Shown: positions 1 through 64,000, counted from the stretch's first letter. The stretch is 64,000 nt of DNA from Basidiobolus meristosporus CBS 931.73 (GCA_002104905.1 MCFE01000152.1:89079-153078); one strand, 5' to 3'. A program made the numbers and translations. Notes: generated from the letters alone by a model not told the origin.

Positions 1-2225
1 GATTACCCACACATTGGGGCTGCGTAGCTTCTTAATGCCATAGGCATAGGTGTCTCTATGTGCACATTTGCCCTCAGTATTTTCCAACTCTTTCTGGCTG
101 TCTTCCATGTGCCAACTCATCACATCTATGATGGCTTGAATGTAATATTCTAGATGAGATTGGGATATGGTAGTACCTGCAACTTTACTCATCTTGCTAT
201 CTCCCCACACATCCGCTCCATAGGAAACTCCCAAAAAGCGAAGCAAGGCCCAATATTCTCCACACACCATGCAAGATGGAGTAGAGAATGGATACAGTAG
301 CAGCAGAGATCTACATGTTCAGCTTTATGTTTGTAGTATAGCTGCTCAAATCCTGTCACAAACTCCTCACACAACAGCTGTAGATGAATCAAGTTGGCAT
401 TGGTGATCTGCTTCTGGATAAATATTCCTACAATGTCCACATATGACTCCCAATGCTTCCAATGTACTCTTGGTAGGAATGGCTTCAAAACACCACTTGA
501 ATAAATACATATCCAGTTCATCCAGTCTTTGCATTTGTATTGTTGCATATGCATATGAATATTAATTGGAGCCTGTGTGAAGTACTTAGGATAGCAGATA
601 CTCTGTAATATCTTGCCAATTTCTTCAAATTTCTCCGGTATCTCAAGGGGCTCATTTAGCTTGAAATATCCCATGTACAACTTGGTCATCAGTATAGGGA
701 TACTATTGAAAAGCAAATGCATTGCTCCCAGTGGAAAGCTTTTGCTCCAACAGATACTCTTTATCTTAAGTATCCAGTTTCCAATTGATTCCATATTCCA
801 GCCAATGGCTTATAGCATGCCAACTTTGCTGCAGTTGCATGCTTACTTCTGTACATTCTTTCTGTGAAAAGATGATGTTCTTAGTGCTGGTTTTTGGGTA
901 ATAATAATGTATGTGAGTTATGGAGTAAATCCCCTGGATCTCACACATTTGACAGCAATACTGTCCATTGTGCCTGGAAAAACCTGCTATCTTGCTGATG
1001 GCTGGGGTATCTCCAATGCAGATAATAATATGTGCATTCACATGACAGCCATTTACTGTTATCCTGCTGGAAATCATACAAAATTCATCCAGCAATGGAT
1101 ACAGGTAGCTATCCAGGCTGGACAGTGATTTAGGCCCAGATACCAGTGAGACTACCATCAGATTGTTGCTCTGATACCGTAAGATGGGCAGCAGATTCAG
1201 ATTGATGAGAATCAGTGGCCAGCAGGATTTGCTGGTAGAGTTCTTGTTTAATGAGAATTCTTCAAGTGCTAAAGCAAAGGCATGTTCATACATACCTTCA
1301 AAGTAGCCCTTGCTTCTTAGCTGTTTGTAATGTTTGCCATCAAATATACTGGATATGTTTGCACTTAATTGATACTGAGTGTGGTACTGTATAGCTTTGC
1401 AATATTTGTTGGACTGCATCAGCTTCCTCAGACAGGGTATGACCAGAATATATCCAGAGTGTGAACAATGTTTTCCCTCAATGGTGGTGGATTCCTGACA
1501 ATTTGGACATGTTGCAATGGTAGCATTTTTGGATGTCAATGCCATGCAACTGTTAGCACATGCTGGAATCAGGACAGTCTCTGGATCATATGTTGCCACC
1601 CACATGATGGTTGTCCACTTGTACCATGTACATGGTAAGTTGCATCCCAGTATGATTTTGACAAGAAGTAGTAATAAATCCTCAAGCCCCTGTTACTGAT
1701 ATTAGTGGAAACACACCACTTCTCTAGCCACTACATTACATCATTCACCAGTAGATGGATTACTGGGCTCACTTGGCTCCATAAAGTATCCTTGGCATTT
1801 GTTTCAACAGGTGTTGTCTCAATGCATATAGGGATTTGACTGGTCTCATACAAGGTACTGTTGTTGGGGGAGATAGGCTCAAAATCCATCAGTGAACCTT
1901 CTTTGTCAGAGCTATTACTCTGTGTGCCATATTCAGAAGGCTGAGGTGAGCCTAAAGGTGTCACAAACTCACCTGACTCAGTTTGTGCAAGGTGACAAGG
2001 ATGGCCAGGTGCCAATATAAAAGTATCAACTAGGTGGCAAGAAAATGTTGGTACAGTGGTGACCAATGAATGGTCAAATATGACTTGGGTGGCAAAACAC
2101 TGGCTGTGATCCTTGTAATACTTCCTATGCTGTCTGCGTGCTTCATGGCTGAGAGGCTTGCCACAATAGCCACATGGTCTTTTTTCTCTTCTCTTACAGC
2201 GTTGAGTCACAGCAGTCTTGTCCAT
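1..2225 (-). mobile_element. Decayed CACTA/EnSpm (Tnp2, Transposase_21-like) transposase, broken into ORFs 1731-2225, 766-1605 and 189-794; runs off the left edge
   Basis: Motifs typical of Tnp2 transposases: CANSC..CPNC, SCWPLILINLNL, GPKS..DSYLYPLLDEF, IGDTPAISK..HNG..CQMC, FPMERMCG. Frameshifts, stops and strong CpG depletion. Confidence 0.85.
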
Positions 2226-2447
2226 GGGGCAAACAGTTTGACCTTCAACAACATAACACTATTATATCACTTTTTGGTCAATACTCATGTGAACTTAAGT
2301 CAGGCATGTATTTGAGACATTGCACCTACATGAATGCAAGATTCAATGATGACCCGCCATAGTGAGTATTATAAATAAAGCTGTGACACCACATACACAC
2401 GTATATGTAACACTATTTCCCCTTTGGTTTGACTCATTTCCATATAT

Positions 2448-4747
2448 ATGCCTCCAAAAAATAAAGCAAAGTCATCTGGTTCTCAACCAAACCCCACTGC
2501 TGATGTCAACAGAAGAACAGTTGGACAACAGCTTGCTTTGACATTCAGTGCAACAAGCAGGGCTACATCCAAAAAAGGCCCTGTGGACAGTGTGCTCATT
2601 GAAGGTAACAATGCGGACTCCTCAGGCTCTGAGTCAAGTAGGCAATTGAGAACCTCTGTGGAGCCACAAGCAGACTGTTATGCTCAGGCAGATGAGAATG
2701 TAGCAAATGCAGTACCCTCAGCTGAAGATCAGCAAGTGGCCATGATAACATCACCACCACCCATATTAGCAAGTATGTTGTCAGCTCATACTGAAGCATT
2801 AATGAAGCAATTAGACTTGTTCCATTGTGCCATTGATCATAGTACCAGAAAGTGCTGTATATTTTGCTATTAATTTGATATTTTAGGGTTGCATGCATGT
2901 CAATTTTGATCCCAAGTTGGCACTGTTTGGCACCATCAGGCACTCTGTGGCATGATCAGGCACTATCTGGCATGCTATGGCATTATTGGGCACTATGATC
3001 AGCTGGAATGATGGAACAAGTGTATTTGGTGCAATGGCTGATAGGATAGATACAATGGCCCAGAGAAATCAGGAAGTAGTCCAGAAACAGGATGAGCAAA
3101 TAACACATGTAGAGCAATCAATATCCCAGGTAGAGAAAGCAGTTTCTTTTCTGCAAAGAAGGAACTCAAGTGGCTCAATGTCACAGCCAAGAATTGAGCC
3201 ATTTCCCAATGTAACAGCAGAGGAACACTGTACAGTCTTTGAAGCACAACAACAGTGCCCAAAGATAAAGCCCACAGAAAAACCTATCACAGCGTGGGAG
3301 GGAGACAATGTGGTGTTAATACCCAAGCCTAAAAATCAAAAGACATTGAAGATCCATGAAGCTGTTGAGTGCAATAATGAAGAGTGGGCTAATATGCAAG
3401 AGGCCATCAGAAGTCTAGCATGCTATCACCTTAAGGCCAGCATACCATGGGACCATCAGGAACTCAAGGCCAAGCAGAATGCACTAGACTTGTTCCATGA
3501 GCATTATCCTGGATTCAAATAGGCAAACAGTTTTTGGACCAGCACTGGTATACTAAGAAAGTATCTTAAGAATAGCAGAAACAATCAAAGGCAGAAGAAC
3601 AAGGGTGCCATGGCTAAAAACCAGCGGCTTCCTCAAGAGCCTGTTACAAGCAGGGCCAAAAGCTCCAGACAAGCGTCAAAGAGATGTCAGGCAGCTGGAA
3701 GAGTGCCAATTAAGGACAATCAGGCAGACATGGATGCACCAGCACAACATTTATCAAGGAAAAAGCAAAGTACCACTCAAGAAGCACCCAGTCAAAGTAG
3801 CAGTGGAGGACCTGGCTGTGATAAAAACCAGCCGCTTTTACAGGAGCCTGTCACAACTACGGTTGAGAGCTCAAAACAAGCTGAAAAGAATTGTCAGGTT
3901 GCCAGAAGAGTGCCAGCAAGGGACAAGCAGGCCAAAACAGATGCGTCAGAGCAGAATTTATCCAGGAGAAAATGTAGTTCTTTACAAAAAGCACTCAGAC
4001 AAAGTAGCAGTGAAAGACCGGGCAGTGATAAAGGAAAAGATAAAGGGAAAATGTCTACCCAAGCCTGAGACAGGGAGGCATGCAAAAAAACTGCAATTCT
4101 TGCCAATTGATTCCACAAGCCAGGAACAGACTGAATCCCATCATAGCCAAGAAGAATTACAAACAAGAAAACAGCTGCTTTCACAAGAGTTGGAAGCGCA
4201 GCCAGTTGAGCTACACTCCAGCAAGGTAGATGAGTTTGATGAAAAAGGCAATTTGTCTACCACAGCCTCCACAGCTTCCATTGTTGACAGAGTGGAGATC
4301 CCACTGGCAGACAAGGCTACAACATCAAGAGCTCAAAAGACTATCACAATGCCTTCAGTGGAGTTTTGGAACATTAATAGGTACACCAAGAGGTTGCAGC
4401 ACTTCTTCAAGTGCAGCGCTCAAGAAAACGCACTGGAATATTGCATGGATTTATTGCAAAGACTAGCAGATGTGGAGCTGGACCTTGCAGTGCCAGCTGA
4501 AGACCAGGATGTGTGGGAACCAGTGAATGAAAAGTGGCATAAAGCCGTTGGGATCCCACCAAAGTTGTGGAACCAGAGCATTACAGCAGAAGTACCTATT
4601 GAGTGGTGGATTTTAATGGAGTTACTTGTTGAGTGCGGGGTTGGGCTTAATGTTAGAGTAGGGTATAGAGGCTTGTATAGGTCAATACAACTGGTAATTG
4701 AGGTACAACTGAAGTTTCAATGGAAATATATCAGTTTGTATGCATGA
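2448..4747 (+). pseudogene. Divergently transcribed accessory gene of the CACTA element (fragments 2448-2873, 2977-3522, 3610-4068, then a frameshifted tail to 4747)
   Basis: 2977-3522 and 3610-4068 are in frame across one TAG. Same CpG-depleted composition as the transposase, and head-to-head with it across a TATAAATA at ~2370. Function is inferred from position only. Confidence 0.5.
3613..4035 (+). repeat. Two imperfect tandem copies of a 207-bp (69-codon) unit inside the accessory ORF
   Basis: TAAAAACCAGC at 3615 and 3822; CAAAGTAGCAGTG..GTGATAAA recurs at ~3793 and ~4000. Confidence 0.8.
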
Positions 4748-5060
4748 AAAGTAAGAGAAATGGCTGAGTCAGGAAGTAAGGAGTGTGAAAAAGAGGCAAT
4801 AGCCAATCAATTCACATAAATGTAGGAGGCAATAGAGTGTCTGGGATCAGAAAGTGAGCAAATTGGCAGGGAACCAATCAAAAGCCACTTATACATTGTT
4901 GTGATGAAAAATTTTGACAAAGTTTTTTGTGAAATCTGGGGTGCAATTATTTTTCAACAGTCTCTGGATGGTGTCCTGATGAGATCAGTACCTCTTAGTC
5001 ACGGGACATTAACTTTGTGATGGCCTTTTGATGGGATCATCTCAATAATCTTTCATAGGG

Positions 5061-5104
5061 TCAGCTTCTCAACTCTCAGACCTGGCTTACCAAGAAGATA
5101 TCTC
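5061..5104 (+). repeat. Isolated 44-bp fragment of SINE-like element C
   Basis: TCAGCTTCTCAACTCTCAGACCTGGCTTACCAAGAAGATATCTC is the reverse complement (1 mismatch) of C2 sequence at ~62747-62790. Confidence 0.85.
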
Positions 5105-5252
5105 ATATGTTCTGGGTACCTGGTATTTTGGTGAAAATATTCTAAGTAAACCCCAACAAGGAACTTGGTCAGTATTCTCTAGGATTTGAAGGTAATGATC
5201 TAAGTGACTAAGTTAGGTGAATATTTAGGTGGAATTACAAAATTTTACAACA
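5105..5252 (-). repeat. Partial copy of the dispersed AT-rich ~340-bp repeat
   Basis: Near-identical to 53045-53149 and reverse-complementary to 12700-12830. Confidence 0.85.
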
Positions 5253-6304
5253 TTTTAATGCCTTCCAGATATTCCTTACTGTTTTGCTTCTGAACATTGC
5301 AATACTGATTGCTAAGACATATACAGTTGGAGGCACCTTGTTCTTTCTTCTGGTGCTACAAGACTTCTTCTCCTATGCCTTTAACAAGTCATTCTACTAC
5401 TATAACAATATACCTGATGCCTTTTTCCTGTGGGATTTTCTTCATCTTCACCTTGCCGACTGGGTAGCCCAATCATTCAAACTTTTCAATAGAGGGAAGA
5501 ATTCCAGTGATGGCAATAGGGAGCATTCCAGAGAGTAACAGCTTGGGGTTCATATTTCTTTGTCAAAGTCATGTAGATATTCAAAGTGCTTTAGTAATCA
5601 AGAAAATTGCAAATTTTTCACTTAATGATTTCTTAGATGTGAAGGTGGTATTGATACTTTGACATAGGTTAAGTGTTGGCAAAACAAGAATGTATATTGT
5701 GCCTAAAAAGATTGTCAGAGCTTGTGTGCAAGTGTGAGACTCGTTGGACAACTCTGAAAACCTCTTGTTCTGGGCAATGATGTGTCAGTGAAGAAGTTTG
5801 AAGTAAATCCCAACAAGAAATTTGGCTAGAACCCTCTATGGCTTGCAGGAAATACAATAAGTGACTATACTGGGTAGATATTTAGGTTTAATTATGCAAT
5901 TTACAGCAAAAAAAGGCACTCCCATAGCATATCAAGATTAGCATGTATTTATACAATTAAAAAAATATTCAACTTGTCAAAATTGAAATAGTACATAAAT
6001 ATTAGTAATTATTTTGTATGGAAGCTGTAGAGAATAAGTTAGACAAACTAGCATACTTTACTACAGATGAATGATTGCTAACATATTCACCAAGTCAGTG
6101 CCCTAAAAAAATTGAGAAAAGGCCTGCTTAATACATTCATGATATCCACTGAATTCCAGGTTTCTTTAATATCAGCCAAAAATCAGATGACTTCTAAGTT
6201 TGAGATTTTCATTGGGCTAGCTAGAGACAAATATGAATATATTAGGCCATGATTGGAACTAGTCAATGAGAATAGTTAGCTGAGTGCAGGTATTGCAAAT
6301 TTTG

Positions 6305-6640
6305 TTATCACCCCTAAATACTCACCCAACTTTGTCCCTCAGATCATTGTCTACAAATCTTAGGGAAATCTGCCCAAATTCATTGTTGGGGTTTTCTTGT
6401 CAATACTTTATGCTCTGGGTACCTGATGTTTTGGTGAAAATATTGTAAGTTATCCAAGCAGCCCCCAGCACTGTACACATGCTCTTGGGACCTTACTAAA
6501 CATATTCAATGTGATTGTTCTGCCAAAACCATGTGAAAGGAAAAATATTACTTTTACATTCAATAAACCATTAAGTGAAAGCCACATAATCTACTTGTAC
6601 TCCTAATCACTTCTAATATCTCCAAAAGTCTTAAAACACA
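6305..6640 (+). repeat. Diverged, partly rearranged copy of the AT-rich dispersed repeat
   Basis: Shares CCTAAATACTCAC, TACTTTTACATTCAATAAA, CACATAATCTACTTG and AATATCTCCA blocks with 12700-13035. Confidence 0.7.
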
Positions 6641-7866
6641 AAGCATATTCTCAATGTTTACCCTGCGAGGGCCATACAGCAGAAGATGTATGAAGATTGG
6701 TAAGCTTATCAGGTCTCAGACAATTAGATCTCAATGCCAGAATAACATGGGGCAATAATGGTTCATAGAACCAATTCCAAATTTGTCTAGGTGCAAATAT
6801 GGGGGAAATTGTTTAAGAGTGAGGAATGATCGTAGTGCGTAACAAAGAATGATTTACACCTCTTGCATTGGATAAAAATCAAGATCAGACCCAACGTATA
6901 AGATAACGATTAGCTACGAAACCTTGTCGTTATGGATGACTTGGTGCTCCACTGATCATTTGCAACCTAAATCCCAATACTTTGTAACATAGTGATGCGA
7001 GACTAATTGATTGAGGTGTAGGTTGCAGCCTAGCTCACGTGAGTACGAGATGTATCAGAGTGAATACTCGTAAGTCAGCCTATCCGGGGGCGACTAGTCA
7101 AAAAAGAGGCCCCATATCGGGGCAAGTTTGTATATAGTTGTTCTGAAGCATTGCAGTGAGCGTGACCTAGATATGGGAAAGGAATTTTCAGCATTCCAAA
7201 TACTTCCTGATCTGAATAACCAAGCTGTGTATCCAAAATAGTCCATCCAGACACCATAGCACTAACCCATACTACTGATGATAGTGCCTAACTGGTACGG
7301 ATGAGGGTAGTGGCATACATCAAGAAGCAAACCAGTTGACTGGCCATGGCCTGATACGCACGCATTGGATCAGTTTAATCTGTTAGATCAATGTGAATCA
7401 AATTCCTACCTAAATGGCGGGATATTCAAGATAGACATTATTCGGAGCTCTGTTTTGACTAGCAGATCAGGCTTCGAAGGCACTGGGGGTTGATTTGGTA
7501 CTGGGGCTTGACCCTTGTTTTTATGGATTGATCCTACCGCCAAGGTACAATCCAGCCCTTACCATTTCTGAGGATATGTAGGTAATAGCCAGTTCAGATG
7601 ATAGGATAGGATCTATGGTGTGCGGTGTGTGGTGTGGTAGATCGTACGAGGGTGATTCACTTTAGTGTCATCTTCCAACTCCTTATTGCACTGGACCAGA
7701 TCTCTGACGAGTGGGGCCACAACAATAGATCAGCCAATCATCTCCCCCAACTGCCGACACCGTGAATGAACTTTAAATGCCAAACAAATTGGACCGAAGG
7801 GTTTCATTGTGGGATCTGTTTGACATAGTAAGTTGGGTTATATATAAACCAGCCTATGGGCAAGCG

Positions 7867-8064
7867 ATGGAACAAGCACAACAAATGGCTTTGCATAACG
7901 AAAACCTTGTACTTGTGCCCACTAATATCCAGCCCATCTCAGTCAGACGTTTGGAACTGGATCGACAGATTCCAGCGATTGTCCTAAAGCGCCGCAATGC
8001 CATTGCAGTTTCACCGCCTGACTCACTGGCGCCTCACTCATGGCGGATCCATTCTCCATACTGA
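7867..8064 (+). CDS. Possible 65-aa small ORF containing RRNAI
   Basis: CCAAT-like box at ~7735, TATATAAA at ~7841 and GCGATGG start context. No recognised domain. Confidence 0.2.
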   Translation: MEQAQQMALHNENLVLVPTNIQPISVRRLELDRQIPAIVLKRRNAIAVSPPDSLAPHSWRIHSPY

Positions 8065-9754
8065 AACTAAGTGGACTGAGAGACCTGACCTGAAAATCAC
8101 CACGCCTTAGCAAAATAGAGAAAATTCCTTCGAAGCAACATAGATGACCCAGTGTATCGTAAATAGGAGATCTCTCCCCACACTGACGAGACAATAAACA
8201 TACCAAATACGAGTTGATATTTGGCCAACTAACTGTTCTACTCGCTTCCAAATATGGGCTCCTTAATCGGGTTCTCACCAACACCCTAGGCCGGTGATTT
8301 CCAGCTATTACCTTTATACAGATTCAGATTCTTTGTGCCGGGCAGGGAATAATAGATTTCAGCCTCTGGAGTCTATGTCCGCCTTTAGGCCAACCCAGCT
8401 CCAGGTAATGGTTAATGTATACAGGCTCCGGAGCACAGCGATCGTTCTGATATATATGTAACCTGCATGCCACGGTTTACTCCGATATCAGCCAAGGTCT
8501 AGGATGCTATGGGAACCCGCCCTGACGGGCACTGTAGTCATGGCTATTGATTCTTGAGGCTGTCACCAATATATATTTGGAAGGATAGAGTTCAGACCAA
8601 TCAGCCTGCTCCTAGCTGAGCTATTCTTCGATCCCAACTGTGCACGTAGGAGCTAAATCCGGCCTCTGAAGAGCTTGGATTCTGTGCGTTCAGGAGTACC
8701 ACTCTGCGTCATTTCATAGGGAAGTGTGGTTGGCAATCCCGAAATAGGGCTGAACTATCGTATGGTAACGCTCGAATCTCTGTAAACTTCAGCCAATGCT
8801 TCAAGAATATGAAGGGGATAAACATCACGAATTATGGGTTTATTTAGATTCCTAAACAACAGAAACGGTGCTACATGACCAATAATTGCTGCCTATAGGA
8901 CGTCAGCTCCATCGGATTTGATTATCTTGAAACCAGTTTCAAGATCTAGTAAGTTGTAGATCATGTCCACCTCACGAATATCTAAGAATAATCCGCTTGG
9001 GCACGGGCGAAGGACACATGCAGCCATTGAACAGTCGGCTCCATGCACTTGACGCTGTTCGCCTACTAGTGCCTTAGTGCATAGCAGTAAGTGCAGCTTT
9101 TGGGGTTTTTGGCGGAGAGTTGGCGGAGAGGCGTTCGTCTGATTTCGGGATTAGAGAAACCCCTTTCCTCCCCTCAATGTAACCCTATAATATATAGCCT
9201 ATTTTCCCCTCGTGACACATTCGATTTATCAAGCGTTCACAGATCGCACAAACTGCACCTCGCATCTCTCCTGAGCTTTCTTTGGCATCCAGAACCAGTA
9301 CTAGTATCAACGGGACATGGTCTTCGAGATGGGAATAACTGGATCAATTGTATTGGTGAGGTTTATCATCAACAGAACAGAACCCACCATGCATGCAGCT
9401 CATTATTACCTTAACGATCAATATGATTCCAAACCTATTTCGTCACACCCAGCGTAGATGTGGCAGGAGTAGGCTGCTATTTCGATCGTTGGTCACTAAC
9501 TGTATTCCGAAAATGGTGTTTACAGTAGTCCCAGAGTTCCTGGGGTCGCCAATAACCTTCGACTCACCAATACAATGTGGCCCAATTGAGAGATTTGCAT
9601 TATGAAAAAAATGAGTCAGGCCACATATACTTGACGTCCGCTCGAGGTTACTGTTGCTTCTTTATAAACTTAGAGTAATCGGGTTGCGATCATAAAGTAT
9701 CTTTCAAACCGCATTAAGGGCATCTCCACCGCAAATAATCAGCTCGACTTGACC

Positions 9755-10591
9755 ATGAGAAGCATACCATCTCTAAGTTCGTACTCAGGAGTTCCAGAGT
9801 ATGTTGTTAGCTACGTGTCCGAGCAACCACCACTATCCTTGCCTTCGTCAAGCAACGGGGTCTCCATACATCTCTGCCTTCACGAATCTCCTGAATTCTT
9901 TAGCAATCCGAGACTAAATGGAACGAGCCTGCTGGAAGAAGCAACCATGTCTATTCCTACGGAGGGAGAGTTTTTCTTCGTACCTGAAGGCTTTGTACCT
10001 ATCCTGATAGTCGAATCGTTAACCTCGGTAATAGAATACAACTACCCGACCAATGCAGTCCCTTCGACCCAGCCCAGATTCCCCGGTCCGGTTTATTCCG
10101 CCTCGATCCACACTCAGCCGACTGGGAATGTACCTCCTCGCGATGTCAAGGCCCTGCATCCAGGAGCCTCAAATCCAGCCAAGACGAAGGGCCCGAAGCT
10201 CAAAAAGGCGCCACGACCTACCAATGCATTTATCATTTTCCGCAGGGAGAACCATGGACGCATATTCCAGCAGAACCCACATCTATCCAACAATGATGTT
10301 TCCAAGGCGCTGGGGAAAGAATGGAAGGAACTGCCGGAACACAAGAAAGATATCTACCGTGAAAAGGCGAAAAACCTTCAATTAGAGTATCAGCACAAGT
10401 ATCCCGACTACAGATTTACCCCTCCAGCACATCGCCAAAAACGCGCGAAAACGCCCAAGTTAGTCAGCGATTGCATGGAGCACACTTACACCAAGCCCAG
10501 CCATCCAGCCCCAGACACTACAATGCACACACGTCCTTCACAAAGTCCTTTTCATATATTGTATATTCCGAAGGTGGGCAGCTCCAGCTAG
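9755..10591 (+). CDS. HMG-box transcription factor (MATA_HMG/SOX-like, single box); a further 3' exon near 10746-11129 is possible
   Basis: APRPTNAFIIFRRENH..NPHLSNNDVSKALGKEWKEL..YREKA..YQHKYPDYRFTP. Confidence 0.88.
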   Translation: MRSIPSLSSYSGVPEYVVSYVSEQPPLSLPSSSNGVSIHLCLHESPEFFSNPRLNGTSLLEEATMSIPTEGEFFFVPEGFVPILIVESLTSVIEYNYPTNAVPSTQPRFPGPVYSASIHTQPTGNVPPRDVKALHPGASNPAKTKGPKLKKAPRPTNAFIIFRRENHGRIFQQNPHLSNNDVSKALGKEWKELPEHKKDIYREKAKNLQLEYQHKYPDYRFTPPAHRQKRAKTPKLVSDCMEHTYTKPSHPAPDTTMHTRPSQSPFHILYIPKVGSSS

Positions 10592-12699
10592 ATGTGGCCA
10601 TACACAAATTTGCAGGTCTTGCACCAAGAACACTCTATATACACACATGAATTTCGGGCTTCGTCTACAAGTACTATGACATTCCATCAGGGTGAAGGTG
10701 CACCCATGGAATATTCCTGATCAGAAGAGCAATCATTCGCATTGAATGGCCTCTAGATGCTCAATTTGCAGGATCCCATTGACGGGGGTGTTGGTATATT
10801 TACGAATGATCTCGCCTAGAGCGCACATTCACTCTGAATTGGATGTAAATAAACCTGACAAACCTCATATGATATCCATCTCCAAACAAAGCAAGGCTCT
10901 TACGTCTTCTCAGCTTCCAACAGATTCCTCTTGCTACACGCCACCAGTCCTTGCTGATAAGCCTGGCTTCAGCAAAAGCCATTCGACATCACCAAATCTA
11001 TTTCGGCCCAATATGAACGTGGCCCACCCTATGTTAACATGTATGGAAGGCCGCTCAAAGATCTTGCCATCAGTAGATAATCTGGCACATTTAGCCGTTG
11101 CTAAATATATTTTGTCTAGTTTGGTCTGAACCAACCCACCTGACAGATCCACTTGTTGATCTTCAACGACGATGGAATCACGATACTCCTGCCTAGTTGG
11201 ATACCCGGCTTATGAACACGGGTTCCAAGTATTTTGGTACAACCATGGTGCGAGATCGATGCAACTATTAATGACCTGCGGCTTATTGTTTCGGATAGGT
11301 TTGAACAATGAGAAGTAAATATTAGTATAGCGTTTATTTCTCATATAGTATATACTGATCGCCTAGTATATTTACCACACAAATATTCTTAACAGCCCTC
11401 CCGATATGCCAGAAGCTCAAGCCACTGCTCAGATACCATTCTACTGCAATATTTGGGTTTTGTTGGTGCATAGTTATTTTCCACCAATCACATCTAGTCC
11501 CTTTTTCATCCCAACTAGGCATGATTGGCTATATCCTCTATCTGATCTAAATGATAAAAATTGCCCTCTGGTCATTAGTATATTATTTTTAAGATTCTAC
11601 ATATATACTAGACTCAATTAGATTTGTGGATGTAAGTGGAAATACACCATAGGTATATCTAATAGAGCTTTGAATAGCTGAATACAGAACTGGTCCACAT
11701 TATAAATCAGAAATTGCCACCTATTCATGTTGCAAATTTGTAATTCAACCAGACTATTCTATTAACTTTGTCACTTAAAACATAATTAACCAACCTTAGG
11801 GTTTCTTCCCAAGCTTCTTGTCAAGTGTCACCTCAAATATTCTGCCAGGATGTCAGATACCCAGGGCTTGAAAAATTTCAATGCTGTCCAAAGTGTTGCA
11901 ATACTTTAGGGGCTTTTTGAAGTAATTTGGAGAACTAGAAGACTTGTACAGTATTTGCTGCTTGTTACACCAAGTTCAAGGAAGGCATTTGTACAATTGA
12001 AAATGGTTAGACTGGTGCAAAAAGGCTGCTGCCAGCTGTGTGAAGCATTGGTTGCTATTGAGCAGATTTAAAATACCAATGCTTCCAAACCTTCCTCAAC
12101 TAAAGAATTAGCTGATGTCCTACAAGCCAAATTAGAAGTAACTAAATCCTATTTTATCAACAAGTTGAATGGAATCTTGACTATGTGAATTCTTTGGTGT
12201 AAGCCAAATTTCTACTACAGTCAATATATTTCTGAATTACTTCACTAAACACTATTTATTTATTCAATACAGGCATGTATATATACCTTAGTAGGGTATA
12301 AACAACAAGTGTGCAGAGTGTGAGGCTGTTTGGATAACCTTGATCTTTCCTATTTTCTGGGTAACTGATGTTTAGGTGAAGCTATTCCATGTAAATCCTG
12401 ACAAGTAACATGGCCAGAATTTTCTAAGATTTGTAGACTGTGATCCAAGTAACCAAGTTTGGTGGATATTTAGGTACAATTCACAATAACAAGTTCACCC
12501 ATATTGATGATGTTGCAAGATTCTATGGAAAATTGATTGTGATCTTGGAAACTAGAGTTCCTTAATGCTCACCAGTTACTTTACCAAGTTCAAAATGCCA
12601 AGTTTCTTATTGATTTCACAAGAACTTTATTGAGCATAACATAGGAATGTTCCAAAAAAGGTCCCTGGAGGTGGTATACATGATGTAAAAATTCGTATT

Positions 12700-13035
12700 T
12701 CCACCTAAATATTCATCTAACTTAGTCACTTAGATCATTACCTTCATATCCTAGAGAATACTGACCAAACTCCTTGTTGGGATTTACAAAGAATATTTTC
12801 ACCAAAATAACAGGTACCCAGAACATGAAAATTCTCAGAGTTGTCCAAACAGCCCCAAACTTTGCACACATGTTCTTGAGACCTTCCTTAACCTATTCTA
12901 CATGTTTTTTATGCCAAGATCATGTAAAAGTAGAAATACTACTTTTACATTTAATAAATCATTAAGTGAAAATCACATAATCTACTTGTTCTCCCAACCA
13001 CTTCCAATATCTCCAAGACTCTTACAACAATACAG
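12700..13035 (+). repeat. Reference copy of the dispersed AT-rich repeat, with an internal 12-bp-stem hairpin
   Basis: Begins CACCTAAATATTCATCTAACTTAGTCACTTAGATCATT. Hairpin ATGTAAAAGTAG-AAATA-CTACTTTTACAT at 12922-12950. Confidence 0.85.
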
Positions 13036-13077
13036 TGCATACAGGTCTTTAGATGGGTTCAAAGATATTGTAGATTT

Positions 13078-13285
13078 TGTAATTACACCTAGATACTCAC
13101 ATAACTTGGTTACTAGGATCATAGTTCAAAAATCTGAGAGAATTTTGGCCAAGTTTCTTATTGGGATATACTTAGAATATTCCCACTAAAGTAATAGGTA
13201 CACAGAACATAAGAAATCTCAAGGTTATTCAAGCAACCACTAACTTTGCACACATATTCTTATGACCTTCCTAAGCATATTCTAA
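13078..13285 (+). repeat. Second, diverged partial copy in tandem
   Basis: AATTACACCTAGATACTCAC..ACTTTGCACACATATTCTT..GACCTTCCTAAGCATATTCTA. Confidence 0.7.
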
Positions 13286-14104
13286 CTCCCAGGAACAAGC
13301 AAAAAGATATATATATATAGGTCAGGTAAATACTATATATGTAGGAGTAGGCTAAGCATTTAAAACAATAGATGCATGTAGCAACGTAAACTAGTCGCTG
13401 ATAAACTACTTATGGAACATTAGCAATTTCCTTGTGTCCTAGTTTCACCTGCAGCTTTAGCTTTGTGAAAGTATCCTCTACCAGGCTTATTCTATGATAT
13501 TATTCATACAAATGCGCCACCAATGGTTTCAACAATGAAAACCGAGACCCATTGTTGCATCCGGTGGCTGCCGCAGCATCACTAGAACAGTCCTCCATAT
13601 CACGTGCTAGTTCCACGAAAAACCATAACGGCTCATGCCGATGAGAAGCCAATAGATTTGGATTACATAATCCAAGCCAGTGTATATGCATCGCGTTCTT
13701 ACCACTATCTATAGCCAATCATTTCAATCAAAATCATGACAATCCAAACTAATACCACGAGCGGCATTCATGGAATATGAAACCAACATTTTCAGCATGC
13801 CAGTGAGCTAGGATTCACAATCATCGGCAGAGCCAATCACTCCCGTAAATTCCGGCGACGGTTCACCTTTTTTAACTTCTGGATTCGAGCCTAGTGCGTT
13901 GAATCACGCGTCGATAAACCATACATCACCAGAATGATGGTTAGGTGGACACCGGTGAGCGTAAGATGGAAAAAATCCCACATATACTTTATTTTGCTGT
14001 ACGGTTGGAGGAGAATGACGGTGATGAAAGTATGCTGCTAAAACTAGCTAGACTTCTATACATAATATACAGAGCCAGAGAAAGACAGTAGACAAGAAAA
14101 ATGC

Positions 14105-14542
14105 TTATATAGTGTAAGTTTCTCCACGAAGTCTTCTCGCCAAGTAAATATCTTTGGTTTGAATGGTAACACGCTTAGCATGGATCGCGGCTAGATTGGT
14201 GTCCTCAAACAGGCCCACTAGGTAAGCCTCCGTTGCCTCCTGAAGTGCAGCAATGGCAGTACCTTGAAAGCGAAGATCACTCTTGAACTCGCTCGCAATT
14301 TCACGGACTAGTCTTTGAAAGGGAAGTTTGTTGATAAGGAGCTCGGTGGTTTTTTGATAACGTCTGATTTCTCGAAGGGCAACCGTTCCAGGTCTATACC
14401 GGTGGGGTTTTTTCACCCCGTATGTGCGTCTGCTTGCTGTAACGGCATTCAGGGTGTTCTTACGTGCGATCTTGGGGATCAGCTGCTTTCTTGGCACTTT
14501 ACCGCCGGTTGACTTTCGCGCGGTTTGTTTGGTTCTGGCCAT
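14105..14542 (-). CDS. H3: Divergent histone H3 variant, 145 aa, intronless
   Basis: [52 protein letters not shown]; the true ATG is at 14542. Confidence 0.95.
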
Positions 14543-16204
14543 AATAAACTGGTAGCTTTGTGTGTGTGTGCACGTGTGTCTGCTAAATAAATAAAATGAA
14601 GTGCAATCTGTTGGAAAGAGAAAGTTAAACACCTGCCGATTTTTTTGATCGTAATATATATGCTTTTGACAAATGGGGGTTGTAGCCAATGATCATGCCT
14701 CTCGATATAGTTGCCTTTAATTCGAGTTTAATAAAGGGTCATGAGTGAATCAGATGCACTTTAACCAATATAAAACTGGTTTCTCTAAAATTGATGCATT
14801 AGCATTTGTATTGTCACTATGGATCGAGGAATGTTCTATGGAACACCTAATTCCACTCTAAAGAGCTCTTTATGGCCAATATGCATGTCACTTGAGGGAA
14901 GTGACTTGCCTAGGCTCAGCAATGGCAATGAAGCTGATTCAGCTTGCAAATACTTCTGAATAGAAGGTTGGTTTCCCAAGCTGAATCATGTGATAGGAAT
15001 TTCATTCACAAACACAGCAGATGCCAATGGGGATAAATGGAAGTAGTAACCCCATTGATTCTTGGATTAAAGCTCAGAGCTTTGGCACAGTAAATGCAAT
15101 AGTCTCTTATAATTGGATAGTATACTACTTGACAAAGCATTACCAATTTACTTATAGGCATTTCAATATCCAATAATATTAGGGAGATTCCATACCAGTA
15201 CTGTGTTAGGGAGGTGCATGATTGCCTACACTCCAAAGTATGGGGTTTCAGTACTGATGTGGAAGATAGTGATTTAGATCATCAGATAGTACCACAAGCC
15301 CTTACACCAAATTTGAAACTCACTGATAGTGCAGTTAAAGCAGCATGGTGCATTTGTAAATGGAATACAAGGGTACCAGAGTATTTGTATTTTTGAAGGT
15401 GTTGGTGTCTTTCTTTTGCTTGCAGAGCCTAGAGCATACCTTAGCATCCTCCGAATATCCTTCTGCCCGCAGGTAATTCATACCTAGTGGGCTTCATTTG
15501 GGTAGGTGATCATAAGCGATGCGCTCATGCAATTTCAAAATATATCTCCATCATCACAAGCTATCAATGACTCAGCTTCCGAGTTGGGCTTCCGTAAGGG
15601 ATGAGGGATGGTGAAGATTCTTCTGGAATGATCAGAATTCACGATTTGCCTGATGGCAATTTTGGGGTGGGATATGATCGATTTTGGGAGCAATATCCAA
15701 TAATATCGGCAAAGCGGATCGAGAATAGATGCGGTTGATGGCAGACATTTGCACAAAAAGCCCTGGTCAACCAAGTGTTTCAACTTAAAAAATCAATAGG
15801 ATTGTCCCATCTTCTAGGTTCATCCACATTTTGATAGGCAGTTGCTGTGGCACATCCATTCTGCTAGTATTGATACTTGTCTACGCCATTCATATCTGTA
15901 GAAGGTAAGGTGGATTCACACAGTCTTTCCTTGCCTACCTTGAGTTTCGTGACACGATTTCCAAGCCGTAGTTACTGGCACTTCCCACCATTCAGTTTTT
16001 CAAAACGGCCCGCTTCTCCTTTCATCTTGACAACTGTATTATTGAGTAGTAGTGTTTCTAATTCGCGCTCTTTAAATACCAGAACATCATCTACCGTATC
16101 CACGTAGCCACACTTCAGTCGGAGCCATTTCCATTGTATTGCTCGCACTTGCGCGTCCTTATTGAGCAGCCCGTTTTCCAGACCATTCTATAATTTTAAT
16201 ACTA

Positions 16205-19200
16205 ATGGATCCATCCGATACCATCCTCGACAAAAGCCCTCCACAGTATGGTACTGCAAGTTTTCTTCAATCTTTCCTGGTTGTCCAAACTAACCTATCT
16301 TGATGTCTTCCCTTACAGAAGCGTCTCCCTCTCCCTCAGAGCAGTATGATGCTATCCAGCCTCTTGTAAATTCGCCACTTCAAGTGGGGGAGACTCGATA
16401 TCTACTTGACTTCAAGTGGTACGAGGAATGGCAGGAATATGCCACAGAGAAGTCTCTGGTTTCACCTGGACCTATCGACAACACCTCTCTCTTTAACGAC
16501 AGCTCATTCACTACGTTGAAGGAATGGTTGAGCGTCGATATTGACATAATCCCTGTTCCCGAGGATGCCTGGGAGAAGTTGGTGCTTTGGTAAGGGTTCT
16601 TTTATATCGGGTGGCAAGCAGAAGCAGTCTGGGACTGCACCCTTCTGTCTCTACCTTCACAAGCCATATTAATCCTTTGACTCCGAAGGTATGGTTCTCT
16701 CACACCCGAGATTATCCGCCCGGTCATCAAAGGTTCTGCACAAGAGGCTATCATTGAGGTTTACCCTTGGGAGGTCAGCTTAGTGCGTATACTTCCACCA
16801 TCTTCTTCTCTGCTCAGCAAAAAGGCACTAAAGTTACAAATAAGTAAAGGGTGCACGATTTCGGATCTCCGATTCAAGGTGATTGACAAACTGGAGATTG
16901 AGGGGGAAATGAAGCTCTGGAAGTTCGGGGAGGATGTGCCAGAAACCTCCTTTATCAAAGCTGATCAGCTGGAGAGTGCCCAGCCTATCGAGGCCAAATT
17001 TGACAGCAAAACCATCCAAGAATTTGGACTTCACTTGTACGACGCAATAGGCGTAGAGGTGAAGGAGCATGGGAAGTGGCCCACCGGATACGTACCTCAA
17101 CCTGTGGTTGCCTCTTCCAATGGCCTGCCAAACAGCACCCCCAACTATACCATCTCCTCATATTCGCCTAGAGCCACTATCCAGCCCTCCAAACCCCGTG
17201 GTGTCACCGGGTTATCCAACCTGGGCAACACTTGTTTCATGAACTCTGCTCTCCAATGCTTGAGCAACACCAAGGAGCTTAAAGAATACTTTGTCTCTGG
17301 AATGTACAAGCATGAGCTCAACAAGACAAATCCTCTGGGGATGAATGGGGAGGTTGCCGAAGCGTTCGGAAGTTTGGTTGAGAGGTTGTGGAGCGGGATG
17401 AACAGTTCTATTGCGCCCAGAGAGTTCAAATTGACCATCGGCCGATTTGCCCCTTCGTTCATGGGCTACCAGCAGCACGACTCGCAGGAGTTCATTGCGT
17501 TCTTATTAGATGGTTTACATGAGGACCTGAACCGAATCTACGACAAACCATACATAGAGAAGAAGGATTCCGATGGTCGACCCGATGCCATTGTCGCCGA
17601 GGAACACTGGCAAGTTCACAAATCTCGTAACGACAGTGTCATCGTGGACATGTTTCAGGGCCAGTACAAGAGCACCTTGATCTGTCCTGAGTGTAACAAA
17701 GTCTCGGTCACCTTCGACCCCTTCATGTACTTAACTCTTCCCATCCCTGTCTCCAAAGAGTTAAAGCTTGAGGTCCATTTCGTCCCTCTCGACCCAGCCA
17801 AGCGCCCTCTCAAGCTCAATTTGAAGATGCCCCATGGAGGCACCCACAAGGCCATGAAGGAGAAGATAGGCTCCATGCTAAATGTTGCTCATGAGAATAT
17901 TGTCACGTGCGAGGTCTATACTTCCCGCATCTACAAGGTCTTCGAGAATTCGGACAAATTGAACGAGATTGGTGTGAGTGACACGATTTATGCATATGAG
18001 CTCCCCGTAGCCTTCCCACCGAATCGTGGCTCTGGGTGTGTCATTTTGTCAGTGCTGAACGCGTATTCCAAGCAAATCTCCACCTCCTCCTTCGGTGCCT
18101 CCCGTGCTATCCCCGACTTCTTCGGCGTGCCACTTCTTGTGGCCTTATCAGAAGACAAGATCTCAGAAGACGGCCTGGAGGAGGCTGTTCTGGAGCAGTT
18201 GGCGAGGTATACTACTGTCGACTTGAGGTCTTTGACTCCAGCTGAGCTGACTTCACTCAAGCGTGAGGATACCACAAACGATGTTGAGATGGACGATGTG
18301 GAAACCAACCAACAGCGTATAGAGGAGATAAACGACGAGGAGCTTGTTACCAAGGAGGAGGATGTAGCGCCGTTGGAGGAGTCGGATTCGGAGACCCCGG
18401 TGAAAAAGTTCAAGAAGGCGGATCCCAAGCTATTCGAGATGAAAATCAGCAGCCAAAGCTCAGGCCGCAGCATTCCCGCCAACTTCACCCTGTCCAATTT
18501 GATTAGCCTTAGCAAAAGGAGACAAGATGTGGACGAGGCCAAAGAAGTCACCCAGCTTCCTTTCCTCAAACTTGGAGACACGATTGTCTGCGAATGGGAG
18601 CGTGAGGTCGCGAACCATGTTTTCGGTGACTCTAGAAATGAGATGGATACCGATGATGTTAGAGGCGGGCTTTGGAGCACGTTCGAGGTCTTTGTGGACC
18701 CCAACGAGAAGCCGGTCGAAAAGTCCCAAGAAAAGAAGGATATCACGCTTGATGACTGTTTAGAGGAGTTTGTCAAGGAAGAGCAACTAGGGGAGGAGGA
18801 TCCTTGGTATTGTCCCAACTGTAAGAAGCACCAGCAAGCCTTGAAGAAGTTTGATCTGTGGCGGTTGCCGGACTTTTTGGTGGTCCATTTGAAGCGGTTT
18901 TCACACACGCGTAGTTGGCGTAACAAAATCGACGTGGTTGTGGATTTCCCCATCAACGATCTTGACCTGTCCTCTCGCGTGCTCGGGGAGAGGATTGATG
19001 AGAACGGCCTGATATACGACCTGTATGCCATCTCTAACCATTATGGCGGCTTGGGTGGTGGGCACTACACCGCATATGCATACAACTCCGAAGAGGAGCG
19101 GTGGTACAACTTCGACGATTCCATGGTAGAGCCGGTCAACGTGGACTCCATCAAGACCACTGCGGCATATCTGCTGTTTTACAAACGTAGAGGCGCTAAA

Positions 19201-19398
19201 TTCCAGCTCCCTGACCTGGCACAAATCCAACGCCAGCCGGAGCCAGAAGCCACCAACGGAGATGCGGACCAGATGCAACTCACACCATTCAACCCCAGTG
19301 TCGGAAACCCGGATCAGATTGGGTACAGCGATGATGAGCTGGACAAGGACATGGAGATATCGATGTCGGATAGCAGATCAAGCCCGGATTTCATGTGA
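16205..19398 (+). CDS. UBP12: Ubiquitin C-terminal hydrolase of the USP4/15/Ubp12 type (DUSP + UBL + split catalytic domain); exons ~16205-16250, 16319-16589, 16689-19398
   Basis: DUSP-like YLLDFKWYEEW..PGPIDN; Cys box GLSNLGNTCFMNSALQ; QQHDSQEF; His box HYGGLGGGHYTA..WYNFDD..AYLLFY. Confidence 0.93.
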
Positions 19399-19649
19399 GT
19401 TCTTCAGCCTGCGAGCAGCTTCCGTTTCCAACCTCTATTTATCAGCGCATTCTATGGCTAGTCTTTTTCCAGAAACTATGTACTACTCATTGATAAAAGA
19501 AATATTCCACCTTCATAAAACGCGGGGTCACATATTGTATTATTGGCCTAGCATAGCTCAAAAATCCAGATTACTTTTATTGTACGTGGGTTGGAACAGG
19601 GATCGGAGACATGTCTAGCATTAATTTAACTCTATACCGAATGTTCTCG

Positions 19650-22600
19650 TTAGCGGTTGATCAAAAAGATATCACTCGATGTTGGTGGCTATTCTTTGGA
19701 GGCCAGGTGCCCGTTGTTCCTTTCGAACCAGTAGTCATTGGTAAACCTCCAAATCCTTGATCTCGTGTCCCGGTCTCGATCCTCAATAAACCATCGCGGG
19801 TGCCACTGGGCGCTTGGCGCAGGCCGTTTCTCGAGCTTCTGGTTTTCCAATCTACTCTTCTCTATCTGGCCATTTTCGAAGTATCTTATATCGTGCCGTA
19901 GCCTGGAGTCGGTGTCCGGCAGGTATGGGATTAACCCGATGGGCAGTTCGTTCAACGACATCATGAATGGGGAGATGATGCTCTGTTGACTCTCGACTCG
20001 CCAGAGTAGCCTCACACTAGGGTCGGCGGACGATAGGGTGCATGGACAGGTATCACTGGGGAAATCACTCAGCCGGTATTGGCTTAATGGCTTCACCTCC
20101 TCTTCGGTGTCTAGGCTGGAAACCATCTCCCGAGCCACCAGGTACTCATTCCATTTGCCGTACATTTCCCAAGTAATCTTACTGTCAGCTGATGCAACAT
20201 ACCCCTCAACCACGTTCATCTCGCCTTGCAGGGTGTGGGGCTTGAATCGCAAGAGGCACATTTCATTGGTGGTGTGATTCCTTATGATCATCTCTCCATA
20301 ATTCTCCACCTCCACAGCTCCCATAATGAGATTGTGGATTTTGGTGGTGACTCTATTCCAGCTGTAGCGCTCTTCCCTTCTAGGCCTCGTGGGATGGCTC
20401 GCCTCGTCAGCAGCAGTGGGAAGTCTTAGGTAAAGATGATTGGTCCCTTCGGCAGAGACATCAACGGATTTCCCGCGAAATTTGCTCTTCAGTTCCAATT
20501 CCGAATGTAATTTGTAGTTGACCGATTCGCAGTGGCTTGCAGAGATGGGCTGGTTCGCGAACGGAACAGGGAGTTGAGAAGGTGTCAACAGCACCACGAA
20601 GAGGAGAAAAACCACCTACCGGGTTTGTGCAAACCTGCTCGGACATATAGCGGTATCCCTTGTCTCGGTTTACGTATTCGTATGTTTCTCCCTGGGATGG
20701 CACGGATGGTAAGCACATGGAGTGGCATCCAAATTAACACTACTTACTAATAAAGGGTTGAATGGTTTTCGGAATCGTTTCTGGGTACTGGCGTAGCTGC
20801 TCATGGCGAATATCGTGACCCAGAGCAGACGCTCGGTAGAATCCTCTTGCGCGGCTGCCGTATCTAGAAGCTCACTGTATTCCATCTGCTCGGCAAATCT
20901 CTGCAACATCGACAGAGGCTCGTGTAGCTGAATGGGGAAGTTCATCCGATGGAGGTCCTTCACCATGGATCCTTTCATCACTGTCCACAGTGAGACGTCT
21001 TGGATATGGTAGAGTGGGATCGACAGGAGTTGCCGAAATTGAGTTGGATATCCGCTACTCGACCGTAGAATAGACCTACTCAGATTCTGGTTGAAATCCT
21101 GGAGCGACCTGATCATCTCGGTGGTCAACCCGGAGTCTGTGGCATCGTAGAACTCCTCTTCCACCTCCCCGGACGCTTCCGGGCTGCTTTGGTGCTCCAC
21201 ATTTCCTAGCACACCTGTCAGATCGGTATTTTCCGTACTTCTGAATACAGATTGTAACTGGTGGTTATCCGCGACCAACGCCCGGAAGCTCTCGGTCCAG
21301 ATATCCAACTGCCGCACCTCCCGGCGATACTTCTTGGACCAATACATCTCCCTTTCCGAGGCCATCCGGATCACCTCGCTGATGTGCTTTCGAATCTTCT
21401 TGAACGAATTTCGCAACCACACCTCGGTCTCTTTGTCCACGGGGCAATTCTTGTAGACCAAATCCATCCTGTCGCGATACCTTTCCCATTCGTTGAAAAC
21501 ACTGGAGACAGAGCAATGGTACTCCTCTGTGGTTGGGAGGTCGAGCTCTTCATCGGAAGAGTAGGAGTAGGTGGAGTCCTGGGTGGAGACAGAAGAGGCC
21601 CTTTTACTTTGTTCCCGTACGCTTCCAGTGGAGGAGGATTCAGATGTCTCCGGTGTGCTAGGGGAATTGCTATCGACACCAAGCTCTCTTCTGTTGCTAG
21701 GGGCTGCATCTGGGTCCTTCAAGTTTCCTTCGTCCAAACGTTGTTTGGATTTTGTCAATGCCAATACCCATCTTTTCACTTCCATCGCATGGTCAGCGCG
21801 TAAGCGGTACTTGGCAGTCCCAGGGCCAATAACATCAAACCTGGTAAGGTCGTTCGGGTCTATCCATATCCTGGCAAAGCGGAGGTTGATCGCTCCTCTG
21901 CAGGAGTTCTCCGCCTCGTGGCGGCTCTTGTAGTAGGACAGAACCCCTAGAGAATCCGAAGCATCAGAGGGACATATTCATCTCTCTATGACATATGAGG
22001 AAGCCCACCGTTTTCCAAAATGAACCAGCGTCGCTTGTAGCCGGTCGTGAAGTTCATCCACTTCATCAGGGTGCCTGACAGTCGAGGATGGTGCCCAGGG
22101 GCGTGCGGGTTTGAATCATTCGGCACTAGGTATAGTGATGTGGTTAGGCCCAAGAACTGCCCAGCATCTATGGGCGACTCAGTAATCTCATACCTTCCTT
22201 CAACACCCCTTTGACACGGTCGCTTCTAGCCACATCGATGGGCAACTTGCCCATTCTATCTCTTGCAAACACATTCGCCCCCCTCTGCATCAACCAGACC
22301 ACCAGGTCGGCATTTCCCAACCTGGCCGCCTCGTGTAGTGCGGTGGAACCGGTTCTGGGATCCTGAAGGTTGAGATCCACCAAGTTGCGCGTTCGATTGT
22401 TCTCGTAGAGCTTGGCTAAGCTGGCAAAATCCAGCTTCCTTACGAACTCGGCTACTCGTTGGTTAGTATAGCGTACAAACTCCTGCCTGTTTTCTGTGGA
22501 AAGCAGTGATGTTTCCGGTCAATGGATTAGTATCCCGGAGATGAATGGATTGATGTTAGACGGCCGTGAGGGGCGCGTGATTGCTGCAAATACCTTCTAT

Positions 22601-23104
22601 GCACTGGATGATCTCTGAACAGTTGGTCATGTCAATTGCTTGGTATCCGTCGTTGTTCAGGCATGTGTCATCGACCCTTGAGCAGTTCATTAACAAACGA
22701 ACAATGTCAGGTCGGCAGGATTTGGCGGCCAGATGAAGTGGTGTGTTGCCATGCTGGTCTGGTTGGTTGATGTCTAGCCGAAATTCCGGATTCAACAGAT
22801 ACTCTATCATGGAGTATCCGCTGCTTCCGATGGCAACGTGAATTGGATAGATCTTATCCAAGCTGCCCTCGGCTCTGGACACTTGAAGTACCTTGGCGAC
22901 TTTGACTCGATCGGCTGAAAACAAGATTCGTCAAAACCTTATCTCGGCAGTAAAGAGGCGCTCCTTACCTTCCCGCAACGCCTCCAGCAACTGAAAGGTG
23001 AGTATAGCGTCATTGATGTCTGGGGCCTTTGTGACGGAATTGGCATCGCAATGCACCGATTGAATGTCCTCGTGCCTTGAGGAGTGTCTTGATCTTGCCG
23101 ACAT
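19650..23104 (-). CDS. Oxysterol-binding protein-related protein with ankyrin repeats, PH and ORD domains (Osh1/Osh2 type), multi-exon; in-frame TAG at 19689-19691
   Basis: Ankyrin motifs (GNTPLHLAAK, GSTALHEAARLG), PH motif (KWMNFTTGYKRRWFILENG) and ORD motifs (PIQLHEPLSMLQR, KPFNPLL/GETYE, DSRLRHDIRYFENG). Confidence 0.88.
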
Positions 23105-25243
23105 TGTGGATGCAAATGTGTCGGTGGCAAAATGAAATCCTATCGAGGGCTCTTGACAGTGTACCGATGAAGCTTCGAGTTCGGCGAGATTCGCTCCAAG
23201 CACAATGAATGATATCCGCCTCGTGTAACTGTGATCAATGGGAGAGATGTGGTAAGGTAAGGTATGGTAATAAAGGAGTGCTGTGGAGGCCGGCACAATC
23301 AATTCAGTGGGCGAGTGAGTGAGAAGTTGGGACAAATACGTGAAACAGAGGTGTCCCAACCATACTTATGTGGAAATTTCAGGAGATGCTTGGCACTAGG
23401 CCCGCATCAAACCTGAAATTCGTGATCGTTCATTCAGCAAGTTCTAAATTCTAGGGCTAATTGCCAAATACGTAAGGTGTCAGAAATGACTGCTCTAACT
23501 TTAATCCCATACGACCGAGTGTGTCTTATTTCCCCATTCAACCCTTTTAGAAGCAAATTATAGCCAAACTCCACTTATATTATACTTGAATATGCTTGAT
23601 TGCAATTGCCTTGCTCTCCCTAGCCCTGTTTGATTAGTCCACCGGAATTGATCAGCTGTATTTGAATCGTTGTCATTCTACTGACGGACCCAAGATGGCT
23701 AATCACCCACTCATTTGTCTATATTTTTCCCCATCGGAAGGATCACGGGGACTTCATTTACTCCAAGGACATGAACGTGCGTGCATACCAGTTTGCTCCT
23801 TACGAAAGATGTCAATGTACACCTCCCTATACCTCTGAAACGTGCGAGGTCCAACAGGAATCTTGTCTAGTGAGCAGCGAGTTCTTGAGGCATTAACAAA
23901 CACAAGGATATGTTGAAACCACCAACCATCCCATTCTTGCATGGATACAGGAAGCATTCATATGAAATTGACGCATCAGTTCAAAGGAGTCAGGTGACAA
24001 GAGATCTGGAAATCGTCGCAGACTGTGGCCAACTCAAGAGTCCAGCGATGGCCAGGAAAGGGAACCAGTCAACTGCAGGAGGGGCGTCTAGCCGCCCTAG
24101 GAGTGGAGGTGCCATAGCTCAAGATGTCTGCAGGCAATGCACAATCCTGTGAGTCGCCATCCCCTCACACTATACTATGAAGAGCATGAAATGGATGCGC
24201 ACTTATCTGCTATCTCCTTTATCTTATCAAGGGTTCCAGCCATCTCTTCGTATGGCGCCACTTGCCTCGATCCTGTTGGGATTTGGAAGCATCGCAGCCA
24301 AGCGTCAAGCTTCTTGGAGCCGCCTAATCTATCGACAATTGCCTGAGGTGTACTTATGCGGCTGCTGGCTGACCTCAGCAGGTTGGTGTCAAGTCAGAGA
24401 ACGCAGGCTTAATCATCTCCCTCACATTGTAGCGGCTTCCACCTGATGTGGAACAAGGGATTGCTTTTGTTTAGCAACTCTTGCATCTGTGGAGTAACCC
24501 GAACTGTTCCCCAATAATGGAAGTTAATAAACCGTTAGGTATCAACAAATCCAAAATCACCGTGATGTCACTTCCGATGTGCACGGCTGGTCACATTCTC
24601 CCTACTTGGGCATCGCTGATTGGCCACACCCAAGACAATCCTGAGGCACTACCATCAAGTGTATAAAGGCTCATAGGTTGGAATAGACCCAACATGCGCT
24701 GCTAGATGCCTTTACGGGATATCAGTGAACACCTTATGATATCACGCCAGTGGGATTCGCCAGCCACCTGGCTGCGATTGTGGCAAGGCATCCACATGTG
24801 CATAAATCCACAGTCGAACGAAGTCCTACCAGCTTGTCGGAATTGCTAGCATTCAGCACACCTGGTATCGGGAACGATGGATTTAAGGTTTGGGATGTTG
24901 GAACCCTAGCACATCATACCATCCATAATCCAAGCCACCAACAATCATGCCCAAGGATGCGGTCCAAATCGACAAATTACTTGGAGCATACGAATTCCGA
25001 TTGCTCGCCATGTCACCATCCATAACCAGCGCTACCTCGGGCCGTGAGAATCAAGCTCTTCCATACAATGCACACTCGTCAATGTTCGTTGGGTACCCGA
25101 ATGGCTGACGAATTTATTTAGAGATACAGTCCATAGGGACTAGCTTGATTAGTATGAACAGGGGAAGATGCGAGAGTCGCTAGACGCTCTTCAATTCTAA
25201 AAGGGATATAGTGCATGTCAGCAGTATGTGAACGATATATGAC

Positions 25244-25693
25244 CTAGTAGGCTGCTTGATCCGCAGCGATTGTACCCAAACAGCAGCATTCAGCGCATTG
25301 AATTGCCCCACAGCAAGCAAGAGTATAGCAAGGGCAACACAAGGGATTCTCGAAAGCACCACGGCAACACCACCAGGTCAATGCAAACACGATAATGATG
25401 AAGAGGGCAATGGCGATCCCAATCACGATCCAGTGATACCCGTGCTGGGTGAAGCTGTTCTGGCGTTTCAAGAGGTGGCCATGGCTCTGTGCGGAAGAAT
25501 CTATCTCGACGGAGTTCACCACGAGAAAGATGAGGAGCAGAGTGGTGAATACTCCGGCGATGATCTTTCTCTTGTTGCCGCAAAGAAACTCCCATCGGCC
25601 ACGAGATTTATGTTGGCAGCTGGAAGACTTCTCTATGTCCATTTTGGAGATGTCTGGGAGTGTGACAGGTCTGTAAGGTATGGCGGAATTCAT
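25244..25693 (-). CDS. Small membrane protein with two hydrophobic segments and a Cys-rich C-terminus
   Basis: IIAGVFTTLLLIFLVV and WIVIGIAIALFIIIVFALTWW, followed by CCRG..LCCPCYTLACCGAIQCAECCCLG. Confidence 0.7.
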   Translation of the reverse strand: MNSAIPYRPVTLPDISKMDIEKSSSCQHKSRGRWEFLCGNKRKIIAGVFTTLLLIFLVVNSVEIDSSAQSHGHLLKRQNSFTQHGYHWIVIGIAIALFIIIVFALTWWCCRGAFENPLCCPCYTLACCGAIQCAECCCLGTIAADQAAY

Positions 25694-26006
25694 ATTCTCG
25701 ACTCAAAGATTTCTCTGCTGGCAATGGTTGGAAACGGCCATTCTTATATACCTTTGGATGGAGAGTGAAAAATGCTCATGATGTAACATGCTCTATACGT
25801 CATATGGTAAAATTTCCATATGGAGCAGGCACTATTTTTACCTCCATGAAACATCAATCAATTGATGTTGGAACCATTATTGAGCTGTAGACAATGGATT
25901 TATTTTGGACGCAACTCCTGTGCTGATGATACATCAAGGACCCTGATAATCATATTGTATCGGGGCCTATTGGAAATTGATTCCCAGTGAGAGGAATGGT
26001 TGGTGG

Positions 26007-29268
<3,262 letters not shown>

Positions 29269-32200
29269 TGTTGCGAGCTCGAACTGCTTGGGAGGGGAAG
29301 GGAATCTTTGGTATGTTCAGGAATCTGAATTAAGCTAATCTATCAACTTCCTCTTGGCTGTCTTCGCTGCAGGTACTATTCACCCCTTGTAACGTTGCTG
29401 AAGGTCCTAAAATACCAATCGCAAATCTGATGAATTGATTTTCGATTTAATCCTTTCTTGTGATTTATTTCAGGAGTTAGCATTGTTCCTAATTCATGAT
29501 TGATTACGACGATTATGGATTGCATGTATACTGCGAGTGATATCCTGACACCTTACCACTCCAGTCCAGGCGGTCTATGTTGTACTAAAGTAGATCAAGT
29601 AGAAACACCCTGAAATATCGTTGATAGGCCAGCTTTCCCACTACTGGGAAGTGGTTTAGAAACAAGAATAAACCATTGGCACCCATTTAGCGACGCACTG
29701 ACTGGTTGCAGGGAATCTATACTGCGAATCAGATAGGAAGCCAACGCTTGCTCAAGCAATTGAATGGATACAGCACTTGCTATTCTGAGCTCTCTTAGCA
29801 GTACCTCTTTCGCTCCACACCGCTATATGATCTCCACCCTATATAGCACCCATTTTCTCGTGTACTATCTATTTTTGCCTTGATGAGCCATCGTGTTTAG
29901 GATAGACAATTCCGCCCTGGATCTCGAGCCAAATACCCACACTATTGTAATAAGCACTGTATATCAATCCACTGCCAAGCGCTGAACGACGGGGAATCCG
30001 CCAATGCAATCGAAGTAGCCATATAAATAAATAAGGCGGCATTCCTCAAACCTCAACCGACGCTGCCAGTGGATATGATATCATTGAGGCCGATAGCAAG
30101 AATTTACGAATCTCACCAACTCCCGTTGTTTTTCTCCCTATTTCTGGATAATATCCTGAGTCAGCCGGAAGGCCAAGCGAGACGCTTCCCTGATTTTAGA
30201 TACACTGCTCCGATTAGATTACTCAATCCACTCTGATCCAAATAACGAAGCCGTGGTGATCTGCGCATTGCCTCAACTCCAATGCCTCGACAGTCATCTT
30301 ATCACGACAAAGGTTTGGCATCCAGCCTATCCATAATTTAGGTTCGACTCTGATTCCCTGTTTCGTCATTCCATTCCACCCACCATGTGGAGGAGCATCA
30401 GATTCAAGAGAGGGCCGCCCTTAATTACTCGACTGGTGTGACCTCACAATGACAATGCAAGATATGTTGACATAACTCGACTCCCAGTATCCCCATGAAA
30501 TTGACATCAACACCAGTGGTCCCACTTGTGCCCATACGCTACAATAAACAAATCGGCTTCATACTCAGTCACTTCCTTTGGAAGGAAGCCACCAGATTAC
30601 CAACATAGGATCCCAATGCCCAGGAACTAAGCATTCTTCGGGGAGGCATACACACTCTCTGCCTCTGGTCAAAGGGCTGGCGCTCCCTCCCTGCAGCAGG
30701 AAACGAGCGGATTGCTCACCTTGACGCCCACATTTGCAGTCCATCTAGAAAGGCTTGGAGTATCTCTGCCTCGTTGATAAAAGCACACTGGTTGTTCAAG
30801 ACGCCCGTGAGACAGAGGCATCACGATTGCAAGCGCGTGTTGGATTGGACTGAGTTGGTAAGGGGAGTACTCGGAATTATCCGAGATTATCATGATATGG
30901 CCAAATCACGACTCTGCTCTGCATCAAGTGCCTTGCTTTGTTTGGGTTGGGAACCGATGGATGATATAATCGCTGACATGGTAGCACTAAAACCCCAACC
31001 GGCTGCGTTACATATACTCACTCCACTATACCTAATGCAACCACTGTGAGGATACGATGATGTAGTGTCTCAAGTATTAATACAACGTTATGATATGAGG
31101 CATGACAAATCGTACTACCGAGCACTGACGGTCCATTTCTGGAACAGCATATTGATCGCTGCGCAAATGTGGATCGGTGATTGTACTTCATGTGTGTCTG
31201 TGCCAATAAGTAGAGCGTTCAAATGCTCTGCTTTATGTATTTTGACGGATGAGTAGGGATGAAGTCTGGGTCAGGCTTTCCAGGTGCAAGTGCTCTCGCA
31301 TTTATTTCGTGTCGTTGGTGTATAGAGATGAGGGGCTTACGGATCAAAGTACTTCCAACCCATATTGCAGGGTGCATTTCTCGTGTGACTCACTGGCTTG
31401 ACTAAAACGGTGGTTGTGAAACATCAAACTTGGTTTGCTGATACTTTCGGTGATCTGTTGGCTGAATCCAATCTCATATCGCGTATGCGTGCGAGGGTGG
31501 GGATGGGGACATATACAGAGAGTAAAAAGAGTAGTAAAGCATCTCGTTATCGGCTCGATGCATGGATTTGGTGATGGGAGGACTGGTGGGATGATATGAG
31601 ATCTACTTCCTCGTGACACCCTTCGGCCTCCTACTAATGTGCTAATGAATCAATTTGAAACTCAACCAGACACCCACCAGCGCTAATGTTCAAACCTATG
31701 ATGTAAGCCCTACAGCATCAATCCCTTACCCGAAAGTCGGCTGGGTAACATTGTGCGATAGAAAGAATTGAGCAGTCTACTCCTTCAAGGCTGCAACAGA
31801 ACAGTGAGGAGAGCCAACATAGAGCCTAGCTAACTTGGTAACAACAACGAGAGAAGCTGCATCGTTAGGGATATGATGGGGTCAAGGGAAGTCTTGAATA
31901 TTCTCTTTGGATGATCTTCGCTTTAGCATCATGCGTACAAGTCCCTCTTCCAGATCTGAATTTGAAAATTGAAACTTACCTGTTTAGGACTTTATCTACC
32001 CATCATGATTTCATCGTACTGCTAGCAGTATCTGGAATATTTTGGCTTTCTCGTCCACTCCGGTGAAACGAATGAGCTCATAAGCAGGCATTTCCCCGAG
32101 CCTCGTGATATCATTCGCGACCTCTAAAATATCTGCGATTCAACCGACTAAAATATTCTTCTGAATAGAGTGAGATTGATTAAGAGACGATAGGTAGGTA

Positions 32201-32593
32201 GCCCTCTCCCTACATATTCACAGAGACTAGGTCCCTTGTCAACGGCGTGTAACATATATTGCGTGGTGTCTCTCCAATTGGTATGTGTTATACAGAATTT
32301 AGAACACTCAACTTAATTCACTACCATAATGGCATTTATACAGTCCTTTGAAATAGACAATGTTTAACAATACCTGGGTACTGTGGATTTGGTTGGACCA
32401 ATAACTGTGACTTGTATCTACCATCTTACCAATCCCTCCCTAGCAACCAGCCGAGTAAAAGGAATAGCAACTCTTCGCTAGCGGACAACTAGATTGCACT
32501 CACCATATAAATAGGCTCATTCCTCTCACCAACTTTCTTCAACTACTAGTTAGTTTTCTGTGACTATCTCCCATCACGGATTTCATCGCACAA

Positions 32594-33748
32594 ATGGCTA
32601 CTACAGTGCCCTATGTAAAGGTTGAGAGCTCGGCCTATCAATTCCCATATGTCAACAATATCCTCAAGTCACAAAATCTCTTTGCCTCATCAGTTACCAG
32701 CATAGATTGTGACAAAGGTAACGACAGTCCTGAAACATGTATATACTTCAGAGCGGTACTAACTCAACCCATCTTTCTAACCTCAGATGATAGTATAAAG
32801 ACGAGTGTAACTTATGCACCATTCAATAGCTCAACAGCCACTGCAAAGAAGCTGGATTTGGAGCCTAATCCATTTGAGCAAAGCTTCCTTGCATCCTCGA
32901 GTCCAGGTAACAACGGTGTTACCGCAAGGAGTACGAACCTTCTACCACCTGTTTCATCACTTGAGAATCCTCAAAGCTCAGCTGAACTCGATTGGAACCA
33001 ATCCTTAAGAGCAGGACCTCTATCGCCCTCGATGTTGTTTGGTCCTCAACCAAGTGCCGCCAGGACTGCAATGAAACCTCAATCTTTCCTGACCAGTTCG
33101 ACAGGCTATAGCGATATCTCTTCTACCCCATTAGTCTCCGGCGATTTCCATGGACCCGTGCAGGCATATCATGATGGCGCCTCTAGCAAGCTAGCTCGCC
33201 CGGTTGTTACTGGTTGGGCAGAACCACTTGGGATTGACAGCAACAATATCCCAGGTTCAAACAAGCGCAAAAGCATCGACAGTAATATCTCCGATTGGAG
33301 CCCTGAGAGAGAGTTCTCCCGTCGTAGCAGTGTCGATGAAGTTGAATCCAAAGTGAAACCAGACATGACACCAGAGGAGAAACGTAAACTCTTCTTGGAA
33401 CGAAACAGAAAGGCCGCACTCAAATGCCGCCAACGTAAGAAGCAATGGCTAAATAATCTTCAGATCAAGGTGGACTATTTATCTCAAGAAAATGAGTCTT
33501 TGCAGACACAAGCCACCTGCCTGCGAGAAGAAATCATCAATTTGAAGACACTCCTTCTTGCCCACAAGGATTGTCCAGTAGCACAAGCAAATGGGGTTAT
33601 TGGGCTGGACAACCTTGTATCAACACTTGGTAACCAAACCTTAGAAATTCAACGGAGTCTTTCTTCAATGGATTCATCAAGATCTGATGTTGCTTTAAAC
33701 TCGGCCAGCCCAATAGGAATAATCCCCAATACCATCATCAGATTCTAG
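32594..33748 (+). CDS. ATF1: Atf1/Aft1/Sko1-family bZIP transcription factor; probable in-frame 69-bp intron at 32718-32786
   Basis: KLDLEPNPFEQSF (OSA-like), LRAGPLSPSML (HRA-like) and bZIP KRKLFLERNRKAALKCRQRKKQWL..LLAHKDCP. Confidence 0.9.
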   Translation: MATTVPYVKVESSAYQFPYVNNILKSQNLFASSVTSIDCDKGNDSPETCIYFRAVLTQPIFLTSDDSIKTSVTYAPFNSSTATAKKLDLEPNPFEQSFLASSSPGNNGVTARSTNLLPPVSSLENPQSSAELDWNQSLRAGPLSPSMLFGPQPSAARTAMKPQSFLTSSTGYSDISSTPLVSGDFHGPVQAYHDGASSKLARPVVTGWAEPLGIDSNNIPGSNKRKSIDSNISDWSPEREFSRRSSVDEVESKVKPDMTPEEKRKLFLERNRKAALKCRQRKKQWLNNLQIKVDYLSQENESLQTQATCLREEIINLKTLLLAHKDCPVAQANGVIGLDNLVSTLGNQTLEIQRSLSSMDSSRSDVALNSASPIGIIPNTIIRF

Positions 33749-34501
33749 ATTGTGATACTTTTATCAGCCTGTAGATATATTTTGCCTTGATTGGTGCCAA
33801 TGATCCTGCTTTTCTTATGTATTTTGATTTATCTTACGAAGCATTGTAATTGTATTCTCCCTGTTTATCGAACCTTTGTGTGATTAAAATTTTGAATCTA
33901 TATCATGGAAATGCACGGCGAATTATAGAATCATCATCTTCCTGATCGCCATTATTTAATGCTCATCCTTACACGTACATTCATTGGTCTACGGCTGAAG
34001 GCTCAGAACCAATCATGAGAAAATGAATCCATCGTCAGTTTTTTTTCTCCGGTGGCAATCCAGTATATATAAGGCCATAATTCTTGACATTTAGTTACTC
34101 ACTCAAATTGCGTTCAAGCATTATGTAAGGTATGGTACGATTTCATTCTATTTGTTATTTCCTGTTAAATTCCCCCACCAGATATAAGTTCTCCACTTTG
34201 GATGGGACTACGAACCAGGATACATTGACATTCAATCATCTCGGGCACAACGCTGATGATATCATCATCGTTGCCGAGATGTTGATACAAGTATTTTTCA
34301 CCTACATTGGCATTTGTGCTAACTGATTTCTTTATCCAGGCCACACCCGTTCGATGATGTATATATACTAATTGTTGTAAATAAATTCACATGATTTAAA
34401 AAAACAAATCTCATTTGAAAGTTTTTTCAGTCGCGATGTCGAAAGTGTGATCGTGTAGAACGTCATGGTCTACGGGATTTGCATCTTCATTGTACAGACA
34501 A

Positions 34502-35812
34502 ATGGACGGAAATTCTCCTGACGAAGTCGCGTTTCTCGAGGAGGCTTCCCCGCAGATATTGAAGGAGCAGGCGGTTGCTCTGTTGAAAGAAATTGAGCCC
34601 TACCAGGGGAAGATTGCTGGGATAAGTAAATTAGAGCGAGGCATCGTTGCTGAGCTAAGCTACCTCGAAAAAGTAAGCTTCATCCGTTCGACACAGGGTA
34701 TCGTCTATTCCAACCTTTTTATATTTGTGTAGACTCCTACCGACGAAATAGACCTAAACTGCACGAACTTGAAGTATTATTCGGCTATCGTAGAGACATT
34801 GAAGCATTCTTCCCGCCCAATTGCAGTTTTAAACGGGTATCGTTACTATCCCAAGCAAACCAAACATCTCCAGAAGGTGCTCGTCGATGTTGTTGCAGAG
34901 GACGGCCAAAAATGGATCAAAGTCAGCAAGCTTTATAAGCGTGGAGGCCACAAGTGCTCTGTAGAGTCCGATTATTCCGACTTTGAGGATCCTTGGCCTC
35001 ACTCCAAAGATTCCCCACTTCTTCGATACGCAAGAAAGATGCTTGAAGCGTCGAGACAAAACCTACTCCACTTTAAGCCGCCAAAGATTGCATTTGTCAA
35101 GTATGAAGAGATTGAAGACTCTTTGACATTGTACTTGAGATCGGTGGGGATTCTCATAGAAGAGCCATACAAACCGACCTCGCGCACAAGCTTCATACCT
35201 GACCGCTACGAACACTATTGCACAGAACTAAACCTGGATGTCACCTCCTTAATAGCACTGGTATCTGATTTGACGCACTCACTGACTCGTCCTATCGACC
35301 CACAGGTCTTCAAAGAGAAACCACTAATGGATCAGGCAAGCCAGGAGCTGAGTGAACCCATACTACCAATGTTCACCAGATTATTTTATACACGTACACT
35401 GTACACTACCCGAAGTGCGTACACCAAGTTTTTCGAGTTAATCACTCTTATCGGTGGCGAGAGAGAAACCATCCGCGCAAATCAGATCTTCACCAAAGTG
35501 GCCATCCCGTACCAAGGCTCGAGTGAACTGTTTTGCAGTTGGAAACGGCTCGGGTTTTCTGAGGTTCCCTTTGTCTCAGTCATAGAGGATCAACCTAGCC
35601 CACGTTTTTCTGAGCTCTTCTCACATCCCAACAGGCCCAAGAAGTTCACCGCATTGACGATGGCGGTGTTCGGTACCGGCGATCAGCTGAAGATGACCAC
35701 TGTTACTGGAAAATCCTCGACAAGTCGTTCACTAGAACAGATCGAGTTGAAGAGCTGGAGTGTCTTTGAGCACAGTCCTCGAAGCCTTGTTGAGAAAAGA
35801 TTGTCTTTATGA
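34502..35812 (+). CDS. DUF1308/C7orf25 (UPF0415)-like protein; intron ~34673-34731
   Basis: AELSYLEK | LNCTNLKYY..VDVVAEDGQKWIKVS; LNLDVTSLIALVSDL; VFGTGDQLKMTTVT. Confidence 0.75.
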
Positions 35813-36239
35813 TAAGCATGGGTTTCTTCCAAAATAAATAGGTCTCACCCGTAGCCTGTTGCCAATGGATTTCCCAATTTTACATCTGCACAACTTCTTC
35901 CACCACCTTTCCAAAGCTTTATAAAGCTATTCACTAAGGTTTGCCAAAAGTAACAAACCCCATTTATCCCTCAGCAAAGCAATATTTGTGAAGCAGCCTA
36001 AATCACACCAAGTCACCTCCAAGCTCTCTCAGGAATAGCTTGTTGTCAATGTTATGATCCAACTGTATGTGATATCTTTGGTGTGGCACCTATGCTGGTG
36101 GCTAGAAGTTGGGGATTTGCTTGCCTGCTACTAGTGACTGAGGTGTGTGGCAGTCGCTTTTTTCAGAGGTTTCATCAGGAATTAGAAGTGATATGGTAAA
36201 CATGAGTGGCAAGTATGTTTACATGTGTTGTCAATTTCA

Positions 36240-36566
36240 TAATTACACCTAAATATTCACTTGGTCACTTACATCATGGTCATCAAATCTTCGATAATCC
36301 TGCCCAAATTCCTTGTCGGGATTTTGAATATTTTGACCAAAACATCAGGTACCTAGAACATGCAAAATTGTTAAGTTGTCCAAACAGCCCCAAACTTTGC
36401 ACACATGTTCTTGGGACCTTCCTAAGCATATTCTACATGCTTATTTTTCCCAGACCACATAAAACTATAAATACTACTTCTACATTCAATAAATCATTAA
36501 GTGAAAACCACATAATCTACTTGTTCTCCCAATCACTTGCAATATCTCCAAAACTCTTACAACAAC
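36240..36566 (+). repeat. Copy of the dispersed AT-rich repeat
   Basis: Aligns along its length with 12700-13035. Confidence 0.85.
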
Positions 36567-38004
36567 ATGTTGGTATGCTGGTGAATCAAGTATTGACCAA
36601 GGATCTATACTTCCTGTAGAATCTCGTGAAATTAGCTATTAGGATGATTTTGGGAAGGCCACGGAAAGGCGTGCGCAGCATTTGGGGCTTTCGGGCGACT
36701 TGAAAATCCTCTCTTCCTTCAATGTTTCCATAATCCTGAACAATCAGCACCAGGAACACGAACTGAATTCCAAGTCGAAGTTAGTGAAGAATTGGGAAAC
36801 AGATCCTCCTCGACCATTTCGAAATCCAGATTATTCTCCAAGACATTGTTTACTGTTGAATGGCTGGCAGGTGCTAAACTAATCATTGGAAACCCATTAA
36901 TTAATGGTACCCTTGAAAAGGCGACTCAACAGCCTCTCGCAAATCCACAACTTTGATAAGCCAATAAAAGTGAGCTGCAAGCAACGTCGCTAACCAATGA
37001 ACTAGGTGTCACATCGGGCTATGTAAACAACAGTAAGACAGTTTATTTTCAGCACGCAAGACAGAGAGATCGGGTTGGAAAGTCGCTCACTAGCAGGTAT
37101 TGCTCGCTTGGAGACAATCATCCCACTGGTTTGGAGGCAGTTCAGGGATGCCGTACAATGATCATTAGACCAAATCCAATCCACCTCAAAGGAACTTTGA
37201 TCTCAAGGAACAGTGGCATCACTTATTTGAATTTGATTCCCACCATCAACAAAGCGTCAGAATTGAATGGTTGTCAGGGAGTTGCTATGATGGCCCACCA
37301 ATAGCCCCAGTTGATCCTAGCAACTGAAGACCTGGTGCCACCGCCATGTGATTCGGAGTCCATGAGGCGCCGTGAGATATGCAAATACGGGTCAGCAGAA
37401 ACGGGGTGGTCTTACATTTCAATTGCGTAATCTCATATTGGATGGACCATTGTTTGGTTCGAGGAAAACCTGAATGCATGTGTGATTTCCCCATTTACTT
37501 CCTAGAAGACAAGCGCTCGGCTACCAATCAATACTCGTCCCAAGGGCCCGTAAAGAAATCGAGAAATTCCGAAACGCCTGCAACATTCTCCTTGGGAAGT
37601 GGCTCTGATAATTCTGGCGATTGGGCTTTCAATTGGCACCGAACCGGTTTGGTGACGTTGTCACGAACGCATAGTAAGCGCATTCTCTTCGAGGCATTTG
37701 GCCTGTCTGGCCTGCACGCACCTGCTTTGGTCTTCCTGTACCTATGTATCAAGCGTGACATCGTTACTTGTGTCCGATTAATTTAGTTTATTGTTACACT
37801 CGACTGAAGTTCATGTGGAATCAGGACAGCATTATTGAAAAGGAAAGAAATTGAGGGGTATGCCAATACTTTTTGGACAATCGAAGCAAATGTGCACAAT
37901 GCTGGGTCGGGAAAAGTGCCACAATGCTGTCATTGTCAATCTTGTTGGTCACCAGGGAATTATAGAAAGTCATCACATCACCATCCAGGCACCCAGAGAT
38001 CTCC

Positions 38005-38511
38005 TCACAACAACTGTAGAGCGATGTAGCCAATAAGAGCGCCCGTTGACAACTTGGAGGCAGTTACGATGGAGCTAGCATCGTTCTTGTGATTGTTGTC
38101 GGATGGCTGAGATCCGGAGTTGTTGGTATTGTTGTTAGCGTTGCCATCGGAGGCCAAAATTTCAAACGATGGGCTGTAAGAGTAGTTAGGCGCTGACCCA
38201 ATTCGGATGGCATAATCCTTGGCAGGCGCCTGAGTGGCCGGGATATCCCACTGGTATTGGCCCGACGAGGTATCGACGTTGTTGCTGATGGTGGCAACGA
38301 GGGCCAGCGAGGTGGATTTGCCCTGCATCAAAGCGATGTCATGCTTGGCGGGCATGGGGGTTCCGTCGCTGTTATCTTGCCAGGTGATGATATTTTTGGT
38401 ACCTGCTTTCCAGGAGTTCTGCATCGGAGCGGTGATGACGGCTTTCGAATGAACATAGGTAAGAGCGGAAGCCATAGCTACCAGGATCGATGCATATCGG
38501 GAATAGTACAT
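38005..38511 (-). CDS. Secreted/GPI-anchored Ser/Thr-rich protein (Kre9/KNH N-terminal-like domain), paralogue 1
   Basis: Signal peptide, then ITAP..WKAG..ITWQDN..DIALMQG..YQWDIP..YAIRIG..YSPSFEI, with a hydrophobic C-terminus; ATG at 38511. Confidence 0.85.
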   Translation of the reverse strand: MYYSRYASILVAMASALTYVHSKAVITAPMQNSWKAGTKNIITWQDNSDGTPMPAKHDIALMQGKSTSLALVATISNNVDTSSGQYQWDIPATQAPAKDYAIRIGSAPNYSYSPSFEILASDGNANNNTNNSGSQPSDNNHKNDASSIVTASKLSTGALIGYIALQLL

Positions 38512-40086
38512 ATCTAGAGGTGTTGATGAGAAGCAGACCGAGCTTTGATTTATCGAATTCCAGAACCATCTACGCCGCTCTTTATAGTTGGAAACGGGGG
38601 TCAAACGCTTCGTGAACCGTGAAGGAATGCCGAACGATGATATCCAGATAATCCACTGCATTAACCAATTCTCGTTAATGAAAAACCAGTGTCTCTGCTC
38701 TCTACGTCATACCGCTCTGCTTGAATGATGACGGTAACGCTGATGATGACAGATGATACACTTGTACGACGATACCCACCTTGTCCGGACTTTTAATTAA
38801 TATATCCACTCACCAACTACGGTAATCGTATACACGAAGGTGGAGATGGAGATTCTCCCCGATGACTGATAGCCTCGATTACGACTAAAACGATCCTCAG
38901 GTGACACCGACTAAACCTGAGCTGATCAAGCTTGGCTACGGCGGTGGACTCGTCCCGATCAATTCTAAATTAGTAGCGTGATCTACCCAGCGCAGAATCA
39001 ATCCGCCCGGGGGTTTCTCCAGCATGGAAGGTAGGATTTACTGAAATAAGAATGGATTCCAAGGCGTGAGACATTCATGTTTCATAACTGGCCGAGTATG
39101 TGCCAACCATTTACGAGAGTTGTTTACATCGTTCACTCGTGACATGTATGAGCATCATCCATACCACCAACAAGCTGGGATCGAAGCTGCCCCATTGAAC
39201 ATGGCAGCTCCGCCATCACCCATCTTAAATACGGAATAGAATATTCTGGGTGCATCGAATTAGGCCAGCTCCATAGAGAGAAAACTGGCTTTGTTTCAGC
39301 AAGGATTGGGGGTGCTAGTTAATCCTTTCTAGATATATCCTAATCCCCAAGTTTCAGTAACAGCACCCTGCCATCTAATAAGTGCTGGTCGGCAATATCG
39401 CAAACCAGTTGCTCCCGGAGAGGGGCCGCCCATTGGTCATCCGTGCGGGGTGGCCGTCGATATTAATTCGGTGACAGCCAGCGCAGCTCTTCACAAACAA
39501 ATCAGCAATCTCGGCTTGGCTCAGCCACATTGTGAAGCTGAACGGGCCCAACGTGAATAAAGCAACCCTATAGCCTTGCGAGAAGTGGCAATTGGCATCT
39601 TTGGAAACGGATCTAATGGATTCATCAGGTTTCCTCGAATCATTTCACAAAACTGCGTGTAGACTGTTTTTCTTATGGTAATCCTAACTACCATTTTAGG
39701 CAGCACAAACCAGTCCCATCATAATCTGGGGTTTCCGATGCGGAAATTCCCTCTTTGTGCACATCGAAATATGGTATTTAATTTACGTTCTATTTGACGA
39801 CTACGCCAAGATAGTTTCAGTGTGGTTGTTTTCTGGGCGTTTCCATGACTCGACTGGTATCATCCAATGGCCACCACCATAACCCGGATACATTGGCAAA
39901 TGTATTTCCTTCTTGCTCCGACCCATCTATGGCTGCCGGATTTAGTCTTGCCGTTGGCGATTACTCAATATTTCAACAGACAATTATTTATTTCTTGGCT
40001 TATGATTACGGGTAACACTAGAGATGAGTACAAGACGTGCAGACGCTTATGATGTGAGTATTGATATCATGGGGTTTTGTGTAGAA

Positions 40087-40770
40087 TTATTGTTGAGCAA
40101 GACCGGCAAACACGGCGATAGCGCCAATCAGATATCCGGGGTTAAGGGCAGCACCAGCATTAGTAGCGGTAGGAGTGTGGGTGGCGGTGGAGGTGGAAGG
40201 AACAGCAGGAACCTTGGTACCGGAGCTGGTGGCAGTGCTAGAGGGAGAACTGGAGTTGGCAGAGGATGACACGCCGGGGGTGGAGCTAGCAGAACTTATA
40301 GGTGATGAGTTGCTGCTGGCGGGTTGGGAAGCAGAAGATGCGCTGGTGGAGGTGGAGCTTTGCGCTGGCTGGCTTGTTGTGGTGCTGTTTCCTCCTGGAA
40401 CTGCGCTTCCGCTAACAATCTCGAACGAGGGGCTGTAAGCGACGTTGGGTAGGGTGCCAAGACGAATGGCATATTCTTTGCCAGGGGCTTGGCCTGCAGG
40501 GATATCCCACTTGTATTGTCCAGTAGCAGAATCAACGTCGGTAGCAATGGTACCAACCAGCTGGAGTGTAGTAGCCTTCCCTTGCATGAGATCAATAGTA
40601 AGCTTGGCTGGCATTGGTTCGCCTTCATTATTCTCTACCCAGGTAATTATGTTACTGGAGCCTGCTTTCCAAGATCCCCCAAGGGGTGAAGTAACTGCAG
40701 CACCTGCGCTAACATATGTGATAGCAGTGCTAAGAACAGCGATCAAGGCAGTGAGGCTGGTGAAGTGCAT
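40087..40770 (-). CDS. Secreted/GPI-anchored Ser/Thr-rich protein (Kre9/KNH-like), paralogue 2
   Basis: Same domain, long Ser/Thr linker and GPI-like tail NAGAALNPGYLIGAIAVFAGL. Confidence 0.88.
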   Translation of the reverse strand: MHFTSLTALIAVLSTAITYVSAGAAVTSPLGGSWKAGSSNIITWVENNEGEPMPAKLTIDLMQGKATTLQLVGTIATDVDSATGQYKWDIPAGQAPGKEYAIRLGTLPNVAYSPSFEIVSGSAVPGGNSTTTSQPAQSSTSTSASSASQPASSNSSPISSASSTPGVSSSANSSSPSSTATSSGTKVPAVPSTSTATHTPTATNAGAALNPGYLIGAIAVFAGLAQQ

Positions 40771-41157
40771 CGTATGAAAAGAGGGAATTCAACAAATGGG
40801 ATGGTTGTCAGCACGGTGGAGTTCAAAGGTATTTATACGTGTAGCCGGCCCTCCGATGACAAAATAAACCATGAGATTCATATCATTGGTGTTACACAAA
40901 TTCCAAATCGTCTTTGATGAAATCAAGACTAGAATGACGTAGAAATTCGTTAACCACCGAAAAGATTGATTTTGGATATATGTAGATGCACTATTTGATT
41001 GACTGATTTGCGACATTCGCGGTTATTTATATATCGAGTTGTTAATTAGGCCGCGCATTCCGATATCGGTCGATCAATCAATTCACATTTGACTGGTCAC
41101 GAAGTCGTAGGGGAACTCGAGTATTTATTTCAATTTCATATTCAAGACATAAACAAG

Positions 41158-41748
41158 CTACATGAATCGAGAGGCAATATAGGCCGCAAGTACAACGTTA
41201 CTCAGTTGTAGAGCTGAGTTCAAAACAGCACCATTTCTTTGTGTGGGAGTACCTGTTGATCCAGCATTAGTTGCTGAAGGGGTGTTGCCACCGTTGCTGT
41301 GGGCCTCGGTGACCTGGTTGGGTGCAGTGGAGGTTCCGGCTGGAGCACTGGAGTCCGGAGCTGCACCTCCACCCTGTGCACCATTGGCGCCTACGATTTC
41401 GAAATATGGACTATATGCTACATCTGGAGGGGTGCCAATACGAATGGAATAATCCTTTGCAGGAGCTTGGTTAGCGGGGATGTTCCATGAGTATTGGCCA
41501 GCTGATGAATCAACTTGGGAGACAACGCTGGCAACGAGTTGTAATGAAGTCATCTTCCCTTCCATCAAGGCAATGTCAAATTTAGCTGGCATAGGTTTAC
41601 CGTCGCCATTATCGGTCCAAGTGATGATGTTTGTTGTTCCGGCCTTCCAGGAGCTCATCAGAGGAGCAGTGATGGCGACGCTAGCGAAGACATAGGGAAC
41701 GGTGGCCCCCAAAACGGCAAGAAAGGAGCAAATGTTGGATAGGTACAT
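41158..41748 (-). CDS. Secreted/GPI-anchored Ser/Thr-rich protein (Kre9/KNH-like), paralogue 3
   Basis: Same domain; NGAVLNSALQLSNVVLAAYIA tail. Confidence 0.88.
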   Translation of the reverse strand: MYLSNICSFLAVLGATVPYVFASVAITAPLMSSWKAGTTNIITWTDNGDGKPMPAKFDIALMEGKMTSLQLVASVVSQVDSSAGQYSWNIPANQAPAKDYSIRIGTPPDVAYSPYFEIVGANGAQGGGAAPDSSAPAGTSTAPNQVTEAHSNGGNTPSATNAGSTGTPTQRNGAVLNSALQLSNVVLAAYIASRFM

Positions 41749-43706
41749 GTGGTGAGGGGTAGATCAAGTGTGAGCACTGAGTTGCAACAGCCGGTGGTCA
41801 CTGCTCTCTTATATATCAGATTCGTGGGTGTAGAACAGATTAAGAGGCGATATAAAATAACCAAGACACCGCTGACAAGTGCCGGTGATTCGTCTTGGCT
41901 GAAAAGCAGTGCATGCCAATCAGTTGTTGGGCGAGCAATGCGTCTGGCCAAGGTCATTAGTGGTGATCTCATTAGCGGTCAGCAATCAACGGAGAGATTA
42001 ATGCGTATTTGTTGGTGAATTGGTATTTTCATGGCGATGGATGACTCCAAACTTGGCCTAGTGTTGACCAAATGTCAATATAAAAAGTATTTTCTGGCAA
42101 CCGGTTGTCTGATAATACTCACCCAGTTGCTGAAGTGTTCAAAAATATCAACTCAATAGAATTAACAAGGTTTGATTCTGGGAGTGCTTATGTAACTCTG
42201 GGTGCCGATTGGCTGATGCAGCCACCATGTCTAAGTCGTCAAAAACCAAAGCCAGCTCACTCGATATGTGAATAAAATGGAGTATTATATGTTGTATTAT
42301 TAAACACTCATGACTGGGATTAGTGGGTCTCCGAGGGGAACGTGATTGGGTGATGGTGTGACAAAAATAACCTATCCATTTGTAACAGCAGAGGCTGCAT
42401 TGGCGTAGTGAATCGCACATCCCTTTTGACCACTAGATAGTCAGCTTGAAACAACCAAACCGAAAATGCCACCGACTTTGGCTCTTCTGTGGCGATTCCA
42501 TGTAATCCATCGCCACGGCATATTCATCTTCGAGTTGACCCTGTAACCAAATTAATGATGCTAGCGCCAATGCGATGATGCTTCTTAAACAAACGTGTAC
42601 ACATGGAGCACTAATCGATATAGCCACATATTACCATGTTGGATATAAGCATGAGGTGGTCGTTATTTAGGATGTTGGGGAGGAATTTTCGTGTTAGCCG
42701 CTTACAAAAAAGGGATACGTTCGAATCAGGAACTTTCATGGGAACCGCTTAAGGATCAGTTACCAAAAACGATTGAGTGGACTCTGAGGAGTAACTATTA
42801 TGGGACACCAAGGCGGAGTTCTTTATGGTTCTGGAAAGATAGCTAATAAGCGTTGCCTTCGTCACCCTTTGCCAAAATCGATTGAGGAGAATTGTTCTCA
42901 TTTCGATCCACTTGTCCAGCTGTGTTCCGCTGTTACTAAATACACTCGATACCACCCTGTACGTTATTCCACGAGTTCAAAAGGCCATATGGGGTTCTTA
43001 TATGGTTTCTATTTGAAAATATATGCCACGAATCCACCCTCCACTAAGGATATGGTGGGGATACTGGCTGAGGAATGGCAACACTCGGAAAATGACAACC
43101 GCGAAGATATCGTGATTCATTTTGACATCGATGCACCAATTCCAGGATTGGTAACTGAGATGTGTTCGATTTGAGAAGTAAACCATCGGTGTTGTACAGC
43201 TATGTTTTGTTGCCAGAATAGGATCTATGAATTTCGCAAGAGCAAGAACGCTTCTCACGCAAATCTCTACGATAAAGAGGTTGAAGGCAACGTCAGCTAT
43301 GTTAAACATGCTAATTCGAAGCTTCAGCTCAGAGCGCCATATGGCGCCATGAGAGCCCTAACCAGACTTCCGGTTCGTGATGTTCCGCATTTGCCCTGTC
43401 CCTTATATTGCTTGTGAGGATTCGAGAGAAGCTTTGCAGTTATTTCAGCAGCCTATTTCAGTCGCGCCTCTGAGAAAGCGACCACCATGATCATATAGAT
43501 AGTACAATGGGTAGATGTAATAGGGGATGTCCAATTTATTGGCACGGTCGCATTCTGCTGTCCCGTACCTCCACGAAACATTGAAGGTAGTTAGGAGAAT
43601 TCAAGAGTAAAATTGAGAGTTTGAAAGCTTCGAATTCTCTTACGAAACTCAAAGCTATCTCTAGTTGAATGAAAAATCATTAGCTCCCGGGCGTACAAGG
43701 TGCAGC

Positions 43707-45609
43707 TCAGTTTGCCAACTCCAGGATTAAGTTTTTGTAGAACTTGATGGCAAAGAGATACTCCTTGACGGGAATGAATTCATCGTGATCATGAAGTAGG
43801 CCTGGTGTGTTGAGGAACGGTGAGATCCCAAGCGCAGGAACGCCGGATTGTCTTACGTATCTATTTCGTAGAAATCGTTCAGCAGTCTTAGCAAAGCAAA
43901 GGTATTTGGCCGAGCAGTTACCGTGCGTCTATGGAATAACAATTAGTTGGATGGTGTAAACGCCAGGAAACCTAGTATTGATTTACCTGTAGTCCCTGGC
44001 ATGATATCTGGAACATAGTCATAGTTGCTAAGTGGAGACATGAGATACGTGGAATAAATGAAAGTGCCAAGCAAGTCGTCCTACTGTTTCTTGAAAGCAG
44101 ATTGGAGCTTTTGCCACCAGCTAGGGTTTGAATCGATTGGTGTAACGATGGGTTTGGGGAAAAAGGTGATGAATTCCATCTTGGCACTACGTTTAAATGT
44201 GAATGAGGGTTGAAGAGAAGCTTCATAAAGTGAGAGATTACTTGTTTTCTTTGGCGGTTTGTTTCAACATAGCCATGACTTCGTCTGGGTCATCATTTGG
44301 TGAAACTCGGATGTCGAACACTAGGATGATGGTGGGGTTTTCGTTAGGTGGATTCAATGGCAAATCATACAGCACCATTACCTGCTTCAACATTCCCAGG
44401 AACGACGTTAGGTTGAACGCCACTCTAGCGGTGCTCGCATTTAGGTAAAAATGTCTTGAAACGAGCATTATGTTCAATTTACCTTGAGCATAGTCAAGTT
44501 TACGGTGGAGACCTGCCCCAGTGTTAATTTTCCATTACTTGCCTCAAGCTTTTGCTTTTGCTCTGCACGGAATTTAAGCAGGGTGTTTGTACTATTCAAC
44601 TACGAAAGGTCCATTAGTTGATGAGCCTGATGGTTACCGATAAGCAAACTCACTAGCCCCTCCACTGCAGTATTCTCTACGAATTTCAATCCGTGCCCAG
44701 TGTTTCCTTCGAAGGTAAATCTGACCCACCTGATAAATCGTATTATTCGGGAAGCATCATGTAGAAGAAAGAAGCACTGCTACATACCATGGTGCTCTCT
44801 CTCCATGGAATACTCTCAGAGTCCCATCTGGGTTAGGTAAGCCCTCATCCAAGAAGAGGCCAATATTCAGATCACGATACTCCTGCGTCTTGGAAAATTG
44901 TTCCCATCCTTTGGCACCACCTACTTCCTCATCTGGAATAGGGCTTTCTTTTAATATCAAAAAAGCGGGGTATCTCTATCAACATTCAAAACCTACCAGG
45001 CGCAAAGATCACGTGAATGGTATTCCGGAGTTGAATAGACTCCGACAGCAACTCACGTATGGCTTCCAGGTGACTATCGGAACTGTGTGTTAAACCTTTT
45101 TGCCTCAATAACACACACCATGAACTCTCACATACGCGATTCCTATCGATTTCATATCTTGAGCGCCACGGGCATATATGATTTCCCCGTGTGTTTCATC
45201 TTCGACAAGGTCAGCAGCGAACGGATCGTGAGTCCAATTTTCCTTAATGGGTAGACTATGTTTAGTCTTGATAAGAAAAGAGTGGCTGGTGGTCTCTAGA
45301 GCAGACATACTCTATACACAGGCACCACATCCATGTGCGAGTTCAAGGCCAGACTTGGCTCTTCTGGGTGGGTTCCAGGCAAAGTAACGATTACTAGAGG
45401 GTTTTTTGGTGCAACCTAGAGAAAACTCAAGTCAGGCAAGTGGGTAATGAGCTTCTAAAAATAATACTTACTTCTACAATTTTATGTTGTAATTTCAAGT
45501 CTTTTGCTAGGCTAACCACATACTCAACTGAGGAGGTATAGTCAGGGTTGGGATGAATAGCATAGACTCGCAAATATTCCTGCAAGCGTTGCACTTGTGG
45601 TAAAGTCAT
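43707..45609 (-). CDS. ACY1: Aminoacylase-1 (M20 peptidase family), multi-exon
   Basis: EYLR..HPNPDY; LNSHMDVVPV; IYARGAQDMKSIG; PDEEVGG..LDEGL; FHGERAPW; LLHDHDEF. Confidence 0.88.
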
Positions 45610-47044
45610 TTTTCAATATCTCTGGGAGAAGATAGGGTATAGGTGGCGGAGACCAGAGTGGAATGCGCAGCTTATATGTTTGGTGACTGGTAGAATTCAC
45701 TACTTTCGATTGCGTAGGGTGTACAAATGGTGACAGAAATGGTTGTATAATATGCCACACCAATAGCATAATTTCTACTGGATTGACGATCCCAGGAAAT
45801 GGCGTAATTTTTCCCCAATATTATTCATGGCATAAACATCTAATAGCTGGGCACAAATACTACATCTCCACATTTCAGGCAATTTGTCAGAACATTGTAT
45901 ACAATCGACTCGTGGGAAACCCCAGTAGGACGACTGTGCACGGGTACATCGTCATGGCATGGAGTACAGCAGTCAGAGCATATGAGTGAGAAGGTTTACT
46001 AACATCATTCTATTGCTCTCTTATCCTTCAAGTTCAGGTCAAAGACGGCGGATTAACCTGTTTACGGCGGGAATGTAAAAAGACAAAAGATGCTCAACAT
46101 GTATTTCCTTATGTTGATTTGCGTAACGTACAATCCTCAGCCATCCAAAAGCCTGTACATCTAACCCCAATCTTCTTCGGGAAGCCAATAACAACCAGGA
46201 TGTCAAAATCCCATCAGAAGCATCCTTCCTTCACTTATTATCCATCACAAACGCCGGTTGATGAAACAAGGACTAACCATTCAGAGCGTTCAATCTAAGC
46301 GGCGGTCCTGACAGTTGGGCTGAAAACCTCATATTTACACGAGCACCTTTCGTCAAGTCATTGACTAAATCCAATACGTTGAGTCCTTGTTTGGCATGAA
46401 CTTGAAGTAAAGGATTCACGCTTTGAACCGTATTTCCTCATTGATCAAACTACAAAGCAAGTTTTGTTCAGAAGATATGTTGAAGTAGATGCTAGAAATT
46501 GTTGTGTCGCGAAAACTATTCCAAATAGTTAAATAAAATAACGACATATGACAAGTTCTGACTCTTTATAATCGTGTCCTATATCAGTTATGTACAATGG
46601 TTTGATGTATGTATGGGACTGTAGTTATTTTTATGTCAGTATCTGCTACAATACTTATTCTGCTGATTGTGTTAGATAATCTTGACAATCAAATCAGTAC
46701 TGTCGAGCTGTGATGAAGTTCTGGAATACTTGAAATGGATTTTCATAACTCTTACATTCACTGTTGTCCTTGGCGACACCAAATTCGAATTCGTTTCAAA
46801 ACTATTGATTACTTATCTTACTCGAGTGATCAAACACACGCTAACTTTCGGTGCTATTTATGATGCGGGCTATCTAACTATGTAACAATTCTAGAAGGAA
46901 ACCCAAAAGGCTTTACATGAGTGAATGTGTTCAATAGTCAACACGAATGTAGTTAGACTGACCTACTACAGTTTGCTGGTGCAGAAGATACATTACTCAA
47001 AAGCTTCCATTCATTTAACTATTGGCTCTTGAATCTTTTGTAAA

Positions 47045-47135
47045 TTTTGCAATTACACCTAAATATCTCATCAACTTAGTCACTTGGATCATAGTCTACA
47101 AATCTTAGGATATCTTGCCTACATCCCTTGTTGGG
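47045..47135 (+). repeat. Partial copy of the AT-rich repeat (start region)
   Basis: AATTACACCTAAATATCTCATCAACTTAGTCACTTGGATCAT. Confidence 0.7.
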
Positions 47136-47347
47136 TATTACTTATTTATTGAGGCATCCAGCATTTTGGGCTTACACTATTCCCGCAAAGTATATACACA
47201 TTGCTTGACCTCTATTTATTCACAAGTGGTCTTCATGCAATAAATCTAGTTCTCCTAATCATTGACAGTCCTCCCTGGTGCTTTGCCAATACCTTGCATT
47301 TCCACTCCAAGTAGCTAGAGAAAGCTAGCTTTTGTTATAAAAACTTG

Positions 47348-47682
47348 TAATTATACCTAAATATTCACCTAACTTAGTCACTTAGATCATTACATACAAA
47401 TATCGGAGAATACTGACCAAGTTCCTTGTCAGGATTTACTTGAAATATTTTGACCAAAACAGCAGGTACCCAGAGCATGAAAATTAGTTAAGTTGTCCAA
47501 GCTGCCCCATGCTTTTCACACATGTTCTTGGGGCCTTATTAAAATATTTACGGAATGTAAAAGTAGTATTTATACTTTTACATGGTCTTGGCAAAACAGA
47601 CCTGTGTAATATGTCTAAGTGAGAACCACATAATCCACTTGTTCTCCCAATTGCTTCACTATCTCCATAACTCTTACAACAG
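47348..47682 (+). repeat. Copy of the dispersed AT-rich repeat
   Basis: TATACCTAAATATTCACCTAACTTAGTCACTTAGATCATTAC..; retains the TGTAAAAGTA..TACTTTTACA hairpin. Confidence 0.85.
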
Positions 47683-48261
47683 CTTTTACTTTAATATGCA
47701 CACACAAGCTATCATATTGTACCAGCAGTAGAGTCTATAATGTTGTAAATATTTAGTTGATACCTGCACCATTCATATTACATAAATTTTACTTGATTTT
47801 TTGCCAAGCCATGAGTTATTTGCCCAAAATTTGGTTTGTAAGATATTAGCTACTTGATAGATATAGCAAAGGTCTGGAAGTTATTGCTATTTACAAACTT
47901 GCTTAAGAACCTCAAGACTTTGCACACACTTCCTGGGACCTTCTTTGATACAGTCTTATCATTGGCAATACAAATTTTCCACAAAAGTATAATTACTTAC
48001 TTGGCACTCAATGGAGCTGCAAATGAATATCATGCAACTCTTGTAGCTCTCCAAATTACTTCCAAAACTCCCCAAAATTTTGCAGTATATAATGGTTAGC
48101 ATAATATGCATTATAGAGGAATATTATCAAAACCAGCAGAGTGCCAAAAGAAGCCAAGTTTTCCTAGTGTTATTGCTCTTGTTAATGAAAGCTGTAGCCT
48201 AGGTTAAGTGGAGGTAAGTAATACAAAGTGTTGTGCTAAGAAATTCTCATATCAATTTGTA

Positions 48262-48322
48262 AGTAAAGATCTAAGTTACTAAGTCAGGTCAATATTTAGG
48301 TGGAATTACAAATTTTACAACA
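48262..48322 (-). repeat. Short inverted copy of the repeat terminus
   Basis: GATCTAAGTTACTAAGTCAGGTCAATATTTAGGTGGAATTACAAA matches 5198-5245. Confidence 0.7.
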
Positions 48323-49935
48323 CAGAATATCATATTAAGTTTGAGCTTTATACCCCTTATAGGGTTTCTTGGACTTCTCTTAGTCTACTCATGATATAAG
48401 AAGTTTATTGATTGCTGATATTTCCACTGTCACTGTGAGTTAGAATTCTCTACTAATTAGTGAGTGCTAATCATGTTTAATTCAAGCTTTATAGACAATT
48501 ATTCCAAAATAATGCAAGTACTGTATGGAGATGCATACAACTTGATACCTAACTAGTAATTTGCTGAGCACTTGTTATTAACCTCAAACAATCTTTGTAT
48601 GTAAGCACATCTGAGGTCAATATAAAAGCAAGAGAATATCAGACTAGTCCTCCAGCTCTCATATCACATCCAGCACTGTACAAACTCCTCCAACAATGAA
48701 AAGCTCAGAATATATATGATATATCTTCAGCCTTCAACGTGAAACCAAACAAAACTAATTTAACATTACAATAGATATAATTAGGCACCATACAGGTAAT
48801 TTGCTACAGCTTATACTCCTCAAGAATCCTCTGACATATCATCTTCATTAGCAAAATCAAACTATCTATCATATCTGTTATACCAGAGCTTCAGTGTCCA
48901 GATTTTTGATTTGCTAGTAAACTTGAATACCAACTTCATTAAAATTTGAAATGATAATGGTGTAAGGGTTCCAAGTGATGAAATAATATCAACTATGGTG
49001 TGAGCAGTACTAATATGGCATTGCACATGAAGAGAATAGTACATGTTCTTGAAGCTTGATCCTTCAATACCATAACTGTGCATGCATTCTGCTTTCCAGA
49101 ACCTTTTGAAACAGCTCTAGAATATTTTGAATGATGTAAGCGCTGTGCTAATGTATAATTGGCAACAGACTACTAATTTGCCATATATACTAGCCCATTT
49201 AATTCGCATGTGATATGCTGGGCTTAGTTGCCAAAATTGGGGTCCCATTCTATATAAACACAAACTGTTCATTATTGCTAAAAATGAACAGAGTAAATTT
49301 TAAAGAACACTATGTTAAGTGGCTTTTGTCGCAACAAAGCGAAAAATGAACCACTATTTTCGGGGCGTCCCGATAGGTTGACGCAAAAGAACTCGGTTTG
49401 CGGCTCAAGTATTGTAATTTGCATCTTCAAGGCGGATATCCTATTGCATGCTCTCGACAAACTGGACGATTCAAAGAATACGTTAGCGATTATGTAATGC
49501 ATATCTCCCGCTCAGACAGAAATGTTGTCGAAGTAGATAAACCTACGGGCTAGACCTTGGTTCAAGCACTATCAATGGAACCATTTGACCCAGAGCTGAC
49601 TTGAGCCATTATTTATGGCTACGCTGTATATTTAGTATATTTCCACCTAAATATAGACTATTTGACCTCCGTCAATTGGGAAGCCTTTAATATACTGCGG
49701 AGATAGAGCTGCGTTCTTCATTGGTTTAGTATGCTACTACGCTCTGGGGCTTCTACGAATCAACTGGAGATCCCATTTTAGATCTATATCATCAGGTGAA
49801 TCCAATCAGGTCCATGTTGGGAATTTTGGACGATTTGAAAGCCCGAGGGCTCCCCTTAAAAGTCCTTCTTTCCTTGATGATTCAAGAATTTTGCTAGAGT
49901 AGAAACAAGTTACCAGTTAGAAAGTCACTTTTACA

Positions 49936-51968
49936 ATGAATTCGTTCAAATTCTCGGATTCGGGAATATTAGCTTTGCTATCTTGTGAGGAGTGCCGTCG
50001 ACGCAAACGGAAATGTAGCAGAGATAAGCCTGTCTGTGCACTGTGTCTCAAGAATAATACAAACTGCTTGTACAGATGCCCACGAAAAGTATGTGAGGCT
50101 ATCTTCCTTTAAAATCACTGTTTCTTGTCAACTAATCTTTAGCTCCTGTTACAGCGTGGCCCACCCAAAGGTTATATGCTAGGGAAGCGTTCTACCAGCT
50201 ATATCTCTAGTCAACAGCCTGCACAGGAGAAAACGTCCCTGGTAAAAGCTTCTTCGAGCCCTAAGGCTTTTTCTAGAGAGCCATCACTACCATTGTACTC
50301 TCTCTCGAATCCTGCTTTCGCACTTCCTAGGATTCCAATGGCGCTACAAACAGAACTGTTACGCACGTTTTTGAAACATTTTGGAGGAGCAGCGCCAATA
50401 TTTCATCACAAGTATCTTTACTACCGATTGAATACCGGAGCTCTCCCCGATTTCCTGCTCCAAACCATATTTGCCATTGGAAGTAGATTCTTCTTGAAGC
50501 GACAGCATTTAGAAACCAATCCAAATATTCCTGATGAATGGGTAAAGCTGGTACTGGACTCCGACTTCACGGAAAGTGCAGTTCAATTAGCACAGCAACA
50601 GATTTTTGTGGAGCCCAATATATATAACGCTATCGCCTTCAACCTGTTAATGCTAGTGCTGTTCTACGATAACCGAGAATCCGCTTCTTCTACATGCTTT
50701 GGTAAGCATTTACACCGGACTTATAAGCATAGCAAATACTAATCAAGGCACCTCACTATGTTTTAGTGCTCGCTGCGAAGTAAGAGCAATGACTTCAAGT
50801 AACTGAGTAACAACGACTAATATTTTGCTTCTCTACTAGAATTATACAGGAGTCTGGACTAGCGCTACAAGATGTAAACCGTGATATCCTTGGCTGTAGC
50901 CCAATTGAAGGGATTGAGAAAGAAGAGCGGCGCCGGTTTTTCTGGTGGTCGGTAATATTAGATCGCTGGGGAGATGACAGAGTGATGACCAGTGAAGAGC
51001 AGACAGCATGCATACTACCACCGGGAGATGAGCAGAAGTGGCAGCAACTTTCGTTCCTACTACCGGGCACGCAATATCGACTTTCCTTCGAGGATAGAAA
51101 GCTGTGGTCGTTCATGATCGAAATCGAATTTATTGTTAGTGATATCTCCAGCCTTGTAACAACAATCCTAGACCGCAACAAGCTGCCCACTGTTTTTGCA
51201 ACGTTACCTGTCACACACCAAAGATCGGACTTACCTTTGAAGCTTGAGGAACTGCTTGGTGCTCTTCATTCATGGGCCAACCGCCTGCCGTTGGAATACC
51301 AACACAATTCCTTTGCCGAGAATGTAGAGGGCGCCCACACGGATATTCGAAAATGGATGCGTATCAGCTACCTGATTGGCAGGCTGCTAATCAGTCAGAT
51401 ACAAGCAACTCTGCACTGGAACGACGAGGATATGAGCATAGTTCGAGAATGCCTTGCAATCGGTAGAGTCCATTATTCATCATCCATTAGACCATCATAG
51501 TGGATCAATAACCTTCCATTCCATACATATGTAGCCGCGGAGTTTGTTTTGATTGTCCAGTATTTGCCGGAGGAGGAGCTGATAGATGATCCATCGACCT
51601 TTTCTTACGCTATCCTTTCATGCCGAGTACTGCACACAATCGTCGAGTATGTTTATCACTGTGGCACAAGTACCTCTATGGCATATCTTTCCAATCCGGG
51701 ATGTGTGGGAAGATTGGAATTGGCAGTACAGGCTAAGCAGTACATCGATTGCATCCATGGGCTTCTGACAAAATACGTGACGATATGGAAATTCTCCAAC
51801 AGTGATCTTTCGCAGCTGGCGGAAATCAAAGCCACCGCAGAACATATGTGTTCTAGACTGGAGATGGAGAGCAGGGGCAATTGCTCAATGCCACTTAAGG
51901 AAGAGCCCAACATCTACATCCAGGAAGACACGAAGCTCTGTACTCTCCCCGACTGGAGTAGCATCTAA
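49936..51968 (+). CDS. Zn(II)2Cys6 transcription factor with a fungal TF middle-homology region, multi-exon
   Basis: SCEECRRRKRKCSRDKPVCALCLKNNTNCLY; exon junction to RGPPKG; EKERRRFFWWSVILDRW. Confidence 0.9.
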
Positions 51969-52834
51969 TAAGGAAATGGGGCTATAGGTGACACACACGA
52001 AGCCAGGTAACCGACGTAACTCCTTAAGACCCTTTTCTGTTCTCGCCATTCACGAAGATCGCCATGATTTTCTGTCTTGAAGGGCTGATTAGCTCAAAAT
52101 GAGGCGCCACTTCTATGAGATGGCTCAATACCAAGTCGGAAAGAATGTAGCTGGAACAATCCCAATCTGGATGAGTATTCTTTTGGGCCCTTAAGCTTTT
52201 GCATTTTTGTTTGATTTATATATATTCTCATGTATATTTTCGGGCGAGCTTCCGTGAACCCCATACCATCTCATGACAGCTCCGCCAACCGTAAGATATT
52301 GTCCTGGTATCATTATTCCAGATCTACCATAATGAATTTTCGGCCCGCTTTCCGTATTGACATTAATATTCAGACACTTCACGCTTCCAAGGACTCCAGT
52401 ACGCAAGCCAACAATAATCAATGGTGATGATGACTCAAGTAACCATTTATAGAAACACTGGAACAGTTACCATTTAGGTATCAGAGCTGCACAATGGTGT
52501 TAGCGAATGCAGATAAGTAGCTATAAATAAATTTTCTGTGCCCCACAATTTCCCTTGCTAAGAGAAATTAAAGCAATTAAGGTTGGTTCAATATGAGCCT
52601 GATTCATTTTGCGAATAATATCTGCTTTGGGCATTGTAGAACTGAGAGGATTAACTTTTGATTCCACTTCATAATGCAAATGATGAAAAAATAAAGCAAA
52701 TAGTGCTACAGTGGCTAGTCCTTGAATGATTGTACTATGCTTCTATTGTATGCTGACATGATTTGCCTTCTCAAATATTTGCAATGGAAGAATTCCTTAC
52801 AATTAGTCATTTCTCATGATATTGTGCCTATATT

Positions 52835-53149
52835 CTGTTGTAAGAGTCTTGGAGATATTGGAAGTGATTGGTGGAACAAGTAGATTATGTGGTTTTCACT
52901 TTATGATTAATTGAATGTAAAAGTAGTATTTATACTCTTAACTGGTCTTGGCATTACAGACATGTAGAATAGGTTAAGGAAGGTCCCAAGAACATGTGTG
53001 CAGAGTTTGGGGCTGTTTGGACAACTTTGAGAATTTTCATTTGGTGGGTAGCTGGTATTTTGGTGAAAATATTCTAAGTAAATCCCAACAAGGAATTTGG
53101 TCAGTATTCCCTAGGATTTGAAGGTAATGAACTAAGAAACTAAGTTAGG
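52835..53149 (-). repeat. Copy of the AT-rich repeat cut at its TTAGG motif by the retroelement array
   Basis: Matches 5105-5217 up to CTAAGTTAGG, then switches to G10-AGAAAGTCACC. The expected TGAATATTTAGGTGG is absent. Confidence 0.85.
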
Positions 53150-54767
53150 GGGGGGGGAGAAAGTCACCAACAGGTGAAATCTTTATTTCAGTTGAAACAA
53201 AGAAGCCAGTGCTACTGTTGTAGCTTTGATACAAGAGTGTGTAGCTGAGGGGAATTTGTAGGTAAGTTAATAAGAAGTGATGATAGTTCTTCAGTGCTCA
53301 AGACACTGTTCAGTGGGAAGGGGGGTAGCAAGAGAGGTAAGAATGACTTGTGAAGAACATTAATGAGGGGAATGTGATAAGGATTGATATTCATCATAAA
53401 GGGAGTGTGCTGCTGCAGATATTGCTGCCAAAGGTCTGTCAAGTACTTCAGGTAGGCCAGCTTGGGTTTTTCTGACTGCAGAATATGTTGAGCAAACTTC
53501 TTGACTTCAGGATCTCCAAGTATAGTTCTCCAGCAGAGTCAGGTGTAGTGTGGTGTGTTCTTTTCCAGCCCTTAATCAGTGGATTGTTGCAGTTGTGAAG
53601 TCTGAGATATAATCTGGCTCTAAGGTAGAGAAGTCTGATCTTATAGGGCATAAACCCAAAAGCACCAAGAATAGCATGTCTGTAGGGGCATTCAGGCAAA
53701 TGAGGCACCAAGGAGGTAATGCACCATACTGCAAACTTGTCAAGCTTAGTGCAGTCTCTAGAGGTAAGAGAGAGAAGTGGTAAGCCAAATTCCAGGACAG
53801 GGAAGACAAACTGCTTGAGTAGAAGGAGGCAGCTGGGAGCTGAAGTTGTAGGAGGAGTAACAGCCAGTAGCTTGTGGAGTGCCTGTCTTGTCAGGATAAT
53901 TCTCTTCTTCAGGTGTGCTCCAGAGACTAGTCCAGTAGGAAGGAAAGGAAAGCCAAGATAGGTAGCAGAAATCTGAGCAGGTAGAGTGGAGTTCTCCAAG
54001 TTGATGGGAGAGCCCAAAGGTACTGTCTTTGCAATGGAAAGCTGGAGATTATTCTTCTGCAGATACTGGTGGATGGTCTGGGAGTCTTGTTGCACATTGG
54101 AGGAGGATATTCTGATGTCATCAGCAATGAGAGTAACCAGGCAGTCAGCTGAGAGTCTTGGGAAGTCATTCAGGAAGATGGCAAACAGTATAGGACCAAG
54201 CACAGAGCCTTGAATCACTCCATTAGGAACTGAGAACACAGCTGATTGCTCACTTGGGTGCAAAATTCTTGCTTGTGGATCCAGAAACAGAGACCTGACA
54301 AGGAGGGTGAGAGAGGTACTGGAGAAGCATTGCAACTTGGACCAAAGCAGATTTCTGTCAACTGAATCAAAGGCCTTAGTAATATCAAACTGAACAGAGG
54401 GATACTTGCACTGGAGAGAGTGATCTTGGCTAAGTATGACTGCATATTTCAAGGAAAGGCCAGGAACAAAGCCAAATTGTGCAGGGAGAAACTTGAGGGA
54501 GTCAGAATAGAGCTCCTGAGCAAGCAGAAGCTCAAACACCTTTCTGCAGGTGGGCAGCAGAGATATTGACCTGTAGGAGCTAGGATCCAGGTGCTTTCCT
54601 TTACCCTTGTACAGCAGCAGACCATTTGCAAAGGACCAGTCCTCAGGAGTAGAAAGCTGGGCTGAACATTGCTGAAACAGTGGAAGCAGAAGTGCAGACA
54701 TGGCCTTGGTACTAGTCTTCAGAAGCTCATAGGAGATTGTGTCCACACCTGGGGCAGTGGAGCTGGG
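53148..54767 (-). mobile_element. LINE family A, copy A1, 5'-truncated (RT + C-terminus, frameshift at ~53535)
   Basis: SYRSISLLPTCRKVFE, QFGF, FDITKAFDSVDR, GVIQGSVLGPILF, IADDI; near-identical to A2 and A3. Confidence 0.92.
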
Positions 54768-54947
54768 TTAGGGGAGGAAAGTCACCAAGTGGTGAAATCT
54801 TTATTTACTTATGACAAGTATCTAAAGAAGCCAAGTTAATCTGAAGTTATTCCTAGAAAGCTAGGTCTGAGAGATATCCTCCTGGTAAGCCAGGTCTGAG
54901 AGTTGAGAAGCTGAGTGGTACTATACTTCCTAGTTAGCCAGGTCTGA
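54768..54947 (-). mobile_element. SINE-like element C, copy C1, 3'-terminal 180 bp
   Basis: Near-identical to 62642-62822; begins TTAGGGGAGGAAAGTCACC on the + strand. Confidence 0.85.
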
Positions 54948-54954
54948 CAGTGCA

Positions 54955-55553
54955 TTAGGGGAGGGAAAGTCACCAAGTTGGTGAAATCTTTGTTTGAGTT
55001 AAGATCTAATCTAAGTACAAATAAAGAAGCCAATTAAGAGGTCTAGAACCTCTCTAATAAGTAATCTAATTTATGTTTTGTTTCCTCTCTAATGTTTGTT
55101 TCAATAAAGTAAAGCTCATCAGGGATAAATATAAAATTCAAGGGTTTTGGGTGAAGTACAAATTGTAGATGTTTCTGATCAATGTAATCCAAGACTGGAA
55201 CCCAGCCTGGGACTAGGTGTAGTGGGAAAGGTGTGTGAACTTGTAAGTAGCTCTGCCACATAGATTTAAGAAGGTCCTGAGCTAGTAGTCTTGGTTTTTC
55301 AGCTTTTTGAAGTTTTGAAGCAAGCTCTGTTACTACAGCAGAGCCAATCAGGATGAGCCAGCAAGAAGATTTCAGGGAGGAGTTAGATTTAAGCCATTGT
55401 TTGATGGAGGGGTTATGTGATTTCTGAAGTTTGACTAGGAAGGAAGCACGGAGATAGACCATTTGGATTTGGTATGGGTAGAACCCAAAGGCTCCATTAG
55501 TTGCATGGATATAGGTAGATACTGGAAGATAAGGTACCAAGGATCTGATACAC
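54955..55553 (-). mobile_element. LINE family B, copy B1, 3'-terminal 600 bp
   Basis: Near-identical to 58682-59281; encodes the ORF2 C-terminus ending ..LDYLLERF*. Confidence 0.9.
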
Positions 55554-58500
55554 TAAGGGGGGGAGACAGTCACCAACAGGTGAAATCTTTATTTCAGTTG
55601 AAACAAAGAAGCCAGCGCTACTGTTGTAGCTTTGATACAAGAGTGTGTAGCTGAGGGGAATGTGTAGGTAAGTTAATAAGAAGTGATGATAGTTCTTCAG
55701 TGCTCAAGACACTGTTCAGTGGGAAGGGGGGTAGCAAGAGAGGTAAGAATGACTTGTGAAGAACATTAATGAGGGGAGTGTGATAAGGATTGATATTCAT
55801 CATAAAGGGAGTGTGCTGCTGCAGATATTGCTGCCAAAGGTCTGTCAAGTACTGCAGGTAGGCCAGCTTGGGTTTTTCTGACTGCAAAATATGTTGAGCA
55901 AACTTCTTGACTTCAGGATCTCCAAGTATAGTTCTCCAGCAGGAGCCAGGTGTTGTGTGGTGTGTTCTCTTCCAGGCCTTAATCAGTGGGTTGTTGCAGT
56001 TGTGAAGTCTGAGGTATAATCTGGTTCTAAGGTAGCAAAGTCTGATCTTATAGGGCATAAACCCAAAAGCACCAAGAATAGCATGTCTGTAGGGGCATTC
56101 AGGCAAATGAGGCACCAAGGAGGTAATGCACCATACTGCAAACTTGTCAAGCTTAGTGCAGTCTCTAGAAATAAGAGAGAGAAGTGGTAAGCCAAATTCC
56201 AGGACAGGGAAGACAAACTGCTTGAGTAGAAGGAGGCAGCTGGGAGCTGAAGTTGTAGGAGGAGTAACAGCCAGTAGCTTGTGGAGTGCCTGTCTTGCCA
56301 GGATAATTCTCTTCTTCAGGTGTGCTCCAGAGTCTAGTCCAGTAGGAAGGAAAGGAAAGCCAAGATATGTAGCAGAAGCCTGAGCAGGTAGAGTGGAGTT
56401 CTCCAAGTTGATGGGAGAGCCCAAAGGTACTGTCTTTGCAATGGAAAGCTGGAGATTATTCTTCTGCAGATACTGGTGGATGGTCTGGGAGTCTTGTTGC
56501 ACATTGGAGGAGGATATTCTGATGTCATCAGCAAAGAGAGTAACCAGGCAGTCAGCTGAGAGTCTTGGGAAGTCATTCAGGAAGATGGCAAACAGTATAG
56601 GACCAAGCACAGAGCCTTGAACCACTCCATTAGGAACTGAGAACACAGCTGATTGCTTACTTGGGTGCAGAATTGTTGCTTGTGGATCCAGAAACAGAGA
56701 CCTGACAAGGAGGGTGAGAGAGGTACTGGAGAAGCATTGCAACTTGGACCAAAGCAGATTTCTGTCAACTGAATCAAAGGCCTTAGTAATATCAAACAGA
56801 ACAGAGGGATACTTGCACTGGAGAGAGTGATCTTGGCTAAGTATGACTGCATATTCCAAGGAGAGGCCAGGAACAAAGCCAAACTGTGCAGGATGAAACT
56901 TGAGGGAGTCAGAGTAGAGCTCCTGAGCAAGCAGAAGCTCAAACACCTTTCTGCAGGTGGGCAGCAGAGATATTGGCCTGTAGGAGCTGGATCTAGGTGC
57001 TTTCCTTTACCCTTGTACAGTGGCAGAACATTTGCAAAGGACCATTCCTCAGGGGTAGAAAGCTGGGCTGAGCATTGCTGAAACAGTGGAAGCAGAAGTG
57101 CAGACATGGCCTTGGTACTAGTCTTCAGAAGCTCATAGGAGATTGTGTCCACACCTGGAGCAGTAGAGTTGGGAAGCCTCTTGAGCACATTATGGATTCT
57201 CCTTTGATCAAGTGCAAGTGGAATGGGCAGAGTCTTGAAGTCAGGATGAAAGCCAGGAGTTGAGTACTGCTTTGTAGAGAAGAAGATGTTAGTCAGCTGT
57301 TCTGTTGAAGGTAACTTCCTGGAAGAGGGCCTCATTGCCCTGTAGAGTCTTGATACTGTTCTTGTTATAGAGTTGGAAGATTGCAGAGGCAAAGAACTCA
57401 TAATATGATCCCAGAGCTGAGTATGCAGTGTGTGGTGAATTGCCTTGGAGTGGTGTATTGCTGTCAGGAGGAGTTTCTCTGTTTTTGGGTTAGGGAAACT
57501 CAGGTAGCTTTGTTGCAGGGCTGAAACAATGGATTCCCATTTCTTGAGGTAACAGCAGTAGTCTTGCATGGCAGTGAGAGGGAGGCAGACACCAGAATCA
57601 GATGCTTCACAAAGTGCCAGGCATAGTTGAGATCATCTGGCAGAGAAAGTAGCACACTGGCAAGCTTCAAGTAGTTCCCAAAGTCTTTCTTCTGATTCTT
57701 GGTAGCTTTGTGGGTGAGCACAGTAAGTTTTGGCAGCTTCTTCTTCACAACTGGTTGCATAGAAAGGGACCAGGCTGGGTGGTCAGAGGCTCTCAAGGAT
57801 CCTAGCACAGCTCCAGAGAATTGCTTAACTTCATTCACAAAGTAGAGGGCAGCAGCAGAAGGGCAGATCCAGTCAACACATCTTTTCTCAGATTGAGCAC
57901 CTAGTGCTAGCAGGTGGCTTTCTCTCAGGAAGTTCAGTAGGAATGTAGACCTTGGCTTCATTCTTGCAGTCAGAGTAGTCTTGTTCTCAGGATGGGGAAT
58001 GTTGAGATCTCCAAGCAAGATAACAGGTGTTGATATAGATTGTTGGTATTGCTGAACCTTCTGGCATATAACTTGCACTTCCTGAAGGGCAAGACTTGGA
58101 GGCAGATAGCAGAGCACCAGACTGATAGTTGGCAACTGGAGAGCAGCACAGTAAGGGGAGTAAAGAGGAACACAGAGCTGAGGAGTATTGATGGTAGAAG
58201 AGATGAAGCAGATAGAGGAGGTATTCTTTGTTCTAGGAGTAGAAAAGCAATATAGATTAGTCAAAAGTATAGAGGGTAGCTGGACATCAATCAAACACAG
58301 GAGGGAAAATCTTGAAAGAAGTCTCTCTAGAGTTGGTCTTGATGGCTGTATGCTGTTGCAGTTAAGCAACAGAACTTCAGGTAGTCAGGCAGAGGTTGTA
58401 GCTTCTTCAGAGGCAGCATTGATAATGTGACCTGCAGAGTCCAGAGCTCTTCAAATGGTGCATCACTTAAGTCAGCAAGGAGGAAATGCATGATCTGAGG

Positions 58501-58675
58501 AAGTATGCACATCATAGAGGCTGTCTTGATGAGCAAGAAGACAGAATGGCAACATGGCTGAGCTGTTGAACAGTAGAGTCAGAGATCAGATCTCAGCATA
58601 TCTGAAGTCAGTTTCAGCAGTAAGTTCTCACAAAGCAACAAATGTCAGCAATGTGGTCTAGGATAACTCAGAGTC
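55554..58675 (-). mobile_element. LINE family A, copy A2: ORF1 C-terminal remnant plus frameshifted APE-RT ORF2
   Basis: EN motifs LLNCNSI, LIDVQ, CYLPP, LGDLN, CVDWI, SDHP; RT motif FADDI; ORF1 remnant APFEELW shared with family B. Confidence 0.92.
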
Positions 58676-58769
58676 TTAGGGTTAGGGGAGGGAAAGTCAC
58701 CAAGTTGGTGAAATCTTTATTTGAGTTAAGAACTAATCTAAGTACAAATAAAGAAGCCAATTAAGAGGT

Positions 58770-61619
58770 CTAGAACCTCTCTAATAAGTAATCTAATTTA
58801 TGTTTTGTTTCATCTCTAATGTTTGTTTCAATAAAGTAAAGCTCATCAGGGGTAAATATAAAATTCAGGGGTTTTGGGGGAAGTACAAATTGTAGATGTT
58901 TCTGATCAATATAATCCAAGACTGGAACCCAGCCTGGGATTAGGTGTAGTAGGAAAGGTGTGTGGACTTGTAAGTAGCTCTGCCACATAGATCTTAGATG
59001 GTCCTGAGCCAGTAGTCTTGGTTTCTCAGCTTTTTGAAGTTTTGAAGCAAGCTCTGTTACTACAGCAGAGCCAACCAGGGTGTGCCAGCAAGAAGATTTC
59101 AGGGAGGAGTTAGATTGAAGCCATTGTTTGATGGAGGGGTTATGTGATTTCTGAAGTTTGACTAGGAAGGAAGCACGGAGATAGATCATTCGGATTTGGT
59201 ATGGGTAGAACCCAAAGGCTCCATTAGTTGCATGGATATAGGGAGATACTGGAAGATAAGGTACCAAGGATCTGATACACTGATGGAGAAATTTATCCAG
59301 GCGGTGAAGTTCTCTGGAGGTTAGGGGTATAATGTGGAGACCAAATTCAAGTACCGGCAGTACATACTGCTTCAGAAGTATAGGGATCTTTTGAATTGGA
59401 GTGTCTGGAGTGACTACTACCAGAAGCTTTTTGAGAGCCTGTTGGGCAAGACGGATCCTATTATTCAGGTGGAGCTTTGAGTCAATCCCATGTTGACAAA
59501 ACGGCAGACCTAGATATATTGCAGTTTGTTGTGGCAGAATGCTAGTGTTCTGTATAGTTGTAGTGCATCCAATTGGGACTGTCTTGGAAATTGAGAGTGA
59601 GAGGTTGTTGGCAGCCAAGTACTTCTCAATGATGGCAGTGTCTGCTATGGGATTAGGAGTAGCAATCTTGATATCATCCGCATAGAGAGTTAGTAGTGGA
59701 TAGGGAGAGTCTGGTGAGGGGCCTTTTGGAAATAAAGGAAAGTCATGTAGGAATATCACAAATAGTAAGGGACCTAGTACAGATCCTTGGACTACTCCAT
59801 TTGGAACCTCATAAGTCTCTGATGTACAACTTGGATGCAAAATTTTGGCTGAGTTCTCACAAAATAGAGAACGTACAAGAAGGGTCATTGGTAGTGTGGT
59901 AACTGCTAATAGCTTTCTCCAAAGCAGAGCTCTGTCCACAGAGTCAAAGGCTTTAGTAATGTCAAACAGAATGGTTGGCAATGAGAATTGAAGTGAATGA
60001 TCATGGCTTAGCACTACAGCCATATCCAAGGAGAGTTTGGGCAAGAAGCCAAACTGAGAAGGATGGAATGGATATAGTTGAGATTGCAAGGATCTTGCTA
60101 TTATAAGCTCAAAGATTTTCCGGCAGGTTGGTAGGAGTGAAACTGGCCGGTAAGAACCTGGGAGTGAGTGTTTCCCCTTCCCTTTGTATAAGGGTATTAC
60201 ATTTGCCTGTGACCAGGCCTTTGGGGTAGTCAATTGTTGGGCACAGATAGAGTAGAATGGGAGAAGTAAGTGACTCATTTTGGAGTAGCACACCCGGAGT
60301 AGATTGTAGGTAATCAAGTCATGTCCAGGTGCAGTATTTGCAGGAAGCTTCTTTAAAATTTTCTCCAGAAGCTTTGCTGAAACCAAAATTGGAGATGTTG
60401 GACTGCTAGATATGTTACCAGTATGGTAGAAAGGAGGAGTGGGATGCATGGTTGAATCAAAGAATATAGGGGCCAGTTTGTCTGGTGATGGTATACTCCT
60501 TGCTTGGGGTCTCATGGCTTTGTATACTCTTGATATGGACCTTGTGGTGGCATTCATATTTACTAAGGGCAAGGTATCCATGATATGAGCCCATAATCTA
60601 GTATGCTCAGTGATCTGTAGTGACTTGGAGTAGGAGATTGCGCTTTCCAGGAGGTTCTGTGTTTTTGGGTTAGGGAAACATAGGTAGCTGGAATTTAAGG
60701 CAGAAATGATGGATTTCCATTTAAGTTGGTTTGCAGATGGCTTTTGGTAGGACTTGGTGGGCAGGGCCAGACAGCCAGTGATTATGATGAAATGCTGGTA
60801 AAATAGCCATAATGCATTTATATCATCACAAATCCATGCAGGTAAGCTGGGAAATGCATATTCTGTAAGCAAGGATAGGTAGTTGGCAAAGTCCTGTGTC
60901 TGTGATACTGAAGCTTTGGCTGGCAGGATTGTAAATGGCTGAAGAAGGGTGCCAATTGGTAGGGTTTTTCTGGCAGAAATGATAATATGTATTGGCTTGT
61001 GATCAGATTTCTCTAGTGAACCACAGCTGATATCCTCTGGAATGCTTGTAACCTGGTGGATGTACTGTAAGGCAGCTGGAGTAGCTGTTACCCAGTCAAC
61101 ACAACGTTGAGCTTGCTGAGTGTTTACAGTGACCAGATGGTTTTGTCGGAGGAACTTTGTAAAGTGCTCCTCTCGGGTTCTAAGTCTGGATGAAATAGTG
61201 GTGATATTTTCAGGGTGGGGAATATTTATATCTCCCACTACCATACAAGGGATTGATGAGCTGTTAATGAATTCTGATGTGGCCAAGAAAATTGCCAGTG
61301 TTATGGAGTTAGACAGAGATGGAGGGAGATAGATAATAATGGCTACTATAGTTGGAAGTGTTAGAGCATAGCAGTAATACTCATAGATGATGGATACATT
61401 TGCTGAGGGTGCAAGCTTAGAAGATGAAAGAGCAACAAGTGCCATTGAGTGAGCTGGAAATTTTGGGTGAGCAGATGAATATGCATTCAGTCTAGAGGGA
61501 AGTTTTGGCAACTTAACATCAATTAGTAGGAGCAAGGAATATTCCTTTTTCAGTAAGTTTTCTAATTCAGCTACAGTTGGAGTGATGGAGTTGCAATTGA
61601 GTAAGAGTATGTTCTGTAG
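58770..61619 (-). CDS. B2 ORF2: AP-like endonuclease + reverse transcriptase, ~949 aa, no initiator ATG ahead of the first EN motif
   Basis: LQNILLLNCNSI..LIDVK..IYLPP..VGDIN..CVDW..SDHKP; SYRPVSLLPTCRKIFE; FDITKAFDSVDR; QGSVLGPLLF; YADDI. Confidence 0.9.
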   Translation of the reverse strand, partial: LQNILLLNCNSITPTVAELENLLKKEYSLLLLIDVKLPKLPSRLNAYSSAHPKFPAHSMALVALSSSKLAPSANVSIIYEYYCYALTLPTIVAIIIYLPPSLSNSITLAIFLATSEFINSSSIPCMVVGDINIPHPENITTISSRLRTREEHFTKFLRQNHLVTVNTQQAQRCVDWVTATPAALQYIHQVTSIPEDISCGSLEKSDHKPIHIIISARKTLPIGTLLQPFTILPAKASVSQTQDFANYLSLLTEYAFPSLPAWICDDINALWLFYQHFIIITGCLALPTKSYQKPSANQLKWKSIISALNSSYLCFPNPKTQNLLESAISYSKSLQITEHTRLWAHIMDTLPLVNMNATTRSISRVYKAMRPQARSIPSPDKLAPIFFDSTMHPTPPFYHTGNISSSPTSPILVSAKLLEKILKKLPANTAPGHDLITYNLLRVCYSKMSHLLLPFYSICAQQLTTPKAWSQANVIPLYKGKGKHSLPGSYRPVSLLPTCRKIFELIIARSLQSQLYPFHPSQFGFLPKLSLDMAVVLSHDHSLQFSLPTILFDITKAFDSVDRALLWRKLLAVTTLPMTLLVRSLFCENSAKILHPSCTSETYEVPNGVVQGSVLGPLLFVIFLHDFPLFPKGPSPDSPYPLLTLYADDIKIATPNPIADTAIIEKYLAANNLSLSISKTVPIGCTTTIQNTSILPQQTAIYLGLPFCQHGIDSKLHLNNRIRLAQQALKKLLVVVTPDTPIQKIPILLKQYVLPVLEFGLHIIPLTSRELHRLDKFLHQCIRSLVPYLPVSPYIHATNGAFGFYPYQIRMIYLRASFLVKLQKSHNPSIKQWLQSNSSLKSSCWHTLVGSAVVTELASKLQKAEKPRLLAQDHLRSMWQSYLQVHTPFLLHLIPGWVPVLDYIDQKHLQFVLPPKPLNFIFTPDELYFIETNIRDETKHKLDYLLERF

Positions 61620-62417
61620 TCAGGCAGACTCTGAGGTTGCCTGTTCCTGCTGAAACTCTTGCACTGCCCTTTGTAAATTTCCAGAATTATTCCACAACTC
61701 TTCAAATGGAGCTTGCGTAATGTCTTTCAGGATTCTAATTGCTTCCTCTTTCAAGAAGTAGGCCACATCATAGGTTGGAGCCTGTTTCTTAATGGCAGCA
61801 AAGAAAGCCATAATTGCCATGTGAGCTGGGGGCTTGTTGAATATTCCTGGCTCAGTGTCCATTGACTCTGGTGGAATGATTGTGAATTTGGTAGGCACCC
61901 AGTTTAGATTTTTTGCCAGATACTTAGTCAATGCAGTGGAGAAGTTTCTGTCTACAATCATTTCTAGGATCTTTCCTCTTCTCCAAGCTAGGTTAACAAT
62001 TTTTGAAGTGTCAATATTTAGAGAGCGGAATGTATGTCTGATGTTTGATATAGTAGTCCATGGAACATTGGCAAAGTATAGCAAGGACCAATTCTGGAGC
62101 TGAGGTAAGTTTGCTGGAGGCTTATAGGTAGACTTCCTGGCAGGTTGTGTGGTAGGCTTTAGTGTTTCCAAGGTAGCAAGTTGTGGTTGAGACTTTTTGG
62201 AATTACGTATGACTTTGGAAAGAATTCTGCCAGCAACTGTGTCAGGAATGTTAGTACTCATTGATGGTGCAGGGCCTGGCTCCTGGTACTGCTTTTGTAG
62301 AATACTTGAGTATGTCTCTTTTTGTTTTCCTTTATCCAATGTGCTATGCCTTGGAATGGGATTTTGGGGAATAGAGACTTCAGGTATCAACTCTGGGGTC
62401 TGGTGATTGTCCAACAT
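61620..62417 (-). CDS. B2 ORF1 (gag-like, putative nucleic-acid binding)
   Basis: Open 265 aa directly upstream of ORF2. The core LYFANV..IRHTFRSLNIDTSKIVNLAW..ILEMIV resembles LINE ORF1 proteins; a coiled-coil-like remnant lies upstream in another frame. Confidence 0.7.
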   Translation of the reverse strand: MLDNHQTPELIPEVSIPQNPIPRHSTLDKGKQKETYSSILQKQYQEPGPAPSMSTNIPDTVAGRILSKVIRNSKKSQPQLATLETLKPTTQPARKSTYKPPANLPQLQNWSLLYFANVPWTTISNIRHTFRSLNIDTSKIVNLAWRRGKILEMIVDRNFSTALTKYLAKNLNWVPTKFTIIPPESMDTEPGIFNKPPAHMAIMAFFAAIKKQAPTYDVAYFLKEEAIRILKDITQAPFEELWNNSGNLQRAVQEFQQEQATSESA

Positions 62418-62641
62418 TGTTGCTTGAGCTTCAGCTTTTCCTCTAAGATTTGAACTCTCTGCTTAAGCTCATCATTTGATGCTATAAGTGTTGCATTGTT
62501 TGGAGCCAGGTCAGGTGTTGAGTTATGAAGCAGGTTGAGCAGCGTTCTAACTCCTTTGTTTGGTCATCCAACTTTTCTTCTAAGGTTGAACCTCAATTGA
62601 GTGCACATTTGAGGTTAGAAGCTCAAGTTATCAGCTTAGGG

Positions 62642-63165
62642 TTAGGGGGGAGGAAAGTCACCAAGTGGTGAAATCTTTATTTACTTATGACAAGTATCTA
62701 AAGAAGCCAAGTTAATCTGAAGTTATTCCTAGAAAGCTAGGTCTGAGAGATATCTTCCTGGTAAGCCAGGTCTGAGAGTTGAGAAGCTGAGTGGTACTAT
62801 ATTTCCTAGTTAGCTAGGTCTGAGAGAGGTTTCCTGGAAAGCCAGGCCTGAGAAGTGAGAATCTGAATATATCTGAGCTAAGTTATACTGGTTTGCAGTA
62901 GCTGAATTGTGGCCGGAATGGCCAGTAGACTGGGGGAACTGAGATGAATTTCTGGGCGATCACTGGCCAAATTTACTAGGCAAATCTGGCCAATTAGCAT
63001 TTCAAGGATTTCAGCCAATCAGAGCCTTTACTTTGCCCGATGGTTGATCAAGCCATCTCCCAATGAGCACACATCAATTTATTAATCAAATTTTGCTGGA
63101 TCCAGGATTTGAACCCACAACCATGGGTATGGAAGGGTTAGGGATAACCACAAGGCTAAGTTAAG
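62642..63165 (-). mobile_element. SINE-like element C, copy C2, apparently full length (~520 bp): tRNA-type A/B boxes, hairpin-rich body and LINE-type 3' tail
   Basis: A box TAGCCTTGTGG (63158-63148) and B box GGTTCAAATCC (63115-63105), 32 nt apart. No long ORF, and the 3' end is shared with A and B. Confidence 0.75.
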
Positions 63166-63187
63166 AAGTCCAAGTGTGAATCATTGA

Positions 63188-64000
63188 TTAGGGGGGGAGA
63201 CAGTCACCAACAGGTGAAATCTTTATTTCAGTTGAAACAAAGAAGCCAGCGCTACTGTTGTAGCTTTGATACAAGAGTGTGTAGCTGAGGGGAATTTGTA
63301 GGTAAGTTAATAAGAAGTGATGATAGTTCTTCAGTGCTCAAGACACTGTTCAGTGGGAAGGGGGGTAGCAAGAGAGGTAAGAATGACTTGTGAACAACAT
63401 TAATGAGGGGAATGTGATAAGGATTGATATTCATCATAAAGGGAGTGTGCTGCTGCAGATATTGCTGCCAAAGGTCTGTCAAGTACTTCAGGTAGGCCAG
63501 CTTGGGTTTTTCTGACTGCAGAATAAATTCAGCAAACTTCTTGACTTCAGGATCTCCAAGTATAGTTCTCCAGCAGGAGCCAGGTGTTGTGTGGTGTGTT
63601 CTCTTCCAGGCCTTAATCAGTGGGTTGTTGCAGTTGTGAAGTCTGAGGTATAATCTGGTTCTAAGGTAGAGAAGTCTGATCTTATAGGGCATAAACCCAA
63701 AAGCACCAAGAATAGCATGTCTGTAGGGGCATTCAGGCAAATGAGGCACCAAGGAGGTAATGCACCATACTGCAAACTTGTCAAGCTTAGTGCAGTCTCT
63801 AGAAGTAAGAGAGAGAAGTGGTAAGCCAAATTCCAGGACAGGGAAGACAAACTGCTTGAGTAGAAGGAGGCAGCTGGGAGCTGAAGTTGTAGGAGGAGTA
63901 ACAGCCAGTAGCTTGTGGAGTGCCTGTCTTGCTAGGATAATTCTCTTCTTCAGGTGTGCTCCAGAGTCTAGTCCAGTAGGAAGGAAAGGAAAGCCAAGAT
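63188..64000 (-). mobile_element. LINE family A, copy A3, 3' part; continues beyond the window
   Basis: Near-identical to A1/A2; junction TTAGGGGGGGAGACAGTCACC. Confidence 0.92.

What the first reader, a model, noticed from the sequence alone, without database searches (positions are those of the whole stretch)
53145..64000. Head-to-tail array of retroelements, each joined through the telomeric repeat TTAGGG: candidate telomere-targeting or telomere-extending system
Seen: seven elements (A1, C1, B1, A2, B2, C2, A3), all on the minus strand with no host DNA between them. Junctions on the + strand are TTA-G10 (53145), TTAGGGG (54768), TTAGGGG (54955), TAA-G7 (55554), TTAGGG-TTAGGGG (58676), TTAGGG-TTAGGGGGG (62636) and TTA-G7 (63188). 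Known: TTAGGG is the common fungal telomere repeat and its G strand runs toward the chromosome end, so each element would lie 3'-proximal and 5'-distal, as for Drosophila HeT-A/TART. Fungal telomere-associated elements I know of (MoTeR of Magnaporthe, Cnl1 of Cryptococcus, Coprina Penelope-like elements) do not use an APE endonuclease; APE telomere targeting is known from insect TRAS/SART. Inference: RNA ending ..CCCUAA anneals to a G-strand 3' end and primes reverse transcription, so these LINEs target or extend chromosome ends.
Basis: partly seen in the sequence, partly recalled or inferred. Interest (0 to 1): 0.93.

Follow-up and report, generated by a model that had tools for sequence, protein, structure and literature searches.

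The report
Telomere-tailed LINE/SINE stack at chromosome end
The last 11 kb of this Basidiobolus contig is a one-way stack of jumping genes (two LINE families and a SINE) whose RNAs end in the telomere's own repeat rather than poly(A); the same stacks sit under the telomerase-made cap at many chromosome ends of this fungus, a set-up so far known mainly from insects.

Summary
Seven elements (A1, C1, B1, A2, B2, C2, A3) lie head-to-tail on the minus strand from 53145 to the contig end. Each 3' end is joined to the next element through TTA plus a G-run, with 0-6 further telomeric bases.

The host is a Basidiobolus fungus with a TERT gene and (TTAGGG)n ends. Genome-wide, the shared 3' module occurs about 1,570 times. 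All 20 sampled copies lie within 8 kb of the contig end that their antisense strand points to. All four contig termini I could read carry 135-243 bp of TTAGGG directly on the outermost element.

- A and B are LINEs with an APE-type endonuclease and a reverse transcriptase. A2 and B2 are full length.
- C is a SINE-like passenger that shares their 3' module: two hairpins, AAUAAA, a C-run and UAA(CCCUAA).
- Proximal copies are more diverged than distal ones.
- Relatives in independent public assemblies keep the same tail.

Best reading: a telomere-dedicated retroelement guild that grows outward at chromosome ends alongside telomerase. Whether the endonuclease nicks or a bare end primes is unresolved.

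I found no published description. Other windows of this scan flagged the same system on other contigs of this genome.

The parts
52836..53144 (+). Dispersed 310-bp repeat that forms the base of the array. In other copies the sequence runs on as ...CTAA(A/G)TTAGGTG/TTATGTG... Here the array starts at that internal TTAGG-like site.
   Evidence: At least 50 copies at 92-96% identity on other contigs. Further copies in the window at 12721-13029, 36260-36564, 6330-6638 and 47373-47681. Comparison with L002 and L003.
53145..54767 (-). A1: 5'-truncated copy of LINE family A (C-terminal part of the RT). Tail on + strand is TTA-G10.
   Evidence: 97.1% identical to A2 over A positions 4-1620. RVT_1 E=2.6e-21.
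54768..54954 (-). C1: 5'-truncated copy of SINE-like family C. Tail is TTAGGGG.
   Evidence: 96.8% identical to C2 positions 4-191.
54955..55553 (-). B1: 5'-truncated copy of LINE family B. Tail is TTAGGGG, preceded by a 4-base filler TGCA.
   Evidence: 96.3% identical to B2 positions 7-606.
55554..58675 (-). A2: full-length family A element (3.12 kb). It has EN (ORF piece 57503-58384) and RT (55618-56946), is broken into three overlapping ORFs by frame changes, and has no ORF1. Tail is TAA-G7.
   Evidence: All 39 other scored genomic copies reach the same 5' terminus at 58675-58677. Pfam RVT_1 3.7e-21 and weak Exo_endo_phos/Exo_endo_phos_2. EN motifs.
58676..62635 (-). B2: full-length family B element (3.96 kb). 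It has an ORF1 remnant with stops (about 61620-62420) and an open EN-RT frame at 58770-61619 (EN about 60975-61610, RT about 59571-60173, YADD present). Tail is TTAGGG-TTAGGGG.
   Evidence: 11 other copies end at the same 5' base, 62635. Translations. Pfam. ORF1 similarity of 45-60% to the ORF1 of L067, L069 and L074.
62636..63187 (-). C2: SINE-like element (552 bp) with no ORF. Near its 5' end it has pol III A-box-like and B-box-like motifs (+ strand about 63100-63160). It contains two internal 65-bp repeats and the shared 3' module. Tail is TTAGGG-TTAGGGGGG.
   Evidence: Copies 96-99% identical at other ends. The boxes were read by eye. ARAGORN and Rfam do not call a tRNA.
63188..64000 (-). 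A3: family A copy cut off by the contig end. Tail is TTA-G7.
   Evidence: 98.5% identical to A2 positions 3-813. The contig ends at window base 64000.
55554..55625 (-). Example of the shared 3' module (RNA sense): hairpin 1 (GCUUCUUU...AAAUAAAGA, which includes AAUAAA), hairpin 2 (UCACC-loop-GGUGA), a pyrimidine stretch, a C-run and UAA. The same module is at 53145-53215, 54768-54840, 54955-55030, 58676-58750, 62636-62705 and 63188-63260.
   Evidence: Folds with z = -3.6 to -4.3 for four of the five 3' ends folded; the fifth (family B, whose hairpin-1 5' arm lay outside the stretch given) reached z = -1.9. 12-lineage alignment with invariant stems and co-varying inner pairs.

Best explanation
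This is the inner part of a chromosome-end array built by a guild of telomere-dedicated non-LTR retroelements of Basidiobolus. The guild comprises LINE family A (EN-RT only), LINE family B (ORF1 plus EN-RT) and the SINE-like family C, which borrows their 3' module. Elsewhere in the genome there is also an ORF1-only family D. Their RNAs end in a conserved module: two hairpins, a C-run, then UAA(CCCUAA), which is the C-strand telomere repeat, in place of poly(A). The most likely mechanism has four steps. (1) The RT binds the hairpin module. (2) The CCCUAA end pairs with a G-strand 3' end that has lost nearly all of its telomerase tract. (3) The RT copies the RNA outward, often incompletely. (4) Telomerase re-caps the new end with (TTAGGG)n. 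Repeated rounds, perhaps with template jumps from one RNA to the next, give a head-to-tail stack with 3' ends toward the centromere and the youngest copies outermost. What is shown: the anatomy, the terminal location and orientation, the short junctions, the capping, the age gradient, the shared module and the coexistence with TERT. What is inferred: the RNA 3' end, the pairing and priming step, and whether the conserved endonuclease supplies the 3'-OH or is needed only for another step.
For: Location and orientation:
- (TTAGGG)4 gives 7604 forward and 81 reverse hits, and the 3' motif 1446 forward and 124 reverse hits. Reversed-pattern controls give 0-13.
- 20 of 20 sampled family A copies lie 0.08-7.6 kb from the contig end that their antisense strand points to.

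Capping:
- All 4 contig termini I hold (C1, C21, C22, C23) carry 135-243 bp of TTAGGG directly on a truncated or full-length element.

Junctions:
- All 37 junctions have a G-run of 3-10, and 32 have TTA before it.
- Only 0-6 further telomeric bases follow, never more than 9 in perfect register, often overlapping the native end of the proximal element.
- Illumina unitigs of the source sample show more than 100 different joints between a truncated body and a 3' end, with fillers such as TAGGG, AGG and TTAG.

Age:
- Proximal A copies are more diverged in 10 of 11 within-contig pairs; my exact permutation gives p about 0.01.

Retrotransposition hallmarks:
- Every copy has an intact 3' end and variable 5' truncation. 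Full-length A and B share defined 5' termini.

Shared module:
- The 3' module is conserved in 12 lineages, including Logan and ENA contigs from other samples. These also end in CCCCCTAACCCTAA and are joined head-to-tail.

Other:
- A TERT RNA-binding domain is present.
- The array base here sits at an internal TTAGG of a dispersed repeat, as expected for healing at a microhomology.
Against: - No RNA data exist, so the transcript's 3' end is unknown. The invariant AAUAAA suggests cleavage and polyadenylation, which would need internal initiation of reverse transcription.
- The EN catalytic motifs (N, D for the usual E, Y, GDxN, VDW, SDH) are invariant across six members that are only 39-61% identical. 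This argues that the endonuclease is in use, and pure end-priming would not need it.
- About a third of proximal neighbours are full length with exact 5' ends. Simple erosion between additions does not predict this; it needs immediate re-addition or template jumping.
- An identical junction in C2 and C23 shows that recombination also moves array segments.
- The age test rests on 16 copies in 9 contigs.
Confidence: 0.62

Rival explanations
1. Endonuclease-dependent, sequence-specific insertion of the TRAS/SART or Tx1-1_ACar type. The APE endonuclease nicks the G strand of duplex telomeric DNA, either in the terminal tract or in the short telomere-like tail of a resident element. Ordinary target-primed reverse transcription then inserts the new copy, and arrays arise because each insertion recreates the target.
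For: EN catalytic motifs are invariant in six diverged members, with weak but repeated Pfam APE matches. Head-to-tail stacks with 1-2 repeat units at each junction and microhomology at 5' junctions are also what tail-targeted insertion would give. SART1Bm is an experimentally shown APE LINE that targets telomeric repeats (PMC7265360).
Against: No junction keeps more than 9 telomeric bases, although terminal tracts are 135-243 bp. A nick at a random repeat would leave long proximal tracts, and SART1Bm needs at least 3 repeats. Insertion next to a resident element's tail predicts that the proximal member of a pair is the younger, but the opposite is seen in 10 of 11 pairs. There are no insertions at the 11 TTAGGG sites in the other 53 kb of the window, nor at the internal GGGTTAGGG of A2 and B2 in this window. 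Apart from one 3'-truncated B fragment on C636, no fragment lacking its 3' end was found.
Confidence: 0.26
2. The arrays are spread and lengthened mainly by recombination between chromosome ends (break-induced replication, as in ALT), with retrotransposition only an occasional seeding event.
For: The same A-truncation junction (…GTAGGTAAGGGTTAGGGGGG) occurs in C2 and C23. C636 and C427 share the subtelomeric repeat next to their arrays. Copies are 97-99% alike.
Against: The order, truncation points and fillers differ between all the ends examined. More than 100 distinct joints appear in short-read unitigs. Each copy has its own 5' truncation but an intact 3' end, which is the mark of separate reverse-transcription events.
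Confidence: 0.07
3. Ordinary LINEs and SINEs with a short-repeat tail that only happens to resemble the telomere repeat, accumulating passively in gene-poor subtelomeres; or an assembly artefact.
For: Other LINE clades (CR1, L2) end in short tandem repeats behind a hairpin (my own knowledge). The window's contig stops inside a repeat.
Against: The tail is the exact C-strand repeat, in the strict telomere orientation, and all 20 sampled copies sit at the ends. Terminal tracts cap the elements directly. The same junction types appear in Illumina unitigs and in unrelated public assemblies.
Confidence: 0.03

Closest known systems
TRAS and SART (R1 clade) of Bombyx and other insects; Tx1-1_ACar of the anole lizard
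   Same: APE-type LINEs dedicated to telomeric repeats, coexisting with telomerase-type repeats. TRAS has the same sense-strand orientation (element sense = C strand; my own knowledge).
   Different: Those elements have poly(A) tails, insert at a fixed base inside long repeat tracts and need several repeats (PMC7265360). Here the tail is itself the telomere repeat, junctions hold at most 1.5 extra units, and no SINE partner is known for those families. Clade relationship was not tested.
HeT-A, TART and TAHRE of Drosophila
   Same: Head-to-tail terminal arrays with 3' ends proximal, added outward. Several cooperating families, including ones that lack one ORF (family A lacks ORF1, family D has only ORF1). 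The outward strand is G-rich (143 G3+ runs against 28 C3+ runs; compare PMC10088271).
   Different: Drosophila has no telomerase or short repeats, and its junctions are oligo(A). Here TERT and 135-243 bp TTAGGG caps coexist with the arrays, and the elements end in CCCTAA.
Endonuclease-deficient Penelope-like elements Athena (bdelloid rotifers) and Coprina (fungi)
   Same: 3' ends carry the reverse complement of the telomere repeat, thought to pair with G-overhangs. They lie at chromosome termini (my own knowledge; PMC8557442 abstract).
   Different: Those have a PLE/TERT-like RT and no endonuclease. Here there is a LINE-type RT (RVT_1, F/YADD) behind a conserved N-terminal APE endonuclease.
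MoTeR (Magnaporthe), FoTeR (Fusarium) and Cnl1 (Cryptococcus): fungal telomeric non-LTR elements of the CRE clade
   Same: Fungal, telomere-associated, non-LTR, with telomeric motifs at junctions (PMC12857005, PMC7367193).
   Different: Those carry a C-terminal restriction-enzyme-like endonuclease (CCHC...RHD...). No such motif is present here, and the endonuclease is an N-terminal APE type. They sit inside telomere tracts with 3-8 repeats at the 3' side.
Zepp (Chlorella) and GilM/GilT (Giardia)
   Same: Terminal arrays of LINEs in which the outermost 5'-truncated copy is capped directly by telomerase repeats (my own knowledge; listed in PMC10088271).
   Different: Poly(A)-type tails. No telomeric RNA tail and no SINE partner have been reported.
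Stringent LINE/SINE pairs such as eel UnaL2/UnaSINE1 (L2 clade)
   Same: The SINE shares the LINE's 3' hairpin and short-repeat tail, which the RT recognises (my own knowledge).
   Different: Those insert genome-wide, and their tail repeat is unrelated to the telomere.

Membership tests
APE-type non-LTR retrotransposon (LINE) | N-terminal apurinic-endonuclease-like domain with catalytic N, E/D, Y, D-N, D and D-H motifs | tested here: met
   Pfam Exo_endo_phos and Exo_endo_phos_2 matches are weak (one at the cut-off). The motifs LNCNS, LIDV, YLPPS, GDxNxxHPEN, RCVDW and SDH are invariant in the members that include that part of the domain, across six proteins 39-61% identical. D replaces the usual E.
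APE-type non-LTR retrotransposon (LINE) | LINE-type reverse transcriptase with F/YxDD | tested here: met
   RVT_1 E = 1e-20 to 4e-27. YADD or FADD present. Nearest solved RT is human L1 ORF2p, E = 2.5e-11.
APE-type non-LTR retrotransposon (LINE) | Copies with intact 3' ends and variable 5' truncation, and no LTRs | tested here: met
   all A, B and C copies start at library position 11 or lower and end anywhere.
TRAS/SART (R1 clade telomeric LINEs) | Insertion inside long telomeric repeat tracts, with repeats on both flanks | tested here: not met
   Junctions hold at most 9 telomeric bases beside the G-run. Long tracts occur only at the very terminus.
TRAS/SART (R1 clade telomeric LINEs) | Poly(A) tail | tested here: not met
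   The tail is C(3-10)TAA with an optional CCCTAA. There are no A-runs.
TRAS/SART (R1 clade telomeric LINEs) | RT groups within the R1 clade | not testable with these tools
   No labelled reference set was available. The nearest distant relatives carry Exo_endo_phos_2 + RVT_1 (one with RNase H), and Atlas structure neighbours are arthropod, flatworm and chordate LINEs. These are leads only.
Drosophila-type terminal retrotransposons (HeT-A/TART/TAHRE) | Head-to-tail arrays at the physical chromosome end, 3' end proximal | tested here: met
Drosophila-type terminal retrotransposons (HeT-A/TART/TAHRE) | Replace telomerase (no TERT, no short repeats) | tested here: not met
   TERT RBD at C935 scores 40.5 and 34.7 bits against a cut-off of 25. 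Terminal tracts are 135-243 bp of TTAGGG.
EN-deficient Penelope-like elements (Athena/Coprina) | PLE-type RT without endonuclease | tested here: not met
   An APE domain is present and conserved, and the RT is a LINE-type RVT_1.
CRE-clade fungal telomeric elements (MoTeR/FoTeR/Cnl1) | C-terminal restriction-enzyme-like endonuclease with CCHC and RHD/N motifs | tested here: not met
   No CCHC or RH[DN] motif in five ORF2 proteins, and no Pfam match.
SINE (family C) | Short, non-coding, with an internal pol III promoter and a 3' end shared with a partner LINE | tested here: inconclusive
   The 3' module shared with A and B is met, and the element has no ORF and a length of 534-552 bp. A-box-like (TAGCCTTGTGG) and B-box-like (GGTTCAAATCC) motifs were read by eye. 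ARAGORN and Rfam find no tRNA.

The most novel reading that the evidence does not exclude
A telomerase-positive fungus has independently evolved a Drosophila-like division of labour at its chromosome ends. The guild comprises an ORF2-only LINE (A), a complete LINE (B), an ORF1-only element (D) and a SINE (C). All of them carry an RNA tail that mimics the telomerase template. Together they act as a routine second telomere-maintenance and end-healing system on the roughly 200 or more chromosome ends of Basidiobolus, rather than as mere parasites of the subtelomere.
Probability: 0.3. Interest if true: 0.9.

Novelty: new variant of a known kind. Interest (0 to 1): 0.8.

Why it matters
Telomere-dedicated retrotransposons are known from a handful of lineages. 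The fungal ones described so far use a restriction-like endonuclease or none. This one combines three traits not reported together:
- an APE-type LINE;
- a 3' tail that is the telomere C-strand repeat, otherwise a hallmark of endonuclease-free Penelope-like elements;
- a set of dependent partners, namely a SINE, an ORF1-only element and an ORF2-only element.

It does so in an organism that still has telomerase. That makes it a natural intermediate between telomerase-only ends and the Drosophila retrotransposon-only ends. It offers a culturable fungus in which to test how an RT is recruited to a chromosome end and whether such elements help heal broken or worn ends. It may also bear on the many chromosome ends in this assembly, roughly 200 or more telomere-bearing contig ends by my estimate.

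Tried and rejected
- **EN structure:** AlphaFold2 on the 6-row alignment gave mean pLDDT 44, so no fold search was run. phmmer of the EN part against PDB sequences found nothing relevant.
- **SINE head:** ARAGORN and Rfam (E up to 1) found no tRNA, 5S or 7SL. The only Rfam row (HYMAI, E = 0.088) is chance.
- **Clade of the RT:** cluster names, Atlas names and the Pfam content of distant hits gave no labelled clade. No reference set could be brought in, so no tree was built.
- **Wider occurrence:** two pattern scans of JGI metagenome contigs found nothing. In 1.84 billion representative proteins only about 5 clusters are close kin (47-64% identity). After that comes a drop to generic LINE RTs at about 30%.
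- **Expression:** no RNA run holds the element. The runs laid were contigs only, so no transcript ends could be read.
- **Genome census:** As a result I could not count ends, map all 1,570 modules, or look up the 38-bp insert.
- **Consensus sequences:** I built no consensus and repaired no frame, as the genome tool asks. Ages were compared by pairwise distances only.
- **Artefact and passive accumulation:** the assembly-artefact and passive-accumulation readings were rejected (see rivals).


Full report
**Observation.**
- Each is followed on the + strand by the same motif: AGTCACCAA, 2-5 bases, GGTGAAATCTT. The motif occurs seven times in the 64-kb window, always on the + strand and only between 53162 and 63202.
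- BLAST of the region against A2, B2 and C2 shows that every copy begins at the element's 3' end and stops at a different point. The copies are A1 (53145-54767, 1.6 kb), C1 (54768-54954), B1 (54955-55553), A2 (55554-58675), B2 (58676-62635), C2 (62636-63187) and A3 (63188 to the end).
- TTAGGG as a bare hexamer is not enriched in the window (23 found, 30 expected). The signal is its placement: 12 copies on the + strand and none on the - strand inside the array, with one at each 3' end.
- The window is G000:C427:89079-153078 and the contig stops at the last window base, inside A3. The distal side therefore cannot be read here.

**Host and chromosome ends.**
- The genes in the rest of the window are fungal: Kre9/KNH, an Aft1-type bZIP, an HMG box, OSBP and a USP. 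The USP ORF is 87% identical to a Basidiobolus ranarum protein and 54% to a B. meristosporus paralogue.
- The assembly has 89,489,060 bases in 1366 contigs. It holds 7604 forward and 81 reverse matches to (TTAGGG)4, lying at contig ends. From roughly 33 overlapping matches per 220-bp tract I estimate 200 or more telomere-bearing ends; this is an inference.
- A telomerase RNA-binding domain (PF12009) is encoded on C935 at 40.5 and 34.7 bits against a cut-off of 25. The fungus therefore has ordinary telomerase telomeres.

**The elements are confined to those ends.**
- The 3' motif occurs 1446 times forward and 124 times reverse, with none for the reversed control. The listed hits cluster in the last few to about 20 kb of contigs that finish in TTAGGG tracts, or in the first kb for reverse hits.
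- For 20 family A copies picked only by similarity to A2's 5' part, the contig length places all 20 between 0.08 and 7.6 kb from the end that their antisense strand points to.
- The four termini I could read (C1, C21, C22, C23) carry 213, 243, 221 and 135 bp of TTAGGG. The tract is set directly on a 5'-truncated or full-length element with no other DNA between.

**What the elements are.**
- A and B have a LINE-type reverse transcriptase (RVT_1, E about 1e-21; F/YADD present) behind an N-terminal APE-type endonuclease.
- The Pfam endonuclease matches are weak. However, an alignment of six members only 39-61% identical keeps every catalytic motif: LNCNS, LIDV (D in place of the usual E), YLPPS, GDxNxxHPEN, RCVDW and SDH.
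- There is no CCHC or RHD restriction-like endonuclease motif.
- A2 and B2 are full length. All 39 other scored A copies share A2's 5' terminus, and 11 B copies share B2's, while other B copies are truncated at various points.
- B has an ORF1 region (coiled coil, N-terminal Cys motif), which is degenerate in B2. A is 3.1 kb and has no ORF1, although its relatives P0002-P0004 (58-65% identical in the RT) have an ORF1 of 437-500 residues.
- C is a 534-552 bp non-coding element. Near its 5' end it has A-box-like and B-box-like motifs, read by eye; ARAGORN and Rfam find no tRNA. Its 3' end is the same as that of the LINEs.
- Outside the window, a family D has an ORF1-like ORF that stops about 95 bases before the shared 3' module, so it is an ORF1-only partner.
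- A copies from different ends are 97-99% alike, which points to recent activity.

**The shared 3' module.** In RNA sense, all families end in the following order:
- hairpin 1, GCUUCUUU...AAAUAAAGA, which contains AAUAAA;
- hairpin 2, UCACC-loop-GGUGA;
- a pyrimidine stretch;
- a C-run of 3-10;
- UAA, sometimes followed by CCCU or CCCUAA.

Four of the five 3' ends folded do so far better than shuffles (z = -3.6 to -4.3). The fifth, family B, reached only z = -1.9, but the 5' arm of its hairpin 1 lay outside the stretch given. In an alignment of 12 lineages the stems are nearly invariant. The loop of hairpin 1 varies from 4 to about 30 bases, and its inner pairs co-vary (GC, AU, CG, UG).

Five of these lineages come from Logan and ENA contigs of other samples. 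These also end in CCCCCTAACCCTAA, and one contig (L069) shows three elements joined head-to-tail through that tail. The telomeric tail is thus an old, conserved trait of this LINE lineage. The lineage is otherwise isolated: among 1.84 billion representative proteins only about five clusters are close kin before a drop to about 30% identity.

**Junctions.**
- In the 37 junctions I hold, the G-run is 3-10 long and 32 have TTA before it. The perfect telomeric register continues for a total of 3 to 9 bases and never more; one junction has about four degenerate units.
- Where the proximal neighbour is a known family, its last bases often double as the start of the telomeric string (T, TT, TTA, TTAG, GGG), which is microhomology. 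After full-length A2 and B2 there is exactly one extra TTAGGG.
- Short-read unitigs from the source sample show more than 100 different joints between a truncated body and an element 3' end, with fillers such as TAGGG, AGG, TTAG and TA. The junction pattern is therefore not a long-read assembly artefact.
- The base of this window's array sits at the edge of a dispersed 310-bp repeat. Other copies of that repeat continue ...CTAA(A/G)TTAGGTG or TTATGTG, so the first element was attached at an internal TTAGG-like site.
- In C21 a SINE sits directly on a copia-like fragment and is capped by the terminal tract.

**Direction of growth.** For 16 family A copies, I compared the median pairwise distance to the other copies over the 3' 560 bases with the distance from the contig end.
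- C1: 0.081, 0.030, 0.020 at 22.8, 18.2 and 3.2 kb.
- C2: 0.027, 0.023, 0.013.
- C3: 0.025, 0.013.
- This window: 0.029 (A1), 0.027 (A2), 0.018 (A3).
- C22 alone is slightly reversed.

Ten of 11 within-contig pairs are concordant. By my exact enumeration of within-contig orderings this has p about 0.01. The outermost copies are the youngest.

**Mechanism.** The anatomy fits reverse transcription that starts on a G-strand 3' end paired with the CCCUAA end of the RNA and runs outward, followed by re-capping by telomerase.
- *Against nicking at a random repeat.* A model in which the endonuclease nicks a random repeat of the terminal tract is hard to hold, for three reasons. Junctions never retain more than 1.5 extra units although terminal tracts are 135-243 bp. 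Array bases have no residual tract. The experimentally studied SART1Bm needs at least three repeats (PMC7265360).
- *Against insertion into a resident tail.* A second model has new copies insert into the short tail of a resident element. It explains the junctions equally well, but it predicts that the proximal member of a pair is the younger, which is the opposite of what is seen.
- *What does not fit simple end-priming.* The conserved endonuclease motifs argue that the enzyme is used. The many full-length proximal neighbours with exact 5' ends are not what erosion between additions would give. They suggest immediate re-addition or template jumping from the 5' end of one RNA to the tail of the next.
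- *Recombination.* The same junction occurs in C2 and C23, so recombination also moves array segments.

I therefore put about 0.6 on outward addition at nearly bare ends and about 0.25 on endonuclease-dependent targeted insertion. The priming step and the RNA 3' end remain inferred; no RNA run was available.

**Strand composition.** The element sense strand has only 15-17% G, and the ORF2 proteins only 2.1-2.8% glycine. The outward + strand of the array has 143 G3+ runs against 28 C3+ runs, compared with 423 against 421 in the rest of the window. The array thus continues the G-richness of the telomeric G strand, as reported for other telomeric retrotransposons (PMC10088271).

**Comparison with known systems.**
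- It works like TRAS/SART and like HeT-A/TART/TAHRE, but it fails defining features of both. It has no poly(A), it does not insert within long tracts, and telomerase is present.
- It shares the telomere-complementary 3' end with the endonuclease-free Penelope-like elements Athena and Coprina, but it has a LINE RT and an APE endonuclease.
- The fungal telomeric elements described so far (MoTeR, FoTeR, Cnl1) belong to the CRE clade with a restriction-like endonuclease (PMC12857005), which is absent here.
- Zepp and GilM/GilT share the capped truncated outermost copy.
- Stringent LINE/SINE pairs such as UnaL2/UnaSINE1 share the logic of a common 3' hairpin.
- The RT clade could not be assigned. 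The nearest distant relatives have Exo_endo_phos_2 + RVT_1, one with RNase H, and the nearest solved RT is human L1 ORF2p.

**Novelty.** Full-text searches for Basidiobolus with telomere, and for telomeric retrotransposons in Zoopagomycota, found no description. Reviews list no fungal APE-type telomeric LINE. The scan itself has flagged and followed up the same system on other contigs of this genome, with the same reading. I tested the claims independently here. I class it as a new variant of a known kind.

**Limits.**
The census rests on 37 junctions, 20 located copies and 4 termini.
- No transcript data exist.
- The endonuclease structure could not be modelled (pLDDT 44).

Noticed in passing
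L034:1488-2328 (G000:C14:165027-165867); also L037, L039, L042, L016: Family D (hairpin-2 loops TACCTT, TACTTT, TGCTTT, TCCTTT). An ORF with a coiled coil and a C-terminal domain, 27-30% identical to the LINE ORF1, ends about 95 bases before the shared 3' module. It is therefore an ORF1-only partner, the mirror image of the ORF1-less family A. All copies I held are 5'-truncated.
   Followed up: partly
L027/L028 region (G000:C2:257441-259990); L036:1-1490 (G000:C21): Pieces of LTR retrotransposons lie inside or under the arrays. One is a gypsy-like RNase H/integrase ORF between a family D 3' module and a family A tail. Another is a copia-like fragment directly under a SINE that is capped by the terminal tract. 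Possible causes are template switching to other RNAs or healing of ends broken inside LTR elements.
   Followed up: no
L020:1690-1727 (G000:C1, about 344852-344889): A 38-bp non-telomeric insert (TGAGTGATGTAAGATGCC...TTTTAA) sits inside the terminal TTAGGG tract of C1. Its origin is unknown. One idea, that telomerase read through into its RNA beyond the template, could not be checked because the genome search had closed.
   Followed up: partly
whole assembly G000: Telomere tracts (7604 to 81) and 3' modules (1446 to 124) lie almost only on the + strand of contigs, so nearly every telomere-bearing contig has its telomere at the right-hand end and none at the left. Many contigs are about 20 kb or about 170 kb long. 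Whether this comes from how the assembly was built or from the biology is unexplained.
   Followed up: no
window 57487-57497 and 60667-60677 (+ strand GGGTTAGGG); L069:5630-5645: ORF2 of both LINE families encodes the conserved FPNPK with CCCTAACCC, which is 1.5 telomere units in the telomere orientation. In an external contig a copy truncated exactly there is fused to the tail of the next element. No element is inserted at these internal sites in the window.
   Followed up: partly
window 53145-64000 against 1-52835: There is extreme strand asymmetry. The element sense strand has 15-17% G, the ORF2 proteins have 2.1-2.8% glycine, and the + strand has 143 G3+ runs against 28 C3+ runs. No strict four-run G-quadruplex motif with loops of 7 or fewer bases was found.
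   Followed up: yes
L002:1500-2420 (G000:C636:79940-80860): A second contig carries the same 310-bp repeat, followed 205 bp later by an array that begins with a B fragment lacking its 3' end. This is a related subtelomere with a different, rearranged array base.
   Followed up: partly
G000:C2 about 260113 and G000:C23 about 16746: The identical junction (an A copy truncated at ...GTAGGTAAG followed by GGTTAGGGGGG and an A 3' end) occurs on two contigs. This suggests that array segments are copied between chromosome ends.
   Followed up: no
window 56313-56570 and 57228-57410: A 2022 run filed under another organism label (X5) holds two short contigs 95-99% like family A at depth 2-3. This may be a related strain or a Basidiobolus trace in another sample.
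   Followed up: no
window 766-1605 (-), 16783-19398 (+), 19689-21785 (-), 32594-33748 (+), 9749-10591 (+): The rest of the window holds ordinary content: a tnp2/CACTA-type transposase fragment, a USP-type deubiquitinase, an oxysterol-binding protein split by an intron or frame change, an Atf1-like bZIP and an HMG-box protein. Unique genes therefore run to within about 2 kb of the array base.
   Followed up: partly
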